Source: an uncultured virus (IMG/VR IMGVR_UViG_3300029309_000017) (Duplodnaviria > Heunggongvirae > Uroviricota > Caudoviricetes > Crassvirales). From it: a stretch of 64,000 nucleotides of DNA. The position numbers were made by a program, and so were the translations under genes. The DNA is taken from the IMG/VR virus record IMGVR_UViG_3300029309_000017; one strand, written 5' to 3'. A model generated the notes under the pieces. That model made no database searches. It was not told the DNA's origin and saw only the letters and a list, made by a program, of their open reading frames with translations. This document shows, piece after piece, positions 1 through 64,000 of the stretch (positions are counted from its first letter, which is position 1; each line of letters opens with the position of its first letter).

Positions 1-2
1 AA

Positions 3-248
3 GACGCTAAAGAGTTTGATAAATACAAGAAAGATACTCCTTGTACTTATGCTGTTCAGTTTACAATTATAAACAACAAGCTTTGTATGTCTGTCTATAT
101 GCGTTCTAATGACATCTGGTACGGTTTCTGCAATGATCAGTATCAGTTTTCATCATTACAAAAAATGATTGCAGACAGATTAAATTTTGAAATTGGTTGG
201 TATTACCATCACGCGCATAATATGCACTTATATAACGATAAATTATAA
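3..248 (+). CDS. Thymidylate synthase-family protein, C-terminal part (5' truncated); dCMP hydroxymethylase-like
   Basis: Hand translation of frame 3: DTPCTYAVQF...MRSNDIWYGFCNDQYQF...HNMHLY*. Catalytic PC, RSND and HxY motifs present; Asp at the base-specificity position. Confidence 0.85.
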   Translation, partial: DAKEFDKYKKDTPCTYAVQFTIINNKLCMSVYMRSNDIWYGFCNDQYQFSSLQKMIADRLNFEIGWYYHHAHNMHLYNDKL

Positions 249-251
249 TTT

Positions 252-1028
252 ATGTATTATTTATACCACATTCCGGGTAAAAAAATCGGAGTTACACGTA
301 ATCTTAATAATAGAGTTACCCTTATACAAGGTTATGAGGAGGGAGAGTATGAAGTTCTTGACCAGTCAGAAGATATAGATTATATATCAGACAAGGAAAT
401 AGAACTTCAACAGTCTTACGGCTATAGGGTTGATCGTAAGAAATATAATGAGTTAATTAAATCTAATAAAATGAAAATAAACGTAACAGAACAAACTACT
501 ACGTTTCCATGTCCAGTTAATAAACTAAAAGGACAGCTGTTAGATAATATAGGTATGGAGTGGAAAACAGAGCACGGTACCTTACATATTACTAAAGCAA
601 CTGTAAAATGGATAATGGAAAATGTTAAAACATCTATGTATAATAACAATAGGTGTTATGTTTACAATAAAGCTTTTGCAAGAGCATATGACAATAGAGA
701 CATGTTTACAGAGCCTATGGTTCAATGCGAAGACGACGCAATGTTTAGTAGAATCAGAGAGTGGGCTCAAAGCAGAGGATTATATGAAAAAGGCAATACA
801 ATTACACAGTATGTAAAACTTCAAGAAGAAGCTGGCGAGCTAGCTAAAGCATTACTAAACAATGATCACGATGAAATAAATGATGCTATAGGTGATATAG
901 TTGTTGTATTAACAAACTTAGCACATCTACACGGCACAGATATAGAAACGTGTATAGCAGACGCTTACAAAGTTATTGCAAAACGCAAAGGTAAAATGAT
1001 TAACGGAACATTTGTAAAAGATGAATAA
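252..1028 (+). CDS. MazG-like NTP pyrophosphohydrolase fused to an N-terminal GIY-YIG-like domain
   Basis: C-terminal KLQEEAGELA...DAIGDIVVVL MazG motif; N-terminal YYLYHIPGKKIGVTRNLNNRV. Confidence 0.75.
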   Translation: MYYLYHIPGKKIGVTRNLNNRVTLIQGYEEGEYEVLDQSEDIDYISDKEIELQQSYGYRVDRKKYNELIKSNKMKINVTEQTTTFPCPVNKLKGQLLDNIGMEWKTEHGTLHITKATVKWIMENVKTSMYNNNRCYVYNKAFARAYDNRDMFTEPMVQCEDDAMFSRIREWAQSRGLYEKGNTITQYVKLQEEAGELAKALLNNDHDEINDAIGDIVVVLTNLAHLHGTDIETCIADAYKVIAKRKGKMINGTFVKDE

Positions 1029-1326
1029 ATACGTAGTAAAAACAGACGACAAAATTGTCGAACAAGTTATAGAGAAAATAGACAACCGTAGTCTTGTCGG
1101 TCAGGCTAAATACGGAGCAATGATGATGGAAGAAGTTGAAGGTAAAGATAAAGATCTTGACGACTTCTTATGTGATGTACAAGAAGAAATAATGGACGCG
1201 TTATTATATATTCAAGCTGCAAGAGCTTGTTTGCGTGATGAAATAGAAGAAGCTATGTTAAACAGAGCTAAACGTTTCAATGAAAATATTTCTAATATAG
1301 AAATCAATGAAGAAGAAGTATTATAA
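1021..1326 (+). CDS. Hypothetical protein, possible all-alpha dNTP pyrophosphatase-like
   Basis: KYG...QEEIMDALLY acidic helix motif; overlaps upstream stop. Confidence 0.5.
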   Translation: MNKYVVKTDDKIVEQVIEKIDNRSLVGQAKYGAMMMEEVEGKDKDLDDFLCDVQEEIMDALLYIQAARACLRDEIEEAMLNRAKRFNENISNIEINEEEVL

Positions 1327-1762
1327 AAAGAAAAGAGGTCCTGTACAATCAAAGAAAATAATATACGACGGTATAACATTTGCTTCAGGTCTTGAAAGAT
1401 ATATGTATCAAGCTTTAAAAAAGGCAAAGATCAAAGCTTTGTACGAAGGTCAAACGTTTGAGTTAGTACCTGGTTTTGACTTTGCTTTTGAAGCTTACGA
1501 ACGATGTAGCAATGGTAAAGGTGATTACAAAAATAGAGGTAATAAAAAGATTTTAAATATAAAATATACACCTGATTTTATAGGTAAAGGTTTTATAATT
1601 GAAACTAAAGGTAGAGCCAATGAATCTTTTCCAATACGTTGGAAGTTATTTAAAAAGTTAATAACTGAAAACAGATTAGGCCCGTTTACATTATATAAAC
1701 CACAAAATCAAAAAGAATGCGACGAAACAGTAAGATTAATACTGTCCAAGCTAAACGAATAG
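1307..1762 (+). CDS. T7 endonuclease I-like PD-(D/E)xK nuclease / resolvase
   Basis: FASGLE, YTPDF, IIETKG motifs. Confidence 0.75.
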   Translation: MKKKYYKKKRGPVQSKKIIYDGITFASGLERYMYQALKKAKIKALYEGQTFELVPGFDFAFEAYERCSNGKGDYKNRGNKKILNIKYTPDFIGKGFIIETKGRANESFPIRWKLFKKLITENRLGPFTLYKPQNQKECDETVRLILSKLNE

Positions 1763-1878
1763 CTAGACAGAAGTATGGCGAACGTCAGTTTGATAAGTGG
1801 ATTAAATGGAGATGGCAACAGTTCGGTAAAATAAAATATAAAGAATTAATACAAAAATGTAAAGAATATAAAATATGA
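1717..1878 (+). CDS. Small hypothetical protein (53 aa)
   Basis: Hand-translated MRRNSKINTVQAKRIARQKY...; fills the gap, ATGA overlap with next ORF. Confidence 0.5.
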   Translation: MRRNSKINTVQAKRIARQKYGERQFDKWIKWRWQQFGKIKYKELIQKCKEYKI

Positions 1879-2033
1879 AAGAAAAATGGAATTGGTCTTT
1901 GTCAGTAGGTTTTTATCCAGGTTTATTATTTGGAACAAGAGCTTACGAAGAGGCTAAACAAATAACATATGTGTTTTATATACCTTTTGTGGATATAGCA
2001 CTAGAAATACCATACAAAGATGAGTTTATTTAA
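1875..2033 (+). CDS. Small hypothetical protein (52 aa)
   Basis: Hand-translated MKEKWNWSLSVGFYPGLLFG...; coupled to both neighbours. Confidence 0.55.
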   Translation: MKEKWNWSLSVGFYPGLLFGTRAYEEAKQITYVFYIPFVDIALEIPYKDEFI

Positions 2034-2988
2034 AGAGAGAATACCCTACAAACCTTTTGAATATCCAATATATTACAATGAAGGTTGGTTAAAACAAGCT
2101 CAAGCGTTTTGGTTACACACAGAAATACCTATGTCAGGTGATGTTAAAGATTGGAACGAAAAGCTAACTGATGCTGAAAAAAATTTAGTTGGCAATATAT
2201 TATTAGGGTTTGCTCAAACAGAATGTGCAGTATCAGATTACTGGACACAAAAAGTCGTATCATGGTTTCCAAAACACGAAGTGCAACAGATGGCTATGAT
2301 GTTCGGCTCACAAGAAACAATACACGCTGTTGCATATAGTTATTTAAATGAAACACTGGGACTTGAAGACTTTGAAGCGTTTTTGCACGAACCGGCAACA
2401 TCGCAAAGGTTTGATAATTTGGTTTCTTATGACGGCAACGATCCTGTTGGCATTGGTAGAAGCTTGGCAATATTTTCTGCCTTCGCAGAGGGCGTTAGTT
2501 TGTATTCAGCTTTCGCTGTTTTATATTCTTTTCAATTACGAAATCTTCTCAAAGGAATAGGTCAGCAAATGAAATGGTCAGTAAGAGACGAATCATTACA
2601 TAGCCGCATGGGGTGTCAACTATTTAGACATATGTGTGAAGAAATACCTACATTAAAAGAAGATTGCAAAGAAGATATATATAAAGCAGCTAAAATAATG
2701 GTTGATCTTGAAGAAAAATATATAGACAAAATGTTTGAAATGGGTGACATTGAAAACTTAAAAGCAAACGATCTAAAACAGTTTATTAGAAAAAGAACAA
2801 ATGAAAAACTTATTGAACTGGGTTATACAGACAAAAGACGCTTCTTTAGCTTTGATAGAGCTGGCGCTGATGTACTTGATTGGTTTTACCATCTTACTGG
2901 TGGTCACACCCATACAGACTTTTTTGCAATTCGTCCAACTGATTACAGCAAAGCAAATGAAGGAGAAGATTTCGAAGATATTTGGTAG
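2020..2988 (+). CDS. nrdB: Class I ribonucleotide reductase beta subunit
   Basis: Di-iron ligands ETIHAVAY, AEG, RDESLH; FW near N-terminus; DFF near C-terminus. Confidence 0.95.
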   Translation: MSLFKERIPYKPFEYPIYYNEGWLKQAQAFWLHTEIPMSGDVKDWNEKLTDAEKNLVGNILLGFAQTECAVSDYWTQKVVSWFPKHEVQQMAMMFGSQETIHAVAYSYLNETLGLEDFEAFLHEPATSQRFDNLVSYDGNDPVGIGRSLAIFSAFAEGVSLYSAFAVLYSFQLRNLLKGIGQQMKWSVRDESLHSRMGCQLFRHMCEEIPTLKEDCKEDIYKAAKIMVDLEEKYIDKMFEMGDIENLKANDLKQFIRKRTNEKLIELGYTDKRRFFSFDRAGADVLDWFYHLTGGHTHTDFFAIRPTDYSKANEGEDFEDIW

Positions 2989-3181
2989 TAAAAATTGGCC
3001 AGTACGTATAGGTTATATGGGTGCTGGTATGATATTAGCAGCTCATTGGACACTAGAACCTATATTATTTATAGCTGGTTTTAGCTGCGTGCTAGTTCAA
3101 GTAACATATAGAAAACAATGGAACTTAGTTGTTTTAAATATAAACGGCTTAGTTGCATGGATAATACATTTTTTAAAATAA
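2957..3181 (+). CDS. Small membrane protein
   Basis: Likely start MKEKISK; two to three hydrophobic segments. Confidence 0.55.
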   Translation: MKEKISKIFGSKNWPVRIGYMGAGMILAAHWTLEPILFIAGFSCVLVQVTYRKQWNLVVLNINGLVAWIIHFLK

Positions 3182-3182
3182 T

Positions 3183-3374
3183 ATGCCACAGAATAAATTA
3201 AAATTAAAAGTAGAAGCTTTAACTAAAATAGTTAGAGACTTAACAAAACAATTAAACTCAACAAGAACTCTTTGTGAAGGAACATTAACAGCTTTTCAAT
3301 TTCATATAGGTAAAGATGAATGGGAAAAGATAGTAGAAGAATTGTATAATGTAGAAAAAAGAAAAAGTGATTAA
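3183..3374 (+). CDS. Hypothetical coiled-coil protein
   Basis: ORF in operon context. Confidence 0.55.
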   Translation: MPQNKLKLKVEALTKIVRDLTKQLNSTRTLCEGTLTAFQFHIGKDEWEKIVEELYNVEKRKSD

Positions 3375-3864
3375 AACTTTTTGGAACGAATTTGAAGATA
3401 ACTTAGAAGGTAAAATAAAAAATGTAAACGGTAGTTTTATGTTTATACCTTACATGCATGGATTAGAAGATCACATATATAAAAGTTATATAAGAGAATT
3501 ATTAAAGTTAGACTGGTTGCATCATAAGTTATATGTAGTTGGTGGTATACTCGAGGGTTGGCCAACAACAGATATTGACATATGTGTAACCGGTAAGGCT
3601 GATCACAGAACCAGAGACTTAATGCTACAAGCTAGAGCTATGGGGCCTTTTGATATGTATTGGGTAAAAACATATGATAAAATATTTAAAGGCAAAGATA
3701 ATGGAATAAAAGTTTGGAAGTTTGCTAAAGCTCATGATCGTTGGACTAAGTACGGTAAGCAATGGAATGGTAAATGGAAGAAAAACGGTTTATTTCATAT
3801 GTCAGGTTTGTTTCAACCAAAAGAAAATAGAAAATATACAAAAGACGCTAAACTAATAAATTAA
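3367..3864 (+). CDS. Putative pol-beta-type nucleotidyltransferase domain protein
   Basis: LYVVGGILEGWPTTDIDICV resembles hG[GS]x(7-9)DxD, with a later acidic strand FDMY. Confidence 0.5.
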   Translation: MIKTFWNEFEDNLEGKIKNVNGSFMFIPYMHGLEDHIYKSYIRELLKLDWLHHKLYVVGGILEGWPTTDIDICVTGKADHRTRDLMLQARAMGPFDMYWVKTYDKIFKGKDNGIKVWKFAKAHDRWTKYGKQWNGKWKKNGLFHMSGLFQPKENRKYTKDAKLIN

Positions 3865-3865
3865 T

Positions 3866-5560
3866 ATGTGGAACAATAAATGGAAAAAAGGAGTTGATTA
3901 CCCAGATTGGGGTGATAACGAAGTTTATAAAAAAACAATAGGAGGAGGATATTTATACAATGGAGAAACACCGAAAGAAGCGTATGAGCGAGTTGCTAGA
4001 ACAGTTGCGCGCAGATTACAGAAGGCCGAAATGGCAGAAAGTTTTTTTGAATATATATGGAAAGGTTGGTTATGTTTGGCCTCGCCTGTTCTTAGCAATA
4101 CTGGTACTGATAGGGGTTTGCCTATTAGCTGCTTTGGTATTGATGTCGCTGATTCTATTATTGACATAGGTCAGAAAAACTTAGAGATGATGCTACTCGC
4201 TAAACACGGCGGTGGAGTTGGTATCGGTATAAATCAAATAAGACCCGCCGGATCTAAAATTACTGGCAATGGAACAAGTGACGGAGTTGTACCTTTTTGT
4301 AAAATATATGATTCAACTATACTCGCAACAAATCAAGGATCTGTCAGACGAGGAGCTGCATCTGTTAATATCAACATTGAACATGACGATTTTGAAGAAT
4401 GGCTCGAGATTAGAGAACCAAAAGGAGACGTCAATAGACAGTCACTTAACCTCCATCAATGCGCGGTCGTCGGTGATAAATTCATGCGAAAACTTACTGC
4501 AGGAGATATTGACGCTAGAAGAAAGTGGAGCAAACTACTTCAAAAGCGCAAAGCAACTGGCGAACCTTATATTTTATTTAAAGGAAATACAAATAAGCAG
4601 AACCCAGCAGCTTACAAGGACAACGCGTTAAAAGTTCATATGACAAATATCTGTAGCGAAATAGTTTTGCATACAGATGAAAACCATAGTTTTGTTTGTT
4701 GTTTATCTAGCTTAAACCTAGCTAAATATGAAGAGTGGAAAAATACTAATATAATATATGACTCAATATGGTTTCTTGATGGAGTGCTTGAAGAGTTTAT
4801 ACAAAGAGCTAAATACAGAAAAGGTTTTGAAAATTCTGTAAGATCTGCTGAAAAAGGTAGAGCTTTAGGTCTTGGTGTACTTGGGTGGCATACGTATTTA
4901 CAAGAAAAAGGTTTACCATTTGAAGGTCTATTGTCACAATATGAAACAAGAAGAATATTCAGTCAAATCAAAATCGAAAGTGAACGTGCTAGTATGGCTC
5001 TTGCTGAAGAGTTTGGCGAGCCTCTCTGGTGTGTTGGTACTGGTATGCGCAATACTCACCTGCGTGCTATTGCTCCCACTGTTAGTAATAGCAAGCTTGC
5101 GGGAAATGTTTCACCAGGAATAGAACCTTGGGCAGCAAACGTTTTTACAGAGCAATCAGCTAAAGGTACGTTTATACGCAAAAACCCTACACTTGTAAAA
5201 GTATTAAAGAAGTTAAAATTAAACACAAAAGAAACATGGGACAAAATATTAGCAGATGGTGGTTCGGTACAAGATATAGAAGGTTTAAACGAAGATACCA
5301 AAGAAGTATTCAAAACATTTAAAGAAATAAACCAGCTAGAATTAGTTAGACAAGCTGGTATAAGACAACAATACATAGATCAAGGCGTAAGTTTAAACTT
5401 AGCTTTTCCTAGTGAAGCATCTCCTAAATGGATTAACCAAGTTCATTTAGATGCTTGGAAAAAAGGGATTAAGACTTTGTATTATATGCGTACTGAATCA
5501 GTACTCAGGGGAGATATTGCACAGCGAGCAATGGAGGATTGTATCGCGTGTGATGGTTAG
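3866..5560 (+). CDS. nrdA: Class I ribonucleotide reductase alpha subunit (no ATP cone)
   Basis: ISCF, GGGVG, TNICSEI, APTVS, DQGVS, KTLYYMR motifs; C-terminal CxxC. Confidence 0.95.
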   Translation: MWNNKWKKGVDYPDWGDNEVYKKTIGGGYLYNGETPKEAYERVARTVARRLQKAEMAESFFEYIWKGWLCLASPVLSNTGTDRGLPISCFGIDVADSIIDIGQKNLEMMLLAKHGGGVGIGINQIRPAGSKITGNGTSDGVVPFCKIYDSTILATNQGSVRRGAASVNINIEHDDFEEWLEIREPKGDVNRQSLNLHQCAVVGDKFMRKLTAGDIDARRKWSKLLQKRKATGEPYILFKGNTNKQNPAAYKDNALKVHMTNICSEIVLHTDENHSFVCCLSSLNLAKYEEWKNTNIIYDSIWFLDGVLEEFIQRAKYRKGFENSVRSAEKGRALGLGVLGWHTYLQEKGLPFEGLLSQYETRRIFSQIKIESERASMALAEEFGEPLWCVGTGMRNTHLRAIAPTVSNSKLAGNVSPGIEPWAANVFTEQSAKGTFIRKNPTLVKVLKKLKLNTKETWDKILADGGSVQDIEGLNEDTKEVFKTFKEINQLELVRQAGIRQQYIDQGVSLNLAFPSEASPKWINQVHLDAWKKGIKTLYYMRTESVLRGDIAQRAMEDCIACDG

Positions 5561-5576
5561 TTTGTTAGTTAGTTAG

Positions 5577-5603
5577 AGAAAGGGGCTTATGCCCCTTTTT
5601 TTT
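5577..5603. terminator. Bidirectional intrinsic terminator between convergent modules
   Basis: AAAGGGGC-TTAT-GCCCCTTT hairpin followed by a T-run. Confidence 0.8.
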
Positions 5604-5985
5604 ATTCTCCACATTTTTTACTTGGATCATCTACTCTTCTCCAGTCTTCCTTTTCAAACCAATCACGTAGTGTAGCACCTTTTTTACGAGCGCCTTTGAC
5701 ATTTGTTTTCGATGATCTTTTATATTTACCGCTAGCACCAGCAGACTTCTTAGCGTTAACTAGTTGTTTTCTTTTTTCTGGTGACATGCTTCTTATCTTT
5801 GCAGCAGGCAAACAAGTTTTAGTTGTACCACCACCTTTTTGTTTTTTATTTAATGGTGACTCAGCAACCATCTTTATAGGTGATGTACGTTTACGACAAC
5901 TACCCTTGCTACCAGGAGCAGTACCAGGAACTCTCTCATATCCTTTCCAGCATTTAAGAGGAGTTGTTCTTAATTTAAAACTCAT
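5602..5985 (-). CDS. Basic hypothetical protein with SP/TP-x-K motifs
   Basis: MSFKL start; TPLK, SPIK, SPLN; CWKGY and CLP motifs. Confidence 0.7.
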   Translation of the reverse strand: MSFKLRTTPLKCWKGYERVPGTAPGSKGSCRKRTSPIKMVAESPLNKKQKGGGTTKTCLPAAKIRSMSPEKRKQLVNAKKSAGASGKYKRSSKTNVKGARKKGATLRDWFEKEDWRRVDDPSKKCGE

Positions 5986-6185
5986 TACAAACTTCCTTTT
6001 TTATATTTAGACTTTCCATAATCTCTTCTATCATGTCTAAAGTTATTAATATCTTTTAAAGGTGTTGCTTTTTTAGCTTTTTCAGCAATCTTACCAACTA
6101 TAACTTTCTTTGCTAACATACCAAGTATTGGCGCTAGTTTAATAGGTGATTTACATTTTTGCGTGATTGGTATAGCTTTGTTCAT
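5985..6185 (-). CDS. Small basic protein with SPIK/TPLK motifs
   Basis: Translationally coupled ORF. Confidence 0.6.
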   Translation of the reverse strand: MNKAIPITQKCKSPIKLAPILGMLAKKVIVGKIAEKAKKATPLKDINNFRHDRRDYGKSKYKKGSL

Positions 6186-6646
6186 ATTACTTTATATTTA
6201 GTTTTGTTGTTACTATCTTTATAAGCTTTTAAACATCTGTTTCTATTATCTTCGTCGTTTACATAACTAACGTGCAACCAATTTGGGTTTTCGTCTGTAC
6301 CAAACTCCCATATTAACTGATCAAAGTTTAAGTTATCTTTTATCCAATGATACATATCAGCATTAGACATGTGACCAAATGTATCGTCAATATCCATTGC
6401 TTGTCCACTCATATGTTGTGATTTTTTAGCGCCACCTATAGCTTTATTAAGTTTAGGTCCGCGATAAAATGAATTTATTTTTACAGGAGCTCCTACGTGA
6501 GCTCTAAGAGGTTCAAATATTTTTTCAGCTGTAATCTTCATTGTAGCTAAATGTTCTTCGGTAGGAGTATTATCCAAGCCAATTCTATCTGCTGTTCTGC
6601 TATACACACCTTCGCGATAGCTTACGTGTTTACTTATTCTTTCCAC
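6182..6646 (-). CDS. Peptidase M15 family endolysin
   Basis: INSFYR, SQHMSGQAMD, WLHVS zinc-peptidase motifs. Confidence 0.85.
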   Translation of the reverse strand: MERISKHVSYREGVYSRTADRIGLDNTPTEEHLATMKITAEKIFEPLRAHVGAPVKINSFYRGPKLNKAIGGAKKSQHMSGQAMDIDDTFGHMSNADMYHWIKDNLNFDQLIWEFGTDENPNWLHVSYVNDEDNRNRCLKAYKDSNNKTKYKVI

Positions 6647-6869
6647 TTTTTCTACCCTTTCTTGCTTTACCGACTAGAGCATCGTCTATATCACCAATTT
6701 GATTACCAACTTCTTTTATCGCATCAGCAACATCTGCTAACTCTTGCGCTGTTAATTTATATCTCTTTTTAATTTCTTGTACCGTGGCAATAGCTTTTTC
6801 ATCTATAGTAGTTTTACTCCATAGAGCTTTCCACATATCTTTCCAGTACTGTTTAGTTAATTTCCACAT
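6630..6869 (-). CDS. Hypothetical protein
   Basis: ORF overlapping the endolysin start. Confidence 0.6.
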   Translation of the reverse strand: MWKLTKQYWKDMWKALWSKTTIDEKAIATVQEIKKRYKLTAQELADVADAIKEVGNQIGDIDDALVGKARKGRKSGKNK

Positions 6870-6872
6870 AAT

Positions 6873-7271
6873 TTAAAATTTACTTGCTTTGTTTATTTCA
6901 TTAATCGCTTCTTGTATTTCATTTAAATCAGCAGGTAATACAAGATCTAACCCTGCTTTAAACACTTCTTCTTTTATGCCGTCTTTAAATATAATTAAAG
7001 TAGGCGCCATTCTGACTTTATATTTTTTCTTTGCGTTTGGCGCTTTAGCTATATTAACCCTATAGTATATAGCGTTTTTTAATTTACCCCAATCAGAAAA
7101 ACTATTATCAGAATTAAACTCAGCCCAAAACTCTACAACTATAGGTTTTGTTTCATCATCACCAAAAGCTTCATTAGTGTTAATAGACTTTTCAAAATTA
7201 TTATCTGTTATCCACTCTTGAGCAGATGTATTAATCGATAATAACAATAAAATTATAATTAAGTATTTCAT
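6873..7271 (-). CDS. Secreted thioredoxin-fold protein lacking CxxC
   Basis: Signal peptide MKYLIIILLLLSINTSA; PIVVEFWAEFN and YKVRMAPTLIIFKDG Trx-like strands. Confidence 0.7.
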   Translation of the reverse strand: MKYLIIILLLLSINTSAQEWITDNNFEKSINTNEAFGDDETKPIVVEFWAEFNSDNSFSDWGKLKNAIYYRVNIAKAPNAKKKYKVRMAPTLIIFKDGIKEEVFKAGLDLVLPADLNEIQEAINEINKASKF

Positions 7272-7555
7272 TATCTTTGTTTTTGTATCTCATACAATCT
7301 TTCATCTATCTTTTCAATAGTCTCCTTTATCTCTTCAACATCTTCCTGCGTGTCCATGATTGTCTGTCTAATTAATTCGTCTTTTAAATCATATTCTACT
7401 CTATCAATAACTGGTTTTGGCAGTTCTTTAGCAAGAGCTATATCTGCTTGCATTACAAAGTATAAACTAGCTAATGATACTACACCGCCTATTATTATTC
7501 CTATTGTTTTAAGATCTAATGTTACTTTAGTATCTTCTCCTATTTGTTTTGCCAT
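7271..7555 (-). CDS. Single-TM coiled-coil membrane protein
   Basis: TM IGIIIGGVVSLASLYFVM followed by coiled coil. Confidence 0.65.
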   Translation of the reverse strand: MAKQIGEDTKVTLDLKTIGIIIGGVVSLASLYFVMQADIALAKELPKPVIDRVEYDLKDELIRQTIMDTQEDVEEIKETIEKIDERLYEIQKQR

Positions 7556-7557
7556 GA

Positions 7558-8793
7558 TTATCTAAATGTAAAGTTTATACCAAACGTTGTTATAAAAAAC
7601 TCTGAGTCCCACATTTTAGTATACTCGCCCTCAGCAAATACACCTATTGATTTACTAAGCTTCCACCCAATGTTTGCGCCGGCTTGATAATCCCACCATT
7701 GCTCTCCTTTTGCAGCATCAGCTAAACCATATTGGTCCCAGCTATTTCTATATAAGTATGATAACGGTATTCTACCTTTATCATCTTCATCACCCATAAC
7801 ATATTTGTGATGAGGTAAAAAAGCAGATCCATATAAATGAGCCCAGAACTTAGACTTATAGTGATACCAGTCAAAACCTACAACTGGACTTACTAAGCCA
7901 AAAGTTCCCGTGTTACCTAATACATCGTTATTATATCGAGATATTAATCTTTTGTATGGACCGTCTCTAAACTGAGGATCAGACGATGCTACTATTTGAC
8001 CTTCTGGATTCCACCAAAAATAACCACCAATACTTTCTTCTTCACCAGTTATAGGATTGTAAATATTAGTAGTATAATAAGCGTCTTGATACCCATATTC
8101 ATAAGCTAATTCATACCAGTAATTTTCTTGGTTACCGTTAGCATCTAAAGCACTAACCCATATCTCATAAGGATTAACACCATAAACTCTTTCATGTGTT
8201 CTAAAAGCTGCACCAGCAGATATGCTAAGTTTTTTACCAATAGGTAATCTAGCTCTAACATCTACAGCATTATAATTAAAATCAAAAGCACCTTGGTATC
8301 TTGATTCTAATTTAACAATATGATACTTACCAGTGTGTCTTAAAAAATATCTTTGATTATCCCATTCTTCACCTCTACGTCTTTCTTTTTCAAAATGAAA
8401 CAAATACTCCCAGCCTTTTACAGCTGACGTAGGCGCTATTAAAGCATTTTGTCTTTCTATGTTTTGGTCACCTGTCCAAAAATTACCTGGTTTTCTTTCG
8501 TAATCAAATCTACCCAATTTACGAATACCAAAACCTACTCTGTAGTCAGATGGAAAATACTCTGTAACATCAACAACTTCAGGAACATCATATAAACCAG
8601 CACCGTCTGGTTGTCTAATTAAGTATTTTTTATCGGATGACTCGTATGCAGCTCTGTAATCTCCAGCAGCATACACGGTAGCATACTTAAAAAAGTCTTC
8701 ATAAAACCCTTTAAAAAAGTTTTTCTTTTCTTTTTCTTGCGCGTTAATCGTAAATGTTAACATCGCTAAAATAATAACTAATATTTTTCTCAT
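7558..8793 (-). CDS. Putative outer-membrane beta-barrel protein
   Basis: Signal peptide; alternating aromatic beta strands; C-terminal FGINFTFR. Confidence 0.6.
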   Translation of the reverse strand: MRKILVIILAMLTFTINAQEKEKKNFFKGFYEDFFKYATVYAAGDYRAAYESSDKKYLIRQPDGAGLYDVPEVVDVTEYFPSDYRVGFGIRKLGRFDYERKPGNFWTGDQNIERQNALIAPTSAVKGWEYLFHFEKERRRGEEWDNQRYFLRHTGKYHIVKLESRYQGAFDFNYNAVDVRARLPIGKKLSISAGAAFRTHERVYGVNPYEIWVSALDANGNQENYWYELAYEYGYQDAYYTTNIYNPITGEEESIGGYFWWNPEGQIVASSDPQFRDGPYKRLISRYNNDVLGNTGTFGLVSPVVGFDWYHYKSKFWAHLYGSAFLPHHKYVMGDEDDKGRIPLSYLYRNSWDQYGLADAAKGEQWWDYQAGANIGWKLSKSIGVFAEGEYTKMWDSEFFITTFGINFTFR

Positions 8794-11700
8794 TATTGAT
8801 TTATTTTACCTTGTTGTTTTAGTTTTCTTATATTTTCCATGTAACTAACCAAAGCTATAGAGTCTGCTATTTCTTTGTTTCGTCTTCTTGTTTCAGCAGC
8901 TTTTTGACCGCGTTTCTTATTCTTTTGTTTTATAGAATCTTCATATCTTATTCTTTCATCATAAGACATATTGTCAAGTTTTTTCTGCTCTTTAATCTTG
9001 TTTTTTCTTCTAGTTTCTGCAGCTTTTTTTATACCTTCTTCTTTTCTCCTAGCTTTAGCTTCTATTTTTATTTGTTCGTGAGACTCGTTTTTAGCCGCGG
9101 CTAAATCCCATGTGTTCCAACCCATTGCAAAAGCTATTCTTTTCCAAGCAGCATTTCTATCATCAAAAGCCGCTTTTATGTTATTCATTTTATTAACTAA
9201 ACGATCTAAAGGTAAATTTGTAAAACCACTTACTAAGTTACCTATAACAGACCACTTGGGACTATCAAGATTATAACCTCTTTCTGCTATAACATCTTTT
9301 TCAAACCTATTAGTTTGTATTGCGCTATATATTTTTCTAGCTTTTGAACCAAGTGGCGGCGAAAGATTAAGTAATTCTATTATAGTATAGGTGTGATCAG
9401 CTAAAAATTCTTTTTCTTCTTGCTTACTATATTGTCTTAATCCGTTTTTTATTGCCGCAATTACAGCACCATATAAACCAGATCCTCTTAGCACGGTATC
9501 TAACATGCCATTTGCAACGTCTGCTTTGTTGTTTTTGTTTTGACATCTTTCTAGCGCTTTACCTTCTTTGCCTTCACACTTATAATCTTCTTCTTCAAAT
9601 GCTAATGCAAATAAAGCTTTTTGCATAGATGTAAATATAAGGTTTTGTATAAACGTATAATAAATTATTTTTGACGTATTTGTTTTCCAGTCACCTCTAC
9701 CGTTAACCAAATCTCTAGCTGCTTTTTTAGTTAATCTCATATACTGCATAGGTGTATTTTGAAAAGCTAATATAAACCTACCAAGTGGACCTGCTTGTTG
9801 TTGAGATATTAAAGAAGGATCAGATGATTGCTGAGCTTCTTCTGAGATCATAGAAAAATCTTCAAAAGCTTTTGCTTCAGCATCAGCTTTAGACATACCT
9901 TGTTTTAAATAGGTATTAACCCTGTTTCTGTACATTGTAGCACCACCAGCTGATATTGCGAAGCTATCTGCTATTTGAGTAGGTAGAAAACCTAATTTTA
10001 ATAAGTATTGAAATACTGCTCTAGCTTTGTTTTTAGCACCTCTAGCTGCGTTAGCAAGTTCAGCTTCGTTTACATTTGTTTTAAGTCCTCTTCTTCTTTC
10101 TCTTAACTTAGGCGAATTAAATATCATAGCAAAGTCAGCCCAATATTGTTTTTGATTTGCAAATGCCACAGCTGCTTTGAATGGATTATTGTCTGTCCAG
10201 TTTATAAAGTTAACAGTTGAAAGCGTTTGTAGTATTGCAGATCTCATATTAAAGAACATGATTGCACCAACAGAGTTATTTAACCAATTAGACCAAGTGT
10301 TAACTAGCCTGTTTTTGCCAAATGTTCTATTAGTACCATTGCTCATTCGATATAAAATATCTTCTAATGCTTCTCTAAAGTTTTCACCGTAAATAGCTTG
10401 TATTTTATTTAAGTTCTTTTGACTAAATATAACTTCAGCGTTTTCTAAAAACTCTTTTATAAACTCTTTTCTTTTAACATTTCTATTTATAGAATCTAAA
10501 TCACCAGCAATACTACTTGTTAACCAGTATTCGCCCGGCTCCATATAGCCTTGTTTTTGGTTTGTAATTAAACCTAGTGTGTCTGCAAATGTTTTTAGTT
10601 CTATATCACCATTAACAATACTGTTTAATTCTTTTAAATCAGCTTTAGATAAACCAGGAATATTATATCCAGATTTATTATATAAATAAACTCTTACAGC
10701 TTGATCGTATGTAAACTCTGTGCCAGGTATAGTTTTGTTTAATTTTTTTCTAACTTCAGGGAACTTTCTTCTTAAGTTTCTATATTGCGTTTGCATGGCT
10801 TGCTTTGCCACCTCATAAGCAGCGATACCTCTAGCATATGGTTTAGCTAAATTATCTTCTATCCACTTTTTTTGTTGCTCACCAAGCTTGCCTTTACCTA
10901 AGAAATCATACATAAGACCCATAAAGTCTTCTGCTGATGGTGGTAAAAAGAATCTAAACCTACCTTTACCAGCACCTCTTATTTTAGCTTTTGCTAAAGA
11001 AAAGTTTTTATTAGCTTCTACACCTGTTGTTTGCTCTAATATAAGATTAAAATCTTTATCTAATTGATTAGACTTTACAAAAGCTTGTTGAACTTTGCCT
11101 TTAACATCTAAAACATTTAAAGCGTCTTGCACTGCTTTTACGTTTTTATAAGCGTCATCAGCAAAATAAAAATCATTATAACCCTCAGCTGCTTTTGCAA
11201 CTATCCAATTTGCTTTTGCTTGAGGCGCACCATTTTCAAGACCTGTTATATTTTGTATTTTTAAATTAATACCTAAACCTTTTAAAAACTTTTGTATTGC
11301 TACAGCAGATGACTGAGGTCTAGCCGTAAGTATAAATACATTTTTATTACCAAATTTATCTACAGCTTTTCTTAATTTTTCAGTTAATGGGCCTGGCTTA
11401 CCGTTTACAACCTTGCTAAACTCAGAAAAATCAAACTTTGCTCCTGCAGCTTCTAACTCACTAGATCTTGCGGCAAACTCAGTAGCACTAAGTTTTCCTT
11501 TCTTGCCATCAGGCATCGTGTAAAGCACTTTAGATGATGATCTAGCAACCGTATCATCGAAATCAAACACAGAAATACCTTTTTTTTCTTTATTTCTAGT
11601 TAAAGCGTTGTCATATGCTTGAGCTTTATTTTGTTGATTTATATAATCATTTATATTTAAATCACTAGTTAATTCGGTTATAAAGTCTATAGCTAGTTTC

Positions 11701-14700
11701 TCTCTTTTTATAAACTCTATAGCTTGTATATTATCTATTGTTGTAAAAGTATTATACTTAGAAGCATCAATAGCTAATCCTCTAAAATCACCAGCTTTAG
11801 AAGTTGTACCCAAAGCATCATCTTGTAATGCTGAAAACAACTCAGCACCAAGAGTTTGATTATAATCTTTTAATACTTTGTCCATTTCTAAACTAGCAAA
11901 TGTTTTTATAGATTCTATTTGACCAGCAAAACTATTACTATTAGGATTTATACCAAGCTTATTTATTCTAGCGGCTGTAGTTAAAGATATTTTAGCCAAC
12001 TCAAGCATTACTTCAGAAGCTGGTGTAACGTGTTCACCTTTAAATCTTAAATGAACTTCTGGACTTGTTTTTGGATTTTTTAATCTTTGCTCTATAAAAT
12101 CTTCTAATGATGTTTCTTGTTTAAACTTAGCTGATTTGCCTTCATATATATTTGTAGATCTATTTACAGCAAACTGAACAGCTTCATCATAGAACACATG
12201 CGTTTCATCTTGTTTCATAGATCCATCTACATACTGTATAAGAGGTAATCTAGTTAATCCTCTTTGAGCTTTAGCGTTACTAGTAGATGATTCTAACCAT
12301 CTTAAAAACCCAGGTGTTAAATCAGGTCTTTTCGCTATAAGCATAGTCGCTTCGTTCATTATATATTTTAAAGCTTCTATGTTTGCAACTTCTGCTTTAG
12401 CTATTCTATCACCAAACTTTTCTTGTATTTGTTTTCTTTTTTGATCAGCGCTTATATCTTTTTTAAGTATAGTAGCTATACTTTTTAATATACCTGTACC
12501 AGCATTAAATATTTCTATATCGCTAGGATTAAAAGGTAATTTCACATTAGAAGCTTGTCCGGCTTTTCCTCTACGCTTTTTACTTAAATAATTATATTTA
12601 CCTGGTTTACCTGTTTTTATTTTTTTATCTGCGCCGTCTAAATAATTGTAGTTTATAGCAAACATATCGTCACCTAATACGGACACAAGCTCAGCTGGTA
12701 ACACATCTATTAAAGCTTCTGAAAAATCAGCAAGTTGTTTCATTGAAACATCTTTACTTTTAGCCGTTATAGTTGATCTATATGTATCTATGTATGGTTT
12801 AAATACAGGTGGTGTATCTGACCACTCTAGTAATGGTGCTTTAAAACCTGTTTTACCTTCATCAAAATAAGTATCTAAACCTATTTCATCAGCTAATAAT
12901 ATAACATCATTAGGTAGTTCAGCTTTATATCTTAAGTATACATCAGAGCTTCCACCGTTTTTAATAGCCACATCCATTAAATCAAATAACATAGCTTGTG
13001 TTTGTTCTGCTGATCTATTAGACTTAGCATTACCTCTTTTTATTTCTCTACTTATTTGTAAAATATCAAGTGAAGCATTTACTATATTATGCTTTTGTTG
13101 ATTTTTGGCTAATTCATTTTGCACTTCAACATCAGCTTCTATTAATTCTAGCCCCATTTCTTCTGCTAGATGTTTAGCTAATGATTCTTTTGCACCTCTT
13201 TTTAACTTTTTTAATACTGGTTTACCATTTATAATTTCAACCTCACCAAAGTTTGATAAAAAGTCTTGATCAGATATATCTGTTTTTCTTCTAGCTAATT
13301 CTATACCAGATGTTCTACCTGTTTCAGCACTTGATTCAAAATCTATTTTTTTACCTTTCCAGTCTGTAGTAAACTTACCATCAACACTTTTTTCTAAAGC
13401 GTTGGGTATTGCTGTGCCTAAATATGTTGTAGTTGCGTTTTCAACTATAGCTTTTTTATTTTTAACTAAAAAATTACTAAGCTTATTATTTTTCAAGCCA
13501 CCCATAGCTTGTTTTATTATAAGATCGTTTAGTTTACCTATATCTTTTTTAAACTCTCTTATCCAAGGTGGTATTGTAACGTTTTTACTTATTTTTTGAT
13601 TTAAAGAAGTTTTAAGTACTCTAACTACTTTAATTACATTGGTTTTAAGTTCTTTTAACGTTACACCAGAAAATAAATTACTATCTTTTAATTTTCTATA
13701 ATTTCTTGGTTTTATAGTTTGTTTTCTATTTTTTGATGTTGTATCAAAATCAACAGACTCTTTACCTAAGTTATAGCTATTTACAATGCCTTGTATTTTA
13801 TTATCAAGCTGACCGTTTATCCACCTGTTAAGTTCTATTTCACCACTATATCTTTCTACTATATCTACAATACCACCAACTTTAATTTCTCTACCAGACT
13901 TACCAGTTTTAGTAGTACCATAAGTTATATCTGCTAATATATTATCTTCAACTTCTTTAAAACCAGGTATGTTATTATATTTTCTTAATCTTTTCTTTAC
14001 CTCATTAGTGTATTCAAAACCTACTAATTGACCTAATCTAGTTTTTTGATCTTTAGTTATATTAGATATGTAATCAACTCTTTGCTCTGCATCCATACCT
14101 TCTATACCCATTATTGTTTCTGTAGAGCTATAAAGATCTTTCGAGCTTTTAGTTGTTGATTTAGTACCTGTTGGTTTAAATAAATCACTTATCTTATCAT
14201 ATAAAGAGTTTTTAGAATTAGCACTATGATTTTTAACTATGTTGAGTACTTCAGACTGTAAATATCTTATTTGATTTATTTGATCTGTAGAGTTATAAAG
14301 ATTTTTATTAGATTTAAAAACTAATCTTTTAATAACAGGTGTATAAAGATTTACAATAGCAGCACCATAACCTTTTTGCTTAGCGTTAAATATTTTTTCT
14401 GTAATTTGCTCTAGCTCAGACTTAGCGCCTATACCATCTACTAAACTACCTTTAAAACCTTTTTTAGCGCCTTTTAATAAACTACCTCTTAAACCACCAG
14501 TAGCCATTTGTTTATTATAGTCTTTTATAAAGTTGTAAACATCTCTACCAGTATCAAATCTAACGTTTTTTATACCAATGTTTTGAAACGCTTGTCTAAT
14601 TACGTCACCAAGTTTTGTAAATATGTTTTCATCAAAAGAAAAATAACCTTGAGTTAAGCCGTCAGAGAAAAAAGTTAACATTTCTTCTGCTCTTACACTA

Positions 14701-17700
14701 TTAGGATCTGATTCATATGCTCGTAAAGAAACATCTAAATAACTACTAGGCGTATAACCTTCTGCAATCATTGTGTCAACATATTGTCTCAAAGAACCAG
14801 CCATAGCTTCAGCAGCTTTAGGATTATTTCTTAATGTTTCATTTAAAGCACCGTGTAGCACTTCGTGTTGAGCAACTGTTACTGCGCCAGCGTCTTCACT
14901 TTTACTTTCATTTATTATTATTTCTTGAGTACCGTCTTTGTATTGTACTATAAAACCATTATCACCTACTCTTTTTACACTTACTTTTTCGTCTTGATCT
15001 TCTTTCTTTTTACCTTTATTTCTTTCAGGTAGCGCTGCGTTTAGCTCGTCTATTTTTTCTTGAACTTTTTGATCCGCACTTTTAGTTACATTACCATCGG
15101 CATCAACATCGTCTTCATATGTATTATAGTTTATTCCAAGCTTATCAGCTGTTTTTCTAGCAGCTTCACTTGTTCTTCTATTTATCTCTTCTAAATTAGT
15201 ATTTACAGCACCTGTAGATATTGCGTTATCTATTTCTTTTATTCTCTCGTTTATACCATTTAAATCATAAGATGTTTCAACATTAACAGTTGTTTCAACA
15301 CCATCTATCATTTCTGTTTGTGTAGTATTAACAGTTGTTGTGCTGCTACCATCTGCGCTAACTCTTTTCTTAGCATCTATTAAAGCTTGTTTTTCCATGT
15401 ACAAATCTATTTCTTGATCTGTAACAAACTCACCACCTAATGATATTGCATTTTTTATATTAGTACCATGTTTTAAAGCTGCTTTAGCTGCGTCTAAGTC
15501 AGCCTTCATTCTAGCCGCTAACTTTTGATTGCCAGCTTTAAGAGCTCTATTATAGAAGTTTTCGTAAAAAGCAACATTGTCTTTAAGCCCATCCATTATG
15601 CCGTCAACATCAGCACGCATGTTTCTATAAACTTGTTTCTTAGTATTTTTATATAGACCTGGAGTAGTAACAGCACTTGTACCACCTGACAATAATACGG
15701 TACCTAAAACAGTTTCAAACTGCGTTTGCATGTTTAAAAACCCAGTGTTGTTAGAATATCCTAACATAATTTTAGAGAAGTCTGTAAGTAATAATTCAGC
15801 TTCTTCTTCACCAATCTCACCTATTAAGTTACTAAAAAACTGGCCTGTAACTTTTTTCATAGCCTCTCTATTGGCTGCGTTTTTTAAATCACCCTTAAAT
15901 GTATCTAACATTATTTTACCAGCGCCAGTGTTGAAAAAATTTCTATCAGGCATTATACTTTGCACGACGGCTGTTGCCAATGAAGCAGAGTTAGCATATA
16001 TAAGTCTTTGACCTTCTGTCATACCCATGTTTACAGCTTCATTATAGTTTTCATGCACTGTACCTAAATAAGCTCTTTCAGCCATACGAATAGTATTGTT
16101 GGTTATACCACCCGTACTATATCTACCGCCTTTAAGTATTTCTCTACCGCCAACAGTTAGTTTTGGCAGTTTAACACCCCAGTCTAATTTACCGTTTTTA
16201 GCAAATACTTTATAGCTATCTTTTAGTTTAGATACATCACCTTTTTTAACAGCAGCTGCTATAGCAAGAGTAAACGGTAGCATATCACTAACCATTTTTG
16301 AAGAGTTTCTCCAATTTATATTAGAAAATTTTTCACCAATTGATTCACCTTCAAATTCAGATCCAAAGTCACTTATACCAAACGTATTTTCTTTATAGTC
16401 TTGTTCAAATCTTCTATCAAAAAAATCAAGCCTAGCTCTTTCGTCGTCTACATCCATTCCGAACAAACCTTCGCCAGTATATAAAAGCAATCTATTAGCC
16501 ATGATTCCAGTACCAACAAAATACTCACCACCAAAATCTCTTATACCTTGTGTGTTCCCTGCGAAAAAATCATAAAAACCAGCATACCAAACGTCATTTT
16601 TTAACGCACTATCTCTCCACTCTTCAAACTCTTTTGTTGTTTCAAAATTTGGATTATTAAAAGCTTTTGTAGCTACATTAAAATCTAATTGACTAGTAAG
16701 AAAAGCTGCTTTGTCTTGTAAGTCATCAAACAACGCCTCGTATTTATCTATATCAGATTGAGTAGGATTTTCAATAGCTTCAGCTTCTGCTTGTAGTTTA
16801 TCAGATTCAAACTCTAATTTTTCATATTCAGAATTTAAAACAGCTATTTTAGCGGTTGATAATATTTCTTCTTTTTCTTCTAGCGTTAATGTAGATCGAT
16901 CCATTCCAAATGTTGATCCTGGTGGTCCTAATGCTTTTTCTATTATCTTTCTATCTGACATGATAATTTTAATGACTTGGTTTCTAACTTTCTCAGCCAT
17001 TTTTTCGTCTTCAGCAAACTTTATTATTTCTTGCTCTTCATCCCCTTGATAACCACCTCTATAAAGATCAAAGCCCTCACTAAAATCATCATCTGTTTTA
17101 GTTATTTCTTTTAATGTTTCTTCTATTACTCTATAATTTCTAGTTTCATAACCTTTAACACCAGGTGCTACGTACTCTGTAACATCACTCATTCTTAATC
17201 TAAAATCATCGCTAACCTTAGTATCATTGGTTTTAAATATTCTATTATAAAGATCTGGGTTTTTTTCTCTTATATATTTACGAACTTTATTACCGCCTTC
17301 AAGAGTTTTTATAATATTCTCTACAGCATAAACATCGTTGTTTCTTAAGTCGTTTAATAATTTATCTATACTTTGAGAGTCTTCTGCAGCTAAATTAATT
17401 GCTCTATCACCTTCAAACTCTGCTTCACTATATAAAGAAGCTCTTTGATCTTCAAGAATATCTTCAAGTTCTTTTACTAAATCATAACTTTCTTCATAAG
17501 ATTCATCAACTTCAAAACGTTTTTTATTAAAATAATATTGCTCTGACTCTCTTATTTTTATAAGTTTATTAATTTCATCTGCTCTTGAAAAAGAAGCCAT
17601 ATCTAGCTCTTCATCATTTTCAGATTCTTCTTCATATTTTTCTTTTAAAAACTTATCAAAATTATCTATGTAACTACCATCTACACCAACACTGGTTCTA

Positions 17701-18395
17701 AAAGCAGGATCAGTAACGCTTTCATATTCTTGCCTAAGTTCTTTTTCTAAGTCCTCATAGCGTTTTTTACCATTAGGATCAAAACCAATAATCTCATCAA
17801 CTGTAGGCATTGCCTTACCAAACTTTTTGTAAAAACCTTCTTCAGTTAACTTTTTTTCAAACTCTTCCTGTTCAAAAAGATTCCTCTTCTCTTCCTCCAT
17901 TATAGTACCCTCTTCAAGCTTCATCTCATAATATCTTGATGGGTTTTGTTTTTCAGGTAACTTGTGAAGTATACGAGTTTTAGGATCATAAGCATGTGTT
18001 CCTGATTTTACAAGTCTGTTTATTGTTTTATTATACTGTGTATTATCAGACCAGTTATAGTTGTTACCTTCTAATAAAGATTTAGACACTATCCAACCAT
18101 TTTCATCAAGGTTTAAACCCATGTATTTATTATCTGTTAAATCAACATCAACAGTGCTAGAATCATAAGCATACCTAGTCGAGTTTGATCCCGAAGAACC
18201 ATCGACCGAATCGGAGACCGTATTCTCTTCCGACCCTACACTTGTCTCCGCATTTGCAGGGTCTGATTGGTTTCCCGCTATAACTTGCGCGGAAAATGAT
18301 TTAGCCCATGTATCTAAATCAAGACCCATTGACTCAGCAGCGTTTACTGCTTCTTCTTCAGTGTATATTTTTTTACCTACTTTATAATCTGGCAT
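8793..18395 (-). CDS. Giant (3200 aa) internal virion / DNA-ejection polyvalent protein
   Basis: Position after tail genes; HEVLH zincin motif; HAD-like FDFDDT...FADD domain; helical C-terminus. Confidence 0.7.
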   Translation of the reverse strand: MPDYKVGKKIYTEEEAVNAAESMGLDLDTWAKSFSAQVIAGNQSDPANAETSVGSEENTVSDSVDGSSGSNSTRYAYDSSTVDVDLTDNKYMGLNLDENGWIVSKSLLEGNNYNWSDNTQYNKTINRLVKSGTHAYDPKTRILHKLPEKQNPSRYYEMKLEEGTIMEEEKRNLFEQEEFEKKLTEEGFYKKFGKAMPTVDEIIGFDPNGKKRYEDLEKELRQEYESVTDPAFRTSVGVDGSYIDNFDKFLKEKYEEESENDEELDMASFSRADEINKLIKIRESEQYYFNKKRFEVDESYEESYDLVKELEDILEDQRASLYSEAEFEGDRAINLAAEDSQSIDKLLNDLRNNDVYAVENIIKTLEGGNKVRKYIREKNPDLYNRIFKTNDTKVSDDFRLRMSDVTEYVAPGVKGYETRNYRVIEETLKEITKTDDDFSEGFDLYRGGYQGDEEQEIIKFAEDEKMAEKVRNQVIKIIMSDRKIIEKALGPPGSTFGMDRSTLTLEEKEEILSTAKIAVLNSEYEKLEFESDKLQAEAEAIENPTQSDIDKYEALFDDLQDKAAFLTSQLDFNVATKAFNNPNFETTKEFEEWRDSALKNDVWYAGFYDFFAGNTQGIRDFGGEYFVGTGIMANRLLLYTGEGLFGMDVDDERARLDFFDRRFEQDYKENTFGISDFGSEFEGESIGEKFSNINWRNSSKMVSDMLPFTLAIAAAVKKGDVSKLKDSYKVFAKNGKLDWGVKLPKLTVGGREILKGGRYSTGGITNNTIRMAERAYLGTVHENYNEAVNMGMTEGQRLIYANSASLATAVVQSIMPDRNFFNTGAGKIMLDTFKGDLKNAANREAMKKVTGQFFSNLIGEIGEEEAELLLTDFSKIMLGYSNNTGFLNMQTQFETVLGTVLLSGGTSAVTTPGLYKNTKKQVYRNMRADVDGIMDGLKDNVAFYENFYNRALKAGNQKLAARMKADLDAAKAALKHGTNIKNAISLGGEFVTDQEIDLYMEKQALIDAKKRVSADGSSTTTVNTTQTEMIDGVETTVNVETSYDLNGINERIKEIDNAISTGAVNTNLEEINRRTSEAARKTADKLGINYNTYEDDVDADGNVTKSADQKVQEKIDELNAALPERNKGKKKEDQDEKVSVKRVGDNGFIVQYKDGTQEIIINESKSEDAGAVTVAQHEVLHGALNETLRNNPKAAEAMAGSLRQYVDTMIAEGYTPSSYLDVSLRAYESDPNSVRAEEMLTFFSDGLTQGYFSFDENIFTKLGDVIRQAFQNIGIKNVRFDTGRDVYNFIKDYNKQMATGGLRGSLLKGAKKGFKGSLVDGIGAKSELEQITEKIFNAKQKGYGAAIVNLYTPVIKRLVFKSNKNLYNSTDQINQIRYLQSEVLNIVKNHSANSKNSLYDKISDLFKPTGTKSTTKSSKDLYSSTETIMGIEGMDAEQRVDYISNITKDQKTRLGQLVGFEYTNEVKKRLRKYNNIPGFKEVEDNILADITYGTTKTGKSGREIKVGGIVDIVERYSGEIELNRWINGQLDNKIQGIVNSYNLGKESVDFDTTSKNRKQTIKPRNYRKLKDSNLFSGVTLKELKTNVIKVVRVLKTSLNQKISKNVTIPPWIREFKKDIGKLNDLIIKQAMGGLKNNKLSNFLVKNKKAIVENATTTYLGTAIPNALEKSVDGKFTTDWKGKKIDFESSAETGRTSGIELARRKTDISDQDFLSNFGEVEIINGKPVLKKLKRGAKESLAKHLAEEMGLELIEADVEVQNELAKNQQKHNIVNASLDILQISREIKRGNAKSNRSAEQTQAMLFDLMDVAIKNGGSSDVYLRYKAELPNDVILLADEIGLDTYFDEGKTGFKAPLLEWSDTPPVFKPYIDTYRSTITAKSKDVSMKQLADFSEALIDVLPAELVSVLGDDMFAINYNYLDGADKKIKTGKPGKYNYLSKKRRGKAGQASNVKLPFNPSDIEIFNAGTGILKSIATILKKDISADQKRKQIQEKFGDRIAKAEVANIEALKYIMNEATMLIAKRPDLTPGFLRWLESSTSNAKAQRGLTRLPLIQYVDGSMKQDETHVFYDEAVQFAVNRSTNIYEGKSAKFKQETSLEDFIEQRLKNPKTSPEVHLRFKGEHVTPASEVMLELAKISLTTAARINKLGINPNSNSFAGQIESIKTFASLEMDKVLKDYNQTLGAELFSALQDDALGTTSKAGDFRGLAIDASKYNTFTTIDNIQAIEFIKREKLAIDFITELTSDLNINDYINQQNKAQAYDNALTRNKEKKGISVFDFDDTVARSSSKVLYTMPDGKKGKLSATEFAARSSELEAAGAKFDFSEFSKVVNGKPGPLTEKLRKAVDKFGNKNVFILTARPQSSAVAIQKFLKGLGINLKIQNITGLENGAPQAKANWIVAKAAEGYNDFYFADDAYKNVKAVQDALNVLDVKGKVQQAFVKSNQLDKDFNLILEQTTGVEANKNFSLAKAKIRGAGKGRFRFFLPPSAEDFMGLMYDFLGKGKLGEQQKKWIEDNLAKPYARGIAAYEVAKQAMQTQYRNLRRKFPEVRKKLNKTIPGTEFTYDQAVRVYLYNKSGYNIPGLSKADLKELNSIVNGDIELKTFADTLGLITNQKQGYMEPGEYWLTSSIAGDLDSINRNVKRKEFIKEFLENAEVIFSQKNLNKIQAIYGENFREALEDILYRMSNGTNRTFGKNRLVNTWSNWLNNSVGAIMFFNMRSAILQTLSTVNFINWTDNNPFKAAVAFANQKQYWADFAMIFNSPKLRERRRGLKTNVNEAELANAARGAKNKARAVFQYLLKLGFLPTQIADSFAISAGGATMYRNRVNTYLKQGMSKADAEAKAFEDFSMISEEAQQSSDPSLISQQQAGPLGRFILAFQNTPMQYMRLTKKAARDLVNGRGDWKTNTSKIIYYTFIQNLIFTSMQKALFALAFEEEDYKCEGKEGKALERCQNKNNKADVANGMLDTVLRGSGLYGAVIAAIKNGLRQYSKQEEKEFLADHTYTIIELLNLSPPLGSKARKIYSAIQTNRFEKDVIAERGYNLDSPKWSVIGNLVSGFTNLPLDRLVNKMNNIKAAFDDRNAAWKRIAFAMGWNTWDLAAAKNESHEQIKIEAKARRKEEGIKKAAETRRKNKIKEQKKLDNMSYDERIRYEDSIKQKNKKRGQKAAETRRRNKEIADSIALVSYMENIRKLKQQGKINQ
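18212..18276 (-). other. Predicted -1 ribosomal frameshift signal (G GGA AAC plus H-type pseudoknot)
   Basis: In-frame heptamer, 6-nt spacer, stem 1 GACCCTGCA/TGTAGGGTC, stem 2 CGGAGAC/GTCTCCG. Confidence 0.7.
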
Positions 18396-18410
18396 AATAT
18401 GCTATTTTAT

Positions 18411-19646
18411 TTAATTAGTACCTAAGTAATCTTTAATATCTTCTATATTATAGAACACAACTTGCGAATCTATTGTTCCATCTTTAACAGCTACTGGTTG
18501 AGTTCCACCAGCGCCGTCATTAATCCATATAACAGATTTACCACCTCTTATACCTTGTACTGACTGACCTTGCTGGCCATTAAATCCTATACTCTCTAAT
18601 CTCTTATTTATTTTAGCAACATCTTGGTCAAATCTTATCATGCTCATTGATTTTGAAGGTGCGTCGTCTTTTACTTTTTGTTTATAAGCTTTACTCGCTA
18701 CAGTACCAAGACTGGTCATGTATACATTGTTGACTAAATACTTTCTTAATAATTCATCGTTTTCAGGTAAAAGAAGATCAATAGGATCACCGTTAACATC
18801 TACTTGCTCGTAAAAATCTTCTCTATCAACTATGGGTATTTCAGAACCTAATACATTATCATAAGCCATAGATAATAAGTCTTCTCTACCCATGTTATTT
18901 ATTATATTATTAAGCTTATAGCTGATGTTTGTTTTATAACCTCCTTTTAGTTCAGCAGCGTTTGTATGAACTGTGTTTGTTAGTTCCATTATACTATTAA
19001 AACCCTCATTGTTTACTAGAAAATAGTTATATTCGGAATCTTTATCTAAGTCTTCAAAAGGTATATACTTACCATCATCAAATATTGTAAAACTACCACC
19101 AGGCCCTATAGTAATATCATAATCATTATTTTTAAATAAAGAATTTAATCTGTCAACATTTCCAGTTTCTCTTGAAGCATCGCTTATAACATTGTTTTTT
19201 TCATCATCGTAAAACTGTTCTCTTTTTTTCTTGAAAACATCTAAGTTAGAACTTAAGTTTTTAAAAGCTAAATTAATTTCATTCATTTTAGAAACAGCTT
19301 TTGCATATTCAGGATCTTGAGCATCTAGTATAGCGGCTTGTTTAGCAGCGGCTGCATACTCGTTTCTTTTAGTTATTAAAAACTGATTTACTTCGTCTCT
19401 CATAGATTCTTCAACTTTGTTTATAGGCACGTCACCCATGTTGTTTACAAAATTTGTAAGTTCTATTTGATTTTGTCTTTTTTTGTATTCATTTTGTCTT
19501 CTAGCCATCATTGCAGCTTGACTAGGTTGACCAACACCAGCAGCAAAACCAGCCATAGGGTTTATAAAACCACCTTGTTGATTACCACTTGTCATAGCTG
19601 CTCCTTTTATTAAAGCGTTGTTTTGTTTTATTGGTGAATTTTCCAT
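18411..19646 (-). CDS. Internal virion / ejection protein
   Basis: Position; helical; N-terminal SPIKQ motif. Confidence 0.6.
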   Translation of the reverse strand: MENSPIKQNNALIKGAAMTSGNQQGGFINPMAGFAAGVGQPSQAAMMARRQNEYKKRQNQIELTNFVNNMGDVPINKVEESMRDEVNQFLITKRNEYAAAAKQAAILDAQDPEYAKAVSKMNEINLAFKNLSSNLDVFKKKREQFYDDEKNNVISDASRETGNVDRLNSLFKNNDYDITIGPGGSFTIFDDGKYIPFEDLDKDSEYNYFLVNNEGFNSIMELTNTVHTNAAELKGGYKTNISYKLNNIINNMGREDLLSMAYDNVLGSEIPIVDREDFYEQVDVNGDPIDLLLPENDELLRKYLVNNVYMTSLGTVASKAYKQKVKDDAPSKSMSMIRFDQDVAKINKRLESIGFNGQQGQSVQGIRGGKSVIWINDGAGGTQPVAVKDGTIDSQVVFYNIEDIKDYLGTN

Positions 19647-19655
19647 TTTTATTTT

Positions 19656-20315
19656 TTAAAGCAGATCTCCAAACCCTGAGCCTCCAGCATCAATTATATC
19701 TCCATGAGCGCCAACTAAACCACCTATACCACCCATTATACTTTGAGTAGCAGCTTGTCTAGCGGCATTTGCAGCGCCTAACCTTTGTTGTGACATACCT
19801 AACAATGTACTTGTTTTATCTTTTTCAGCCTGTCTTGACGCTTGAGCGCCCGCTAATTCAGCATTTTGTATACTCATTCTAGCGTTTGCAGCTTTCATTT
19901 GATTTGCTTGCTCTTGTTGAGCTATACTAGAAGAGGCTTGTTGTGCGGCTTGATTACCAGCGCCAGCTAAAGCTTGAGCCATAGCAGCTATGCCAGATCC
20001 TCCAGCAGCAGCAGACATACCGCTCATTGTGTTAGCTATATTTTGCTGTGATTGTTCTCTAGCAAAATCAGCAGCCTGCGTGTTTACTGTTAAGTCTTCG
20101 TAAGCATTGTCTAAATTTGCAGCTAGGTTTGATGTATCTAGGTTTTCAAATCTAGCTTTGTTTCTATTCATTTCTCGTTGAGCAGCTCTTTGCTCACGTC
20201 TTCTTTTTCCACCACCAATAATACCACCAGCGATACCCATAAGTCCGCCGACGCCTTTTGTCATTGCTGCTCCCATGAATTTGGTAGGGGAAGATTTATA
20301 TAATCCTTGTGCCAT
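19656..20315 (-). CDS. Pilot / ejection-like protein (Gly/Ala/Gln-rich)
   Basis: GGLMGIAGGIIG, AQ-rich helices, N-terminal SPTK. Confidence 0.6.
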   Translation of the reverse strand: MAQGLYKSSPTKFMGAAMTKGVGGLMGIAGGIIGGGKRRREQRAAQREMNRNKARFENLDTSNLAANLDNAYEDLTVNTQAADFAREQSQQNIANTMSGMSAAAGGSGIAAMAQALAGAGNQAAQQASSSIAQQEQANQMKAANARMSIQNAELAGAQASRQAEKDKTSTLLGMSQQRLGAANAARQAATQSIMGGIGGLVGAHGDIIDAGGSGFGDLL

Positions 20316-20348
20316 TTTAATTAGTGTTTATCTTATAATAATTACGTG

Positions 20349-20711
20349 TTATTTACTACTTTCAAATATTTCTGATCCTACAGAAAATAGTTCACACTCT
20401 TTTGTATCGTTGTTTCTAAACTGTGCCTCAGCATAATAACCTTTTAAGTTTGAAGTATTGCTTAAGGCTTCTTTAGTAAAAAATATATAACTTGAGTTAG
20501 TAGGAGGTGTCACATTTACAGGTATTTGCGCAACTACAACTGTTTGAGCTGTAACGCCTGTCGCTGGATTTGCCTCTGTAACCGTTATACTAGTAACTTC
20601 ACCTATTTCAACTATCTCATCATTGCTTATTGAGTAGTAAAGCGTATCACCTATTTGTAAAGATACGTTTAGTAAAAACGGAAATGTTAATGTTATTGCT
20701 TGTGTTTCCAT
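20349..20711 (-). CDS. Tail-associated protein
   Basis: LKGYYA...ELFSVGSE motif; position in the tail module. Confidence 0.55.
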   Translation of the reverse strand: METQAITLTFPFLLNVSLQIGDTLYYSISNDEIVEIGEVTSITVTEANPATGVTAQTVVVAQIPVNVTPPTNSSYIFFTKEALSNTSNLKGYYAEAQFRNNDTKECELFSVGSEIFESSK

Positions 20712-20712
20712 A

Positions 20713-22755
20713 TTAAGGTGAACATGTTAAATTAGATATTGTTATTGTCGCTCCACTGTCGCTTCCATTAGTAGTACTAATAGGTGTTTGTCTTGTAGCA
20801 CATTGAGTAACTGTTTGTCCACGACCAACTGTTATAGTGTTTTCTGCTAAAGTTACACAATCAAAGTATGTTATATCAACTGATTTACCCTGAGGGTTGT
20901 TTGTATAAGCTATCGTCCATGTTACACAAGTAGCATCAACACCACTGAAGTCACAAACATCACCACTAGCAGCTATAGACATTGTACCTGTTACTGTAGG
21001 AGCTGGTGAAGATAGCGCACATATAGAGAAATTGTCTTGTCCTTTAAATATAACTAGTTGTCTTTTTGTGTTTTTCACACAATCAAAATAAACTAAAGTA
21101 CCACCGCCTGTTCCTACTGTTACATTAAACTCTTTACAAGGATTACTACTACCCACTGTTATTAACGATGTTAAATCAAGTGTAAACGTTTGACTACTAT
21201 CACCATATTTGTTTATATGTGATGATCCAAAGTGTACAGTAGCTGTTAACCCATCATCAGAAATAGTAGCTACAGGCGATAAAGATAAAATAGTACCTTT
21301 TCTATTTGAAAAACTTAAAGCCTCTGCAGTTGTTACACCACCACTAGTATTAACATCTAAATAAGACTGAGGGTGTGAAACAGTTATATCGTTTCCATTA
21401 ATGCTAGAAACTGTAACTTCAGGGGGTATACCGGTTGTTGTAACATTTTCACCTTCCATTCTCATACCTACAGATATGTTTGATGAACTTTGAACAGGTA
21501 CTATATTACTATTTTGTACAACTTGTGTGTTTGATGTTTCAGCTACAAAATAATTTGTTATAGATGGTGAGCTGCTAGTATTTAAACTAAGCGTCTGCCC
21601 AGCTGAACCAACAACAGTATATATAATTTGATTTTTCCATGGTAAGCTACCAAACTCAGTAACACTATTTGCTGGATATACTCTTGTAACAACAGAATCT
21701 GCTTCTTGACTTGAATTTAAAACAGTATCTGTCACTGTTAAATTAGCTCCAGTTGTATTAAATGTTAAAGTAATTTTTGGAAATTGAATTATACAAGCTG
21801 TTATCGGTTGAGGAAACGGATCTATTAAATCACCTGCTAAAGTAAAACAATATTCAGCGATTGAACCGCTTTCTGGTATTTCTATATAAACATCTACATA
21901 ACCTATAGACGGTATTGTTTGAGTTGGAGTTACAGTGTAAGTATCTAAATTGTTGTTTGTAAATGTATCTAAATTAAGTATTTGACCATTACTAGAGGTT
22001 ACTGTAAAAGTAGCACCAGTGTTACCAAAAACACGCATAACTCTACTAGCACCACCCTCAGCAACGTCAGAAGTATCTAGTGTATAATTAGTTATTTTAA
22101 TCTCAGGTACTTGTATTTGAACAGGTGCGAATATTTTAATTACAACTTTATCATTAACGCCACATTGAGATTTAAATATATATTTAACACAAATTTCTAT
22201 TGATATAAGTCTACCTTCACTATCAAAGGTTGGTATTTCTTGTACTAAATACTGATTAGTGTCATTAACAAGTAGCTCAATAGCTGGTTGTGTTTCAATG
22301 TAATAACCAGTTAATGCTACGTATTTTCTTCTAAACAATTCAACTTGCTCGCCTTCTACACCACAAACTAAAATTACATTGTTTTCGGGTATAGGACAAC
22401 ATGCCAATGCCTCGTAATTAGTACTAGCACCTCTAACAGACAATCCTATCTCACAACATAAATCGCTAACAACAGCGTTACCAGATATACAGAGACCCAA
22501 ATCAACGTTAGATGAAGGCATTGTGAATGGATTATCAAAAGTAACCGTACATAAAACATTGTCTCCGTCTTGAGTAAATACAACTGTAGCTACATGATTT
22601 AAATCAGTGTTAGTCCACGAAAAATCTTGAGCGTAAACTTCATATCCTTCGTTTGGTGTTATAGTTAAAACAGCTGTAGGATGCGTATTAAACACATTTG
22701 TTCCAGATGCTGCAGTATAAACTACGGATGTTACTGTATAATTAGTTGAAGGCAT
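20713..22755 (-). CDS. Beta-rich structural (tail) protein
   Basis: Thr/Val-rich Ig-like segments; tandem C-terminal YFDC repeats. Confidence 0.55.
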   Translation of the reverse strand: MPSTNYTVTSVVYTAASGTNVFNTHPTAVLTITPNEGYEVYAQDFSWTNTDLNHVATVVFTQDGDNVLCTVTFDNPFTMPSSNVDLGLCISGNAVVSDLCCEIGLSVRGASTNYEALACCPIPENNVILVCGVEGEQVELFRRKYVALTGYYIETQPAIELLVNDTNQYLVQEIPTFDSEGRLISIEICVKYIFKSQCGVNDKVVIKIFAPVQIQVPEIKITNYTLDTSDVAEGGASRVMRVFGNTGATFTVTSSNGQILNLDTFTNNNLDTYTVTPTQTIPSIGYVDVYIEIPESGSIAEYCFTLAGDLIDPFPQPITACIIQFPKITLTFNTTGANLTVTDTVLNSSQEADSVVTRVYPANSVTEFGSLPWKNQIIYTVVGSAGQTLSLNTSSSPSITNYFVAETSNTQVVQNSNIVPVQSSSNISVGMRMEGENVTTTGIPPEVTVSSINGNDITVSHPQSYLDVNTSGGVTTAEALSFSNRKGTILSLSPVATISDDGLTATVHFGSSHINKYGDSSQTFTLDLTSLITVGSSNPCKEFNVTVGTGGGTLVYFDCVKNTKRQLVIFKGQDNFSICALSSPAPTVTGTMSIAASGDVCDFSGVDATCVTWTIAYTNNPQGKSVDITYFDCVTLAENTITVGRGQTVTQCATRQTPISTTNGSDSGATITISNLTCSP

Positions 22756-22756
22756 A

Positions 22757-25700
22757 TTAACAATTGTTTAATGAATTTGTATTTACTATTGATGTTATAA
22801 TTCCGTTTTCATAAACTATAAACTTATAACCATCAGGATGGTTTGCCCAGTGTGAATTTGATACTAGGTTAACAATAAATATATACCACTGCACGCCTCC
22901 TCCAGGAATAGAAGTATCATTAAATAGAAGCACACCATCATCATTAGCACCTAAAGCAGTACCATCTTCATTATAAAGTTGAGTTCCTACTTGTATACCG
23001 TCTGACGCAAAGTATTTAAAATTAGTTCCTATTTGGTTAATATTTGTAGTGCCATAACCTCCGTTGCTTATATTTATAAAGTTTATTATAGCACACTTGG
23101 CTAGTTGTGGTCTAATATTTTGAGAGTCGCTTGAAAAATTAGTCATAAAATCTATATTATCTGTACCGCTGCTGTTACACATACCTGTTGTTACTCTAAA
23201 TTCAGCGTCTGGTTCTGGCGGCGCGCTACAAGAAGCTAATGTATTGTATTGAACTTTTGAAGTTATTTGACCGTTTTGAACAGTTATAATATAGTAATTA
23301 TTAGGTACCGACGTTGATGTATCATTTATATTTAAAGCAGAGTTATCAGGATCAGCAATAGCATCATTACCTACATCTATATATAAATATTTACCATTCC
23401 ACACTGTATCTACAATATCATAAGGCTCGTTGTTTTCAAACAAAGTTGTTCCTGTATTTACACCAGCGCTTGCAAAATAACTAAAGTCTCTAGCAGTCTT
23501 GCTTATATTAGTTTCGCCAACAGCGTATTGACTATAAAAAGCTTCTATAGCACATTTTACATTTTGATCTGTAGTTTCTAATCTAATATCAGTGTTATTG
23601 CCTTTACCAGACCATAAATACCAAAACCTATTAAACACGTCAGGGGTTTGATTACCAACAGTCGAGCAAGTGTTATCAATACTTACTGTAATATTAAATG
23701 TTGTTGGGGTTCCACCGCTAATATTAGCAACGCCTATACCTTGTGTTGGAAAAGAAGACGAATCAACATTATTGTCACAGTTATCATTGTAGAAAGTTTT
23801 TAAACCTTTTATCTTGTTAAAATATTTATTTTCTTTTTTAACAAACTCTTTTATTTGGCCCTCTTCTATATCGGTATTTATCCAATTAGTATACCAACCA
23901 GGCGTACTTGTTTCTTCGCTTATTTGACTTGGTGGTATTCTTTCGTCTATTATTCTAGCTAAACTTAAACCAGTTCTTCCAGTTGTTGTGTTATATTTAT
24001 ATGCTCTTGAGGCTGTTCCTGTGTAGTTTAGTGTCTTAAAACCTTTAATAGATTCATTAACATCGTTTATAACTACATTTACAGAACAATCATATTGTTG
24101 ACCATAAAAATTACTATAAATATCATTAGAAGCATGTTCCCATATTAAACCTTTATTGAAAGTGTAATATTTGTCGTTTATTGAAACACCACTTTCTAAA
24201 GGATATACAACGCCTCGTGTTGTTGAATAATAAGATTTTCTACTTGGCCAACCATCTACAGTTTCTTTAAATGACACTGTAGTTGTTTTTATATTGTCTG
24301 ATACATCATCAGGCACCTTACAATTTGTTTTATCTCTAGGTGTTGCAGATAGTTTATTTTGCCATTCTTCTGTTAAGTTGTCTAATGTTATATTGTAAAC
24401 CTCTTTATCGTCATTATAACTACCTATAATTTTATTACAAACAGGTAGATTATCAGAAAAGAAATCACTCATACCTTTTAATGCTATTTGAGTAATACCA
24501 TCTTGTGATAACCTTATGACTGTTCCTCTATTTTTATCAGCAAAATAACTTCTAAAACCATAATCAGCAAATGACTCTGGATTAGTACTTATACCAAACT
24601 CACCAGCATAAGGAACTGCTTGACCTAGCACAGCTTTGTTAGATGTGACATTAACATTGCCGTCTGCGTTAAATAGAGCATCTTTATTAGCCAATATACT
24701 TAAACACTTATCTTCACACAAAGTTACTAGATTAGTGTTCTTAGAATGCAGCTTTTGAATACTACCATATTCTGGGTTTAAGTCTTTTGTAATAGGTTCT
24801 GCTTGTATAAACTGATTAGTTCTATTTATTCCAGTTAATGAATTATATATACCAGAAAAAATTAAACCACTACTTCTTCTTTCTTCAGCATAAGGTCCTT
24901 CAAATATACTAGACACTTTAACACCTTTACCTATTTTAGCAGCATTAAAATCATCTCTAATCCTGTCTGATTCTACTGCATTACCAAATGAATAAACATT
25001 AAAATAATCTAAAGCTTTAGCAGATGTACCATTTATTTCACTTATTGGGTATGCTTTACTTGCTTCATAATATATATCAATATCTACAGCTTCTTTAGGT
25101 TCTGTTTCAAATATAGCTGGATTTGTAGAAGACAATATAGTATTATTTTCTCTAGTTTCTTCTTCAAGCAAATTAAACCCACCAACGTTTGCTATTAATT
25201 CTGCTTTAGTAGTACCAACCCAATCTTCAGTTATATCTTTATCTAGTATTAAACATAAAGAAAAATGATAATTCATATCTTTATCTTTTTGATTACTACA
25301 ATCAGCAGTCATGTTTTCTATAGCACCTCTAAAAGTACCATTTCTATAAGCTCTTTTTATAGTATAAACTTGAGATTTTTTTCCTGCATGTGAACCTCTA
25401 CCAAAAATTTCAACAGCTCTACCCTCTTGAGCATCTGTCATTGGTTGACCAACATAACCATCTCTATCTCCAAACTCATCTTCACTCAAGCTTTTTCTAC
25501 CAACATAAACAATAGATAAAACGTTGTTGTTTTGTCTTGGAGGATCATATACCTCCCACATCTTTTGATCTGGTCCCGGATCACTATTAGCTGGGCTTCC
25601 ATTGTAACCACCATTACCTTTACCATTACCACCATAAGCGCCACAAAGTTTATACTTACCATCTTCATTACCACCGCAAAAATTTGGAGGCACTCCGTCA

Positions 25701-28444
25701 AAATCAGTTTCACCTTCATCTCTCCAATAAAAACCTCTTTTCCAACCATCTCCATTAGGATTACTAAAGTTTTGAAAACAATTACCAAGACAATTCGCGC
25801 AATTTCCAGAACTAATCACGTCTGAGTTTTCTTTAATAGAACCAACTATGGAATAAGTTTTTTCTAAAGCTGCAAATGATTTTTCTATATTTGTTTCAAA
25901 ATCTGTATCTCTGTTTATTTTAACAAAAAATCTACCTTCATACTCTGGTAATCTTTCTATTTTATTTTCTAGTATTTTTATAGTCACATTAGTGTCTATA
26001 GCTAAACCATTAATACCCATAAAACTAGCAGAACTATCCATACCTTTATCAAGGTTTACTAAATATTCGTCACCAGCACTAGAAACTGGTCCACCACTAT
26101 CTATACCAAAAAGATCTGTTTTTGCACCACCAACTGTAATTTCTATAAATCTATCACCTTTAAATCCATTTCTAAAATCAGGATTTTCACTTATAGCTGG
26201 ACCTTCAAATCTTATTTGTGAAAAATCTTCAGCAAAACCAGCTTTAACTTTACATTCAGCTATACCAATTGCTTTAGGTGTAGTTGCGACAAAATCTGGA
26301 ACTTTACTAGATATATCCAATATTTTATATCTACAAGGACCTATTGAAGGATTATCATTATCGTGTTGTTTTTTAAGTATTAGATATGTTTCTTCATCAA
26401 CTTTGTTTCTTTCAGATGATGGAAAACTTAGCCAAACATTACCATCTTCAGCTGGATAAAATCTATCAAGAGCTAAATTATAATACTCATTGCTAATATC
26501 TTTAATAAAATACTTAGCATGTGTAATTTCTTGTGGTAAATTAACTTGGTTTAATTTAGCTAAAAACTTATTTGTTCTTTGAGCATTTTCTTTACCTAAA
26601 TTATAAGTTGCACTTGGATTTGTAAAAACAGGTGTTTGTCTACCGTATATATCTTGAAAAACAATACCAAGTTGATAATTTCTTATAGTTTTTATAGAAG
26701 GAAAAGGTCTTCTAAAATCTTGATTAGCAGGTGTTATTTCATTGCCGTTAGCGTCTAAGCCAGGACCTTCACCAGGATGCTCAGAACTATCTACATCTAA
26801 CTCTATTATACATTTAGGTGTAGTTATGTTTTGTACATAATTTGCGTATATTAATCTATTAGCAGATATTTCTTGAGCTAAAGCTTTTTTAGGAACATTA
26901 TCAAATGGTCTAAGTATTTGATTAGACTCTACTGTTTGACCAATTAATTCTGTTTTTAATTCAAAAGAAGTTACGCTTTTATCTTTTATAGTATCTACTA
27001 CATATATATTATTTGATCTAGATTTTTTAAATAGAATATCTAACTCAATAACCTCTTGACTACCCCAATCCCAGTCTTTTATTATTAAAGATCTTATATG
27101 GTTTTGCATACCTAAGTTAAAACCGTCAGAAGATAAATACTCAAAATCATCGCCTTCAAAAACAACTTCTGTAAAAGGTGAAAAACAAGAGTATTCATTG
27201 TTTTCATATTTCCATCTATATGCAAATCTGGGAAACTCAAACTCAAACATGGGGTCTTTTTCTTCTAATAAAGCCTCCCAAACAATTAAACCAACCGGTG
27301 TTTGTATTGTGTTTATTACTTCAAATGGACCAAATCTTAATATTTTTTTTGGTATAGACTGTATTTTACCTACTATGTATTGACCATTAACAGAATCTAT
27401 TTTTATTCTTATTTGATATTCATTTGTATTATTGTCATCATCAATATTACCACCGTTTAAAACTATTATATCGTCTTGTTGCCAAGAGTTTTGAACAGAT
27501 TGATTAAAAGGTCCTATAGTAACAGTTTCCATATTAGCTGGAAATACAGGGTCTGTCCCTTGTTCTGCGGCTAACTCTTGATCAGCAAGCCACTCTCCAT
27601 ATGTTGGTAATGGTCTAAATTGAGCTGCTAAAAAAGTTGTTGATGGCTCGTTAACATATGTAAAATTATACCATAAAGGAGCTATTGGTTCGCCATCTAT
27701 ATTGTTTTCACTACCACCAGCGCCTAATGCACTACCGTCATAAGTTACAGTTACTGGCGTTACACCTGTACCAGGTAATTCTTGCCCAGCGGCAGATCTA
27801 GTGGATGTTGATATATCTATTTTAGGAGCATATAATGGTGATTTTTTAATAACAGTAATATCTGCTTCTGTAAAATCAGTGCCAGAAGAATTATATGTCC
27901 AATCCTGTGAAGAAGAATCAAAAGTAGGTATTTTAGTGTGTATGTTAAAAGAAGTTGAATTTGTACCTGCTTTAAATTTTTTTATATTTATTTTTTTAGG
28001 CTCTGTTTTATTGTCTGTAAAAAACAATAAATCATCAACTATGTTTATACCTGTTATGTGTTGATCTTTTGTAAAATTTAATATATTTTTTGTATCAATT
28101 AATATAGGTGATACAATTTTTGTTTTAGTATTATATTCTGCTATTGTACTAATACTATCACTAGCTATAAACCAATATATGCACTCAGTTGGCTCGTGTC
28201 TTATAGAACCTATACAAACAGGATTAGAATAACTACTTATATAATTGCTTGACCAGTTTTGATCAGGCGTATAGCCTTTTCTTTCTGTATTACCTTTTAG
28301 GTTTTGTAAAGCACCAACATTGCTGGACTCGGATGTAGCAACTGTTACGTTTAAAGCATCACGGTAACTTCCATTGGGAACCATTCTCTCGTCAAGATCA
28401 CCTTCCATCTTGCCGCGAGTAAAGTTATGAATAAATTCTGGCAT
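22757..28444 (-). CDS. Tail stabilisation / nozzle protein
   Basis: N-terminal F..G.M..DLDERMVPNG.YRDALN motif; beta-propeller-like; 1895 aa. Confidence 0.7.
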   Translation of the reverse strand: MPEFIHNFTRGKMEGDLDERMVPNGSYRDALNVTVATSESSNVGALQNLKGNTERKGYTPDQNWSSNYISSYSNPVCIGSIRHEPTECIYWFIASDSISTIAEYNTKTKIVSPILIDTKNILNFTKDQHITGINIVDDLLFFTDNKTEPKKINIKKFKAGTNSTSFNIHTKIPTFDSSSQDWTYNSSGTDFTEADITVIKKSPLYAPKIDISTSTRSAAGQELPGTGVTPVTVTYDGSALGAGGSENNIDGEPIAPLWYNFTYVNEPSTTFLAAQFRPLPTYGEWLADQELAAEQGTDPVFPANMETVTIGPFNQSVQNSWQQDDIIVLNGGNIDDDNNTNEYQIRIKIDSVNGQYIVGKIQSIPKKILRFGPFEVINTIQTPVGLIVWEALLEEKDPMFEFEFPRFAYRWKYENNEYSCFSPFTEVVFEGDDFEYLSSDGFNLGMQNHIRSLIIKDWDWGSQEVIELDILFKKSRSNNIYVVDTIKDKSVTSFELKTELIGQTVESNQILRPFDNVPKKALAQEISANRLIYANYVQNITTPKCIIELDVDSSEHPGEGPGLDANGNEITPANQDFRRPFPSIKTIRNYQLGIVFQDIYGRQTPVFTNPSATYNLGKENAQRTNKFLAKLNQVNLPQEITHAKYFIKDISNEYYNLALDRFYPAEDGNVWLSFPSSERNKVDEETYLILKKQHDNDNPSIGPCRYKILDISSKVPDFVATTPKAIGIAECKVKAGFAEDFSQIRFEGPAISENPDFRNGFKGDRFIEITVGGAKTDLFGIDSGGPVSSAGDEYLVNLDKGMDSSASFMGINGLAIDTNVTIKILENKIERLPEYEGRFFVKINRDTDFETNIEKSFAALEKTYSIVGSIKENSDVISSGNCANCLGNCFQNFSNPNGDGWKRGFYWRDEGETDFDGVPPNFCGGNEDGKYKLCGAYGGNGKGNGGYNGSPANSDPGPDQKMWEVYDPPRQNNNVLSIVYVGRKSLSEDEFGDRDGYVGQPMTDAQEGRAVEIFGRGSHAGKKSQVYTIKRAYRNGTFRGAIENMTADCSNQKDKDMNYHFSLCLILDKDITEDWVGTTKAELIANVGGFNLLEEETRENNTILSSTNPAIFETEPKEAVDIDIYYEASKAYPISEINGTSAKALDYFNVYSFGNAVESDRIRDDFNAAKIGKGVKVSSIFEGPYAEERRSSGLIFSGIYNSLTGINRTNQFIQAEPITKDLNPEYGSIQKLHSKNTNLVTLCEDKCLSILANKDALFNADGNVNVTSNKAVLGQAVPYAGEFGISTNPESFADYGFRSYFADKNRGTVIRLSQDGITQIALKGMSDFFSDNLPVCNKIIGSYNDDKEVYNITLDNLTEEWQNKLSATPRDKTNCKVPDDVSDNIKTTTVSFKETVDGWPSRKSYYSTTRGVVYPLESGVSINDKYYTFNKGLIWEHASNDIYSNFYGQQYDCSVNVVINDVNESIKGFKTLNYTGTASRAYKYNTTTGRTGLSLARIIDERIPPSQISEETSTPGWYTNWINTDIEEGQIKEFVKKENKYFNKIKGLKTFYNDNCDNNVDSSSFPTQGIGVANISGGTPTTFNITVSIDNTCSTVGNQTPDVFNRFWYLWSGKGNNTDIRLETTDQNVKCAIEAFYSQYAVGETNISKTARDFSYFASAGVNTGTTLFENNEPYDIVDTVWNGKYLYIDVGNDAIADPDNSALNINDTSTSVPNNYYIITVQNGQITSKVQYNTLASCSAPPEPDAEFRVTTGMCNSSGTDNIDFMTNFSSDSQNIRPQLAKCAIINFINISNGGYGTTNINQIGTNFKYFASDGIQVGTQLYNEDGTALGANDDGVLLFNDTSIPGGGVQWYIFIVNLVSNSHWANHPDGYKFIVYENGIITSIVNTNSLNNC

Positions 28445-28447
28445 GTA

Positions 28448-29614
28448 TTAGTGTTTTATTTGTTTTGATTTACCTCTCATTATTTGAGTAAGCTCCTCAG
28501 ATTTTAAATTTGATAATCTTATTTTAGCTAATCTTGTTGCTGCAAACTTTTCTCTTTTAAACCTATTTATTAAATACTCTTGAGTATTAGCTCTTGTAGA
28601 TAATATTGCTAATGCGATATGTTTATATAAGGCTTCTTCTGCAAATTTATGAACTATCATTTCGTTGTCAGTTCCTAAAGAATCACTTATGTACTTAAGT
28701 GTTATTATTTTACCATTTAAACTAGAGTCAAAGTATATTTTACCTCTTAAGTTATCTATAAAATAAACTCCATTTGCGTTAGAAAACTCAGGATTTAATC
28801 CATATCTGTTACCTTCTAAACCCCTGTATCTTTCAAACTCGTCTAAAGTGTCGTCGTTTGTTACATTTCTATTAGTAGCGTCTCTAAATTTATCCCAAGT
28901 TTCAGAGTCAAAAGCTGTTAGTAATGTTCCATCATTGTCAAACGTATAATTAAAATCACTGTCTTGTATTATAGCTTCTGGATTACTAGTCTTTCTACTA
29001 GGCATTAGTATTCTTTCAACACCGTCATTATCAACCCATGAAACTTTAACGTAATTAACATAATCATGTGGTAATTTCATAGTTAATGATGGTGGTATTT
29101 CTATTTCTTGTGATTTAAAAGATTTTAATGTGTCATAACTTAGTTCAGCTAAACCTCTTTGAGCATGAAAAGCAACATCAGTTCTTCTTATCTTACTTAT
29201 TATTTTATCTTCACCAACATATGATATTATAAAGTTATTTATAATATCTTCTAGCGAAACATATTGATAATTACCATATTCTTCTGTAGGTATTATTTCT
29301 TGAAACAATATAGGTAAGGTAGCTAATGGTGATCCGTCAGCAGCTTGTATATCTGTATTTACGTTACTGTTATTAAAAACTATGTTAAAACTATTATCCG
29401 CAGTTGTGTCACCTGGACTAGTTCCATTATAAGAATAACTGTTTTTACTAACTTCTATTTCGTTTATAAAAACTCTAATCTGAGATTGTTGAGTAGGTCT
29501 AGTAGGAAAGAAAGCAGTGGTAACTGGGCCATATGTAAGATTGCCTGCTCCTAAACCAGTAAAGCCTTGCGTTTGCTGATAATAACCTTGTTGTGTTCCT
29601 TGAAATAATGGCAT
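28448..29614 (-). CDS. Tail tubular / adaptor protein
   Basis: LPHDYVNYV motif; position. Confidence 0.6.
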   Translation of the reverse strand: MPLFQGTQQGYYQQTQGFTGLGAGNLTYGPVTTAFFPTRPTQQSQIRVFINEIEVSKNSYSYNGTSPGDTTADNSFNIVFNNSNVNTDIQAADGSPLATLPILFQEIIPTEEYGNYQYVSLEDIINNFIISYVGEDKIISKIRRTDVAFHAQRGLAELSYDTLKSFKSQEIEIPPSLTMKLPHDYVNYVKVSWVDNDGVERILMPSRKTSNPEAIIQDSDFNYTFDNDGTLLTAFDSETWDKFRDATNRNVTNDDTLDEFERYRGLEGNRYGLNPEFSNANGVYFIDNLRGKIYFDSSLNGKIITLKYISDSLGTDNEMIVHKFAEEALYKHIALAILSTRANTQEYLINRFKREKFAATRLAKIRLSNLKSEELTQIMRGKSKQIKH

Positions 29615-29617
29615 ATC

Positions 29618-30325
29618 TTATGATTTTTCTTGTTGTATTGTTTGCATTTCTTCTTGGTTTGCTATTTGGTAACTTTGTATTTCTTTTGTAGAAAGTCCAG
29701 CAAACTCTAATATTTTCTCAACTAAAGCAACTTCTTCTGACTGATGTAACTGAAAATCAACACTAGTTCCTGCGTTATACAAAGCTTCGTCAAAAACCAT
29801 AACATAACCCCAATTAGGAGCCACTGGTCTACTAATTAAATTACAAGTTACACCGTAAGTTATTGTATCAGGGAATACTTGTATTTGAGTCTCTGAGGTT
29901 TTAATATAAACAGGTCTAATTAAGTTTGGAGTTGTTAAAGGTGAAGATTGTATTTTTCTTATATTACCTTTGTTTATGTGTTCTATTGTAACATATGGGC
30001 GTTCTGCGTTTTCTTTAAACATTAAATCGCCTAACCTATAATTTGCTGGCAATGTACCTACACCACCTGACGCCATAGAAACGTCTTGATTAAATTGTTC
30101 AAATACACTTATTTTTTCTTCAAGTATATTTAACATGTCTGAATATTCTGTACTGTTACCGTGCAGTCTACCAAATTGGTTTATATCGTAAAAATATTGC
30201 TCAAATATATCTAATTGAGCTTGTTCTGCAAATAAGTTAAATTCTTGAGGTGTAACATATCCACGTTGCTCTTTATTTAACGTACTTAAAACAGTTTGAT
30301 AAACGGTATCTACACTTACAGCCAT
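29618..30325 (-). CDS. Tail tubular / head-tail adaptor protein
   Basis: NKEQRGYVTPQEFN motif; position after the capsid genes. Confidence 0.6.
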   Translation of the reverse strand: MAVSVDTVYQTVLSTLNKEQRGYVTPQEFNLFAEQAQLDIFEQYFYDINQFGRLHGNSTEYSDMLNILEEKISVFEQFNQDVSMASGGVGTLPANYRLGDLMFKENAERPYVTIEHINKGNIRKIQSSPLTTPNLIRPVYIKTSETQIQVFPDTITYGVTCNLISRPVAPNWGYVMVFDEALYNAGTSVDFQLHQSEEVALVEKILEFAGLSTKEIQSYQIANQEEMQTIQQEKS

Positions 30326-30327
30326 AA

Positions 30328-30489
30328 TTAATAAGGGAATTTTTTATTTAAATATTCTTTTCTTTTATCACATCCACAGTCTTTACCTGTAGCTTTGCTA
30401 ATTTTTTCTACAACTTTTTTTATACCAGTTGCTTTTGTTATGGCCTCAATAGTATCACCAAGACCTTTTTGTTTTGATTTTATTGCCAT
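30328..30489 (-). CDS. Small phage protein (53 aa; KGLGDT...DCGC..R)
   Basis: Hand-translated MAIKSKQKGLGDTIEAITKATGIKK...DCGCDKRKEYLN. Confidence 0.7.
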   Translation of the reverse strand: MAIKSKQKGLGDTIEAITKATGIKKVVEKISKATGKDCGCDKRKEYLNKKFPY

Positions 30490-30503
30490 AATATTTTAAT
30501 AAA

Positions 30504-30527
30504 TACGGCCGCCGTTAGACGGCCGCT
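30504..30527 (-). terminator. Hairpin / terminator
   Basis: GCGGCCGTC-TAAC-GGCGGCCGT followed by ATTTATT. Confidence 0.6.
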
Positions 30528-30534
30528 TTATATT

Positions 30535-31317
30535 TTAAATTTGTAATTTTTTTGATAAATTCTTATAAACTTCCATACCTTCATCTGTTTTGAAAAAAGC
30601 AGCTAAAGCATTATATGGATGTTCGTCATAAGGCACTGTACACACTTTCTTTTTATTTGGAAAAGTAAAGTATCTTTGATCAGCACTTAACAATAGCAAG
30701 TTAGCTTCAACACACTTAGCTCCAAAGTTTCTAAGCTCTACGTTTTCATCGTTTGCTAATTGTAAAAATAAACTAGGATTTTTTCTAGCCATTAAGAAAA
30801 CATCTCTTTTTATTTCTTTACTAGTTAAATCATTAACGCCGCTACCTATTTCAGCTCTTAATATAGCTTCTGATTCTTCTATATCTAAAGATTTAGCTAA
30901 GTTTAAAGCTTGTAACTCATATTCTAAATACGCTAAATCATCTACAGCGTTTTCTACAGCGCTATATTCTGTATACGTTTCATTTAACATCGGGTGATAC
31001 AAAGACATTAATTTTTGTAAACATTGGTCTTCTTTAGCAACAAATAATTGTCCATTTCTAAAAATTATTTGACCTAATGTTGCTTCACCTTTTTGTTCAT
31101 CTTTAAATGGAGACGCCATGTTAGTAGCATATCTAAGCTCTCTATTGTAACCTAGTTTTTCATCAAACCATAATAAAGGTCTTCTAGCGCTATGTCTAGA
31201 CAATACTGAATATACTATTGGCTTATGTCTACCAGATAGTTCGTATAATCTATCTTTCATCTCCCAGTTAGTACCTTCTGGCACCCCTGGTGTAATTTTC
31301 TTTTTTGTTTTTTCCAT
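30535..31317 (-). CDS. Hypothetical protein downstream of major capsid
   Basis: 260-aa ORF in structural operon. Confidence 0.7.
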   Translation of the reverse strand: MEKTKKKITPGVPEGTNWEMKDRLYELSGRHKPIVYSVLSRHSARRPLLWFDEKLGYNRELRYATNMASPFKDEQKGEATLGQIIFRNGQLFVAKEDQCLQKLMSLYHPMLNETYTEYSAVENAVDDLAYLEYELQALNLAKSLDIEESEAILRAEIGSGVNDLTSKEIKRDVFLMARKNPSLFLQLANDENVELRNFGAKCVEANLLLLSADQRYFTFPNKKKVCTVPYDEHPYNALAAFFKTDEGMEVYKNLSKKLQI

Positions 31318-31345
31318 GATATAATATAATTAAATAATTTAAAAA

Positions 31346-31397
31346 TAAAGGTTGCTGGGCGCCCCTTGAGCAAAGCTTTTTGACGCCCAAACCTTTA
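31346..31397 (-). terminator. Long hairpin after major capsid gene
   Basis: TAAAGGTT-TGGGCGTC...GGCGCCCA-AACCTTTA inverted repeat. Confidence 0.55.
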
Positions 31398-31407
31398 ATT
31401 ATATGTA

Positions 31408-32883
31408 TTATGATTTTTTCAATAATACAAAGTTGTTAGCCGCTTGTACACATAAACATCTTTCTGATAAGAAGTTTACAGTCATTACGTCTAATGCTGA
31501 AGTAAAGTTACCACCAACAGATCCAGTAATCCAAGACTTCATACGTCTGTCATCAGCTTCTGAAGCTCTATAACGACAGTGTAAGAAAGGTCTTGAAATA
31601 TTTCTACCTAAACTTTGATCGTATACTGTACTTGTACCAGCAGGTACCATAATACCCTCAATGTCAGCAATTAAGCCTCTTGTTGTAGAGTCATTAAGAT
31701 ATTTCCAGTCAGACTTATAAAAGTCATATGATCCTCTTCTAAATCCAGAGAAACCTAAGTTAAGCGCCATATCCTCAGAGTTATCAAATACACCATAAGA
31801 TGTACCACCTTCTCCATAAGAATTTTGATTAGCTAACATTTTATCAATTGATAAAGCAGTTGCTCTGTCTAAGAACATCATGTTCTCTTCAATAGCTCCT
31901 TGCTTATCAAGCTCTTGTAAAATATTATCAAATTCTAGAATACCAGCGTCAGCATTTGCGTTTCCAAAGTTTTGGTCGTTATATACCAAACCTCTAGACT
32001 CAACAGCAGAGAATAAACCTTCACTACCTGTAGTTTGTGTACCAGCTAAACCTGAAGCAGCAACAGCTTTTTCAGCTTCAATCATTGCCATTTCTAGTTT
32101 GTCTTCAAATCTAATTCTTGTTTCAGACTCAGATTTTAAGTACCATAAGTAACCAGAAGCACCAGCTTCAGTAGCTACTTCAACCCAACCAATTTGAGCT
32201 GTATCAGATCCTGAGATCTCATACTTACCTTTTAAAATGATTGGCTTGTTAGTGAATTTTCTGAACGGAGCGTCTACTGACTTTTGTTTATCGTTATCAG
32301 TACCTTTTGCATACTCAGAACCATAAATAAATAGTTTTACTGCAGCAGCACTAAATCCTGCGTCGTTTCCACCATTACCTACGATCTTATCGTGTCCATA
32401 AGCAGCTACATCAAATGTAACTCCACCACCACCAAATCCAGATATTCTTGCTTTTACAGTTTTATTTCCTTGAGAAATAACAACTGTATCACCTTCAGAA
32501 TATAGTTTAATTTGTTCGGTAGCTTGTTGAAATACTTGATCGGTTGCGCCTGAAGTTCCAGGATCGTTTACTAAAGTAATTCTATCTTGTCCAGCTCCAA
32601 CGTTTGCGATAGTCGCGTTGTTAGAGGCTACATGAATTCTACCTTGCTCAGTCCATACAACTTCGTCAGAAGCCATAGGCATTTCAGCACCTACCATACG
32701 TAAGAAACCAGAGATAGTACGATTACCGTATCTTTCTACTTCTTTCTCATAAACTTCTGGTAAAAACTGCTTAGCAAAGTTGAAATCGTTATCTGCAATT
32801 GACAAATAGTTATTGTCATATGCGAGTTTATTTGGGCGTGGTACTACGTGTTGTAATTCCGCGCCAGTTCCAGCTAAAGCCAT
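31408..32883 (-). CDS. Major capsid protein
   Basis: 491 aa following scaffold; FLPEVYEKEVERYG, WTEQGR, LGFSGFRRG; codon usage typical of high expression. Confidence 0.8.
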   Translation of the reverse strand: MALAGTGAELQHVVPRPNKLAYDNNYLSIADNDFNFAKQFLPEVYEKEVERYGNRTISGFLRMVGAEMPMASDEVVWTEQGRIHVASNNATIANVGAGQDRITLVNDPGTSGATDQVFQQATEQIKLYSEGDTVVISQGNKTVKARISGFGGGGVTFDVAAYGHDKIVGNGGNDAGFSAAAVKLFIYGSEYAKGTDNDKQKSVDAPFRKFTNKPIILKGKYEISGSDTAQIGWVEVATEAGASGYLWYLKSESETRIRFEDKLEMAMIEAEKAVAASGLAGTQTTGSEGLFSAVESRGLVYNDQNFGNANADAGILEFDNILQELDKQGAIEENMMFLDRATALSIDKMLANQNSYGEGGTSYGVFDNSEDMALNLGFSGFRRGSYDFYKSDWKYLNDSTTRGLIADIEGIMVPAGTSTVYDQSLGRNISRPFLHCRYRASEADDRRMKSWITGSVGGNFTSALDVMTVNFLSERCLCVQAANNFVLLKKS

Positions 32884-32907
32884 AATTAATAATTTTTAAG
32901 TTTAAAT

Positions 32908-34107
32908 TTATTTTCGTTTTTTAAATCCCCACTTAACAACCTGCCCATCAGCGTCTACGGATCTATATGTTGTACCTTGTTGAGGTACGCCACTTTGACT
33001 TTTACGAGGGTCCATACTGATATTTTTTGTATTAGCAACACTTTGCTTCATAGCATCAGCTTTACCTTGTTCGTAGAAATGATTAGCGATTGCATCAGGA
33101 TTCATCGCTGTGAATAAAGATTTATGATAGCCAGCAGCGTCTTCCATTTCATTACTTTTATTAAGAAACTTCTTAACAAAGTTGTTAATGTTGCTTTGAC
33201 TTTCTTTTACCTCATTCGGGTTTTTCACATTAAACCTAAACCTTTTGTCCCCGACCTTGTATTCAAAACCTTTGAAGCTGTCATTGAAAACCTGGTTAGT
33301 TTTATTGTTGAAAGTTTGAACCTGCTTATTAGCAGATTCTTTTTCTTTGTTATATCTATTAAAGAAATCAACAGCCTTTTGTTGCTCAGGACTTAATCTT
33401 GAGCCGGCTTTAATTTCTTCATAGTATTTTGTTTTTAAGTTGTTTAAATGATTTTTAGCATTTGCTAATTCTTCTTTCCTAGCCAACTTTTTTCTTTTAA
33501 TATCTCTTTCGTCTTCTTCATCTTCATTAATTGAAAACTTATCATCAATTAAGAAGTTTATTTCAGAAGGATCAAGATGTGGTCTAGTATTTTGATAATA
33601 CTCTACAAGTAGTTGCTCTTCGTTTAAAGCATCTACATCTTGATTTAATCTTACGTAGTCTTCTAAAGTTCCACCTGTTTCATTTACAAAATCAACAACT
33701 TTCTGTATATTTTCAGGTAGATCAATACCTCTGTCTTCGTTGTCTAAAGCTTGTTCAACTTCTTCTGCTAAATCTTCAGCTTTCTCTTGTACCTGTTCTT
33801 CCGTTATTTCTTCAAGAACAACTGGCTCTTCATTTTGAACGGAGCCTTGTTGTTGTGGTACTTCTTCTTCCACTTCTTGTACAGACTCGGTTTGTTTATC
33901 TGTAGCCACGTCTGTTGTTTCTTGCTTTGTATCGGCATCTTTATCTTTCTTTGGTACTAAGTTTGTAAAATCTACTTTAGGCACACCGTCTTCACTAACG
34001 GTTACCTCAGGTACTAGATCATCACCTTTCTTTGTCTCTTTAGCAACAGGTTTAGTTTCTTCAACTTTCTCTACTACTTCTTCGACTACTTTTTCTTTTT
34101 TAGCCAT
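32908..34107 (-). CDS. Scaffolding protein
   Basis: Acidic N-half and coiled coil, between portal and MCP. Confidence 0.7.
   Translation of the reverse strand: MAKKEKVVEEVVEKVEETKPVAKETKKGDDLVPEVTVSEDGVPKVDFTNLVPKKDKDADTKQETTDVATDKQTESVQEVEEEVPQQQGSVQNEEPVVLEEITEEQVQEKAEDLAEEVEQALDNEDRGIDLPENIQKVVDFVNETGGTLEDYVRLNQDVDALNEEQLLVEYYQNTRPHLDPSEINFLIDDKFSINEDEEDERDIKRKKLARKEELANAKNHLNNLKTKYYEEIKAGSRLSPEQQKAVDFFNRYNKEKESANKQVQTFNNKTNQVFNDSFKGFEYKVGDKRFRFNVKNPNEVKESQSNINNFVKKFLNKSNEMEDAAGYHKSLFTAMNPDAIANHFYEQGKADAMKQSVANTKNISMDPRKSQSGVPQQGTTYRSVDADGQVVKWGFKKRK
33804..33938 (-). CDS. Overprinted small basic protein (44 aa) inside the scaffold gene
   Basis: MPIQSKKQQTWLQINKPSLYKKWKKKYHNNKAPFKMKSQLFLKK*; A at -3; resembles GYKSAAQRKAVHANK in ORF 49040. 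Confidence 0.5.
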   Translation of the reverse strand: MPIQSKKQQTWLQINKPSLYKKWKKKYHNNKAPFKMKSQLFLKK

Positions 34108-34128
34108 AATATAATATTATAAAATTAG

Positions 34129-36555
34129 TTATTTTGGTTCAAATGAACCTAATCCAAATCCTCCACCCATAATATCGTTTCCTGCGGATTCAAAATCTTT
34201 AGGGCCAGAGTCATTTTTTCTTTGATCAATCAACTCGCTTTGTTGAGTTGCTTGTATTTTAGTTCTTTCGTCTTTACGATCTTCTTTAAAAGATTCTTTA
34301 TTTTTAGCTCCTTCAACTTCCATGTTTTTTAACTGCATGTTAAAATCAAACTCCAACCTCATGAGCTCTTTCTTTAAATTAGCTTCTTGCTGTAATTCGT
34401 TATTTTTTAGTTTAGCTTTTAATTGCTCCATTTGTGATTGTATTTGGAACAATGCTTGTGATTTTTGTACTTCAGCTTGAGCAGCAACTTGCTGAGCCTG
34501 AGCGTTAGCTTGAGCTTGAGCTTGTATATTTTCTTGCTGCATCATTTGATCTCTTTCTTGTTTTTTCTTACGTCTTAATTTAAGTAATTGATTAGCAAGT
34601 TTTATATTTGATATTTCTCTAAGATCAATAGCGTCTTCTAAATCTATCAAACCTCCAGATACAGCTGCTTGTATATTATTCTCAAGCATTTGTTTTTCTT
34701 CATCATCAGGTGTTAGTTCTATAAATACACCAAAGTCGTGTAGGTATAAATCTTTAATATCTTCTAAAACACCTACATTATGATTTCCTATTTTTTGTAT
34801 AAAAGCATCTTTAGCAGGTGAAAACTCCAGTATATCAGATATTCTTAATGATAAACCTTCAGCTAACTCTTGTGTTATTGTTACACCTGATTGAAGTATG
34901 TGTCTTGTAGCTGTGTTACTATTTGCAGCTGCTAGCTTCTGAACACCAACTAAAGCTTTAGAGTCTGGCGTACTACCATCTCTTGCTTCGTTTAATCCAG
35001 TCACATCTCTTATCATTTGCAAATAATAATTATAATTAGATATAAGACTTTGTAATTTACCACCACCGTTTCCAGATGTTATTTCTTGAATAGGTACTTT
35101 ACCTGGATTCATGTCGCCTTCAGAAGTGAAAGATCTACCTATAATAGATCCCGTCTGAAAGAACATATTTAAAGCTTCTTGCGGATTATAATTAGTTCCA
35201 TTACCTAAATCAACTTCAGCTAAACCATCAGCGTCAAGATAAACACCATCTGGCACCATTCTTGACATAACTTGCTGTAACTTTAAATGTGTTAATTGAA
35301 TCATATCAGCAAAACCAGTAATACGCTTAACTAATGAATCAATACGTCCTCTATACATTCTAGGAGCACACATAGCGTAATTCATTTTAACCTTGCTATA
35401 ATCACTTTTAGGTCTCATCATATTTTTAGCAAGCTCCCACTTCAACAACATATCTGAACCTAATATTAAAACGCCTTCATATAAAACTTCTAATGATCTT
35501 GATATTTTACCAAAATTACCAGACATTTCATTTATAGGTGGATCAAATGTATCGTCTCTTAATATTATTTTTTCAGCTCCAGTGGCTGTTTCTTTTACTT
35601 TATAAACTTCATTCATATAAGTTTTATAATTAAAATATAAAACTTGTATTTGGTTTTTATCATTATAATAGGTTGAACCATATCTACTATTAGCATAGCC
35701 ATCTGAATGTATTGCTTGAGACTCTATGTCTTTTAGCTCTTGATCAGTTAGATTTGGAAACTCTTTTTTAAGCTCGTTTATAGGTATTGTTTTTACTTCA
35801 CCTACATAATAAATATCTTGAAAATTTGGATCTTCAGTATACGAATATACTAAATTAGCAGGATCAACGTATTCTACTTTAACACCTTCAGAAGTTGTAA
35901 AAGTGTTTTTTACAGCACCAATACCTAAAGTTGTTAAATCATAATTAACTCTGCGTCTAGTTAAATCGTATCTATTACCGTCTAATAAAACATTTATAGC
36001 TTGCTCTTCAGCTAATTCAATACCTTGCTTATAACTAAGCTGCATATGTAAATCTAATTCTTCTTTTGAATCAGGTAGTTTTTCGGGTGGATTTTCAAAT
36101 AAACTCATACCAAAAGCTTCTTGAGCAAAGTCAGAAAGTTCTTTTGTTTGCATGTCTCTTATTATAGATTCCATGTATTTTGTTCTCTTACTCATACCGT
36201 AAGGATCTTGAGAATAAGCTTTTATATCAAATGTTCTCTCTGATATTCCATTTACTACTATATCTACAAACTTAGGTATAATAGGCACTGGCTTCCAATC
36301 TAAATTAAGATATGATAAGTCACCGTTTATAGATAGTTCATCTTTATACTTTTGTATAGGCTGTTCTCCTCTAGCATATAATCTTAATCTATGAAACTCC
36401 ATTTGATGTTGATTATATCTATGATTTGAGTTTGACCTATCAAACCACTCGTACTCTATAGCCTTAGCTACTTTTAAGCCGTACTCTGCACTAACTTTTT
36501 CTATGTCACTTACAATTTGACTCGGAAAATAACCTTTTACAACTGACTCAGCCAT
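34129..36555 (-). CDS. Portal protein
   Basis: 808 aa after terminase; PIIPKFVDIVVNG; Q-rich C-terminal barrel helix. Confidence 0.85.
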   Translation of the reverse strand: MAESVVKGYFPSQIVSDIEKVSAEYGLKVAKAIEYEWFDRSNSNHRYNQHQMEFHRLRLYARGEQPIQKYKDELSINGDLSYLNLDWKPVPIIPKFVDIVVNGISERTFDIKAYSQDPYGMSKRTKYMESIIRDMQTKELSDFAQEAFGMSLFENPPEKLPDSKEELDLHMQLSYKQGIELAEEQAINVLLDGNRYDLTRRRVNYDLTTLGIGAVKNTFTTSEGVKVEYVDPANLVYSYTEDPNFQDIYYVGEVKTIPINELKKEFPNLTDQELKDIESQAIHSDGYANSRYGSTYYNDKNQIQVLYFNYKTYMNEVYKVKETATGAEKIILRDDTFDPPINEMSGNFGKISRSLEVLYEGVLILGSDMLLKWELAKNMMRPKSDYSKVKMNYAMCAPRMYRGRIDSLVKRITGFADMIQLTHLKLQQVMSRMVPDGVYLDADGLAEVDLGNGTNYNPQEALNMFFQTGSIIGRSFTSEGDMNPGKVPIQEITSGNGGGKLQSLISNYNYYLQMIRDVTGLNEARDGSTPDSKALVGVQKLAAANSNTATRHILQSGVTITQELAEGLSLRISDILEFSPAKDAFIQKIGNHNVGVLEDIKDLYLHDFGVFIELTPDDEEKQMLENNIQAAVSGGLIDLEDAIDLREISNIKLANQLLKLRRKKKQERDQMMQQENIQAQAQANAQAQQVAAQAEVQKSQALFQIQSQMEQLKAKLKNNELQQEANLKKELMRLEFDFNMQLKNMEVEGAKNKESFKEDRKDERTKIQATQQSELIDQRKNDSGPKDFESAGNDIMGGGFGLGSFEPK

Positions 36556-36556
36556 A

Positions 36557-38770
36557 TTAATTTTCTATTAGTTTTGAACGCACACCAGTTTGCTTGTATC
36601 TAGCTATGCTTAAGTTTAATTTTTCTTTTTTCATAATTGGATTTGGTCTATACAAGTGTCTGTTACAAGCCATTATAGCTAAACCGCTACTAATACTCGC
36701 ATCAAACTTTGTACGGTTATTAATATCAAATTTCGCCCAGTCTTGTAATGTTTCATTAAAATAACAATTACCATACATGCCATCTGGTTTTATGCCAACG
36801 CTATTTTGTATATACATTTCTATCGCAGCAGCATGAGCCTGTTTAACATCTTCACTTGAATTAGGTATACCACCTATTTCTTTTTCTGCTGTTGATAATT
36901 TATTCCATATTTTATCAGGCCTATTCATTGAATAACCTCTATACCCACGCCTTCTTAAATAATACAATAGACGAGGTTTATTGTTTTCTGCAAGTAAAGG
37001 CATTCCGTAAAAAACTAATGCCATTAGAACGTCCTCAAAGAACATCTCTGCAGTTGCTGGCCTTGCAATATACTCTAAAAAAAACTGATTTGGCGGACAA
37101 TCTTCCATACTAAACTTAGTTAAACCATGTAAAGCACCTTTTGATCCTTGACCATCTACAGTTCCTGATATATCGTAACTATCACAACCAAAAGCACCCA
37201 TGTGCTCGTTGGCTGGATATTTAATGCCATTTTTTATTATAAATTTATTTTGCTGGTGTTGAGGTGGAACCCAGCTAATCTTAAACCTACCTTGAGCATT
37301 AGGATAAAAAATAACATTACTATCTTTTATACCATTTATCCATTGAAAACTACCGGTAGTTATTTGAGAATTATTATTTAAATCCTCGTTAAAATCTATT
37401 TGTTCGTATATTTTTGCTAAATTAAATATACTATTTTTAGTTTCATCTCTAAAAGCATGTTCTTCAGTTCTTGGAAACTGTCTATAAAACTCATTTAAAG
37501 CATCACCATCGTTTTTTAAACCATCAACCTCGTTTTGCCAGTGCTCTAGTATACCTGTTTCAATTACCTCTCCAAAAGGACCGAAAGCCTCTTGCTCTGG
37601 AGTTTCGAATACAGGTAAGCCATAAGAATCAATGAATCCCTCGTAGTTCCATTCCATAGGTATGAACAAAGAATATAATCCTGAGCTTGTCTGTCCATTG
37701 CGGTTTCTTTTTGTAACATCTGAGTTTTTATAAAGTTTTTTAAAATTATCACCACCTTTATCTAAAGCGTTAGATGTTGAACCCATCATACACTTACCAA
37801 TAACTCTACTACCTAATCTTAATGTGGTTTTCGTAACCCTCCAGTTGTTGAGGATGTTGTTCGGCCTTTCCCACTTCCCCGACTCATCATGGACGAGGAG
37901 CTTGAGTTTCTCCCCATCGTAGGAGTTATCGCCGGTGTTCTTCCAGTCGATTGTGGTGTCCAACCCCTCGAGGTCCTGTGTGGTTTCGTTTGTGGTAAGC
38001 TTACGTCTGGTAAGTTTGCTGGCGGGGACACGGAAGGCAAGCTCGGTCTTTGGACGGTCCATTCCGTCCTGGATGGGTTTGAAAAAGAAAGGGTAGTTGA
38101 CAGATATGGGTACCACCTTATCGGTGAACATCTTCTTGGCATCAGGCCCAGACTTGGATAATATACCATACCTGGAGTCACTTGATATGGTTGCCAAGTT
38201 AACCACCTCTCCTGAGGCCATAAAAGAAAACCCGGACCGCCTATTCTTAAGGTAACACATCCCATAGGATCGTGAATCTGCCTTACAAGCTTCCCAGAAA
38301 ATAAAGAATAATCTATTTGCTTCTCTAAAATCTGGTGCTCCGACGTCAATTTTAGACCACTGCAAGTACATGTAATGAGTACCACTAATGTAAGTAGGAA
38401 CGCCTTTGTTATAAAACCAAAAACCTTCCTCCCTACGGGTAAATTCATTATCGATGTAATCATACCATTGTTCTTTAAAATCTTCTGGATATTCTTTCCA
38501 GTCAAATACTGTTTTTATTCTAGCTAAAGCTTTAGGATATTCAAATTTAGTCCATTTGTCTTCTTTGAACTTATGTATTTTTTTAGCTTTAGGTAACGCT
38601 ATTCTAAGGTTTTGTATTTCATATATATCACCTATAGTACCATCTTTACTTATAATTACAATATCATGTTCTTTATTATAACCATACTCCCACTTCTTAG
38701 ACTTGTTAAGTCTTTTTATAGTGTTTATTTTAATAGGTTCAATAACCTTGTATAGAGTTTGCTGGTACAT
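36557..38770 (-). CDS. terL: Terminase large subunit
   Basis: Walker A LKNRRSGFS, Walker B LLVHDESGK, GSTSN, nuclease FGCDSYD and D..ISS. Confidence 0.9.
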   Translation of the reverse strand: MYQQTLYKVIEPIKINTIKRLNKSKKWEYGYNKEHDIVIISKDGTIGDIYEIQNLRIALPKAKKIHKFKEDKWTKFEYPKALARIKTVFDWKEYPEDFKEQWYDYIDNEFTRREEGFWFYNKGVPTYISGTHYMYLQWSKIDVGAPDFREANRLFFIFWEACKADSRSYGMCYLKNRRSGFSFMASGEVVNLATISSDSRYGILSKSGPDAKKMFTDKVVPISVNYPFFFKPIQDGMDRPKTELAFRVPASKLTRRKLTTNETTQDLEGLDTTIDWKNTGDNSYDGEKLKLLVHDESGKWERPNNILNNWRVTKTTLRLGSRVIGKCMMGSTSNALDKGGDNFKKLYKNSDVTKRNRNGQTSSGLYSLFIPMEWNYEGFIDSYGLPVFETPEQEAFGPFGEVIETGILEHWQNEVDGLKNDGDALNEFYRQFPRTEEHAFRDETKNSIFNLAKIYEQIDFNEDLNNNSQITTGSFQWINGIKDSNVIFYPNAQGRFKISWVPPQHQQNKFIIKNGIKYPANEHMGAFGCDSYDISGTVDGQGSKGALHGLTKFSMEDCPPNQFFLEYIARPATAEMFFEDVLMALVFYGMPLLAENNKPRLLYYLRRRGYRGYSMNRPDKIWNKLSTAEKEIGGIPNSSEDVKQAHAAAIEMYIQNSVGIKPDGMYGNCYFNETLQDWAKFDINNRTKFDASISSGLAIMACNRHLYRPNPIMKKEKLNLSIARYKQTGVRSKLIEN

Positions 38771-39048
38771 TATTTAGATCTTCTTTCTGCAAAACCACTA
38801 AAAGCTTTTGTTTTTTCTTCTTTTTTAGGCTTGTTGTTTAATATATCCTCTTCCTCTTGTATTCTATTTAGTATTTCAAAAGCATCAAATATAGCTAGTT
38901 TTTTAGTTGCAGCAGCATTCTTAAGTCTATCAGCAGAAACATCATCTTCTGTATTAGTTATAATTTTTTCTTCAGCAACTTTTATTAACTCATCAACCGC
39001 CTTGTGCCCAGCTTGGATTATATTCTTTTTCGTTTCCTTGATATTCAT
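38770..39048 (-). CDS. Putative terminase small subunit
   Basis: Small helical protein immediately upstream of terL. Confidence 0.45.
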   Translation of the reverse strand: MNIKETKKNIIQAGHKAVDELIKVAEEKIITNTEDDVSADRLKNAAATKKLAIFDAFEILNRIQEEEDILNNKPKKEEKTKAFSGFAERRSK

Positions 39049-39583
39049 ATTTAATTGTAATTTTATTTGTAGGAACTCTATATAGCCTCTGACCGTCTAT
39101 TACAAACTCATATTCAGAACCTGGTGTAAATCCAACTAAGTCTCCTTTTTTTATAGAACCATCTGTATATTTTACTACACCTACCAAAGGTTTTTCTTTT
39201 TCAATACTGTATAAATCGTCATTTACTATTGGCTTTACAAAACTATAGCCTGGAAAAGCTTTCCACTCTTTGTTTTTTTTATAAGCATATATCTGATCTA
39301 AATAAACTAAGTATCTTTCTTCATCTAACCAGCTTCTACTATTTCGCTCTACATTTTTTACATCTCTCCACCTTCTAAATATATTGTGATGTATTATAAC
39401 CTCATCGCCTTTTTCAACTTCAAAACAACTCATTATAGGTGTTTCTAAAACTATAGCATTTCTACTTACGTTTTGATGATTAAATATTTCTGTATTCAGT
39501 ATTAATTCTTTATCACCTATTTTTTTAATATTGTTATATCTTTCTTTTTTAGGCGTTACTATAAAGTTAAATATACTTTTCAT
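38993..39583 (-). CDS. GroES-like domain protein (tandem)
   Basis: Two GroES-like segments (VEKGDEVIIHH; IKKGDLVGF...EFVIDGQRLY). Confidence 0.55.
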   Translation of the reverse strand: MKSIFNFIVTPKKERYNNIKKIGDKELILNTEIFNHQNVSRNAIVLETPIMSCFEVEKGDEVIIHHNIFRRWRDVKNVERNSRSWLDEERYLVYLDQIYAYKKNKEWKAFPGYSFVKPIVNDDLYSIEKEKPLVGVVKYTDGSIKKGDLVGFTPGSEYEFVIDGQRLYRVPTNKITIKYEYQGNEKEYNPSWAQGG

Positions 39584-39801
39584 TAATAATCTAAATTATA
39601 CTCTACGGATATTGCCATGTTTTTATTAAAATCTTTCCAAGGCAGTACTTCATCTTTCTTCTGTATAAAGATAGAAAACCTGTCATCTTCTTCTATTATG
39701 CAGTTTATAGTGTGACCACCATATACTTCTTGCCCAACAGAATAATGCATAGAGTCGTTTTTATAATCTTTACCTATACTAATCTTTCTTATCAGACTCA
39801 T
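39583..39801 (-). CDS. Hypothetical protein
   Basis: IRKISIGKDYKND motif; coupled ORF. Confidence 0.65.
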   Translation of the reverse strand: MSLIRKISIGKDYKNDSMHYSVGQEVYGGHTINCIIEEDDRFSIFIQKKDEVLPWKDFNKNMAISVEYNLDY

Positions 39802-40030
39802 CTTGTAATTCTGTTATTGTACCGTCAGTTACATTAATATTAACTTTGCCGTATTTTTCTTCAAGTTCTTTTTTTATTTCGCCAAAATCTTTATTCTCTA
39901 CATCAGCTAAACTATGTAATAATCTATGCTTTGCGGCTTCTATATTACCAAGTTCCATTTTAATTTCATTCATTTTAGAAACTGAAGCTTGTAGTTTTTC
40001 TAATTCTGCTTTTTTTATTTTTTTTGCCAT
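39779..40030 (-). CDS. Coiled-coil hypothetical protein
   Basis: LEEKYGKVNINVTDGTI motif. Confidence 0.65.
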   Translation of the reverse strand: MAKKIKKAELEKLQASVSKMNEIKMELGNIEAAKHRLLHSLADVENKDFGEIKKELEEKYGKVNINVTDGTITELQDESDKKD

Positions 40031-40070
40031 TTTATTATATTTAAGTTATTTTACATATATATAGTATCAC

Positions 40071-40646
40071 CTATTTTGCGATTGAACTAATTAATCCATC
40101 TTCAACAGTGATACTTACTGTGGTTTTGCCACTAGTTGATTTAAAACTACCACTAGCACCACTAACAGAAGCATCACTACCATCAGCCCCATCAGCACCA
40201 GCTGGGCCTCTATCACCTGTATCACCTTTATCACCTTTATCGCCTTTATCGCCTTTAGCTCCTGTAGCTCCTGTATTTCCAGTGTCGCCTTTTGGACCTT
40301 GTGGTCCAGTATTTCCTGTGTCACCTTTAGGTCCTTGTGAACCTGTATCACCTTTAGAGCCTTGCGAAGCAGCTGATGAAGAATCTTTACCAAACGCATC
40401 TTTTATAAACGCATGTAGTTCTTCTACATCTTCCCTTAAATCTTCAATTTGTTTTATTAAAAACCTATTATATTGATATAAGCCATCATCATTAAATAGC
40501 TCACTCATATCTGTTAAAGCAGCTAAATCACTTGCTACTTCACTAGAAACAGTTATTTCACCGTCACTACCTTTAACAGCTCTTTGCTTAGAACTACCTG
40601 ATTTAAATAGTTTCTTACCTCTTATGTTATCATTTATATTTGCCAT
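40071..40646 (-). CDS. Collagen-like (Gly-X-Y) repeat protein
   Basis: [16 protein letters not shown]... triplet repeat. Confidence 0.8.
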
Positions 40647-42784
40647 TATATTTTTGTAAATTCTAAAATTATTGATGCACTTACTCCTCTTAAATATTTA
40701 CCACCGGTACTTTTTCTATAAGCAATTTGTATTTCATCACCTTTTGAAAAAGTAAGGTCAGGATCATACTCTACTACACCACCTGACGCGACAGTTATAG
40801 AGCTTGATGATTGTGTTGGTGTACCAATAGCATTTCTCCATATATCAATAATAACTGTAAAACCAGTGCTTGGTGTCCCGCTAGTATTATTTAATCTAAT
40901 TCTTTTTATAGTACCACTTGATGGACAATCAAAATGATTATAGTATTGATTTGATGTTGTTTCACTTAAAGAATTAAAAGGTATTCTAAACGCAGACGTT
41001 GAACTACTATCATCAGAAAAATTACTAAACAATATAGTTTGAGTAGTAGTTGGAAGATCATGCCATTTTACGCCACTACCAGTTGATTTAAGAAATTGAC
41101 CATCTGTACCAGGGTCTCCGTCGCATTGAAATTTACTGCCATTACCCATTAATATATCTCCTGCTCCTCCTTCTAAATCTAAATCACCAGTAAGATCTAT
41201 ACCACCAGCTGTTACCTTTATACCATTACCACCAATTTGTAACGTATTAGTAGGAGACGTACCCCCATTAACACTTAGCCTTGTATTAGTAGAATCAAAA
41301 AGGAATTTATTAGTACTTGTTATATCACTTGAACCTGTAAAAAAAGCAACATTACCGGACGCGCCACTTGTAACTGTTACTGTTCCAGCACCTATATCAG
41401 ATAAAACTTCAGTGCCTGTTCTATATTTAATAACATTACCATCTGATACTAAAAATCTATCAGTATCTGAAGTAGCGTTATTTATTGGGTTTATTTCTAA
41501 ACCAGTAGTTGTTAATTTAAGTGGTGGGTTAGATGCTGTAGATATGTTAATTTGAAAAAGCTCGGAATCAGGTTCAGTATGATCATTATCTATTTGAAAA
41601 ACAATTTCAGGGTGATTTGTTGTTAATTGTACTCTACTGCTGTTTTTATTTAAATCAAATATACCACCAGTTTGAGCGTGAGTTATGTGATTAGATCCTG
41701 TTAAAAGTATATTACCGCCTGGTTGTATACTACTTGAAAAAGTTACAGCTCCAGTGTTAGCTATAACTATATTATTACTAGCATCATTTGTTCCAAAAGA
41801 CATTTGACCACCATCTCTATTATATACAAAAGCATTAGTTCCAGACTTATTAATTAATAAAGAGTCACCTGTACCAGAACCGTTGTCTACATCTGAAAGA
41901 TATATTTGGCCTGAACTACCTGATTCACCAACAACATGAAGATTACCACTTGGACTTGTTGTGTTTATACCCACATCTCCAGAAAGATAATGTTTTGACG
42001 CACCACTAGAGTATATTCCATATGAATTAGTAATTGTTCCAGCAGTGGTAGTTTGGCCAAGAAATTGATAAGCATTTGTTATTGTACCTGCATTAGAATC
42101 AATAACTCCTTTTACAGCTCTAGCACTAGTTATCGTAGAATCAGGTTCGTCTATTTCAATTTCACCTAAAACGCCATCAGCGTTAGTAAACGTACCATTA
42201 TTAGTACTAGCAACTAAATCTACTTTACCATAAACACCATAAGCATTATCTACTGTTTTACCACTGTCGCCGGTTTGTACTGCGAAAGCTCTAACACCAG
42301 CTAGAGTGGTTACATTTGTACCACTATCAGCATTGTCAGTATAAGCTGTAAAATACCCACCTACAATATTTTTAACTTGACCAGCTGTATGTCTACCATA
42401 AGCAAGGCTATAAATACCAAACACGTTATTAACTACATCGTTAGCAATTGTTTTATCGTTTCTAGCATCAAAATAACCACCATATAAATCATTTGCGTCA
42501 CCTGAATCTTCAACCATTGCTCTTATACCAGAAAATCTAACTTCGTTAGTGGCATCTCCCCCTGTAGCTGTACTATCAGCGTCTATCAATAATGCTTCAT
42601 AAAGTCTATCACCTGTTTGAACTGTAGTACCTGAAAGATTATAATCTATCTTTACAGCTGAGCTACTAGCGTCTAATGAAACATTATCATCACGTCTTAT
42701 TTTTAAAGGAACCTCTGGCGTATCATCATCTAATCCGATGTGAGCACTTTCGGTAAAAGTTAAATTTGAAAATGACTTTGGCAT
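40646..42784 (-). CDS. Tail fibre / spike protein
   Basis: [29 protein letters not shown] fibre motifs. Confidence 0.7.
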
Positions 42785-42806
42785 TTTATTTTATTTTATT
42801 TATTTA

Positions 42807-45047
42807 TTAACCTACTTGTCTAGCTAATATTCTGAAAGAACTATTTGAAACTCCGCTACTGCCTTGTGATAAAAATGCTACAGTAAATGTTTCACCATTT
42901 GAAGCTCTAGCTACATCAGCCATAACAGTATTAAAACTACTATCTAAAACTTCTATCATTAGCTTTCTACTATCTGCACCTGTCAAAGAAGATAGTTTAG
43001 TACCACTACCACCAACTCTTACAGTAAATGTTGTTGTATATGGTGCTGAACTACCTGAAACAGCTCTATCAATACCACCTGTACCGCTATTTAAAGCTTC
43101 ACTACAACCTTTTATTGGCGCTGCTAACATACTAGCCTCTACTGCTCCAGACTGAATAGTTGAAGTACCTGTTACATTGCCACTACCATCAAAAGAAGCT
43201 GATGTCCAAGAAACATCTCCAGTCATACCTATTGTTACTCCTGCAGCTAAAGCCGTAGCAGTCGCCGCATTTCCAGTACAAGAAGCAGAAGACCCACCAG
43301 CGTTGCCACTTACGTTACCCGTTACATCTCCAGTAAGATCTCCTGTAACATCTCCAGTAACATTACCTGTAACGTTTCCTGTAACGTTTCCAGTAACGTT
43401 GCCAGTTAAAGGACCAGAGAAAGCATCAGCACGTAAAGTACCTGTTGAAGGATTATAAGTTAAATCTCCATCTGATTCTAAAGCAAGATCGCCACCTGTT
43501 AAAGCACCGCCAGCAGTAAATATAAGAGCGTTTGATTCATTAGTGCTTTCATTATCTGTAATTGCTACTTTTTGTGCTACACTGGCAGAAGTAGCTGTTG
43601 CAGCGTTACCGGTACAAGAACCTGAAGAACCAGTAACATTTCCATCAACATTACCTGTAACATCACCAGTGACATCACCTGTTAAATTACCTGTAACATT
43701 ACCCGTTAAATCACCTGTTACATCTCCTTGTAACGTGTTAACAACTAAAGTGGCTAATGAAAAACCAGAACTAGTATCTACTGTTGTTCCTGGCTCAGCA
43801 TTACTATTACCAGTTGTTGAAAATATTTTCCACTTGTCTGAATCACTAGCATCTCTAAAGAAACCAGAGTATTTTGTTGTGCCACCTGAGACATATTTAC
43901 CGTAGAAACCAATATCAAGAACATCAGCAGTATTGTCTTTAGCATATTTAAACATACTATCTGCGACAGCAACAGTTGTTGAATCTACAGTTGTAGTTGT
44001 ACCTGATACAGTAAGATTACCACCTATAGTTACAGTTGAACCATCATCACTTATAAGTGAATCAACAATAGAGTTAGAACCATTAAATTTAGGTACTTTA
44101 CCACTTGTACCATTACTAGTTGTATTACCACTACCAGTACCAGCGCCAATAGCAGATCTAAAATCATTTGCTGTTAATTTAGAGTACGTGTTATTTACGT
44201 TTAATCTAAGGAATTTAACAGTAGTACTATTATCTGCTAATTTAAATATATTAACACCTGATGTAGTACCACCTAAATTAGTTAAAGCGCCGTCAGCTGT
44301 TGTTGCACCTGTACCACCATTTGCTATGGCAACAGTACCTGTTACATTTGCTGCGTTACCACTTACATTACCTGTTACATTACCCGTAACGTTACCCGTT
44401 AAGTCACCAGTTACATCACCTGTTACATCGCCGGTTACATCACCGGTTACATTACCTGTTACATTACCGGTTAAGTTTCCGGTTACATTACCAGTTACAT
44501 TTCCTGTTAACGCGCCATTAAATGTTGTTGCATTTACTTCAGACCATTTTTTTGCTGATGTACCAAGCTTAATAGTGTTAGTTGTTGAAGGTCTTATTGA
44601 AGTACCATCAACAACAAATATAGAAGTGCTTGATGAAGTAAAAGCCATTTTACTAGCACCAAAACTAATAGAGTTTACACCACTAGCTCCACCAACTTCT
44701 AAAGCGGTGTTATATATACTTGTTATTGTTGTTTGTGCAGCTGTTACCGCAACATCTGCAGAGTTTACTGTTATACCATCACCAGCACCTACAGTTAAAG
44801 TTACGTCACCACTATCACCACCACCGGTTAAACCATTACCAGCTTCTACTTTTGTAATGTCACCTGTTGCATCTGATGTTCCTAAAGCAACAAAGCCACT
44901 GCCATTATGATATTTTAGTTTGCCATCACCTGTGTCTACATATATCGCACCTACTAATGCCGTTGGTGCCGTACCTGTTGCAAATACTCTGGCGTTTTGC
45001 AGTACGTTATCGTTAATATTTAAATTAGTTAGATATTTTAAAGCCAT
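42807..45047 (-). CDS. Tail fibre protein with TG(N/D)(V/L) repeats
   Basis: Three blocks of tetrapeptide repeats; GNAATAT; GGTGATTA. Confidence 0.75.
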   Translation of the reverse strand: MALKYLTNLNINDNVLQNARVFATGTAPTALVGAIYVDTGDGKLKYHNGSGFVALGTSDATGDITKVEAGNGLTGGGDSGDVTLTVGAGDGITVNSADVAVTAAQTTITSIYNTALEVGGASGVNSISFGASKMAFTSSSTSIFVVDGTSIRPSTTNTIKLGTSAKKWSEVNATTFNGALTGNVTGNVTGNLTGNVTGNVTGDVTGDVTGDVTGDLTGNVTGNVTGNVSGNAANVTGTVAIANGGTGATTADGALTNLGGTTSGVNIFKLADNSTTVKFLRLNVNNTYSKLTANDFRSAIGAGTGSGNTTSNGTSGKVPKFNGSNSIVDSLISDDGSTVTIGGNLTVSGTTTTVDSTTVAVADSMFKYAKDNTADVLDIGFYGKYVSGGTTKYSGFFRDASDSDKWKIFSTTGNSNAEPGTTVDTSSGFSLATLVVNTLQGDVTGDLTGNVTGNLTGDVTGDVTGNVDGNVTGSSGSCTGNAATATSASVAQKVAITDNESTNESNALIFTAGGALTGGDLALESDGDLTYNPSTGTLRADAFSGPLTGNVTGNVTGNVTGNVTGDVTGDLTGDVTGNVSGNAGGSSASCTGNAATATALAAGVTIGMTGDVSWTSASFDGSGNVTGTSTIQSGAVEASMLAAPIKGCSEALNSGTGGIDRAVSGSSAPYTTTFTVRVGGSGTKLSSLTGADSRKLMIEVLDSSFNTVMADVARASNGETFTVAFLSQGSSGVSNSSFRILARQVG

Positions 45048-45062
45048 TTTTTAAATGTTTTG

Positions 45063-45752
45063 TTAGTTTAAATATGCTTTACCAGAGTTTGCACTCGAAA
45101 GCGTTATTATTAATTGATTATCGTTTGTGTATTGAACATCACCTATAACTACTGTATCTGTGTCTGTTACCACTGTTACTGAAGGTTTTTTACCTAAATT
45201 ATGTGTTATGTTCCAAGTAGTTTGAGGACCTGCTTGTGTAAAAATAAAACTTTTATCCCCTTTTTTACTACTTAAAACATAAAATTGATCTTTTATTATT
45301 GAACCATTACCACCTGTATTAAATAAAGCTAGTGTATAAAAATTACTATCACCATCTAAAACCGTAGCGCTATCTAATTGATAAGTACCAAAGTTGTTTG
45401 GATTATCCACACTAGCTAATGTAATTTCTTCACCAACCATATTAAGTAATAAATTTTGACCTGTATCTGAACTGCCAAAGTTAAACTTACTCACAATAAT
45501 ACTAGTTAATGAAGTAAATGCCATTGAAGTAAGTCCACCTACAATTGTTATAGACCCAGCTTTTCTACCACCTGTTAAATCTTGTTGGTAAAAATAACCA
45601 AGCTGAGGTAAACCAGCCATGTTAAACTTACTAATAGCTTTACCTATTTCAGTAATTTGAAAGTTTTTAGTGGCTTGACCACCGTCTGATCCTAATACTA
45701 TATCGCTTTTCGTAATGTCGCTATCTAAAGCGTATGTATTTATTCTAGCCAT
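45063..45752 (-). CDS. Tail fibre-associated structural protein
   Basis: WNITHNLGKKPSVTV C-terminal motif. Confidence 0.6.
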   Translation of the reverse strand: MARINTYALDSDITKSDIVLGSDGGQATKNFQITEIGKAISKFNMAGLPQLGYFYQQDLTGGRKAGSITIVGGLTSMAFTSLTSIIVSKFNFGSSDTGQNLLLNMVGEEITLASVDNPNNFGTYQLDSATVLDGDSNFYTLALFNTGGNGSIIKDQFYVLSSKKGDKSFIFTQAGPQTTWNITHNLGKKPSVTVVTDTDTVVIGDVQYTNDNQLIITLSSANSGKAYLN

Positions 45753-46211
45753 TTATTTCTTTTTTACCATGCTTGTAACTTTTTCACTACTACGACCACC
45801 GAAGTATGCTAATACAACAGCCATCATAACTTTTTCAAAAGTATCATTCCATGTATCACCTATATTAAAAGGTATTGATTCAACGCTATCTAATAAACCA
45901 GCAAATGAAAAAACAACAATACACCACACTAATACTAGCGGGCGTACGTTTTTACTAAGCCAAGAATCAGAAGCAGCATCTGCTTGCCAACGATTTGTTA
46001 TAGCTTGTATTTCTTTGTTTTGCTGATCGTATATTAATTGTTGTAATTTTATTTTATCTTCTACACTTACATCTGCTTTTGTTATTTCAGCTATAGCTTC
46101 TTTAGGTGACATAACACCTTGTAGCACATTGCCAAGTGTAGGATTTATTACTCCTGCAGCACCCATTAAAAGTTTACCAACAGTTGTTTCACTAAATTTT
46201 TTCTTAGGCAT
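45753..46211 (-). CDS. Holin (3TM-like)
   Basis: RW.AD..SDSWLSKNVRP, two TM helices, YFGGRS. Confidence 0.7.
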   Translation of the reverse strand: MPKKKFSETTVGKLLMGAAGVINPTLGNVLQGVMSPKEAIAEITKADVSVEDKIKLQQLIYDQQNKEIQAITNRWQADAASDSWLSKNVRPLVLVWCIVVFSFAGLLDSVESIPFNIGDTWNDTFEKVMMAVVLAYFGGRSSEKVTSMVKKK

Positions 46212-46222
46212 AATATTTTATT

Positions 46223-46804
46223 TTAACATTTCCATCTACGTCTAGCAGCTCTACCTCTTTCACCAGTCCAACTTTTTGATCTAGCACAAAAAGCTTTTCT
46301 ACGTTTTGCGGCTTTGCTACCAGGTTTTACTTTACCAGTTACAGCTGTTTTAAGTTTACTGCCTGGATTTTGTTTTCTATACGAAGCAACTCCAGCAGCT
46401 GTCATACCAGCACCTTCTTTTGCTTTTCTGAAATGTCTACCTTTACCAGTAGTTCTTTTGTTTGTTTGCTTTATTGGTGAATTTTTGTCTTTTCCAAATG
46501 CTTTTTTATCACCTGGATAACCAGTAGAGCCAAATCTTTTAGGACCAATAATACCACAGCCGCAATGTTTTATAGGTGTTTCAACAACATAGTCTGCATT
46601 ACCAAAATCATATTCTTTACCTGGCTTCATGTGTTTTGTTATACCATTACTACCAACACCTTTAACAGGAAAAGCAACACCCACCATTGTAATTTTGCTA
46701 CTAGGTATTATATTTACATCGTTATTTACATCTGGACTATCTGACTTATAACCTGTTTTAGTTATAGCCGCTTTTATACTTGAGTTAGGTAGTTTAAAAG
46801 CCAT
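46223..46804 (-). CDS. Basic SPxK-motif protein
   Basis: MAFKL start; TPIK, SPIK; C-terminal RRKAFCARS...RRWKC domain. Confidence 0.7.
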   Translation of the reverse strand: MAFKLPNSSIKAAITKTGYKSDSPDVNNDVNIIPSSKITMVGVAFPVKGVGSNGITKHMKPGKEYDFGNADYVVETPIKHCGCGIIGPKRFGSTGYPGDKKAFGKDKNSPIKQTNKRTTGKGRHFRKAKEGAGMTAAGVASYRKQNPGSKLKTAVTGKVKPGSKAAKRRKAFCARSKSWTGERGRAARRRWKC

Positions 46805-46805
46805 A

Positions 46806-47864
46806 TTATTTTTTATTACCGTAACCTTTCATTTTATATGAAGGTCTCATTACGTTTACAGTGATATTAGGAGCTTTCATTTTTGCAGGTGAAGGTTTTA
46901 CATATTTCTGCTTCTTTGGATCATATACTAACCCTTTTCTTTCAGCCATTTTTCTAGTTCTATCATTTATATAATGCATTTCACCTTTATAATGCTTAGA
47001 CTTATTAGGATCACCAAATGTAGACTGTACGTTTGATTTTGCTTGCGCCATTAGATCTTTTGTAATTTTCTCAGCTTCTTCTTTAGTTGCACCTTTTAAT
47101 TGACCATCTTTATAATTAGGGTGTTCAGCAGCTAATCTATTAACTTCAGCTTGTAGTTTATCATTGTAATTCCTCATTCTACTTTTACTAGCTTCCGGCT
47201 GAACAGCTCCACGTGTCATACCTGTATATATAGATCTACTACCTCTTGTGTGTCTGTAGATATTTACATTATCATCTAAAGAACCTAAAGACTGTCCAGA
47301 AACTATATCTTGATCTTGCTGTGATATAGGTAAACCTTTTCTTATAGCTTTTCTTATTCTTCTATTAGCTCTTTGTATATTACGTTGTGTTCTTCTAGCA
47401 CCACTATCAACCATTCTTTGGTTCATTCTAACTTCTCTGTTAGTTAAAATACCTTGCTGCTGAGGATCTATCTCTTGTGATATATTTCCAGTTTCAACAA
47501 CTTCACCACCTGGTGAATCACTAACACAGTTACAAGTTTTACCATCTGCTGAAACTTGTTTCTTCTGACCGCTTGGGCATTCTGCTTTTGACGCGCAAGG
47601 ATCGTAATCATCTCCTGCGTCAGCACACATGTAATTTGGACAAGTTGGTGACATTTTGCCATTAGGGCCATTAGGACAACACTTTCTAAATGTCTTACCA
47701 CCTTCGTTTAATTGTGTATTAGGCTCGCTTGTTTGATCACCAGGAAAACTAGCATCAACCTGTGCATCGTCTTGATGTAAAGGTGAAGAATACTTTGTTA
47801 GCTGTGGAGCTACTCTTGTTGTTGATCTTAGCTGCGTGCCAGATCTTTTCATTTTAAAAGCCAT
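46806..47864 (-). CDS. SPxK-motif protein with Cys-rich segment
   Basis: MAFKM start; SPLH, SPAK; C-terminal YKMKGY. Confidence 0.7.
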   Translation of the reverse strand: MAFKMKRSGTQLRSTTRVAPQLTKYSSPLHQDDAQVDASFPGDQTSEPNTQLNEGGKTFRKCCPNGPNGKMSPTCPNYMCADAGDDYDPCASKAECPSGQKKQVSADGKTCNCVSDSPGGEVVETGNISQEIDPQQQGILTNREVRMNQRMVDSGARRTQRNIQRANRRIRKAIRKGLPISQQDQDIVSGQSLGSLDDNVNIYRHTRGSRSIYTGMTRGAVQPEASKSRMRNYNDKLQAEVNRLAAEHPNYKDGQLKGATKEEAEKITKDLMAQAKSNVQSTFGDPNKSKHYKGEMHYINDRTRKMAERKGLVYDPKKQKYVKPSPAKMKAPNITVNVMRPSYKMKGYGNKK

Positions 47865-47875
47865 AATTAATTAGT

Positions 47876-48229
47876 TTATTCTGTTTCTTCAGGAGAATCA
47901 TCAGTGGTTATATTTACACTTACACCACCACCTTCAACTGTATTTTTTAATCTTTCAAGTTCTTGTTCTTCTTGACATTTTATTAGTTCTTCGCCTTCTA
48001 AGTTTTCACAAGGATCATTTTGGCTATTAATTATAGCGTTATTAGTATCTTTATTATTATCAGCTTTACTAGAACCATACTGCATACCACCACCCATAAA
48101 GCTATTTTGTATATCTGTAAAAGATTTAGCGGCATCACCTGCGCCTTGTATTAAAGCCGCGTTTTGCTTAAATGGACTGGCTTTATCGCCGGTTGCGTGT
48201 ACGTTTTTGTGTTTTAATTTAAATGTCAT
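47876..48229 (-). CDS. SPxK-motif protein
   Basis: Likely start MTFKL; SPFKQNAALIQGA. Confidence 0.6.
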   Translation of the reverse strand: MTFKLKHKNVHATGDKASPFKQNAALIQGAGDAAKSFTDIQNSFMGGGMQYGSSKADNNKDTNNAIINSQNDPCENLEGEELIKCQEEQELERLKNTVEGGGVSVNITTDDSPEETE

Positions 48230-48230
48230 A

Positions 48231-48590
48231 TTATGCGTTTTTAACAGAGCCGTAAGCTCTTGTTTTAGCTCCTTTTTCCCATGGAAACCTATTGTCACCT
48301 TCTTGAAGCCATTTGCCATTATATAATATTCTGCCGTTTTTTCTTGGATAAGTCTTGTTTTTATAAGTTATACTATGATCGGTGTAATCTAGTACGCCAG
48401 ACTCCATATCTTTTTGATGCTCTATCTCTTCTTTAACAGCATGTTTTTGCATTGCAGGTGAAACATCTTTACTTACAAATATAGTTCCATCTTTGTTTGC
48501 TTCAGCTACAACGCCTTTATCTAGTTTTTTCTCTATTACAGGATAATCTTTCCTTTTTTTAAAAGGACTATTGTTCTGTATATAAGGCAT
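48231..48590 (-). CDS. Putative zincin-like metallopeptidase with SPFK motif
   Basis: AEANKDGTI...KEEIEH (degenerate HExxH)...PWEK. Confidence 0.45.
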   Translation of the reverse strand: MPYIQNNSPFKKRKDYPVIEKKLDKGVVAEANKDGTIFVSKDVSPAMQKHAVKEEIEHQKDMESGVLDYTDHSITYKNKTYPRKNGRILYNGKWLQEGDNRFPWEKGAKTRAYGSVKNA

Positions 48591-48592
48591 AT

Positions 48593-49036
48593 TTATTTTT
48601 TGCTTTTACCCATTTTACCTGGGCCTCCAGCTTTAGTACATCTTACACCCCAACCAGAAGCATAAGCACTAGGCCATACATCAAACTTTTTTTTAGCAGC
48701 TGTTTTACAAGCTCCACTAATTTTTTTAATTGGGGAACTTTCACCATATTTATCACCTAAAATTCTTTTAGATTTTCTTTCTGCTTTTTTATTAACTCTA
48801 TCAACAACTTTTTGTTTTCTTTTTTCAAGTCTTTGAACTTTTCTATCACCTCTTGCTTCTAATCTTTTAGTTTTTTCAAAAGCTTTAGTGTCTTTTTTAT
48901 CAACTCCAATTTGTTTAATAGGTGACTCTTTCATAGGCCAACCAGCTGGTGATACCTTAGGCGAGTCTGATTTACCACCCGGCTTTGGCATACCTTTTTG
49001 AACTATTGCCGTTATAGGCATATTTACATTTCCCAT
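48593..49036 (-). CDS. Basic SPxK-motif protein
   Basis: SPIK twice; WPSAYASG motif. Confidence 0.65.
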   Translation of the reverse strand: MGNVNMPITAIVQKGMPKPGGKSDSPKVSPAGWPMKESPIKQIGVDKKDTKAFEKTKRLEARGDRKVQRLEKRKQKVVDRVNKKAERKSKRILGDKYGESSPIKKISGACKTAAKKKFDVWPSAYASGWGVRCTKAGGPGKMGKSKK

Positions 49037-49039
49037 AAT

Positions 49040-49735
49040 TTATTTTTTATTACAATGTGCCTTAGCTGGCGATTTTTTATATTTTTTAGCTGGAGATTTC
49101 TTCATACCACCGCATTGTTTAGCTGGTGATTTACCAGATGTTTTTTTCATAGCTTTTATACCAGCTTTGCCAAAACCACCACATTGCTTAGCAGGAGATG
49201 ACTTCTTTAGTTTACTCATCTGCTTAGCAGGTGACTTCTTTTTATCAGGATGTCCTGCGCCGCCATCAGCTTTATTAGCGTGAACAGCTTTTCTTTGAGC
49301 AGCTGACTTATATCCTTTAGCTGGTGAAGATTTTTTAAGATCTCCAGCACCTTTACCATCTGCGGCAAACTTAGGTACTTTCTTACCATCAACTTCAACC
49401 ATCTCCATTTTTTGTTTAACTGGAGAGTTTTTTTCTTCTTTCTGCTTTTTTCTTAAATCTCTTCTTTCTTTTCTACGCTTTCTTCCTTCTTCAGTAGATA
49501 TTTTAATATTACCTATTTTATTGACTAAGTCTTTAGCGCCTTCAGCTACTTTTCCAGGCACATCTTTTAATTTAACATCTCCTTTTTGTTTAACTGGAGA
49601 TGCACAATGTGCTTTAGCAGGTGAAGCTTTTATTGCTGCTTTTAAACCTTCGTTAAGGTTTTTTTGATTACCAATTAAAGCCTTTAATACAGGGCTTTTT
49701 GGCATCATTTTAAATGGTGATTTCTTGTAGGCCAT
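49040..49735 (-). CDS. Lys-rich protein with about 11 SP(A/V/F)K repeats
   Basis: Repeats visible in translation. Confidence 0.75.
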   Translation of the reverse strand: MAYKKSPFKMMPKSPVLKALIGNQKNLNEGLKAAIKASPAKAHCASPVKQKGDVKLKDVPGKVAEGAKDLVNKIGNIKISTEEGRKRRKERRDLRKKQKEEKNSPVKQKMEMVEVDGKKVPKFAADGKGAGDLKKSSPAKGYKSAAQRKAVHANKADGGAGHPDKKKSPAKQMSKLKKSSPAKQCGGFGKAGIKAMKKTSGKSPAKQCGGMKKSPAKKYKKSPAKAHCNKK

Positions 49736-49761
49736 TTTTTTTGTTTTTAATTAGTTATTGT

Positions 49762-50124
49762 TTATGCTTTGGTCCAATAAGCGTAGTCTATTAAACAAGC
49801 GGCAGTGTCAGCTTGACATCTTAATCCAACCGCAGTACCAACTGGAAAAAATGCAAACTCACCTGGATGTAAAATACCCCACTCTTGATCAGTGTCGTTA
49901 AACAGCTTTATAAAGTTTGTGTTATCTGTATTTTTTAAGTACACATATGTAGCAGCTGAATTGTTTTCAAGTATATTTGATTTACCTGAATTACTAACTG
50001 AAATTTGAGAAAGTCCATTACTTGGAGCTCCTACAGTTAACGTATCAACTACTGATAAACCTAAAGTTTCATTAGCTGAAACAGTTGTACTGTCTAACGT
50101 TAGTTTTGATGTTATTGTTGCCAT
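49762..50124 (-). CDS. Hypothetical beta-rich structural protein
   Basis: YVYLKNTD...LHPGEFAFFP. Confidence 0.65.
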   Translation of the reverse strand: MATITSKLTLDSTTVSANETLGLSVVDTLTVGAPSNGLSQISVSNSGKSNILENNSAATYVYLKNTDNTNFIKLFNDTDQEWGILHPGEFAFFPVGTAVGLRCQADTAACLIDYAYWTKA

Positions 50125-50126
50125 AA

Positions 50127-50567
50127 TTATCTATCTTTGTCTTTTATCATATCATCAATAGCTTTGTTATAGACTTTGTCTGTATATGATTTATTGTTGT
50201 AAAACTTGCTTCGCTCGCTAGTAGGTAAATCCTCCTCAGCAAGCAATATTCTGTAAATTCTTGAGATTAGCTGCCTACATCTGAAAGAAGTTTTGTAGAC
50301 GCTGTATTTAATTGAAGTGCGGTTTCGGTGTCGCCAAACATCTATCCAGCCTGCTTTACGCAAGCGCTCCCATCTGGCTTTATCCCAGGAGTAAGTATAT
50401 ACCCCTTCTATAAAATCATTACGTGTAAATCGCGATTTGCAATCTAAATAGATTAAAAGTTCTAAATCAGCGTCTTTTAACCCATAAGTTTTACAGGCCC
50501 ATTTGCGAACGAGCCTGTAATACTTAAACAAATTCATATCACGTATATCTGTTGCGCTTAGTTTCAT
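50127..50567 (-). CDS. Hypothetical protein, possible winged-helix regulator
   Basis: GLKDADLELLIYL...LRKAGWI pattern. Confidence 0.5.
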   Translation of the reverse strand: MKLSATDIRDMNLFKYYRLVRKWACKTYGLKDADLELLIYLDCKSRFTRNDFIEGVYTYSWDKARWERLRKAGWIDVWRHRNRTSIKYSVYKTSFRCRQLISRIYRILLAEEDLPTSERSKFYNNKSYTDKVYNKAIDDMIKDKDR

Positions 50568-50821
50568 TCAACAAGTACAACATCGCTAAACTGTATAACT
50601 GTGTAAACATTTTCTTTATACGATATACCATGACCAGCATGCTTATCATAGAATATAATATCACCAGTTTTAATACCTACAACTTTATCACCTGCAGATA
50701 TTACTTTAGCTTTTTTATATCTAACCTCTTTGTCTTTGGCTTCTGCTATTTCTAGCCCACCCATTTTTCGAGGTGCCTCTTTTATTTTTTCTATTATAAT
50801 GTAGTAATTAATTGCTTTCAT
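50564..50821 (-). CDS. groS: Co-chaperonin GroES
   Basis: AKVISAG...IKTGDIIFYDKHAG; adjacent to groL. Confidence 0.85.
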   Translation of the reverse strand: MKAINYYIIIEKIKEAPRKMGGLEIAEAKDKEVRYKKAKVISAGDKVVGIKTGDIIFYDKHAGHGISYKENVYTVIQFSDVVLVE

Positions 50822-52388
50822 TTGTCCTCATATTAGATATTACACAATCCGCAGAGATTATAGTTTTAGCAACACTTACTGCATTTTTTAAAGCTGACTT
50901 AGTTACAAGTAGTGGATCAACAATACCTTCTTCAATCATATTTTTAGTACAACCACACGTTACATCAACACCCTCGCCTTCTTCCCACTCATCTACAAAT
51001 TGTTTTCTTTCTGAGTAATTAGCGTTTTCAAGTACTTTTTCAAAAGGATATTGTATTGCTGACATTAATATCTTTTCACCATCACCACCGTGAAACTCTG
51101 CGTGTTGAGCAGCGTTTAGCAAGGCTATACCACCACCTGGTACTACACCTTCTTCAATAGCGGCTTTAGTTGCATGCAATGCATCATCAACTCTATCCAT
51201 TTTTTCTTTTGCCTCTATTTTAGTATAAGCACCAACTTTAATCACACTTACAACTCCTGATAACATAGCTAGTCTTTTTTTATGTAAACCTTTCCAAAAC
51301 TTATCTTTAGTTTCTTTAATTTTCTTTTCTACAACTTTTATTCTATCTTTTAAAAGCTTTTCATTTTTTTCAACAGTAAGAATTGTAGATTTTTTATCAG
51401 TAACAGCTTTCTTTGCTCTACCAAGAACATCTGGAGTCATTAAATCCATGTCATCACCAAGTTGTTCACTTATAACTTTAGCACCTGTTAACAATGCTAG
51501 GTCTTCAAGCGTGTCTCTCTTTGAAGGTCCAAAGCCCGGTGAGTCAACTATATTAACTTTTATGTTTCCTTTTACTTTATTCATCATTAATGTAGCAAAA
51601 GGTTGTTGCTCCATATCTGCAACAATTAACAAAGAAGCTCCTTTTTTAATTACAAACTCCAAAATTGACTGTATTTTACGGACTTGCTCAATTGGTGAGT
51701 CGACAATTAGTATATAAGGCTCTTCTAAGATAGCTTTGTGGTTGTCTTTATCTGTGTATAAGTGCGGAGACTTGATTTTACACCCACTTAGCTCAACCCC
51801 GTCAACAGTTTCAACGTAAGTTGTCTCATCTTGTGAGCCTTCCATTAAAACTATACCGTTTTTACCGGCTTTTTCGTAAGCTTCTGCAATTAAATTGCCT
51901 AAAATCTCATCATTATTGCAAGAAATTTTAGCAACATGCTTAATTAGCTCATCATTTGCGGGTTTTTTTATTTTTTCTAGGTATTCTAGCACTTTTTCCA
52001 GCGAATAGTCGATGCCTCTTATAATTTGACGCGTGTCTTGCCAGCCTTCGTAGCTATTATACTCCTTTAAAACAGCATGGGCAAGTACGGTAGCTGTAGT
52101 AGTACCATCACCTGCCTCATCTACTGTGTTACTAGCGGCTTCTTTTACCAGCGTTACACCCATATTTTCGACCGGATCAATCAAGACTACGCTTTCCGCA
52201 ACGGTTACACCATCTTTTGTAATCACCGGTCGACCCATAGAGTCTTCATATATAACGCATTTACCGCCGGCGCCTAAAGTTGAACCAACTGCTTTGGCTA
52301 ACTTGTCAACACCTTTCATTATTTTAGTTCTTGCTTTCTTATTAAAACTAAGATCTTTAACTATACTTGTAGTATTATTATAATTCAT
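50808..52388 (-). CDS. groL: Chaperonin GroEL
   Basis: ITKDGVTVA, AGDGTTTATVLA, GVVPGGG, GIVDP motifs. Confidence 0.95.
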   Translation of the reverse strand: MNYNNTTSIVKDLSFNKKARTKIMKGVDKLAKAVGSTLGAGGKCVIYEDSMGRPVITKDGVTVAESVVLIDPVENMGVTLVKEAASNTVDEAGDGTTTATVLAHAVLKEYNSYEGWQDTRQIIRGIDYSLEKVLEYLEKIKKPANDELIKHVAKISCNNDEILGNLIAEAYEKAGKNGIVLMEGSQDETTYVETVDGVELSGCKIKSPHLYTDKDNHKAILEEPYILIVDSPIEQVRKIQSILEFVIKKGASLLIVADMEQQPFATLMMNKVKGNIKVNIVDSPGFGPSKRDTLEDLALLTGAKVISEQLGDDMDLMTPDVLGRAKKAVTDKKSTILTVEKNEKLLKDRIKVVEKKIKETKDKFWKGLHKKRLAMLSGVVSVIKVGAYTKIEAKEKMDRVDDALHATKAAIEEGVVPGGGIALLNAAQHAEFHGGDGEKILMSAIQYPFEKVLENANYSERKQFVDEWEEGEGVDVTCGCTKNMIEEGIVDPLLVTKSALKNAVSVAKTIISADCVISNMRTNESN

Positions 52389-52413
52389 TATATTATATTG
52401 TATTTAATGTGGT

Positions 52414-52737
52414 TTATTTAAATGTTTTGACTACTTTTGGGCCTTTTATGAAATCAGCTCTTTTTTTGTAGTGCTCGACAGATCCGTCAACAGCTTGTTC
52501 CGCTCCGACTAAAGTCTCTCTTCTTGTGACATCATTCCATTTTTCACAACATGGATCTAATTTTGGATCACAAGTGCAGTTAGGATCTTTATATTCTGTC
52601 TGATAATATCCATTGGGTAATTGTGTTATCCTCCAGTTCTTTTTTTCTGAAAGATGGTTCCAAAGGTCAATGGTTTCTTTGGAGGTTTGTTGTGGTTGAC
52701 TACTCCACGTATTAGTCTTGTAATAAAAATACGTCAT
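52414..52737 (-). CDS. Hypothetical protein
   Basis: NWRITQLPNGYYQTE motif. Confidence 0.65.
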   Translation of the reverse strand: MTYFYYKTNTWSSQPQQTSKETIDLWNHLSEKKNWRITQLPNGYYQTEYKDPNCTCDPKLDPCCEKWNDVTRRETLVGAEQAVDGSVEHYKKRADFIKGPKVVKTFK

Positions 52738-52767
52738 TTTAATTGGTATTTAAGGTTAATAATTAAA

Positions 52768-52805
52768 ATTAGAACTAAGGCGCCGTTAAGACGCCTTAAC
52801 TCTAA
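52768..52805 (-). terminator. Hairpin / terminator
   Basis: TTAGAGTTAAGGCGTC-TTAAC-GGCGCCTTAGTTCTAA followed by TTTT. Confidence 0.65.
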
Positions 52806-52813
52806 GGTTTTTG

Positions 52814-53086
52814 TTATGCTACTTCTACTTTAGTTATAGCTTTACTAGGTACCCACACAACTTCAACTAATTGAGAGTCTGTAAGAACGTCATAGATAGC
52901 TTTGCTTAAAGCAATTTGCATTGAAAAAGCAGAATCAGCAGCACAAGTAAGTGTTACTAATTTACCTCCAGTAGCTACTTTTACAGAAGTTGCGTCAGCA
53001 GCAGCTTGTCCAACAGCTGAAGTACCATCTACAGGTAAATAGTATGTCTTGTTTGTGTCATACGTGAATTTAATAAATTTTGCCAT
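52814..53086 (-). CDS. Hypothetical protein
   Basis: 90-aa ORF with good start context. Confidence 0.6.
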   Translation of the reverse strand: MAKFIKFTYDTNKTYYLPVDGTSAVGQAAADATSVKVATGGKLVTLTCAADSAFSMQIALSKAIYDVLTDSQLVEVVWVPSKAITKVEVA

Positions 53087-53123
53087 GTTTTTGATTTTTA
53101 GTATTTGTTATAAGGTATATGGA

Positions 53124-53363
53124 TTAAGTGGAATACCTATTACCACTTTCTTTTTTAGTTCCCATGCCTTCATTACCTCTATTAGACTTTATTGAAACAC
53201 ATTTTTGTCTTTTGTGATCGTAATCATGACCTGGAGGACAAGGATTACTTCTACGCTCTCTTTGTGAGTGAGCTTTTTTTGCTCTTCTAGCAGGTGTTTT
53301 AGCAAAGGCTAAATCTCTTGCTGCTTTATCTCTTTTTGCTTGAGGTGATAGTTTTTGTCCCAT
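53124..53363 (-). CDS. Small basic hypothetical protein (HNH-like remnant)
   Basis: DYDH...SNRG pattern. Confidence 0.55.
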   Translation of the reverse strand: MGQKLSPQAKRDKAARDLAFAKTPARRAKKAHSQRERRSNPCPPGHDYDHKRQKCVSIKSNRGNEGMGTKKESGNRYST

Positions 53364-53403
53364 ACTGTATATAGTTACACGATAAATAATTAAGTTAAAA
53401 TAG

Positions 53404-53446
53404 TGACAATAGGTGGTTACTTATATAGATTATAAGGCTAGTGTCA
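53404..53446. promoter_or_regulatory. 43-bp TGACA-N33-TGTCA palindromic element, copy 1
   Basis: Same length and half-sites as 60893-60935. Confidence 0.55.
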
Positions 53447-53668
53447 TAAAAAAAAGTTGTTAAATATTTTGGGAGTTAGCGTTGCCCCCTCCCCTACACA
53501 CCATGCATAAAAAAGTAAAGTGCATTATTTTTGGCCAGCCCCACCTGTATAATCTGGATTTAGCCTATATCACCATGGTTTTATGTATAGCATCTATCTC
53601 ACCATGTACATCCACTATAATAATTTCTATAGAACATTTCACATTTTTCACTACATGTATAGCATTTC

Positions 53669-53701
53669 TTACAAAAGTAATACGGCGCCATATAGATAAT
53701 A
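53669..53701 (+). promoter_or_regulatory. Early promoter-like repeat 1
   Basis: TTACAAA-N3-AATACG-N9-AGATAATA. Confidence 0.75.
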
Positions 53702-53819
53702 ATAATGTAACAAACTAAAAAAATATAAATGTTAAAATTAAATTAGAATTAAATATATAATGTGAGAGTGTGTGCAATACTACTAAACTAAATTTAATAA
53801 GTAAACAAACAATATACTT

Positions 53820-53852
53820 TTACAAAACTAATACGAACTAATTTAGATAATA
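53820..53852 (+). promoter_or_regulatory. Early promoter-like repeat 2
   Basis: Same consensus and spacing. Confidence 0.75.
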
Positions 53853-53888
53853 ATAATGTAAATAAATAATAACTTAAATATAATAACT

Positions 53889-54119
53889 ATGAGCAATTTA
53901 ATTTCAAAAAGATTTGTAATAAGAAAATCACTAGTCGGTAAAAATCAAGACATCACTGTCAATTTCAAAAATGGCAAAACTGTTACTTACAATCACGATA
54001 AAGTGTATGAAGTTATGAAATCTAAACTAGAAACTATGCCATGTTTCATCAAGTATAAATCTTATACTTCATCAACAAGTGTACCAGTTTCAGTAAGAAG
54101 TGTAGTCGAAGTACAGTAA
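53889..54119 (+). CDS. Early hypothetical protein
   Basis: First ORF after the promoter repeats. Confidence 0.7.
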   Translation: MSNLISKRFVIRKSLVGKNQDITVNFKNGKTVTYNHDKVYEVMKSKLETMPCFIKYKSYTSSTSVPVSVRSVVEVQ

Positions 54120-54136
54120 ACTACACTTTTAAATAC

Positions 54137-54214
54137 GGGTAACTACATGGACAGTAGCGTATGTGCACCGGAGTTTTTGTGTGTCGCGTAGAGGTTCGAC
54201 TCCTCTCTTATCCA
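54137..54214 (+). ncRNA. tRNA-like RNA with G3.U70 and degenerate anticodon arm
   Basis: GGGTAA/TTATCC-A acceptor, CATG/TATG D-stem, AGAGG-TTCGACT-CCTCT T-arm. Confidence 0.6.
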
Positions 54215-54236
54215 CTAACTAATATAATATAACACT

Positions 54237-54410
54237 ATGAACAGAAAATTTATACACTACGTTTTACTTAGAGTAACTGACATTACTATCAAACTATTCA
54301 TTGCATCACTTGCAACATTAGCTATCGGCGGAATACTATCATTCATATTCTTTTGGGTGACAGGTGAGATAACAATCAATGATAACACTTCATTCGGAAT
54401 ATTAGGATAA
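54237..54410 (+). CDS. Small membrane protein
   Basis: Hand-translated MNRKFIHY...FIASLATLAIGGILSFIFFW. Confidence 0.55.
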   Translation: MNRKFIHYVLLRVTDITIKLFIASLATLAIGGILSFIFFWVTGEITINDNTSFGILG

Positions 54411-54512
54411 TGAGAAGTTACTACAGTAAAATACAACAGAGATTTGTAGACAGAGGTGAATACTTTGATGAGCTTCTGTTTGCAACACTCGAACCACCGT
54501 TCGATAAACCTG

Positions 54513-54545
54513 TTACAAATAAAATACGAAAAGAAACAGATAATA
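54513..54545 (+). promoter_or_regulatory. Early promoter-like repeat 3
   Basis: Same consensus and spacing. Confidence 0.75.
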
Positions 54546-54557
54546 ATAATAAAACAA

Positions 54558-54776
54558 ATGATATTTAAAGATACCAAATTCAAAGAACTAGACGCTAAAG
54601 GTCTAATCACTAAAAAGCTACAACAAATCGACGAGTTTGAAGCAAACTATAATCCTAATACTTCAAGTCGAGCTATGAAGAAATGGTGTACTGACTATGA
54701 ATATCGCAAACGTGAGTGGCAATTCCGTCAAGGTATAGCTGAATACGCTAAACACAATGCACATAAATGCTTATAA
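54558..54776 (+). CDS. Early hypothetical protein
   Basis: Likely start MIFKDTK downstream of repeat 3. Confidence 0.6.
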   Translation: MIFKDTKFKELDAKGLITKKLQQIDEFEANYNPNTSSRAMKKWCTDYEYRKREWQFRQGIAEYAKHNAHKCL

Positions 54777-54881
54777 TATGAAGAAAGATTTATATAGATT
54801 TGCTAAAGCAAGAAGAAATAAGCGCAAAGAAATATTTAAATTAAGCGCTGAAGAGATTAAAATGATAGAATATAATTACTA

Positions 54882-54914
54882 TTACAAATATAATACGAAT
54901 ACGTTTAGATAATA
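54882..54914 (+). promoter_or_regulatory. Early promoter-like repeat 4
   Basis: Same consensus and spacing. Confidence 0.75.
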
Positions 54915-55086
54915 ATATAAAAAACTATGAATAAAATAAAATTTCTCAATAACAATCACGTTAAAATAACTACTAATAAAGGCGTTGCAATACTAACTAA
55001 AACTAATTATACTAAAATATACGACAAAGAATCTAAAAAATACGTATCTTTAACAATACCTTTTTACAAAATAAACAATAATTACT

Positions 55087-55284
55087 ATGTCTAACACACC
55101 AAAAAATATGAAAGAACTATGCGAGTACGTAGCTAACAAGCGTAAATCTCGCAGCCACAATCACCTTGAAATGATTAAAATATATGGTGCTTGTAAAGGT
55201 ATGGGTAATAGAAAATATAAACTACCGCAAAAATCTGTTTGGCCTAAGCAACATAAAGCGGCTTATAATAAAATATGGAGATGA
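55087..55284 (+). CDS. Early hypothetical protein
   Basis: ORF track. Confidence 0.55.
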   Translation: MSNTPKNMKELCEYVANKRKSRSHNHLEMIKIYGACKGMGNRKYKLPQKSVWPKQHKAAYNKIWR

Positions 55285-55478
55285 GTGAAATAAAAAAATA
55301 TATAAACAACGAATTAAGTAAACTAGATCGTGGTATAGTGGCTACGCCTACAGAAGATTACCTTGACAAGTTTGCAGAAGCAAACAACGGAAGTAATGAC
55401 TTATTACTAATGCAATTAGCTAAAAACTATGGCTACAAACTAGCTTTACTTGAAATACTAGATGAAATAAATGAGTAA
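55275..55478 (+). CDS. Early hypothetical protein
   Basis: ORF track. Confidence 0.55.
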   Translation: MEMSEIKKYINNELSKLDRGIVATPTEDYLDKFAEANNGSNDLLLMQLAKNYGYKLALLEILDEINE

Positions 55479-55635
55479 AATGAAAGAACTAGATTTGATT
55501 GCACAAGGTGTAGCAGATCACATTAAAGAAATTATAGAAGATAGTGTCGATTGGCAGTTAGCTGACATACCTCTTGAAGGCGATGACTATAATGACTGTA
55601 AAGAATATGTAATAAATGTTGCACTTAATAAATTA

Positions 55636-55668
55636 TTACAAAAATAATACGAATCAAATCAGATAATA
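55636..55668 (+). promoter_or_regulatory. Early promoter-like repeat 5
   Basis: Same consensus and spacing. Confidence 0.75.
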
Positions 55669-55678
55669 TAATAAAATT

Positions 55679-55867
55679 ATGTATTGTAAATGTGGTAAAA
55701 TAGTACACCCTGTACGCTTAGAATTAGGTTATAAAACATGTGTTTCATGTAGTACGACGAAAACGTACTCTTACGTGCCAATAATCGAGCACAAAACAGG
55801 TAATACAATACAAATCGTTAGCCAAGAAGTAAGTGCGTCAGTGCACAGAGCTTGGCGGCGCAAGTAG
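55679..55867 (+). CDS. DksA/TraR-like C4 zinc-finger protein
   Basis: CKCG..VHPVRL...TCVSC. Confidence 0.6.
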   Translation: MYCKCGKIVHPVRLELGYKTCVSCSTTKTYSYVPIIEHKTGNTIQIVSQEVSASVHRAWRRK

Positions 55868-55869
55868 TT

Positions 55870-56104
55870 GGAAGGTGCTGCTGTTAGCGGCAGACTACTT
55901 AAAAAGCTACATGATTAAAGGCGAACTTGATTCGGCTCGATGATTGTAGTTTGTGAAGAACAACCACAGCTTGAAATAGTAGTGCACGGTTGTGAAGCAG
56001 GTACAGTATCACGGATTGCAGAGTAATTAACTGCATGCACGGTGGAAGTCCGACTGCGAATGTGATGAGTAATAATGCAAGTGTATGAGGTTCTTAGCCC
56101 TCCA
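55870..56104 (+). ncRNA. Structured RNA of about 235 nt closed by an acceptor-like stem
   Basis: GGAAGGT/GCCCTCC-A ends; multiple internal hairpins; GC-richer non-coding gap. Confidence 0.45.
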
Positions 56105-56147
56105 CTAAAAATACTCAAATAGAATTTGCATAGATAACTGTACTTAT

Positions 56148-56224
56148 GGGCGTGAAATGGTTAGACTACGCACCAGGGTTTCCCATGGTTGGTAGTAACG
56201 CAGGTTCGATTCCTGCCACGTCCA
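56148..56224 (+). ncRNA. tmRNA tRNA-like-domain-like mini RNA (G3.U70, A73)
   Basis: GGGCGTG/CACGTCC-A acceptor; stemless D-loop AAATGGTTAGAC; GCAGG-TTCGATT-CCTGC T-arm. Confidence 0.65.
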
Positions 56225-56229
56225 CTAAC

Positions 56230-56373
56230 AGGGTAAAACACGAAGGACGGTAAGCATAACACCAAAAGCATCATGTGGTGCCGACTATCGACGGATATAA
56301 GCGAGCGTACGGAAGTGTATTATGTGAGGTGGCAAACCTCAGAAAGCGTGGATACGTGCACAGTATCACCCTT
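56230..56373 (+). ncRNA. Putative structured RNA
   Basis: AGGGT/ACCCT closing stem; TGAGGT-GGCAA-ACCTCA and GATAC/GTATC hairpins. Confidence 0.35.
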
Positions 56374-56391
56374 AATATTAAATTTAAAATT

Positions 56392-56760
56392 ATGAATTGG
56401 AAACAAGAACAACTAGCACTAGAAGATGCGTTTGTAAGACAAATGCTTATTAACTACAACATTAAAGAAGTAACCACACAGCGTCAAGCTATAAACGGTA
56501 CAAGAATATTTATTTGTCCTGATGGTCAGTTACTCGGCTCATACAAAAGCGGTTACGTTAGAAGATGTGACAGTAGCGATAGAATATGGCAATTAAACCC
56601 TAAATACAAGCGTAAAGTAAGATATGTATTTCTTAAAAGTAAAGGCTTAGTTACTGAAGAACATGATATGTGGTCAAGAGCACTGATCTATTCTGGCATA
56701 GCTAGATTGAACTTTTTACTTCAATATTACTTAAAAAATTACAAAACAAATACGAAATAA
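56392..56760 (+). CDS. Early hypothetical protein
   Basis: Likely start MNWKQEQ; SYKSGYVR motif. Confidence 0.65.
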   Translation: MNWKQEQLALEDAFVRQMLINYNIKEVTTQRQAINGTRIFICPDGQLLGSYKSGYVRRCDSSDRIWQLNPKYKRKVRYVFLKSKGLVTEEHDMWSRALIYSGIARLNFLLQYYLKNYKTNTK

Positions 56761-56771
56761 ATCAGATAATA
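56739..56771 (+). promoter_or_regulatory. Early promoter-like repeat 6
   Basis: Same consensus and spacing. Confidence 0.75.
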
Positions 56772-56783
56772 TAATAAACGAAT

Positions 56784-57023
56784 ATGAAAACAGTTTGGAA
56801 TACATTAAAACCTTTGTATCAAAACAAAATTAAAGAAAATACTCGTACATATAGCTCTGCTAAAAGACTTAAATACAAGTTGATGTCTGCTAGTGGTTGG
56901 TATGATTTATCTATGCGTGACATACAAGGTATACTTACATACACTGATAAATATACTCACGAGATTACAGCAACAGATATTATGTACGGTACAGAATTTT
57001 TAAAACCAGAAGACAATGAGTGA
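56784..57023 (+). CDS. Early hypothetical protein
   Basis: ORF track. Confidence 0.6.
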   Translation: MKTVWNTLKPLYQNKIKENTRTYSSAKRLKYKLMSASGWYDLSMRDIQGILTYTDKYTHEITATDIMYGTEFLKPEDNE

Positions 57024-57282
57024 CTCAGTAAAAGCATGGCATGAAATGCAAGAAGAAAAAATAGTAGCAAAAGAATTAGGAGAACACATACCTAGATTTA
57101 TATTTCTACTAGATTTTAATGATGGTAATGTATATAGATATGACATTAGCGCATTATGTAACGAAGAAAATAGTTGGAATCCTGACTCAGAGTCTTGTGA
57201 AGCGTTTTTATACGGCGCAGGTCACAAAGTAAGTGACTGTGAGTGGATGGTAACAACAACAAGTAAAATAACAATTAAATAA
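57016..57282 (+). CDS. Early hypothetical protein
   Basis: ORF track. Confidence 0.6.
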   Translation: MSDSVKAWHEMQEEKIVAKELGEHIPRFIFLLDFNDGNVYRYDISALCNEENSWNPDSESCEAFLYGAGHKVSDCEWMVTTTSKITIK

Positions 57283-57287
57283 TAAAT

Positions 57288-57752
57288 ATGGCAGAACTAT
57301 TAACAGATGATATTATCATCGAAAAACTAAACGAAGATGGCTATATGCAGGAGCCGGATGGCCCTTGGATATTAGAATATATCTATGAAAATCATGGCGG
57401 TAAATTAGATACTACAAGTGACTTTGTAGATAACAAATGGACTTTAAAAATATACAGTGAATGTACTTACGATTCTTATGATATATACTTTTGTACTTTT
57501 GACGATAGACCTTATGTATCACAAGATGGTTATTATTATGAAAATTATTCTGATTGGTCAGACAGAGCATTAGAAGAATTAGTTAACGGTACAGATGTAT
57601 GGGTAGATCCTAATCTATGGTCAGACATGGAATATGACTTTAACTACAGACTAGAAGAGTGGTGGCAAGATGTATACGAAGAATTATCAGACGAAAAGAA
57701 AGAAGAATTATTAGACTCAGAAGATTATTATGAAGAAAAGGAAACTGAATAG
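57288..57752 (+). CDS. Highly acidic early protein
   Basis: D/E/Y/W-rich composition. Confidence 0.65.
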   Translation: MAELLTDDIIIEKLNEDGYMQEPDGPWILEYIYENHGGKLDTTSDFVDNKWTLKIYSECTYDSYDIYFCTFDDRPYVSQDGYYYENYSDWSDRALEELVNGTDVWVDPNLWSDMEYDFNYRLEEWWQDVYEELSDEKKEELLDSEDYYEEKETE

Positions 57753-57862
57753 TACTAATCCAAAGTACATGAAGCAAGTGGCTGATAATCAACCAGTTGT
57801 AAAAGAAAAAAGATTAATTAGTAACAAAGGTAAGATTAAAGCTTACGCAATATTTTTAGAAA

Positions 57863-58123
57863 ATGACAGAGACTAAACAAATACTACCTAAATGGTTTAA
57901 TGGTGAAGTATATACTGACGGCGGTATAGTATCAAATCCTTTTACAGGTATTGAAGTAGAACTAACAGCTGAGGAATTATCTATATATGATTTCATAAAA
58001 GGCGCTGAATACTATATAGCTATATCAGGTAAACAAAACGATAAACTAGCAGACGAGATGCATAAAGGCTTGATGTGGTTTGCAAAGAACAACATTGAAG
58101 CTTATATGACATTACTCGACTAA
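57863..58123 (+). CDS. Early hypothetical protein
   Basis: V.NPFTG..VELTAEE.SIYD.IKG...AYMTLLD. Confidence 0.65.
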   Translation: MTETKQILPKWFNGEVYTDGGIVSNPFTGIEVELTAEELSIYDFIKGAEYYIAISGKQNDKLADEMHKGLMWFAKNNIEAYMTLLD

Positions 58124-58135
58124 TGCTATACACAT

Positions 58136-58209
58136 TGCGCGGTAGAGCAGTTGGCCAGCTCGCGAGCCTCATAAGCTCGAGGTCGGTGGTTCGAATCCAC
58201 CCTGCGCAC
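58136..58209 (+). tRNA. tRNA-Met(CAT), no encoded CCA
   Basis: Full cloverleaf: TGCGCGG/CTGCGCA, GAGC/GCTC, CGAGC-CTCATAA-GCTCG, GGTGG-TTCGAAT-CCACC. Confidence 0.9.
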
Positions 58210-58223
58210 CTAAAATTTAAATT

Positions 58224-58787
58224 ATGGCAACAAGAAACTTAATAATGGTCGTAGACCGTAAACACAGTAGTAAATACCCAGAAGGCTTTGCTATTCACCC
58301 AGATCTTGTACGTGACAAGAGCTATGTTAACATGTATATGCACCACGATGGTTATCCTGAGTGGCAAGGCGTACAAATTGCTAACTGGTTACTAACAAGT
58401 AACAATGGATGCATGGATGGCGCTAGGTTAGCTGGTAAATTAGTGCATGATATGTATTATGATAGTTGTTACTTATATAGTGACGCACAGCAAATAGATC
58501 ACGAGTATAGATATGTAATATGGAGCGGTAATAAAGATAAAATACATGTAAGCTGCTGGAATATGTACAAAAGCGAGTGTGTGTTCGTGTTAAAACCACA
58601 TAAAATTATATCTAAATATATGGCAGATATGGATTACACTGATTTTTCTATTGGTGAAACTAGATTATCACAGCAAGAATTTAAACGTGATGCAGGTTTA
58701 GAGTTTCATACAAAAGAAGAAATAGAGAAATATAATAAAGTTAGAGCTAACGCTCAGTCAATCATAGATATACTAACTACAAAATAA
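58224..58787 (+). CDS. Early protein with YxHxDGYP motif
   Basis: MATR start, YMHHDGYPE. Confidence 0.7.
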   Translation: MATRNLIMVVDRKHSSKYPEGFAIHPDLVRDKSYVNMYMHHDGYPEWQGVQIANWLLTSNNGCMDGARLAGKLVHDMYYDSCYLYSDAQQIDHEYRYVIWSGNKDKIHVSCWNMYKSECVFVLKPHKIISKYMADMDYTDFSIGETRLSQQEFKRDAGLEFHTKEEIEKYNKVRANAQSIIDILTTK

Positions 58788-58809
58788 ATACGAAACAAAT
58801 CGGATAATA
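58777..58809 (+). promoter_or_regulatory. Early promoter-like repeat 7
   Basis: CTACAAA-N3-AATACG-N9-GGATAATA. Confidence 0.7.
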
Positions 58810-59051
58810 TGACAAACAACGATATTGAAAAAATAGCTCAGCGTGTTGCTGAGTTAGTTATTGCAGAGTTATTATTTAATGCTGATACGCTAGTAGTTCC
58901 TACAAAGAAAACATCTGAAGAGGAATTACTAGCTGAATTAGCAGCTGCAATGACTAAATTAGACTTCGAGCTTCAGCGTGAAAACTATGAAGCTTGTAAA
59001 GTTCTAAAAGATAAGATAACAGAAATAGAAAAAAAATTAAAAAACCTATGA
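58809..59051 (+). CDS. Small protein with UVR-like C-terminal motif
   Basis: ENYEACKVLKDKI. Confidence 0.55.
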   Translation: MTNNDIEKIAQRVAELVIAELLFNADTLVVPTKKTSEEELLAELAAAMTKLDFELQRENYEACKVLKDKITEIEKKLKNL

Positions 59052-59884
59052 CATTAAAACCTATGCTAGCACACAAGTTTGATGACAGTCGAGTTGATTG
59101 GTCACTACCTGTGTATATACAACCTAAACTAGATGGCGTCCGCTGTCTATTTACTAAAAAAGGTGCGTTTTCTCGTACCGGTAAACAATTTAAAAACCTA
59201 GCTCACATTGAGTTAGCACTTATACCATTTTTTAAGCAATATCCTGATGTTGTACTCGATGGCGAGTTATACAATCACAAGCTTAAAAATGACTTTGAAA
59301 AGATTATATCATTAGTTCGTAAGCAAAAGCCTACCGCAGATGATAGATTAAATGCCCAACATCTTGTGCAGTTTCACGTGTATGATTATTTTGATGGCGT
59401 TATGTATGACAGCTACAAAACTCGTATGCAACAACTTGTGACATCAGACATATACGATGCTCAAATCAAGTATGTACCTGCAAAGTTAGTTGATAGCTAC
59501 AATTATGCTAGAGATCTTCATGCAACATATCTTCGTGAAGGCTACGAAGGCTCTATCATTCGTCTAGACGGTCTATACAAACACGGTAGGTCTTACGACC
59601 TAATGAAATTTAAGGACTTCAGCGATACTGAAGCAACTATCATAGGTTATGAATTAGGTAAAGGCAAAAGGACAGGCACACTTGGCAAGTTCATTATGCT
59701 AGATGACGAAGGTGTACAGTTCGGTTGTCCGCCGGGCAAAGGCTACAGCTACAAGGATTTAGCGGAGATGTTGAAAAACGTCACTGACTACATTGGTAAG
59801 CGTGCTACCTTTACCTATTTTCAAAAAACTAATGCTGGTAGCTACAGGCATCCACTATTTAAATGTATTAGAAATTATGAGTAA
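59048..59884 (+). CDS. ATP-dependent DNA ligase
   Basis: KLDGVR, LDGELY, FHVYD, EGSIIR, LMKFK, YRHP. Confidence 0.92.
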   Translation: MTLKPMLAHKFDDSRVDWSLPVYIQPKLDGVRCLFTKKGAFSRTGKQFKNLAHIELALIPFFKQYPDVVLDGELYNHKLKNDFEKIISLVRKQKPTADDRLNAQHLVQFHVYDYFDGVMYDSYKTRMQQLVTSDIYDAQIKYVPAKLVDSYNYARDLHATYLREGYEGSIIRLDGLYKHGRSYDLMKFKDFSDTEATIIGYELGKGKRTGTLGKFIMLDDEGVQFGCPPGKGYSYKDLAEMLKNVTDYIGKRATFTYFQKTNAGSYRHPLFKCIRNYE

Positions 59885-59983
59885 ATTAATATGGCAATTA
59901 TACAACGACAATATGATAAGTGAAGAAGTTGCTTTAATATTGTTAGATAAACATTACAATAGATTAAACAATAAAAGATACAA

Positions 59984-60508
59984 ATGAATATATTTTACTT
60001 AGATGAATGTCCTGACAAAGCAGCTAGACTACAATACAATAAACATGTAGTCAAGATGATACTTGAGTCAGCGCAAATGCTTTGTACAGCTCATCATATT
60101 TATGGTAACGACTGGCAAAGAGAAAATGTACCTTACAAAGAAGCTCATTTAAATCACCCATCAACAATGTGGACTAGATTATGTAGAGCTAATTATATGT
60201 GGTTATATAATCACATGATAGCTCTTGGTGATGAGTATACAAATCGATATGGTAAAACTCATTTAACAATAACTAAATGTAAAGAATTTTTGGCTAAGCC
60301 TCCACAGAATTTACCTGGTGGTGAGTTTACACAACCGCCACAGGCTATGCCAGATGAATATAAAGTACCAGGTGACAGTATAAAAGCTTACTGGAATTAT
60401 TATATTGGTGACAAGAGCCATATAGCTAACCCTAATAAAGAAAAAATATATGAAAACAATAGCATTATATTTGCTGGTAACAGCAACAGTGTACCATCCG
60501 GTACCTGA
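59984..60508 (+). CDS. Pyrimidine-dimer DNA glycosylase-like protein
   Basis: MNIFYLD...KHVVKMILESAQML...HLNHPS...PQAMPD. Confidence 0.7.
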   Translation: MNIFYLDECPDKAARLQYNKHVVKMILESAQMLCTAHHIYGNDWQRENVPYKEAHLNHPSTMWTRLCRANYMWLYNHMIALGDEYTNRYGKTHLTITKCKEFLAKPPQNLPGGEFTQPPQAMPDEYKVPGDSIKAYWNYYIGDKSHIANPNKEKIYENNSIIFAGNSNSVPSGT

Positions 60509-60782
60509 ACAAACAGATAATACACCGTTTATTACAGCATCAGGCGCTTATATAGAAGAGTGTTGTCCTGGTGATCATAGATGGCTTGCAGTAAGTAGAG
60601 ACCTAGAAGATTTTGGTTTTGTATTTGGCGCAAGAGTCTTAGTTGAAGGAGCTGGTGAATTAGACGGTGTTTGGACTGTAGAAGATAGAATGAACAGAAG
60701 GTACACAAACCGTATTGATTTTTTAGTTGATTACGATGTGTACGGTAGATGGGATAACGTAAAAATAACATTATTAGACTAA
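60450..60782 (+). CDS. 3D-domain (lytic transglycosylase-like) protein
   Basis: ATVY...ITASG...AVSRD...VEDRM...RIDF. Confidence 0.7.
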   Translation: MKTIALYLLVTATVYHPVPEQTDNTPFITASGAYIEECCPGDHRWLAVSRDLEDFGFVFGARVLVEGAGELDGVWTVEDRMNRRYTNRIDFLVDYDVYGRWDNVKITLLD

Positions 60783-60892
60783 TGAGCAGAATTAAAATTT
60801 ACAAACATCTTATATCAACCGATGTGTTTGGTGTAAGAACTAAGATAAAAAACTTTAGAAAATCTAAAAAAACTAAAACAAGAAAGGGTCTG

Positions 60893-60935
60893 TGACAACA
60901 GCCCTTATAATATAATTAGTAATAGGCAAATGTCA
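60893..60935. promoter_or_regulatory. 43-bp TGACA-N33-TGTCA palindromic element, copy 2
   Basis: Overlaps the ATG of the HTH gene at 60930. Confidence 0.55.
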
Positions 60936-61556
60936 TACGAAAGAAATATAAAATGGCTGAACGATAGACGAATAGTTTATAGGCATGATGGCAGTGATAC
61001 ACCTACTATTGAAACTGATAAGTACAAGTATTATGAAGAAGGTACTTATGCATGTTATAGTTTATTTAATACTAAAGCAAAAATAACAACATACAAATCT
61101 TTAAAATGGCATTTCTTAGTTTTATATTATTTAAATCAAGATATGCACGATGATAAAAATGCTTTACCATTTTTTCTATTATTTAAATTTATAGCTAATA
61201 AAGAAAATGGTTTTGTTACTTTCTTTATTAGTAACAAAAAACTAGAAGAAATAATAAGAGATGTATTAATTACAGGTGGCGATCCACCTAAAAACAAATT
61301 ACGTAAAGTAATATTTAAAGATTACAGTATGTTGACTCTTAATGAAAAACTAAGTATTGTAGGTAAATTAATTGGCAGATCGTCTAATGTAGACGCTGAA
61401 GCTATTTATGAATGCATGCTAGATTTAAATGAGTCTAATAAAAAAATTACGTGGGCTAGGGTTGCTGGCTTGCTTAATTGTTCTGTTAGAACTATTTATA
61501 GAAACTTAGACAAACATTTAAAAAAAGAAAAACAAATATTAAATGAAGAAATATAA
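60930..61556 (+). CDS. C-terminal helix-turn-helix DNA-binding protein
   Basis: ITWARVAGLLNCSVRTIYRNL. Confidence 0.7.
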   Translation: MSYERNIKWLNDRRIVYRHDGSDTPTIETDKYKYYEEGTYACYSLFNTKAKITTYKSLKWHFLVLYYLNQDMHDDKNALPFFLLFKFIANKENGFVTFFISNKKLEEIIRDVLITGGDPPKNKLRKVIFKDYSMLTLNEKLSIVGKLIGRSSNVDAEAIYECMLDLNESNKKITWARVAGLLNCSVRTIYRNLDKHLKKEKQILNEEI

Positions 61557-62289
61557 TATAAATAATTATATTAGGTATAAAGAAGATTTAAAATCTTCAA
61601 TGCCTAGTGATAAACCTTATAATAATTACACTAGAGATGAAATGATTATAAAATTTTTACCTTTAGTAGAAACAATAGCTAGAAAATTTTCAACTAGCCA
61701 ACAGGCATCAGGAGTTTTAACTATAATGGATCTGCTACAAATAGGTGCTGAAGCATTAACTAGAGCTGTTGATAAACTTGAGTGGTCTAAGCTTGAAGAA
61801 TCAGAAGACGTAGAGCAAACACTTAAATCTTTTTTCAGCAAAAGAATAAAAGGTCATATACGTAGACGTATAGATGTATGCAGAGGTGACATTAAAATAC
61901 CAGAACATCAGCTTACTAAAATACGTAAAAACCCTGAAGATGAAAGAATGGTTGCAATGTTTTTTAATAGTATATTTTCAAGCATTGATCACAAACCAAG
62001 AGACGAAAATCCAATATATAATATTGAAGATAAATCTAAACAATACAACATACATATATTAAATGCTTATCTTCTAGGATTAATGAAAGAACATTTAAGT
62101 TATGAACAGTACGAAGCTATAAGATTAAGCTATGGTTTAGATTGTGATAAACACTCTGCATCTCAGATAGCTGCAAAACTTGGCATGAAGATGAACACAG
62201 CTATAGTAAGAGTTTCACAAATAAAAAGAGATGGAATAAAAGCCTTAATTAAAAACGTTGACGCTTCGCAAGTGATTGATTATCTTTAA
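61543..62289 (+). CDS. RNA polymerase sigma-70-like factor
   Basis: Region 2 LPLVETIARKF...DLLQIG..AL.RAVDK; region 4 LSYGL...QIA...RVSQIK. Confidence 0.75.
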   Translation: MKKYNINNYIRYKEDLKSSMPSDKPYNNYTRDEMIIKFLPLVETIARKFSTSQQASGVLTIMDLLQIGAEALTRAVDKLEWSKLEESEDVEQTLKSFFSKRIKGHIRRRIDVCRGDIKIPEHQLTKIRKNPEDERMVAMFFNSIFSSIDHKPRDENPIYNIEDKSKQYNIHILNAYLLGLMKEHLSYEQYEAIRLSYGLDCDKHSASQIAAKLGMKMNTAIVRVSQIKRDGIKALIKNVDASQVIDYL

Positions 62290-62351
62290 GTTAGGCGATT
62301 AATTATTAACGTTTATATGTAATTATATATATAGACCAAATACCAAATATT

Positions 62352-62870
62352 ATGACTTTAAACAACAAGTTAGCAACAATTCAAACAAAATTTAAATCTA
62401 AAAAATCTAGATTTAATTCATTCGGCAAATATTACTTTCGCAGCGCCGAAGACATTCTCGAAGCAACAAAACCCTATCTGTTAGAGTTAGGAGTTAGTGT
62501 AAGGATTGATGAGGAATTAATCAGCAACGATCCTATGCCTATATTGCAAACTAAAGCTACAATTAGCGATGGCACCGATGCTATACACGCTACCGCTTTG
62601 GTTGGCGTTGACCTAAATCAAAAAGGTATGCAAACACCACAACAGTTTGGTGCCGCGTCGAGTTATGGTAAAAAATACGCGTTAGGTAATTTGTTCTTGA
62701 TTGATGATACTCAAGACAGCGATGCTACTAATACTCACGGTAAAGGTAATTTACAAGATATTGGTAAAGCAGTTAGTTATATAAAATCTGGTGGCACTAT
62801 TGACGCTATCAAAAAAAAATATAAGCTTACATCAGAGCAAGAACAAAAATTAAAAACTCTAAATGGATAA
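62352..62870 (+). CDS. ERF-family single-strand annealing protein
   Basis: FNSFGKYYFRSAEDIL; QFGAASSYGKKYAL; DDTQDSD. Confidence 0.85.
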   Translation: MTLNNKLATIQTKFKSKKSRFNSFGKYYFRSAEDILEATKPYLLELGVSVRIDEELISNDPMPILQTKATISDGTDAIHATALVGVDLNQKGMQTPQQFGAASSYGKKYALGNLFLIDDTQDSDATNTHGKGNLQDIGKAVSYIKSGGTIDAIKKKYKLTSEQEQKLKTLNG

Positions 62871-63588
62871 AGCAATAGAAAAGCTACGCGATGACGAGCA
62901 TTACTATGGCGACTTCGGCAAGAAGTATCTAAGTAATTCTGACATTGGCACGCTACTTAAAAATCCTTTAGCTTTGGGCAAGCAGTTAGCACCGCGACCT
63001 GCGTTTCTAGTTGGTGGATATTTTCACACAGCTATACTTGAGCCAGATAAACTGAACAAGTATAAAGTGATACAATCTACCACTAGAAACACTAAAGCAT
63101 ATAAAGAGATGTCAGGTGGAGAACTATGCTTATTACAGCATGAAGTAGATGAAATAGAATTATTAACTGACACTATGTTAGATAATAATATATGCAAAGG
63201 TCTTATTCGTGATGGTAATACAGAATACGAAACACCAGGTATTAAAAAGCTAGAAGGTGAAATGTGGAAAGGTAAAGCAGATATTATAAACCACAATGAA
63301 AAATTAGTAATTGATTTGAAAACTACTAATGATATAGATAGATTCAAGTGGTCTGCATCTAAATACAACTACGATTCACAGGCTTACATTTATAGTGAAC
63401 TATTTGGTTATGAAATGTTATTTATTGTAATAGATAAAAACACTAAACAAATAGGATTATTTGACTGCTCACCAGAATTTTATGCAAAGGGTAAAGACAA
63501 AGTCCAACGGGCAGTGGAGGCTTATAAGTTATTTTATAAGCAAGAAGGTTTTGACCCAAAGCAATATTTTATTAATAAAACACTTTAA
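62863..63588 (+). CDS. PD-(D/E)xK exonuclease (RecE/ExoVIII-like)
   Basis: LSNS, FHTAILEP, KGKAD, IDLKTT, YDSQAYIY. Confidence 0.8.
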   Translation: MDKAIEKLRDDEHYYGDFGKKYLSNSDIGTLLKNPLALGKQLAPRPAFLVGGYFHTAILEPDKLNKYKVIQSTTRNTKAYKEMSGGELCLLQHEVDEIELLTDTMLDNNICKGLIRDGNTEYETPGIKKLEGEMWKGKADIINHNEKLVIDLKTTNDIDRFKWSASKYNYDSQAYIYSELFGYEMLFIVIDKNTKQIGLFDCSPEFYAKGKDKVQRAVEAYKLFYKQEGFDPKQYFINKTL

Positions 63589-63590
63589 TT

Positions 63591-63770
63591 ATGGCAAGAA
63601 CCAGAAAGAACCAAACAAAAGTTTGTTCAGTTACAGGATTAGAAACTTCAATAAACAACTTTTATAAAAACCAAAACCATGTAAAAGCTGTAGATAATTT
63701 AAGAAGAACTACTAATGCTAATAAAGAGCAATTACAAAGAATGTTTAATCAGATAAATCAATACGCATAA
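63591..63770 (+). CDS. Small hypothetical protein (59 aa)
   Basis: Hand-translated MARTRKNQTKVCSVTG... Confidence 0.55.
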   Translation: MARTRKNQTKVCSVTGLETSINNFYKNQNHVKAVDNLRRTTNANKEQLQRMFNQINQYA

Positions 63771-63771
63771 T

Positions 63772-64000
63772 ATGGCAAGTATAATAGCAACAAGTATAAA
63801 CCTTAACAATATACCTAAAGATAAAATTATTGAAGGTAAAAAAGGCAAATACTTACCTATTACTATTACATTAAATGATGAAACAGATCAGTTTGGTAAT
63901 CAAGGACCTGTGGTTGTGCAACAATCAAAAGAGGAAAGAGATGCTAAAACAGAAAAAGTTTATTTAGGTAATGTAAAAGTAGTATGGACAAATGGCAGTA
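63772..64000 (+). CDS. Putative ssDNA-binding protein (3' truncated)
   Basis: MASIIATSINL..IPKDKIIEGKKGKYL...DQFGN...SKEER...YLGN; follows ERF and exonuclease. Confidence 0.55.
   Translation, partial: MASIIATSINLNNIPKDKIIEGKKGKYLPITITLNDETDQFGNQGPVVVQQSKEERDAKTEKVYLGNVKVVWTNGS

Follow-up and report, generated by a model that had tools for sequence, protein, structure and literature searches.

We describe a short cassette near the 5′ end of a giant gene in the virion block of an uncultured marine phage, and propose that it is probably a genuine programmed −1 ribosomal frameshift (−1 PRF) site. A sequence-only reading of the window (the whole stretch of 64,000 nt) had already interpreted the cassette in this way, and the interpretation is supported by a conserved slippery heptamer, a first stem that is always paired, and a conserved open reading frame (ORF) in the −1 frame. 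The elements of a canonical −1 PRF signal are found together here, namely an in-phase heptamer, a 6-nt spacer leading to a stable structure, and a conserved −1 ORF.

Genomic context

The cassette lies in a giant ORF on the minus strand (0 frame; 8793..18395; 3200 aa) within the block of virion genes of a marine podovirus. Full-length homologues of the giant protein measure 2965–3206 aa. The phage of the window is a podovirus relative by its P22-like portal, and its host likely belongs to the Flavobacteriia. The structural block around the giant gene is of podovirus type and is tightly packed, with 13 nt separating the stop codon of the preceding gene from the start of the giant gene; a tape-measure gene was not identified among the ORFs scanned. 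A syntenic 3859-aa gene is present in the related podovirus MW202828.1, with a different N-terminus and no in-phase GGGAAAC close to its start. The giant protein displays no match in Pfam, NCBIfam or PDB sequences, and a single weak PHROG match (phrog_415, polynucleotide kinase, residues 2258–2432, E 1.9e-4). Searches of 50,697 phage records by blastn (5′ region) or tblastn (N-terminal 100 aa, C-terminal 1200 aa) returned no match. "Ejection" gene and "targeting" sequence, the terms of the sequence-only reading, are putative labels; the gene lies within the virion block, and no family, PDB chain or phage record matches it. The GC-rich patch that had been noted in this AT-rich gene is borne out, with a GC content of 0.48–0.51 across 18150–18299 versus about 0.22–0.35 in the flanks.

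Codons 1–42 (18270..18395, minus strand) encode a small N-terminal domain that is common to the giant and the predicted transframe proteins. AlphaFold2 (17 sequences) models this domain with a mean pLDDT of 88.4 and a strand-strand-helix-helix-strand topology. Residues 1–40 score 81–85 in a model of the first 200 aa, and residues 43–118 score below 50; the region of overlap falls within a linker of the giant protein for which disorder is predicted. For the N-terminal domain, fold searches stayed without a match (best VIA Z 3.0, best Foldseek E 1.3), and with the 200-aa model the results were dominated by a long helix spanning residues 151–199.

Relatives of the giant gene

Relatives were retrieved by N-terminal peptide patterns (codons 1–16) that lie outside the cassette, and the retrieval is therefore independent of it. 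Among the matching stretches, 7 of 447 in viral contigs and 19 of 597 in metagenome contigs were confirmed. The sequence set comprises 27 loci (L001 included) and the window, i.e. 28 sequences with 19 distinct 5′ ends, all of them from one marine phage group and perhaps representing 6–8 independent lineages. A second protein search with short fragments added 2 more proteins, both known variants. Contigs from four sequencing runs were also compared with the window. A further DNA contig (run X8) displays 44 differences in 714 nt, those listed having none between 18191 and 18287; the contigs from RNA libraries (X19, X20) speak neither for nor against transcription.

Searching viral contigs with the DNA pattern of the cassette returned only the same 7 contigs as the protein search, and the cassette is thus absent from other gene contexts in viral contigs. 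In 596 Gb of prokaryote genomes the pattern had 3 matches (Pontibacter, a Ruminococcus MAG and a Nitrospira MAG), where about 2 are expected by chance according to our own estimate; these lie in unrelated contexts and were set aside.

The window clade and a larger clade are wholly divergent past about residue 75, and two other giant proteins (P0004, P0005) are without the N-terminal domain and cassette.

Slippery heptamer, spacer and first stem

The heptamer, spacer and stem named by the sequence-only reading are all present. The slippery heptamer G_GGA_AAC (18270..18276, minus strand; nt 120–126 of the ORF) stands in the X_XXY_YYZ phase over codons 40–42 (GCG GGA AAC). The comparison of homologues suggested by that reading displays it unchanged, correctly phased and at the same codon position in 19/19 distinct 5′ ends. 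The giant gene contains 44 in-phase X_XXY_YYZ heptamers, so that the heptamer by itself is not more than chance. The one at codons 40–42 is followed by the longest −1 ORF (33 codons including the two slip codons; at most 23 for the other 43) and by the most stable 60 nt (−19.5 kcal/mol; −13.9 or weaker after the others), a stability that ranks 7th among 3181 windows in the gene. It is built of rare codons (GCG accounts for 16 of 259 Ala codons, GGA for 23 of 215 Gly codons), the probability of GCG GGA AAC given Ala-Gly-Asn being 0.0025 from the gene's own codon usage. The rare codons GCG, GGA, AAC, GGG and TCG are retained across all lineages. No Shine-Dalgarno-like element was noticed when the sequence upstream of the heptamer was read by eye.

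The spacer CAATCA (18264..18269, minus strand) is ungapped in the alignment and measures 6 nt in 7/7 representatives. In some relatives it reads CAATTA; this C-to-T change, which replaces Ser by Leu in the 0 frame, preserves a possible flanking pair.

The stem-loop that follows (18232..18263, minus strand) consists of a 9-bp stem 1 around a 14-nt loop, in which GACCCTGCA (18263–18255) pairs with TGTAGGGTC (18240–18232), one G-U pair among them. Stem 1 pairs over 8–9 bp in all 19 distinct 5′ ends. Of the stem check that had been suggested, the pairing is borne out, eight pairs being paired in 100% of cells across 15 distinct alignment rows; a double compensatory change is found nowhere in stem 1, and three pairs vary on one side only, by wobble-compatible single changes. 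The hairpin energy is −11.0 to −13.5 kcal/mol in the 7 representatives and RNAalifold recovers the hairpin. The 116-nt fold has z = −2.26, with an equally good fold in 3 of 200 shuffles. Both arms are additionally constrained by two reading frames.

No Rfam family matched the structure (the lone hit has 18.7 bits where the gathering score is 35, E 0.33), stem 1 is not followed by a T-rich terminator tail, and a promoter/terminator scan gave nothing relevant. A weak 5-bp terminator-like hairpin at 18220–18203 is confined to the window clade.

Candidate second stem

The loop segment CGGAGAC (18244..18250) and the downstream GTCTCCG (18212..18218, 13 nt past stem 1; both minus strand) had been proposed to form the second stem of an H-type pseudoknot. 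The 7/7 complementarity holds in the window, where the two are exact complements, as it does in the window clade. The duplex between loop and downstream segment has an energy of −13.4 kcal/mol; when the downstream 35 nt are shuffled, 11 of 2000 versions do as well. The best stem 2 duplex begins 13 nt past stem 1 in 7/7 representatives. In the other clade stem 2 is GAGGC/GCCTC, which amounts to 5 bp with one compensatory change (A-U to G-C). A sixth pair is unpaired in 11 of 15 rows, leaving the 5-bp core; shuffles reach an equally good duplex in 86 and 183 of 2000 cases outside the window clade, and the relative L021 keeps 3 bp only (−6.4 kcal/mol). The pseudoknot is partly supported, in that 7 bp in the window clade and one compensatory change argue for it and the pairing is weaker elsewhere; the second stem would appear to be conserved in part only.

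The −1 frame and its predicted product

After the slip, the −1 ORF (18175..18270, minus strand) runs for 31 codons to a TAG at 18177–18175; its 31 residues read as the first analysis had quoted them, and the predicted transframe protein has 73 aa (42 + 31). Conservation of this frame holds as well. It is open for 31–41 codons past the heptamer in 19/19 sequences, the mean open run of the −1 frame in the giant gene being 5.1 codons, and the peptide is conserved. It has no start of its own in 15/19 (from the nearest preceding −1 stop up to the heptamer there is no ATG, GTG or TTG), a −1 stop lies just 3–8 codons upstream of the heptamer in 12/19, and none of the −1 peptides that were read contains ATG, GTG or TTG within the ORF. 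ATG or TTG is present upstream of the heptamer in the −1 frame in 4/19.

In the window the −1 segment is basic, with three Cys and an aromatic/hydrophobic tail. Among the relatives it follows the pattern PIR[SP]C.. C...C.VG....L...G..W..FF.G with a net charge of +5 to +7, and the three Cys are kept in 18/19 (L021 is without the third). The predicted product of 73–83 aa would combine the confidently modelled 42-residue N-terminal domain with a basic, Cys-bearing, hydrophobic tail. NCBIfam has nothing for the −1 peptide. A profile search of 1.84 billion representatives gave 2 matches, both repeat proteins and spurious, and the best score in the ESM Atlas (0.86) is a lead only.

Coding constraint and codon choice

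Synonymous-codon resampling with each gene's own usage, in 12 of the 19 distinct 5′ ends, left the −1 frame open in 0–4 of 20,000 trials for each of the 12 sequences. The chance of an open −1 frame given the protein and its codon usage is hence at most 2e-4. The same openness has a probability of 0.00015–0.053 with the third-base composition of the region itself, and under the strictest control, in which synonymous codons are permuted within the region, the frame stays open in 0.8–17% of trials per sequence. Four of the gene's seven TCG codons fall within codons 54–71, and rare G-ending codons sit before codons starting with AA, GA or AG, avoiding −1 stops.

Substitutions were compared by aligning every frame on its own translation in three sequence sets. 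Past stem 1 the mean mismatch BLOSUM62 score is −0.18, +0.23 and +0.60 in the −1 frame, −0.63, −0.69 and −0.90 in the 0 frame, and −1.09, −1.15 and −1.34 in the +1 frame, i.e. the −1 frame takes milder substitutions than the 0 frame, and a second comparison runs in the same direction. From the heptamer as far as stem 1 extends, the 0 frame is the more conservative one (−0.22 vs −0.88).

The minimum number of synonymous changes per column is 1.05 in codons 1–39, 0.30 in codons 40–62, 0.78 in codons 63–85 and 1.01 in codons 86–500. Synonymous change in codons 40–62 is down about 3.4-fold, and the block of codons 40–85 is the 5th lowest of 454 sliding blocks. This synonymous-site signal is weaker under strict phylogenetic control. 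Six independent close pairs display 11/236 synonymous differences inside vs 165/2027 outside (odds ratio 0.55, p = 0.07), with the pair L014/L021 running opposite to the trend, and significance is not reached in any of three deep between-clade contrasts. Pairwise observed/expected synonymous ratios of 0.21–0.53 were set aside because they are inflated by non-independent pairs.

Proposed mechanism and alternative explanations

These data suggest the following mechanism. A ribosome translating the giant gene would arrive with its P site on GGA and its A site on AAC and would encounter, 6 nt downstream, a stem-loop that is possibly part of an H-type pseudoknot. In a fraction of ribosomes both tRNAs would re-pair one base back (GGG, AAA) and reading would go on in the −1 frame, ending 31–41 codons later with a transframe protein of 73–83 aa. 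This protein would carry the folded 42-residue N-terminal domain of the giant protein, and behind it the basic segment with its Cys residues and a short tail of aromatic/hydrophobic character; the 3200-aa protein would come from ribosomes that stay in frame. The anatomy of the sequence, its conservation, the constraint on the open −1 frame and the conservative change of its peptide are observed, and slippage and its efficiency are inferred. Through the N-terminal domain that both have, the small protein would presumably work together with the giant one, in a ratio that frameshift efficiency sets. According to one study (PMC4066793), E. coli ribosomes tolerate AAC-to-AAA re-pairing poorly, and high-level shifting requires an all-purine or all-pyrimidine A-site codon; frameshift efficiency may for this reason be low in a bacterial host.

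An attenuator is the alternative that survives best, unlikely as it is. Frameshifting would be real and would shed ribosomes from a costly 9.6-kb ORF that is needed in few copies, the −1 peptide being a functionless by-product. The position of the site at codon 42, where shifted ribosomes would abort early, fits this idea, as do the packed virion block with its 13-nt gap, and the synonymous changes, which are suppressed most over the signal (0.30 per column) and mildly over the tail (0.78). However, an attenuator would need only a nearby −1 stop, and yet the frame stays open for 31–41 codons in every sequence, against the odds set by codon usage, and the −1 peptide evolves conservatively, beyond the 0 frame, with its three Cys kept in 18/19. 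The conserved −1 peptide favours a functional product, throttle and product not being separable from sequence.

Slightly less likely still is a nucleotide-level element (a pause, or a signal for mRNA stability or processing) that acts without frameshifting, with the −1 frame open as a consequence of GC-rich composition. The invariably paired stem 1 and the local GC content of 0.48–0.51 are consistent with such an element, and so is the permuted codon set, with which one sequence keeps its −1 frame open in as many as 17% of trials. However, it leaves unexplained the invariant in-phase heptamer of rare codons (P = 0.0025) 6 nt upstream, as well as the openness of the −1 frame well past the structure and the conservative substitutions in the tail; the lack of an Rfam match and of a T-rich terminator tail also speaks against it.

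Conservation at the protein level only appears very improbable. Here AGNQSDPA (0 frame) and the acidic linker would serve the giant protein, e.g. as a cleavage or docking site, and heptamer and −1 ORF would be coincidental. AGNQSDPA is indeed invariant in 8/8 database proteins with the MPDY N-terminus (P0001–P0003, P0006–P0008, P0012 and P0013), and the more conservative 0 frame up to the end of stem 1 points the same way. However, third positions are not fixed by amino acids and the rare codons are kept in all lineages; among the loci, some relatives have Leu in place of the Ser of AGNQSDPA, which shows that this 0-frame residue is not strictly required, and yet the change keeps the possible flanking pair; and the probability of −1 openness is at most 2e-4 given the protein sequence.

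Expression of the −1 ORF by its own initiation or by transcriptional slippage is hardly credible: upstream ATG or TTG codons in 4/19 would allow the former, against the 15/19 without a start and the 12/19 with a close upstream stop, and the latter is opposed by the G3A3 run, far shorter than the homopolymer runs known to support RNA polymerase slippage, and by the one RNA-library contig spanning 18209–18359, which shows no indel; the latter is a weak argument, since minority forms do not show up in contigs.

Comparison with known frameshift systems

The tail-assembly chaperone pair G/GT of lambda, with its relatives, offers a near parallel to the proposed frameshift site. According to one study (PMC5009743), G_GGA_AAC belongs to the heptamers on which mammalian ribosomes shift most readily, the haloarchaeal virus HCTV-1 g-t shifts at G_GGA_AAC, and G_GGA_AAG is highly shift-prone in E. 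coli. As in lambda G/GT (G_GGA_AAG) and HCTV-1 g-t (G_GGA_AAC), −1 tandem slippage on G_GGA_AAN in a structural gene of a dsDNA virus is proposed here (heptamers from PMC5009743), and as in those systems two proteins with a common N-terminus are predicted, their ratio set by slippage. Unlike there, the site sits at codon 42 of a 3200-codon ORF of a podovirus relative, the predicted frameshift product is the shorter protein and not a C-terminal extension, and the A-site codon is AAC, not AAG. Tail-assembly chaperones make up nearly all annotated phage frameshifts, with 2397 of 2476 joined genes in the SEA-PHAGES data (PMC10885494). Their layout, in which two small overlapping ORFs precede a tape-measure gene and the longer fusion is the frameshift product, is not found here, the site being inside a 3200-aa ORF with the shorter protein as predicted product. 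Scans of Pfam, PHROG and NCBIfam gave no similarity to G or GT.

The tau/gamma switch of E. coli dnaX resembles the present case in its −1 slippage, its hairpin some 6 nt downstream and a truncated product that shares the N-terminus, as predicted here. It uses A_AAA_AAG, helped by a Shine-Dalgarno-like stimulator on the upstream side, and meets a near-immediate stop, unlike the G_GGA_AAC heptamer and the conserved −1 ORF of 31–41 codons in our phage.

RNA viruses make transframe proteins by −1 PRF within a long ORF (alphavirus TF, cardiovirus 2B*, arterivirus nsp2TF), and their short overlapping ORFs within long ones were first noticed via reduced synonymous variation. The luteovirus signal combines G_GGA_AAC with an H-type pseudoknot. 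The cassette is like these signals in its "eukaryotic"-type heptamer, a spacer in the range of 5–7 nt, a compact stem or possible pseudoknot and a short ORF hidden in a long one; it is unlike them in belonging to a dsDNA phage and bacterial ribosomes, with the overlap right at the 5′ end of the gene for a virion protein.

Implications

A search of open-access papers and preprints returned none that connects flavobacterial phages, or the ejection or internal virion proteins of podoviruses, with ribosomal frameshifting. We tentatively consider a further reading, possible though doubtful, in which N-terminal domain and cassette form a self-contained module placed on otherwise unalignable giant proteins, fixing the ratio of the giant to a small basic partner. 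This idea arises because the clades diverge past about residue 75 and P0004 and P0005 are without the module. If it is true, the hydrophobic-tailed partner could assist with docking, chaperoning or releasing the giant protein. The G/GT logic would then be inverted in a tail-less-chaperone context. Given the invariant G_GGA_AAC, the host ribosomes, probably of Bacteroidota, would slip on an A-site AAC with which E. coli copes poorly, which would indicate different slippage rules in Bacteroidota.

Translation of the Bacteroidota type largely does without Shine-Dalgarno pairing. If the frameshift site works, it would provide a natural test of whether such translation slips efficiently on a heptamer regarded as eukaryote-like, and a 5′-proximal "short product" frameshift in a dsDNA phage. 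It would also add a hidden, unannotatable gene to an abundant marine phage group, and would offer a handle on the dosing and handling of a 3200-residue protein in virion assembly.

Anatomy of the cassette

The giant open reading frame of 3200 amino acids runs from 18395 to 8793 on the minus strand. Its codons 40-42 (GCG GGA AAC) place the slippery heptamer G_GGA_AAC in X_XXY_YYZ phase at 18276-18270, directly followed by a spacer of 6 nt (18269-18264). Stem 1, the hairpin stem of 9 bp with one G-U pair, joins 18263-18255 (GACCCTGCA) with 18240-18232 (TGTAGGGTC). The loop segment CGGAGAC (18250-18244) and the downstream GTCTCCG (18218-18212) are exact complements, and constitute the arms of the proposed pseudoknot stem, stem 2. 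In translation, the -1 frame continues for 31 residues to a stop at 18177-18175, all on the minus strand. The sequence-only reading had described each of these elements as well as a GC-rich patch in an AT-rich gene, and all of them are in place, with a local GC content of 0.48-0.51 vs about 0.22-0.35 in the flanks.

A slippery heptamer by itself is not remarkable here, as the AT-rich giant gene contains 44 in-phase X_XXY_YYZ heptamers. The G_GGA_AAC site is an outlier among the 44 with regard to -1 openness and downstream folding. Counted from this heptamer the -1 frame is open for 33 codons, compared to at most 23 at the other 43 sites and a gene-wide mean open run of 5.1 codons. The 60 nt after the heptamer fold with -19.5 kcal/mol (rank 7 of 3181 windows in the gene), compared to -13.9 or weaker at the other heptamer sites; the 116-nt fold has z = -2.26. 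The longest -1 open run of the gene (43 codons, GC 0.38) lies near its 3' end at 9558-9429 (minus strand); its peptide is basic and contains several Cys. Inside this run, at 9450, lies an in-phase AAAAAAC heptamer with just 7 open -1 codons after it.

Conservation in homologous loci

Homologous loci were fetched by peptide patterns from codons 1-16, i.e. outside the cassette. Of 447 pattern matches in viral contigs 7 were confirmed, and of 597 in metagenome contigs 19; together with the related locus L001 and the window, these yield 28 sequences with 19 distinct 5' ends, in a window clade and a larger clade. Full-length relatives of the giant protein comprise 2965-3206 aa. 19/19 distinct 5' ends have GGGAAAC in phase at ORF nt 120-126, each time with GCG as the codon before GGA AAC. 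In all 19, 31-41 open -1 codons follow the Asn codon before a stop is reached (products of 73-83 aa); the +1 frame, by contrast, meets a stop within 13 codons in 11/19. Alignment of homologues, the check proposed by the sequence-only reading, hence bears out both the heptamer and the -1 ORF. The peptide AGNQSDPA is kept in all 8 database proteins having this N-terminus, and its Ser is replaced by Leu in some relatives among the fetched loci. Sequences of the window clade share an unchanged block of 97 nt (18284-18188) between variable flanks; a further DNA contig displays 44 differences in 714 nt, none of those listed falling between 18191 and 18287.

Comparison across the homologues makes the hairpin a solid prediction. 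Eight pairs of stem 1 are paired in 100% of cells (15 distinct rows), the ninth is kept in 18/19, and the spacer measures 6 nt in every case. Three pairs vary, each through one-sided changes that always keep wobble-compatible pairing. Stem 1 is also found by RNAalifold, together with two flanking pairs, and one of these two survives the C-to-T change behind the Ser to Leu replacement. Predicted hairpin energies range from -11.0 to -13.5 kcal/mol.

The pseudoknot is plausible. Stem 2 has 7 bp in sequences of the window clade, its counterpart elsewhere is GAGGC/GCCTC, and the best loop-to-downstream duplex starts 13 nt past stem 1 in 7/7 representatives. Shuffled downstream sequence equals the loop duplex in 11, 86 and 183 of 2000 trials. 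The sixth pair fails to form in 11/15 rows, and in the related locus L021 a 3-nt deletion leaves 3 bp. Of the H-type pseudoknot in the sequence-only reading, stem 1 stands throughout, and stem 2 would pair fully in the window clade and partly elsewhere; as to covariation, stem 2 offers one compensatory change (A-U to G-C, counted in 2 distinct rows) and stem 1 the one-sided changes. A weak terminator-like hairpin (18220-18203, minus strand; 5-bp stem, then a T-rich run), present in the window clade only, overlaps the 3' arm of the proposed stem 2, and may compete with pseudoknot formation.

The -1 ORF and its predicted product

The open -1 frame is not forced by the 0-frame (giant) protein. 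For 12 of the 19 sequences, synonymous codons were redrawn from usage of the same gene outside the region, with the 0-frame peptide fixed; each of the 12 retained an open -1 frame in 0-4 of 20,000 trials. Two stricter nulls are less extreme: openness is 0.00015-0.053 if the third-base composition of the region is matched, and 0.008-0.17 per sequence if its own synonymous codons are permuted. The linker is rich in codons beginning with AA, GA or AG, and therefore a T-ending codon before any of them makes a -1 stop. At such places the region takes rare G- or C-ending codons (gene-wide third positions: G 9%, C 8%, A 42%, T 40%): 4 of the gene's 7 TCG codons lie within codons 54-71, and 3 of its 16 GCG codons within codons 35-48.

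Slippage at the heptamer would be the only evident route into the -1 ORF. The last upstream -1 stop lies just 3-8 codons before the heptamer in 12/19, 15/19 have no ATG, GTG or TTG from that stop to the heptamer, and in the -1 peptides read, Met and residues encoded by GTG or TTG are absent.

AlphaFold2 with 17 sequences predicts a compact domain of strand-strand-helix-helix-strand topology for residues 1-42 (pLDDT 88.4), and residues 43-118 score <50 in a 200-aa model, which places the slip site exactly at the predicted domain/linker boundary. The overlap is probably hosted by a disordered acidic linker. Fold searches returned no match for the N-terminal domain, and family and protein database searches no relatives of the -1 peptide.

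The -1 peptide reads PIR[SP]C(x)KCGG[EG]C[RG]VG[KE]QSSL..RRIG[FWI][VI]W[KR]S[FI]F[FI]G.. in the larger clade and PIRPCKCGDKCRVGREYGLRFGRWFFGI.. in the window clade. It carries a net charge of +5 to +7 and three Cys in 18/19 (two in L021). For the region downstream of stem 1, where every frame was aligned by its own translation, mean BLOSUM62 scores of mismatches (all 19 / thinned 8 / larger clade 7) are -0.18 / +0.23 / +0.60 in the -1 frame, -0.63 / -0.69 / -0.90 in the 0 frame and -1.09 / -1.15 / -1.34 in the +1 frame. A separate substitution comparison points in the same direction, the -1 frame being more conservative than the 0 frame. Identity is alike in the two coding frames (0.659 vs 0.675), as expected from dual coding. 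From the heptamer through stem 1, substitutions are more conservative in the 0 frame than in the -1 frame.

Pairwise synonymous observed/expected ratios are 0.21-0.53 over alignment columns 36-85 and near 1 elsewhere; since these pairs are not independent, two stricter tests were run. Minimum synonymous changes per column amount to 1.05 (columns 1-39), 0.30 (40-62), 0.78 (63-85) and 1.01 (86-500), and block 40-85 is the 5th lowest of 454 sliding blocks. Close pairs that are phylogenetically independent (six, one of them in the opposite direction) show 11/236 differences inside vs 165/2027 outside (odds ratio 0.55, p = 0.07), and deep between-clade contrasts are not significant. These tests argue for genuine synonymous suppression across the signal itself and for a modest effect in the tail.

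Comparison with known frameshift systems

Sequence comparison, as far as it reaches, supports the reading as a programmed -1 frameshift cassette, whose anatomy matches canonical -1 tandem slippage. According to passages in PMC5009743, few heptamers are more shift-prone on mammalian ribosomes than G_GGA_AAC, which is also the g-t shift heptamer of HCTV-1, and G_GGA_AAG is highly shift-prone in E. coli. AAC-to-AAA re-pairing is described as poorly tolerated by E. coli ribosomes in part of PMC4066793, which suggests that slip efficiency may be modest in a bacterial host, or that the rules of this host may differ. Like lambda G/GT and dnaX, the cassette would yield two products with a common N-terminus. 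Unlike lambda G/GT, it is not a tail-chaperone pair and its frameshift product is the short one; unlike dnaX, it has a different heptamer and different stimulators. It belongs to neither class. In literature covered mostly at listing or abstract level, no report was found that links frameshifting to flavobacterial phages, or to ejection or internal virion proteins of podoviruses.

Based on this dataset, we consider it probable that a real frameshift makes a functional transframe protein. Non-frameshift explanations, which take up the remainder, appear unlikely beside the in-phase heptamer and open -1 frame of all 19 distinct 5' ends. A real frameshift serving attenuation only seems improbable beside the conservative -1 mismatches, even with the modest suppression over the tail.

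The phage and its giant protein

A PHROG scan of the window places the terminase large subunit at 36557-38770 and the portal at 34129-36555, and also lists several 'virion structural protein' families, GroEL, GroES, ribonucleotide reductase, ligase and exonuclease. The best tblastn matches of the portal are the uncultured podovirus MW202828.1 (53.7%), Maribacter phage Panino (46.0%) and Flavobacterium 'elemo' phages (42.8%); the 87 portal-matching records comprise 68 Flavobacterium, 15 Cellulophaga, 2 Tenacibaculum, 1 Maribacter and 1 uncultured. A marine metagenome scaffold carries a stretch 100% identical to the window. The portal relatives and this scaffold therefore point to a marine podovirus-type phage, probably of a host in Flavobacteriia. 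The GroEL-like chaperonin (phrog_5725, E 8e-130) lies at 50808-52388 and the 'co-chaperonin GroES' match (E 1.6e-16) at 38993-39583, both on the minus strand; groEL and a 10-kDa chaperonin are also present in the related MW202828.1. A second very large virion gene (22757-28444, minus strand; 1895 aa, phrog_14478 'virion structural protein', E 9e-119) sits upstream of the giant gene in the same block.

The giant protein has no match among the protein families, PDB or phage records searched, and 'ejection protein', as the sequence-only reading labelled it, is plausible for a putative giant virion protein. It contains an HEVLHG (HExxH-like) motif at residue about 1230 and a weak polynucleotide-kinase/HAD-like match at residues 2258-2432 (phrog_415, E 1.9e-4), DFDDT motif included; no recognisable domain was found beyond these two.

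The syntenic 3859-aa gene of the freshwater podovirus MW202828.1 (5' end at 36920-37519 of locus L028) differs at the N-terminus and lacks the cassette. Its protein opens with two tandem helical repeats of ~30 residues each (..A..TAHSLFE..GYTKG.DAF.ELV), and its GenBank name 'reticulocyte binding/rhoptry protein' looks spurious. Alignment of giant N-termini reveals a module of ~75-85 residues common to giants that are unalignable directly downstream, and two further giant homologues, P0004 and P0005, are entirely without it. This suggests that the 5' end of the giant genes may be exchanged as a module.

Follow-up and report, generated by a model that had tools for sequence, protein, structure and literature searches.

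Genes embedded out of frame within other genes are textbook features of tiny phages such as phiX174 and of the Rz/Rz1 lysis cassettes. PMC6139136 describes Rz1 of lambda as a small gene that lies wholly inside the larger gene Rz, in the +1 frame, in a tailed dsDNA phage. It describes embedded, overlapped and separated architectures among the relatives of Rz/Rz1, and states that gene callers usually miss the inner gene. In phiX174 the lysis gene E lies out of frame inside gene D, whose product is the external scaffolding protein (PMC3324380). Small basic phage products have also been described, and 10.1101/515445 presents phiKT gp28 as a cationic peptide that disrupts the outer membrane in lysis. 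Among the papers listed, judged by their titles and the openings of their abstracts, we found none on a nested gene within the scaffold gene of a tailed phage.

We have analyzed an arrangement of this kind within the window, by which we mean the whole stretch of 64,000 nucleotides of phage DNA under study. The features of the locus are as follows.

33804..33938, minus strand: nested gene, 44 codons and a TAA stop, from the open reading frame (ORF) listing and translation
33939..33963, minus strand: A-rich leader of the nested ATG, seen in the sequence, with a nested-frame stop 6 codons upstream
33804..33818, minus strand: 3' end of the nested ORF, with its TAA within the scaffold-frame motif L-E-E-I-T
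32908..34107, minus strand: host gene, encoding a scaffold-like protein of 399 aa, between portal and major capsid-like genes
Host codons 1-56, minus strand: N-terminal segment
Host codons 57-128 (approximate), minus strand: acidic linker
Host codons 129-399 (approximate), minus strand: conserved C-terminal body
34129..36555, minus strand: portal gene, directly upstream of the host gene (phrog_6547, E 2.7e-155)
31408..32883, minus strand: major capsid-like virion structural gene, next downstream of the host gene (head and packaging family phrog_13704, E 4.1e-92)

The nested ORF lies exactly where a sequence-only reading had placed it, on the same strand as the host gene, wholly inside it and in its +1 frame, spanning nucleotides 170-304 of the 1200. 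AAAG lies directly 5' of the nested ATG, placing an A at -3 as that reading had stated. The product contains 13 lysine residues and neither aspartate nor glutamate; APFK, which had been pointed out previously, is present, and QQTWLQINKPSLY is a stretch of the 44-aa peptide. The patch is indeed GC-richer than its surroundings, at 0.407 compared with 0.363 in the 135-nt flanks, 0.345 in the gene and 0.333 in the window. Scaffold-frame codons in the overlap include GAG, TCC, GGC, GCC and ACC. Two of the three codons noted earlier, GAG and TCC, thus lie inside the stretch, but the third, ACG, is the first codon beyond it. The third positions of the nested codons are strongly skewed (G 23, C 10, A 9 and T 2), compared with 41% T in the genes of the window.

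From the sequence comparisons set out below, we consider that 33804..33938 is probably a genuine protein-coding gene, nested at +1 in the acidic linker of the scaffold and belonging to a family that we call MPFKSKxQ. We would give this reading a probability of about 0.85.

We infer the label 'scaffolding protein' from the location of the host gene between the portal and major capsid protein genes. The host gene matches no PHROG at E up to 0.01, and each of the four Pfam rows that it yields at E up to 10 scores under the Pfam cut-off; blastn of the gene against GenBank phages gave no match. Residues 129-392 are the only part that matches cultured Flavobacterium and Maribacter phages.

Two sets of loci were compared. 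The scaffold set comprises the window and 80 IMG/VR loci fetched by scaffold similarity (the best 80 of roughly 590 relatives), and the peptide set comprises 77 loci found with a peptide profile, taken from the best 80 of at least 143 loci. We refer to small ORFs of the window's kind as family A, and to an unrelated small basic family at the same linker site as family B. All 80 fetched relatives have a full-length scaffold orthologue, with the outer frame open through the overlap in every one; separately, locus L128 is an exception with an upstream stop. A +1 ATG ORF of at least 36 aa is found in the linker of 61 of the 81 scaffold genes, comprising 27 of family A, 31 of family B and 3 others. 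No ORF of family A or B is present in the scaffold genes of two cultured phages, Flavobacterium phage elemoF and Maribacter phage Panino. Within the peptide set, the peptide ORF sits at offset +1 in a scaffold orthologue, 39-85% identical, at 65 of the 77 loci, and the start, stop and sequence of the ORF are kept at the same place in scaffolds down to 39% identity. An in-frame stop lies 14 codons or fewer upstream of the nested start in 101 of 103 instances. Of 78 distinct family-A starts, 78% have an A at -3 and 85% have one at -11; the background frequency of A at -3 is 29%, over 693 internal +1 ATGs of the window.

Comparison with L002, an 85%-identical relative, reveals seven base differences within the 135-nt ORF. 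All fall at position 1 of scaffold codons, so that seven scaffold residues are altered and no residue of the peptide. The next-closest relatives, L003-L008, are without the nested ORF. Three-frame translations and an alignment of the window with these loci show that the cassette is replaced by a shorter linker between conserved flanks, and that the L-E-E-I-T motif is kept even there. The sequence-only reading had regarded an interrupted frame in close relatives, together with a lack of synonymous constraint, as the mark of a false gene. The frame is interrupted in L003-L008, but the whole linker cassette has been replaced there, and synonymous constraint is found.

In family B, diversity at scaffold codon positions 1, 2 and 3 is 0.285, 0.149 and 0.148 in the overlap compared with 0.191, 0.122 and 0.353 in the rest of the gene, the wobble position thus being suppressed within the overlap. 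The corresponding values for family A are 0.402, 0.324 and 0.363 compared with 0.281, 0.190 and 0.465. An OLGenie-like test gave nested-frame dNN/dNS ratios of 0.28 for family B (Z -5.5) and 0.52 for family A (Z -4.6), the latter being only modestly under the baseline of 0.59-0.68 obtained from flanking linker lacking the ORF. Scaffold-frame dNN/dSN is 1.02 (B) and 0.89 (A) in the overlap, compared with 0.25 and 0.34, respectively, downstream. The nested frame is more identical than the scaffold frame in 404 of 406 pairs of family B. For family A it is more identical in 193 of 300 pairs, less so in 100 and equal in 7, and the pairwise identity signal is weak (0.41 compared with 0.38). The strongest subfamily figures come from sequences picked by a peptide regular expression, and are biased by it. 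These comparisons show that purifying selection acts on the inner frame and that both frames are maintained in the overlap, with the stronger amino acid constraint on the nested frame and the scaffold frame kept open and acidic. The dual coding proposed earlier is therefore borne out, by conservation, by peptide-silent differences and by synonymous constraint in the scaffold frame.

A search for relatives of the peptide, as had been suggested, was productive. With the family profile (A1), 62 called proteins are recovered at E up to 1e-3, the best at 3e-10, and there are 3609 cluster representatives at the same threshold. The called homologues are mostly 34-50 aa in length (34-52 aa when free-standing) and begin at the same MPFKSK; the family also forms the N-terminus of proteins of 39-1014 aa. 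The consensus is MPFKSKxQ...W...N.P...KKW.KKY followed by a Lys-rich tail, with the stand-alone form MPFKSKKQ...KKW.KKYG. The window peptide starts MPIQSKKQ, fitting the motif M-P-[FI]-x-S-K-x-Q at the start codon, and BLASTP aligns it with the stand-alone protein P0008 with 21 of 27 residues identical (E 3e-10). In an alignment (A3) of 101 sequences, M1, P2 and Q8 are invariant, the members having been selected with M, and S5, K6, P17 and W23 are conserved in at least 90%. In phage 023Pt_psg01 an annotated 39-aa CDS of the family lies between portal and head genes. Phages of Streptomyces, Synechococcus and Prochlorococcus, whose head genes are unrelated, also carry family members, and one homologue, in the Streptomyces phage FlowerPower, lies between a 'peptidase' and a holin.

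Applied to a six-frame translation of the window, profile A1 finds only the nested ORF (E 2.9e-21). The sequence-only reading had seen a parallel with ORF 49040. That ORF exists (49040..49735, minus strand) and contains GYKSAAQRKAVHANK, but it shares only a short SPFK/APFK motif with the nested peptide and is absent from the profile search at E up to 10.

The family touches one existing entry, phrog_1375 (function unknown), which is matched by 26 of the 101 aligned members (best E 1.8e-6) and by stand-alone and long N-terminal forms. The window peptide itself matches no PHROG family at E up to 0.01, phrog_1375 included, and its tie to that family is by profile only. No Pfam family was matched by the peptide. 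DUF3008 (PF11450) was absent from the Pfam rows of the window peptide and five relatives at E up to 10, and from those of eight stand-alone members at E up to 1; the sole DUF3008 lead is an Atlas row at 0.78, with 15% of cluster members carrying DUF3008. Searches of GenBank phages by tblastn with the window peptide and with a family-B protein gave no match, where the low-complexity filter may hide Lys-rich matches. We found no mention of 'MPFKSK' in the literature searched. On the profile evidence the nested peptide belongs, as a conserved member, to a broadly distributed and so far undescribed family of tiny phage proteins.

The sequence-only reading termed the gene overprinted, that is, born inside the scaffold gene. 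The stand-alone copies would then be later exports of a basic ORF that arose in the linker. Such an origin would suit the fact that Glu-rich linkers automatically give open Lys-rich +1 frames, and also the clear predominance of the nested form among the IMG/VR loci of the peptide set (the 65 of 77 above). It is nevertheless improbable given the great breadth of the family, which stands alone or at the N-terminus of longer proteins in unrelated phages, and given that close relatives with conserved flanks differ in having or lacking the cassette. The linker site points the same way. Family B, at this same site, has 210 called homologues of its own at E up to 1e-3, and the 22 inspected are mostly stand-alone genes of 39-51 aa. 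Homology between A and B was considered and rejected, with an hhalign probability of 0.4%. At five loci (L121-L125) A and B are both present, in tandem. The family A cassette is moreover found nested at +1 in a different host gene, in giant ORFs encoding a protein of about 2300 aa, where copies have up to 86% nucleotide identity over 84 nt with those nested in scaffold genes. The giant host ORFs have no homology to the large proteins of the window (blastp, 1e-3), and comparison of two giant ORFs and two long N-terminal forms with Pfam and PHROG likewise gave none.

The unrelated family at the same site, the tandem loci and the cassette in giant ORFs are thus consistent with a nested gene that was probably acquired. 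It would have been gained or exchanged as a cassette rather than born in place. Nesting would be made possible by codon phase: a Lys codon (AAR) is read as a Glu codon (GAR) when the frame starts one base earlier, so that a basic gene fits into an acidic, disordered linker.

The conserved ATG, the nearby upstream stop and the A-rich leader are hints of independent translation in the sequence. A-rich leaders free of Shine-Dalgarno sequences are of a kind known from Bacteroidota. The nested gene would be translated from the late head-gene mRNA by independent internal initiation at the conserved ATG, which the A-rich, Shine-Dalgarno-free leader may help. The +1 segment could instead be part of a scaffold isoform generated by programmed frameshifting or transcriptional slippage, and not a separate protein. 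Of the 62 called proteins, about 9 combine the two frames in fusions with scaffold sequence; P0009, P0017, P0030, P0032, P0033 and P0057 join the scaffold N-terminus to the peptide, and P0001, P0064 and P0065 join the peptide to downstream scaffold sequence. However, the stand-alone homologues begin at exactly the Met that is invariant in the alignment of sequences selected with M, the upstream in-frame stop is close in nearly all instances, and the fused arrangement is found in none of the loci. The fused calls may be indel errors in runs of A. We regard the isoform as very unlikely; the frame-mixed fusions may leave room for other modes of expression.

The length of the nested ORF, taken alone, is within chance expectation. 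In 5000 synonymous shuffles of the host gene a +1 ATG ORF of at least 44 aa arose in 19.5% (P = 0.195), and these exact 44 codons remained stop-free in 4.3%. The window contains 14 nested same-strand ATG ORFs of at least 44 aa in 17,027 host codons, and the nested gene is the shortest of them. Acidic linkers yield open Lys-rich +1 frames in any case; in Panino the +1 frame is open for 80 codons, with no homology. It is conservation and codon choice that exceed chance. When the peptide was fixed and its codons redrawn from the usage of the window, the scaffold frame was open in none of 20,000 draws, which together with the skewed nested third positions suggests that the scaffold frame is actively kept open. 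A chance ORF held open by composition, or a decaying relic of an inserted gene, would accommodate the shuffling result, the 14 similar ORFs and Panino, but can be dismissed in the face of a start, stop and sequence kept across scaffolds of 39-85% identity (a range that excludes near-clonal loci), seven of seven differences to L002 silent in the peptide, a suppressed scaffold wobble position and significant similarity to stand-alone genes.

AlphaFold2 modeled the nested peptide with a pLDDT of 85.4 and with helices at residues 6-15 and 17-28. In this prediction two helices form a hairpin, and a flexible, basic Lys tail follows. Foldseek comparison of the model with the PDB returned nothing at E up to 0.001 and VIA-align wide gave a best Z of 2.2; for a hairpin of 44 residues the lack of structural matches is no evidence of a new fold. 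The 11 rows that a profile search of PDB sequences gave at E up to 1, headed by the designed repeat proteins Bagel and Cake, were rejected as spurious, as no single stretch passes alone. Among 30 longer family members the domain matches were limited to a NUDIX, a ParB-like and a weak AAA match, one of each, too sparse to be taken as a clue to function. Our guess, and the weakest step in our account, is that the nested protein might bind nucleic acid, or some other polyanion, while heads are being assembled or packaged.

We offer tentatively a more general idea, that Lys-rich small genes, drawn from two or more unrelated families, might serve as portable dual-coding cassettes in the acidic, disordered linkers of large virion genes, here the scaffold gene and the gene for a protein of about 2300 aa. 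The one-base phase relation of Lys and Glu codons would permit insertion or swapping without breaking the host ORF. Such genes would hence be hidden from gene callers and co-expressed with head genes, and their products could possibly bind the acidic linker encoded by the same DNA.

An embedded gene is unexpected in the head module of a phage of at least 64 kb, in which space is not limiting. It is also notable that different, unrelated small genes occupy the one linker site, in some cases two of them in tandem. This suggests that disordered linkers are a general, overlooked location for small genes, and that a large family of tiny basic phage proteins escapes standard annotation when nested. 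The locus provides a clean test system, since a substitution that is synonymous in the scaffold suffices to abolish the nested start codon.

The family and phrog_1375 have the core MPFKSKAQ...A.NP..AKKW in common, but the phrog_1375 entry carries neither a function nor a note of nesting. Compared by description, and as a functional lead only, phiKT gp28 is likewise a small, strongly cationic phage peptide, whereas the core of the window peptide is a conserved hairpin that looks folded (W, L and Y), and the peptide occurs in head modules. Like Rz1, the inner ORF of the window is fully embedded on the same strand at +1. Unlike Rz1, its product has no lipoprotein signal or membrane segment, the host is a head-assembly gene rather than a lysis gene, and the inner family is nested in two host genes as well as standing alone. 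The D/E pair of phiX174 resembles the locus in having a small out-of-frame gene within a scaffolding-protein gene. However, phiX174 is a microvirus with a compact ssDNA genome, while the phage of the window, with at least 64 kb of DNA, has ample room. Protein E is a membrane-acting lysis protein; the window product is predicted to be a soluble Lys-rich peptide, and it has many stand-alone homologues, which make acquisition likelier than de novo birth.

The window contains an ORF nested within a gene of the head region, on the same strand.

33804..33938 (-): nested ORF, 44-aa peptide, starting at nt 170 of the host gene, i.e. in its +1 frame
32908..34107 (-): host gene, scaffold-like, 399 aa, between the portal gene and the major capsid-like gene

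The sequence-only reading proposed an overprinted 44-aa basic gene inside the acidic linker of the scaffolding protein, and the ORF translates to exactly the peptide it quoted, with A at −3 of the ATG. The patch is indeed GC-richer than its flanks (0.407 versus 0.363), and G/C-ending scaffold codons are present within the overlap. The flanking portal and major capsid-like genes match phrog_6547 (E 2.7e-155) and phrog_13704 (E 4.1e-92). The host gene itself has no PHROG match at E up to 0.01, and a Pfam scan at E up to 10 returned four rows, each under Pfam's own cut-off; the scaffold label therefore derives from gene position and composition. Conservation with cultured phages, namely Maribacter phage Panino and Flavobacterium elemo phages, is confined to residues 129-392 (~34% identity), and the overlapped codons 57-102 belong to a variable acidic linker. 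One frame of the 135-base overlap encodes 13 Lys and no acidic residue, the other an Asp/Glu-rich stretch, and it is the phase relation of AAR and GAR codons that allows a basic gene to fit an acidic linker. The TAA stop of the nested ORF is formed within the conserved scaffold motif LEEIT. Another +1 ORF is found at 37819..38463 (-) inside the 737-aa gene adjoining the portal (36557..38770 (-)). It has 214 codons from its ATG, which is very long given the 33% GC of the window, and its translation is rich in Pro, Ser, Thr, Gly and Arg.

The length of the nested ORF is not beyond chance. A +1 ATG ORF of at least 44 aa occurs in 19.5% of 5000 synonymous shuffles of the host gene, and the same 44 codons remain stop-free in 4.3%. 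There are 14 nested same-strand ATG ORFs of at least 44 aa in the window, and in the unrelated acidic linker of phage Panino a Lys-rich +1 frame is open for 80 codons. When the peptide was held fixed and its codons were drawn from window usage, the scaffold frame was open in 0 of 20,000 draws. Third positions of the nested gene are G23 C10 A9 T2, where window genes have 41% T and 39% A, and together these results indicate that the outer frame shapes which codons the inner gene uses.

Relatives were collected from IMG/VR with the scaffold protein, an ascertainment independent of the inner frame. A full-length scaffold orthologue is present in all of the best 80 of 587 confirmed relatives. Counting the window with these, 61 of 81 genes have a +1 ATG ORF of at least 36 aa starting in the first 450 nt. 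These linker ORFs comprise 27 of the window's kind (family A, MPFQSKKQ...KKW.KKY...), 31 of a second small basic family (family B, MKLKKITLTTREWLQSL.MP.PQKNKKKYNRK.KHKK) and three other peptides. No relationship between families A and B was found by hhalign (probability 0.4%). Two loci, L027 and L032 (2840-2977 in L032), carry at the same place a different 46-aa +1 ORF (MSLKNNHWQKSQQLMKQWEEK...), which may be another nested family. Degenerate family-B copies are seen in two further linkers: in L048 the first ATG is gone, with the frame and an internal Met retained, and in L047 a deletion leaves MKQNKKKYNRKNKH... These copies hint at a family-B core in the C-terminal KNKKKYNRK.KHK part.

Several measures point to selection on the inner frame. 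Within the overlap the scaffold wobble position is suppressed, and scaffold position 1, the inner-frame wobble, is the most variable.

Diversity at scaffold codon positions 1/2/3
Family B: overlap 0.285/0.149/0.148; rest of gene 0.191/0.122/0.353
Family A: overlap 0.402/0.324/0.363; rest of gene 0.281/0.190/0.465

Both frames were also assessed by an OLGenie-like estimate with codon bootstrap. The inner-frame dNN/dNS in the overlap is 0.28 for family B (Z −5.5) and 0.52 for family A (Z −4.6), the latter a modest signal by this measure because the ratio is already 0.59-0.68 in flanking linker that lacks the ORF. The scaffold-frame dNN/dSN is 1.02 (B) and 0.89 (A) in the overlap, versus 0.25 and 0.34 downstream. 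Pairwise identity is higher in the inner frame for 404 of 406 family-B pairs (0.73 versus 0.58); of the 300 family-A pairs, 193 favor the inner frame, 100 the scaffold frame and 7 neither (0.41 versus 0.38). The 33 distinct sequences of the window's own subfamily, a set biased by selection with a peptide regex, give 0.77 versus 0.56 (higher in 527 of 528 pairs) and position diversities of 0.315/0.209/0.094. The cleanest single result comes from the relative L002, with 85% scaffold identity. Seven base differences separate it from the window in the 135-nt ORF; all lie at scaffold codon position 1, and all seven alter a scaffold residue while none alters the peptide.

The peptide family extends well beyond the scaffold gene. 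Searched against 5.8 billion sequences, a profile built from 23 nested peptides (A1) matched 62 called proteins with E up to 1e-3, the best at 3.3e-10. These are mostly stand-alone genes of 34-50 aa with the same MPFKSK start, some sharing INKPSLYKKWKKKYG with the window peptide, and one of them, P0008, matches it by BLASTP at E 3e-10. Nine called proteins (P0001, P0009, P0017, P0030, P0032, P0033, P0057, P0064 and P0065) merge scaffold-frame sequence with the nested-frame peptide into a single reading frame, either through indel errors in A-runs or as real frame-fused variants. With a 101-sequence profile (A3), 3609 cluster representatives matched at E up to 1e-3, 129 of them at 1e-10, and the module mostly occupies residues 1-40 in proteins 39-1014 aa long. 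Of the aligned members 26 of 101 match phrog_1375 (function unknown), which the window peptide itself does not, and Pfam gave no match for the window peptide, five relatives or eight stand-alone members. At E up to 1e-3 family B has 210 called homologues, and most of the 22 that were read are stand-alone genes 39-51 aa long; contigs of 145-165 kb carry some of them.

Homologues were found by tblastn in phages 023Pt_psg01 and C75C1, Synechococcus S-CBS2, Prochlorococcus P-RSP2 and seven Streptomyces phage records, and five were inspected in context. That of 023Pt_psg01 has its own annotated CDS of 39 aa, between the portal and head genes; those of C75C1, S-CBS2 and P-RSP2 lie between annotated genes, under no annotated CDS; that of Streptomyces phage FlowerPower is gene 48, flanked by 'peptidase' and holin. 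The likeness to ORF 49040 suggested earlier shrinks to a four-residue motif. Three adjacent basic proteins of 119, 147 and 231 aa at 48231..49735 (-) carry many SP[AFVI]K motifs, the largest having about nine SPAK/SPVK/SPFK repeats and a GYKSAAQRKAVHANK stretch and the 147-aa protein a weak phrog_727 match (E 1.1e-5), and SPFK is all they have in common with the nested peptide.

A search with the peptide gave 77 further IMG/VR loci, some on the same contigs as the scaffold-found set. In 65 the ORF lies nested at +1 inside a scaffold orthologue confirmed by BLAST (39-85% identity); in L124 the scaffold gene is cut by the contig end, and in L128 it has an upstream in-frame stop. The module is the N-terminus of 160-438 aa proteins in three loci (L115-L117) and truly stand-alone in one (L138). 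In the remaining six (L118, L127, L136, L155, L156 and L158) it is nested at +1, at about 3501 in each locus, inside giant ORFs that are 1148 to 2320 aa long and 15-18% Asp+Glu. Over the nested start the giant host frame reads DAIQEQET..., as in scaffold copies, and between the two settings identity over the first 84 nt reaches 86%. The giant ORFs of L118 and L136 have no Pfam or PHROG match, and those of the five loci other than L127 have no blastp match to the window's large proteins. The window has very large ORFs of its own in the structural region, 8793..18395 (-) (3200 aa) and 22757..28444 (-) (1895 aa), without blastp similarity to the giant cassette-bearing ORFs.

The site can be empty or doubly filled. 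The +1 ORF is lacking in 20 of the 81 genes, including the next-closest relatives L003-L008 (66-73% scaffold identity). In these the flanks are kept (118-130 identical of 157-166 upstream bases) and a shorter acidic linker with +1 stops stands in place of the cassette. In L121-L125 a single linker holds a tandem pair in one frame, a family-A ORF and then a family-B ORF (e.g. L124:3501-3629 and the ORF that follows it), the second encoding MKTITLKRSQWLEALKVPTPHRNKKKY... The breadth of the family, its variable presence between kept flanks, the other and tandem occupants of the site and the existence of a second host gene make cassette acquisition or exchange the likelier origin. Of the overprinted gene as proposed, reality and dual coding stand; de novo origin does not fit the many stand-alone homologues and cassette-like behavior. 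The sequence-only reading is partly upheld.

The nested ATG would be used by Shine-Dalgarno-independent internal initiation on the head-gene mRNA. Such initiation with an A-rich leader is a mode found in Bacteroidota. M1 is invariant among aligned family members, in 101 of 103 instances the 14 codons upstream of the start include an in-frame stop, and fusion of the nested frame to the scaffold N-terminus was seen in no locus examined. A at −3 is found at 78-81% of nested starts, compared with 65% of canonical window genes and 29% of background internal +1 ATGs. The A-rich leader, upstream stop and invariant M1 fit internal initiation of this kind, with leader A-richness also expected from Lys/Glu coding.

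AlphaFold2 confidently predicts a two-helix hairpin (pLDDT 85.4, helices 6-15 and 17-28) with a basic tail, for which Foldseek against PDB and VIA-align found no structural match. The family module is also found N-terminally on varied proteins, including one ParB-like and one NUDIX protein. The favored function, though a doubtful one and the weakest step here, is that the peptide acts during assembly or packaging by binding a polyanion such as nucleic acid. Pointing to it are the +13 charge, the Lys-rich tail, the N-terminal use of the module on varied proteins, the ParB-like and NUDIX ones among them, and frequent placement in head modules. An alternative lead is a cationic lysis or membrane peptide like phiKT gp28, in keeping with the 'peptidase' and holin neighbors of the FlowerPower homologue.

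The motif 'MPFKSK' was not found in the literature searched, a coverage with most subscription journals outside it, and among the papers listed on overlapping genes and phage scaffolding proteins no title or abstract opening mentions such a tailed-phage case. The closest kinds are the lambda Rz1 gene inside Rz (PMC6139136) and gene E of phiX174, which lies within the external scaffolding gene D (PMC3324380). The window case differs from both in its host gene and in the nature of its product, and also in its many stand-alone homologues and cassette-like behavior.

Follow-up and report, generated by a model that had tools for sequence, protein, structure and literature searches.

A probable tag-less mini-tmRNA in a fixed early-gene slot of uncultured flavophage-type viruses, a candidate competitor of host tmRNA

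Introduction

The 64,000-nt stretch of viral DNA analyzed here (hereafter, the window) carries on its plus strand, at positions 56148–56224, a gene for a small RNA which we refer to as mini-tmRNA and which is very probably a functional RNA derived from the tRNA-like domain (TLD) of tmRNA. It would be a descendant of tmRNA that has kept only this domain, with a short hairpin in place of the pseudoknots and the tag reading frame. The explanation that we favor, and consider on balance probable, is that this tag-less RNA competes with the tmRNA of the host and thereby damps tagging.

In the literature searched, tag-less tmRNAs of phages rest on one case, that of Mycobacterium phage DS6A. The same design is found here in uncultured marine phages of a large clade, where it has a fixed slot among the early genes; at least 171 viral contigs share the anchor gene, the structural genes resemble those of phages of Flavobacteriia, and the alanine identity pair of the RNA is retained under visible selection. 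These observations suggest that tampering with ribosome rescue and tagging is a recurrent strategy of phages rather than an oddity. In addition, the family supplies concrete RNAs for assays with flavobacterial alanyl-tRNA synthetase (AlaRS) and SmpB.

Anatomy and fold of the mini-tmRNA

The discriminator A (56224) is followed by CTA (56225–56227) at the place where an encoded CCA would stand, so that the gene with its tail extends to 56227 and is 80 nt long. As read from the letters and from the alignment with the tmRNA model RF00023, the acceptor stem is formed by GGGCGTG (56148–56154) and CACGTCC (56217–56223), which make seven pairs with a G3:U70 wobble at the third, G3 being position 56150 and U70 (T in DNA) the opposite position 56221. 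There is no D stem. Instead, the acceptor strand is followed by a stemless D-loop analogue, AAATGGTTAG (56155–56164), which aligns with positions 8–20 of the tmRNA model, is almost unchanging in two family alignments and is the counterpart of the ‘deformed D-arm’ of tmRNA. The P2 stem and its hairpin occupy 56165–56196: in the predicted folds ACTAC (56165–56169) pairs with GTAGT (56192–56196), and the irregular 22-nt hairpin that closes P2 (56170–56191) takes up the site of the mRNA-like domain and pseudoknots. A linker, AAC (56197–56199), analogous to the variable loop and present in most of the 21 distinct family sequences described below, leads to a canonical T arm, GCAGG-TTCGATT-CCTGC (56200–56216 in the RF00023 alignment). 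The mRNA-like domain, resume codon, tag frame and pseudoknots are all absent, with 22–24 nt left between the P2 strands.

When folded, the RNA takes the shape described, at −33.5 kcal/mol compared to −21.4 ± 3.3 kcal/mol for 200 shuffled sequences, none of which folded equally well (z = −3.72). Every structural feature listed in the preliminary description of this locus, which had been drawn up from the sequence by itself, is present. An integration-site (attP) fragment of ssrA can be ruled out, because the two acceptor strands are both there and pair with each other.

Detection by tmRNA and tRNA models

Standard annotation, by ARAGORN or by Rfam at gathering thresholds, overlooks such genes. 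In the whole window, both procedures reported only the tRNA-Met (CAT) at 58136–58210 (plus strand) and missed the mini-tmRNA; ARAGORN likewise called no copy of it in the loci of 19 relatives. In a permissive Rfam scan, RF00023 spans 56148–56227 from the first to the last position of the model with 36.7 bits (E-value = 2.6e−12 in a 4-kb scan), which is the best match among families of the tRNA clan and lies below the curated gathering threshold of 47; 318 consensus positions in the middle of the model are replaced by 24 nt in the window copy. No other RNA family gave a convincing match in an E-value-based Rfam scan of 55000–59000, where everything besides tmRNA and tRNA scored 18–25 bits, far under the respective cut-offs.

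The preference for the tmRNA model extends to relatives. Mini elements on contigs of four of them score 28.9–41.9 bits with the tmRNA model versus 13.9–26.0 bits with the tRNA model RF00005, the cut-off of which is 29 bits, whereas true tRNAs of a Bacteroidetes MAG display the opposite pattern (44.9–77.5 bits with the tRNA model and at most 28.4 with the tmRNA model). Moreover, a subfamily with the acceptor GGGGGTG/CACCTCC, found in the same slot, reaches 64.7–65.7 bits with the tmRNA model (3/9 loci scanned) and thus exceeds the cut-off of 47, yet its members are only 80–82 nt long. Because these sister copies pass the cut-off and have ends closely similar to the TLD of the tmRNA-like gene that Cellulophaga phages phi38:1 and Calle carry, the window copy would be a more diverged member of a tmRNA-derived locus.

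An ordinary-tRNA score would have spoken against the preliminary description; the element, without a D stem or a 7-nt anticodon loop, was not called by ARAGORN, and in relatives it stays under the cut-off of the tRNA model. Its claim of a tmRNA TLD without an mRNA domain is borne out by the higher scores with the tmRNA model, by covariation in P2 (see below) and by the sister copies above the cut-off.

Conservation and covariation

Pattern scans in which only part of the D-loop analogue and the T loop was fixed detected the element in viral contigs, metagenome contigs and small MAG contigs; some of the 28 metagenome loci are ordinary tRNA-Leu genes with common D-loop words. From these scans, 21 distinct sequences were obtained which have the acceptor stem, the D-loop analogue and the T loop in common. 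The acceptor pairs are invariant in all 21 of these close family members, P2 occurs in at least 10 different, fully compensated sequences, and the middle between the P2 strands is hypervariable, 19–43 nt in length.

A covariance model (R1) was built from the 21 sequences and 70 distinct sequences were realigned to it, so that the counts below lean toward the structure of the model. In this set, pairing is seen in 95.3% of cells, compared to 76.8% in shuffles, and the covariation score of 0.455 (versus 0.113 in shuffles) is reached by none of 500 shuffles; if the partner is shifted by 1–3 columns, pairing falls to 41–52%. Two-sided changes were observed in all five pairs of P2 and in four of the five pairs of the T stem, which is the covariation across related phages for which the preliminary description had called. 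The G3:U70 pair is retained in 67 of the 70 sequences, whereas the adjacent pair 4:69 is CG in 56, GC in 9, AU in 4 and UA in 1. At the syntenic site (see below), G3:U70 is found in 46 and A73 in all 47 of 47 distinct sequences. The determinants of the alanine identity proposed from the sequence, which loss of G3:U70 in homologues would have undermined, are conserved. According to PMC3985003, tmRNAs have without exception a G-U at the third acceptor pair, which constitutes the determinant for AlaRS, and SmpB makes extensive contacts with the deformed D-arm of the TLD. Selection for the AlaRS determinant is expected to give just this pattern, a G3:U70 pair kept beside a covarying neighbor.

These patterns bear on the possibility that the element is a functionless, decaying remnant of a phage tmRNA or an odd tRNA with an insertion in the anticodon arm. 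Precedents can be named for both: phi38:1 and Calle, which are distant cultured flavophages, carry a full-length tmRNA-like gene of 362 nt, and the uncultured phage MW202828.1 carries a tRNA with a 46-nt insert in its anticodon arm. However, in two relatives (L035 and L003) the 80–81 nt of the element are 100% identical where the flanking genes are only 75–78% identical, compensatory changes are seen in three helices, and 55 of the 75 evaluable relatives carry the element; an odd tRNA is further contradicted by the missing D stem and 7-nt anticodon loop and by the low tRNA-model scores given above. We find a functionless element scarcely credible.

Genomic slot and occupancy

The slot is defined by a 62-aa CxC..CxxC ORF (P0001; 55679–55867, plus strand), which lies directly upstream of the mini-tmRNA and served as a synteny anchor. 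P0001 itself belongs to no Pfam or PHROGs family. Its relatives were found in 171 viral contigs, the best 80 of which (77–95% amino acid identity) were examined; this is a non-random sample of the relatives. Using R1, the element was detected within 700 nt downstream of the anchor ORF in 55 of these 80 loci, with a length of 68–129 nt (median 83) and a spacer to the anchor of 3–502 nt (median 208). At least 300 nt of sequence is available at the slot in 75 of the 80 loci, and 20 of these 75 evaluable relatives have no detectable copy, so the mini-tmRNA is dispensable. Replacement by a full-length tmRNA in the non-carriers was considered and rejected: in 13 of the 20 loci (Rfam, E-value ≤ 0.01) only tRNAs were found.

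The element resides in a stretch of ~520 nt that is free of ORFs and higher in G+C content, surrounded by small early-type ORFs. The nearest upstream copy of a bipartite promoter-like motif, TTACAAA..ATACGAA..AGATAATA, is at 55636–55675 (plus strand). Seven copies of this motif are present (at 53669, 53820, 54513, 54882, 55636, 56739 and 58777), and those at 55636 and 56739 bracket the unit holding the mini-tmRNA. We infer that the bipartite repeat acts as a promoter. tRNA genes are frequent neighbors: in 7 of 19 loci of relatives the mini-tmRNA is closely followed by a tRNA-Met, and tRNA genes lie 3–24 nt from the element in L003, L178 and L146. Short conserved non-coding modules, shuffled among relatives, surround the element.

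Plant mitochondrial t-elements are tRNA-like signals for cutting. By analogy, the element might serve only as punctuation, its tRNA-like shape being a signal for host RNase P and 3′ trimming enzymes that splits the early transcript or sets the ends of neighboring RNAs, while the excised RNA itself has no job. The location in a stretch without ORFs that separates two ORFs within a single promoter-to-promoter unit, the shuffled non-coding modules next to it and the frequent abutment of tRNA genes would fit such a role. Like the window element, tRNA-Ala genes and t-elements display the acceptor/T-arm shape, G3:U70 and A73, are found among tRNA genes and lie inside a transcription unit. Unlike them, the element lacks both the D stem and the anticodon arm, and its identity elements are fixed beyond the needs of cutting. 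Processing enzymes recognize shape and not identity, whereas in the family G3:U70, A73 and the D-loop analogue are fixed amid free covariation of the neighboring acceptor pair, the T stem and P2. In addition, sister copies exceed the curated threshold for tmRNA, and with a spacer to the upstream ORF varying from 3 to 502 nt no fixed mRNA end would be defined. Punctuation as the only role is thus improbable in our judgment.

Known phage and organellar counterparts

The closest known counterpart of the mini-tmRNA is the ‘TLD only’ (CDS-less) tmRNA of Mycobacterium phage DS6A, as given in Table 2 of PMC4131195 and in PMC11915505. We located this element at positions 28478–28560 of JN698994.1, where it is not annotated and scores 43.2 bits with RF00023. 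The DS6A and window elements are of similar size (83 and 80 nt, respectively), phage-borne, unannotated and under the Rfam cut-off, and they share the same plan: the 7-bp acceptor contains G3:U70, the D-loop analogue has no stem, ~20 nt close the P2 stem, and there is a T arm and an ACTA tail. The DS6A type comprises a complete TLD of roughly 65–130 nt in which nothing but a hairpin separates the P2 strands, carried by a phage lacking its own SmpB gene; both attributes are found in the window, the second among the products scanned. There are also differences. DS6A is an actinophage and the window belongs to a marine flavophage-type podovirus, so that lineage and host phylum are unrelated and the sequences differ. 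Furthermore, DS6A is a single published case, whereas the window gene occupies a fixed slot in 55 of 80 relatives (best 80 of 171). The kind of RNA is therefore already published; the novelty lies in the clade, in the fixed slot and its occupancy in 55 of 80 loci, and in the evidence for selection on G3:U70. In the literature searched, frame-less forms were mentioned only in two tmRNA-database papers, and a search with ‘mini-tmRNA’ gave none.

Frame-less tmRNAs have also been described from organelles, namely, those of jakobid mitochondria (RF02544) and the ~65-bp forms of Mallomonadaceae plastids reported in PMC11915505. Like the window element, they are tmRNAs cut down to the tRNA-like domain, with SmpB encoded elsewhere, and we regard them as its functional analogues. 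However, the organellar form is the sole tmRNA of its cell or organelle, whereas the window RNA would be an extra, viral copy beside a full host tmRNA.

Among phages of the presumed host group, the tmRNA-like gene of Cellulophaga phages phi38:1 and Calle (NC_021796.1 and MT732432.1; ‘one tmRNA gene’ in PMC8776804) scores 86.6–87.6 bits and, unlike the mini form, has a long middle domain. Its TLD resembles that of the GGGGGTG subfamily and also ends in ACTA. These phages are distant relatives of the window phage, the portal proteins being 37% identical.

Host context and comparison with bacterial tmRNAs

The window has a G+C content of ~33% and encodes terminase, portal, GroEL/GroES, ribonucleotide reductase, ligase, Erf and exonuclease. 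The terminase and portal are closest to those of Flavobacterium, Cellulophaga, Maribacter and Tenacibaculum phages (87 records), the best terminase match being that of MW202828.1 (62% identity), from which we infer a host of flavobacterial type. Searches for close copies of the locus in available phage genomes returned little: no RF00023 match was obtained in MW202828.1, whose terminase is the most similar among GenBank phages, megablast with 2 kb gave no match in cultured phages, blastn with 111 nt gave only T-arm-sized matches in 6 of 50,697 records, and Flavobacterium phage elemoA and Tenacibaculum phage Gundel contain nothing beyond a T-loop fragment.

A host of this type would have its own tmRNA, which was found in 54 of 61 sampled genomes of Bacteroidia. 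The tmRNAs of Bacteroidia are 358–408 nt long and encode tags such as GENNYALAA, in contrast to the window element of 80 nt without a tag frame. With standard tmRNA (RF00023), the element has in common the G3:U70 acceptor, A73, the D-loop analogue, P2 and the T arm. It differs from the tmRNAs of Bacteroidia in the D-loop and 3′ linker, which are AAAUGGUUAGAC and AAC in the element and GGUUUUGAC and UUUGGAC in the bacterial RNAs. Identity to the ends of 30 Bacteroidia tmRNAs is only 7–13 of 19 positions in the 5′ half and 16–22 of 28 in the 3′ half, which gives no support to a recent capture from the tmRNA of a Bacteroidia host. The acceptor GGGCGTG/CACGTCC occurs in identical form in full-length tmRNAs of three Chloroflexi MAGs. 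As tmRNA genes of Bacteroidia mostly lack an encoded CCA, the CTA tail is normal for this setting; CTA also follows the phage tRNA-Met, the DS6A element and the phi38:1 tmRNA.

A remnant of a tag frame in the middle of the element was likewise considered and rejected. In local alignments of 21 middles against 31 interiors of Bacteroidia tmRNAs, none beat the shuffles: the best middle alignment was equalled or beaten by 13 of 100 shuffles and that of the relative L004 by 57 of 100. By eye, the L004 middle looks like a shortened Bacteroidia tag.

No SmpB was detected among 61 window products scanned against Pfam, comprising the products of 56 of the 65 window ORFs of at least 70 aa and of 5 shorter ones; the remaining nine ORFs of this size class are seven with functions named by PHROGs and two giant ORFs outside the scan. 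SmpB is also absent from the records of 5 relatives, 3 of which are at least 90% complete. With no SmpB from the phage, the RNA would have to rely on that of the host. Neighboring proteins offered no alternative partner, since none of the 13 early ORF products matches a family in Pfam or PHROGs.

Competition with host tmRNA and alternative roles

Taken together, these data suggest the following scenario. The mini-tmRNA would be co-transcribed with the early genes, starting from the promoter-like repeat (~55636–55675), excised by the tRNA-processing enzymes of the host and completed by addition of CCA after A56224. Host AlaRS would then charge it with alanine and host SmpB would bind it; the sequence determinants expected for both steps are present. 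SmpB binding is nevertheless not assured, because the D-loop and 3′ linker differ from those of tmRNAs of the host class. Lacking a resume codon and a tag frame, the RNA could not itself support degradation tagging. It would rather compete with the host tmRNA, most likely for SmpB and also for AlaRS, EF-Tu and stalled ribosomes, with the result that trans-translation and proteolytic tagging are damped during infection, as reported for the DS6A form. Whether inhibition of host tagging would be the main effect of the RNA we regard as evenly balanced.

The experimental precedent is reportedly the work of Mao et al. 2009, carried out in an E. coli system and not in a flavobacterial host. The DS6A form is described as an inhibitor of endogenous tmRNA in E. 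coli (PMC4131195, PMC11915505), and according to PMC4131195 a DS6A-like molecule, chargeable or not, strongly inhibits tmRNA, perhaps via titration of SmpB. Inhibition has thus been reported for DS6A in E. coli, whereas for the window element it is a prediction by analogy. The preliminary description, which had envisaged a decoy for SmpB, EF-Tu and AlaRS or a modulator of trans-translation without tagging, would agree with these reports.

The second of these options amounts to rescue without a tag. The alanine-charged mini-tmRNA, together with host SmpB and EF-Tu, would enter ribosomes stalled on broken mRNAs and accept the nascent chain. Having no frame on which to resume, the chain would gain one alanine but no degradation tag and be released by other host factors, which would make ribosomes available again for phage translation. 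The features on which charging and entry into the A site depend are all conserved, and the gene lies in the early block, when breakdown of host mRNA would be expected. However, a peptidyl-TLD on an mRNA-less ribosome could equally be a dead end, and we know of no release step for a peptidyl-TLD stuck in this way. PMC3895274 reports that peptidyl transfer to a TLD-only tmRNA does occur in vitro, and PMC11915505 argues that a frame-less mitochondrial tmRNA, which co-occurs with SmpB, aids in dealing with incomplete mRNAs; against this, the reported inhibition by the DS6A-like form irrespective of charging (PMC4131195) does not suggest a productive rescue. Although the present data do not separate rescue from inhibition, we consider tag-free rescue fairly unlikely.

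Competition with host tmRNA also has to be weighed against a role in anti-defense, where the scaffold would mimic tmRNA or tRNA-Ala and soak up a nuclease or sensor of the host, with defense proteins containing SmpB-like domains and RNase R as candidate targets and the hypervariable middle as the outcome of an arms race. The combination of an invariant scaffold with a hypervariable middle of 19–43 nt, the several paralogous or miniature versions per genome and a second G3:U70 tRNA-like gene in the same window could be read in this way. On the other hand, the variable middle is equally explained as unconstrained sequence, no partner gene was found, the neighbors being without family matches, and to our knowledge no defense system targeting tmRNA or tRNA-Ala has been described in these hosts. 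Elsewhere, CoCoNuT systems are predicted to have SmpB-like domains that might bind tmRNA (PMC11090510), and a phage protein is reported to use fragments of tRNA and tmRNA against CRISPR accessory nucleases (PMC11662646). We regard anti-defense as quite improbable.

A broader, rather improbable possibility is that the mini-tmRNA belongs to a viral toolkit of anticodon-less RNAs with alanine identity, the role of which would go beyond titration of SmpB. The toolkit could include the mini-tmRNA, the second G3:U70 tRNA-like gene of the window (54137–54217), 43-nt micro forms and tandem copies in relatives. If so, these RNAs might be decoys for host defense proteins by which tmRNA or tRNA-Ala is sensed or cut, the middle evolving under an arms race, or, alternatively, might provide alanyl-RNA to some reaction that is not part of normal translation. 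In one contig, two copies of the element are located 480 nt apart and flank an ORF and a tRNA.

Signals in RNA libraries

In 24 sequencing runs, small shares (0.07–0.17) of a 1171-nt stretch were found. In four RNA libraries from four studies, identical or near-identical pieces cover the upstream non-coding modules. The interior of the element, 56163–56196, is uncovered in these four runs; DNA can occur in RNA libraries and small RNAs are dropped from contigs, so this speaks neither for nor against its expression. Some contigs extend from the upstream region into no more than the first 8–15 nt of the element (X1 and X2) or join onto just its last 32 nt (X4); since they diverge from there on, they come from relatives. 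The RNA-library contigs touching the element could represent precursor RNA or DNA. One RNA-library contig of 160 nt matches 55874–56033 with zero differences.

Second tRNA-like gene in the window

In addition to the tag-less mini-tmRNA gene (56148-56227, + strand), the window carries a second tRNA-like gene on the + strand at 54137-54217, which lacks an anticodon and has an alanine-type identity. Its score is 23.6 bits with R1, the family covariance model built from 21 distinct mini-tmRNA sequences, and its predicted folding energy is -20.2 kcal/mol. Its acceptor stem (GGGTAAC/..TTATCC) contains G3:U70 and one C-C mismatch, and the 3' end of the gene consists of A73 followed by CTA. The gene has a true D arm of 4 bp, and a 32-nt irregular hairpin replaces the anticodon arm. 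The Rfam search returned no report for this gene at E <= 1, and ARAGORN made no call at 54137-54217. In its homologues, which lie at L150:384-490 and at positions 89-195 of both L114 and L115, the middle measures 58 nt and the T stem covaries.

Reduced and divergent forms in relatives and beyond

Four relatives encode micro forms of 43 nt (L183:4529-4571, L129:4534-4576, L130:4361-4403 and L127:4261-4303), located ~1.6-1.9 kb downstream of the main mini-tmRNA copy. They are composed of a 6-bp acceptor, AATGGTTAA, a T arm and ACTA; the third acceptor pair is G3:U in some of them and A3:U in others. A second-site subfamily (L163:4432-4525 and L140:4647-4743) has the acceptor AGGCGTG/CACGCCT and lacks the alanine identity, because its third pair is G3:C70 and its discriminator is T. 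Two further unusual tRNA-like genes are arranged in tandem in MW202828.1 (L001), at 523-630 and 637-697. One of them scores 47.3 bits as a tRNA and has an anticodon arm with a 46-nt insert, while in the other, with a score of 37.2 bits, 5 nt take the place of the anticodon arm.

Outside the close relatives, an Anaerovoracaceae MAG carries, on a contig of 2.6 Mb, a 150-nt tmRNA-like element (L051:699-848, - strand; 45.4 bits with R1). This element has the same acceptor pair as the mini-tmRNA of the window and a long P2 stem, and may represent a shortened tmRNA of a bacterial chromosome or prophage. The 362-nt tmRNA-like genes of Cellulophaga phages phi38:1 (L191, NC_021796.1 26803-27164) and Calle (L192, MT732432.1 42950-43311) score 86.6-87.6 bits; a quick ORF listing of these two genes revealed no frame with a host-type ..ALAA tag end. 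In Maribacter phage Panino, a 92-nt element (26.1 bits) resembles the 3' half of tmRNA.

Flanks of the mini-tmRNA and other features of the window

The ORF-free flanks of the mini-tmRNA (55868-56147 and 56228-56391, + strand) are a mosaic of short modules, which are common to the window and its relatives and occur in different orders. For instance, the module at 56273-56322 lies upstream of the mini-tmRNA in L035, and that at 56006-56053 lies immediately upstream of it in L029 and L036. The window has a T-arm-like hairpin in degenerate form at ~56086-56107, with CTA next to it on the 3' side; upstream of the mini-tmRNA in L053 and L029, this hairpin is intact (TGAGGTTCGAWTCCTCACTA).

The 3' end of the conserved 62-aa ORF (55784-55867, + strand) is covered very deeply by short contigs of three marine RNA libraries. 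Their summed depth there, which takes in relatives and is no measure of expression, is 12,529 in X2, 1,116 in X3 and 977 in X4, compared with only tens to hundreds in the modules beside it. This region may contain a stable RNA end of high abundance.

A bipartite promoter-like motif, TTACAAA..ATACGAA..AGATAATA, was recognized as a sequence repeat with seven copies on the + strand (53669, 53820, 54513, 54882, 55636, 56739 and 58777), all of them placed upstream of early ORFs. The structural block contains two giant ORFs on the - strand, at 8793-18395 (3200 aa) and 22757-28444 (1895 aa).
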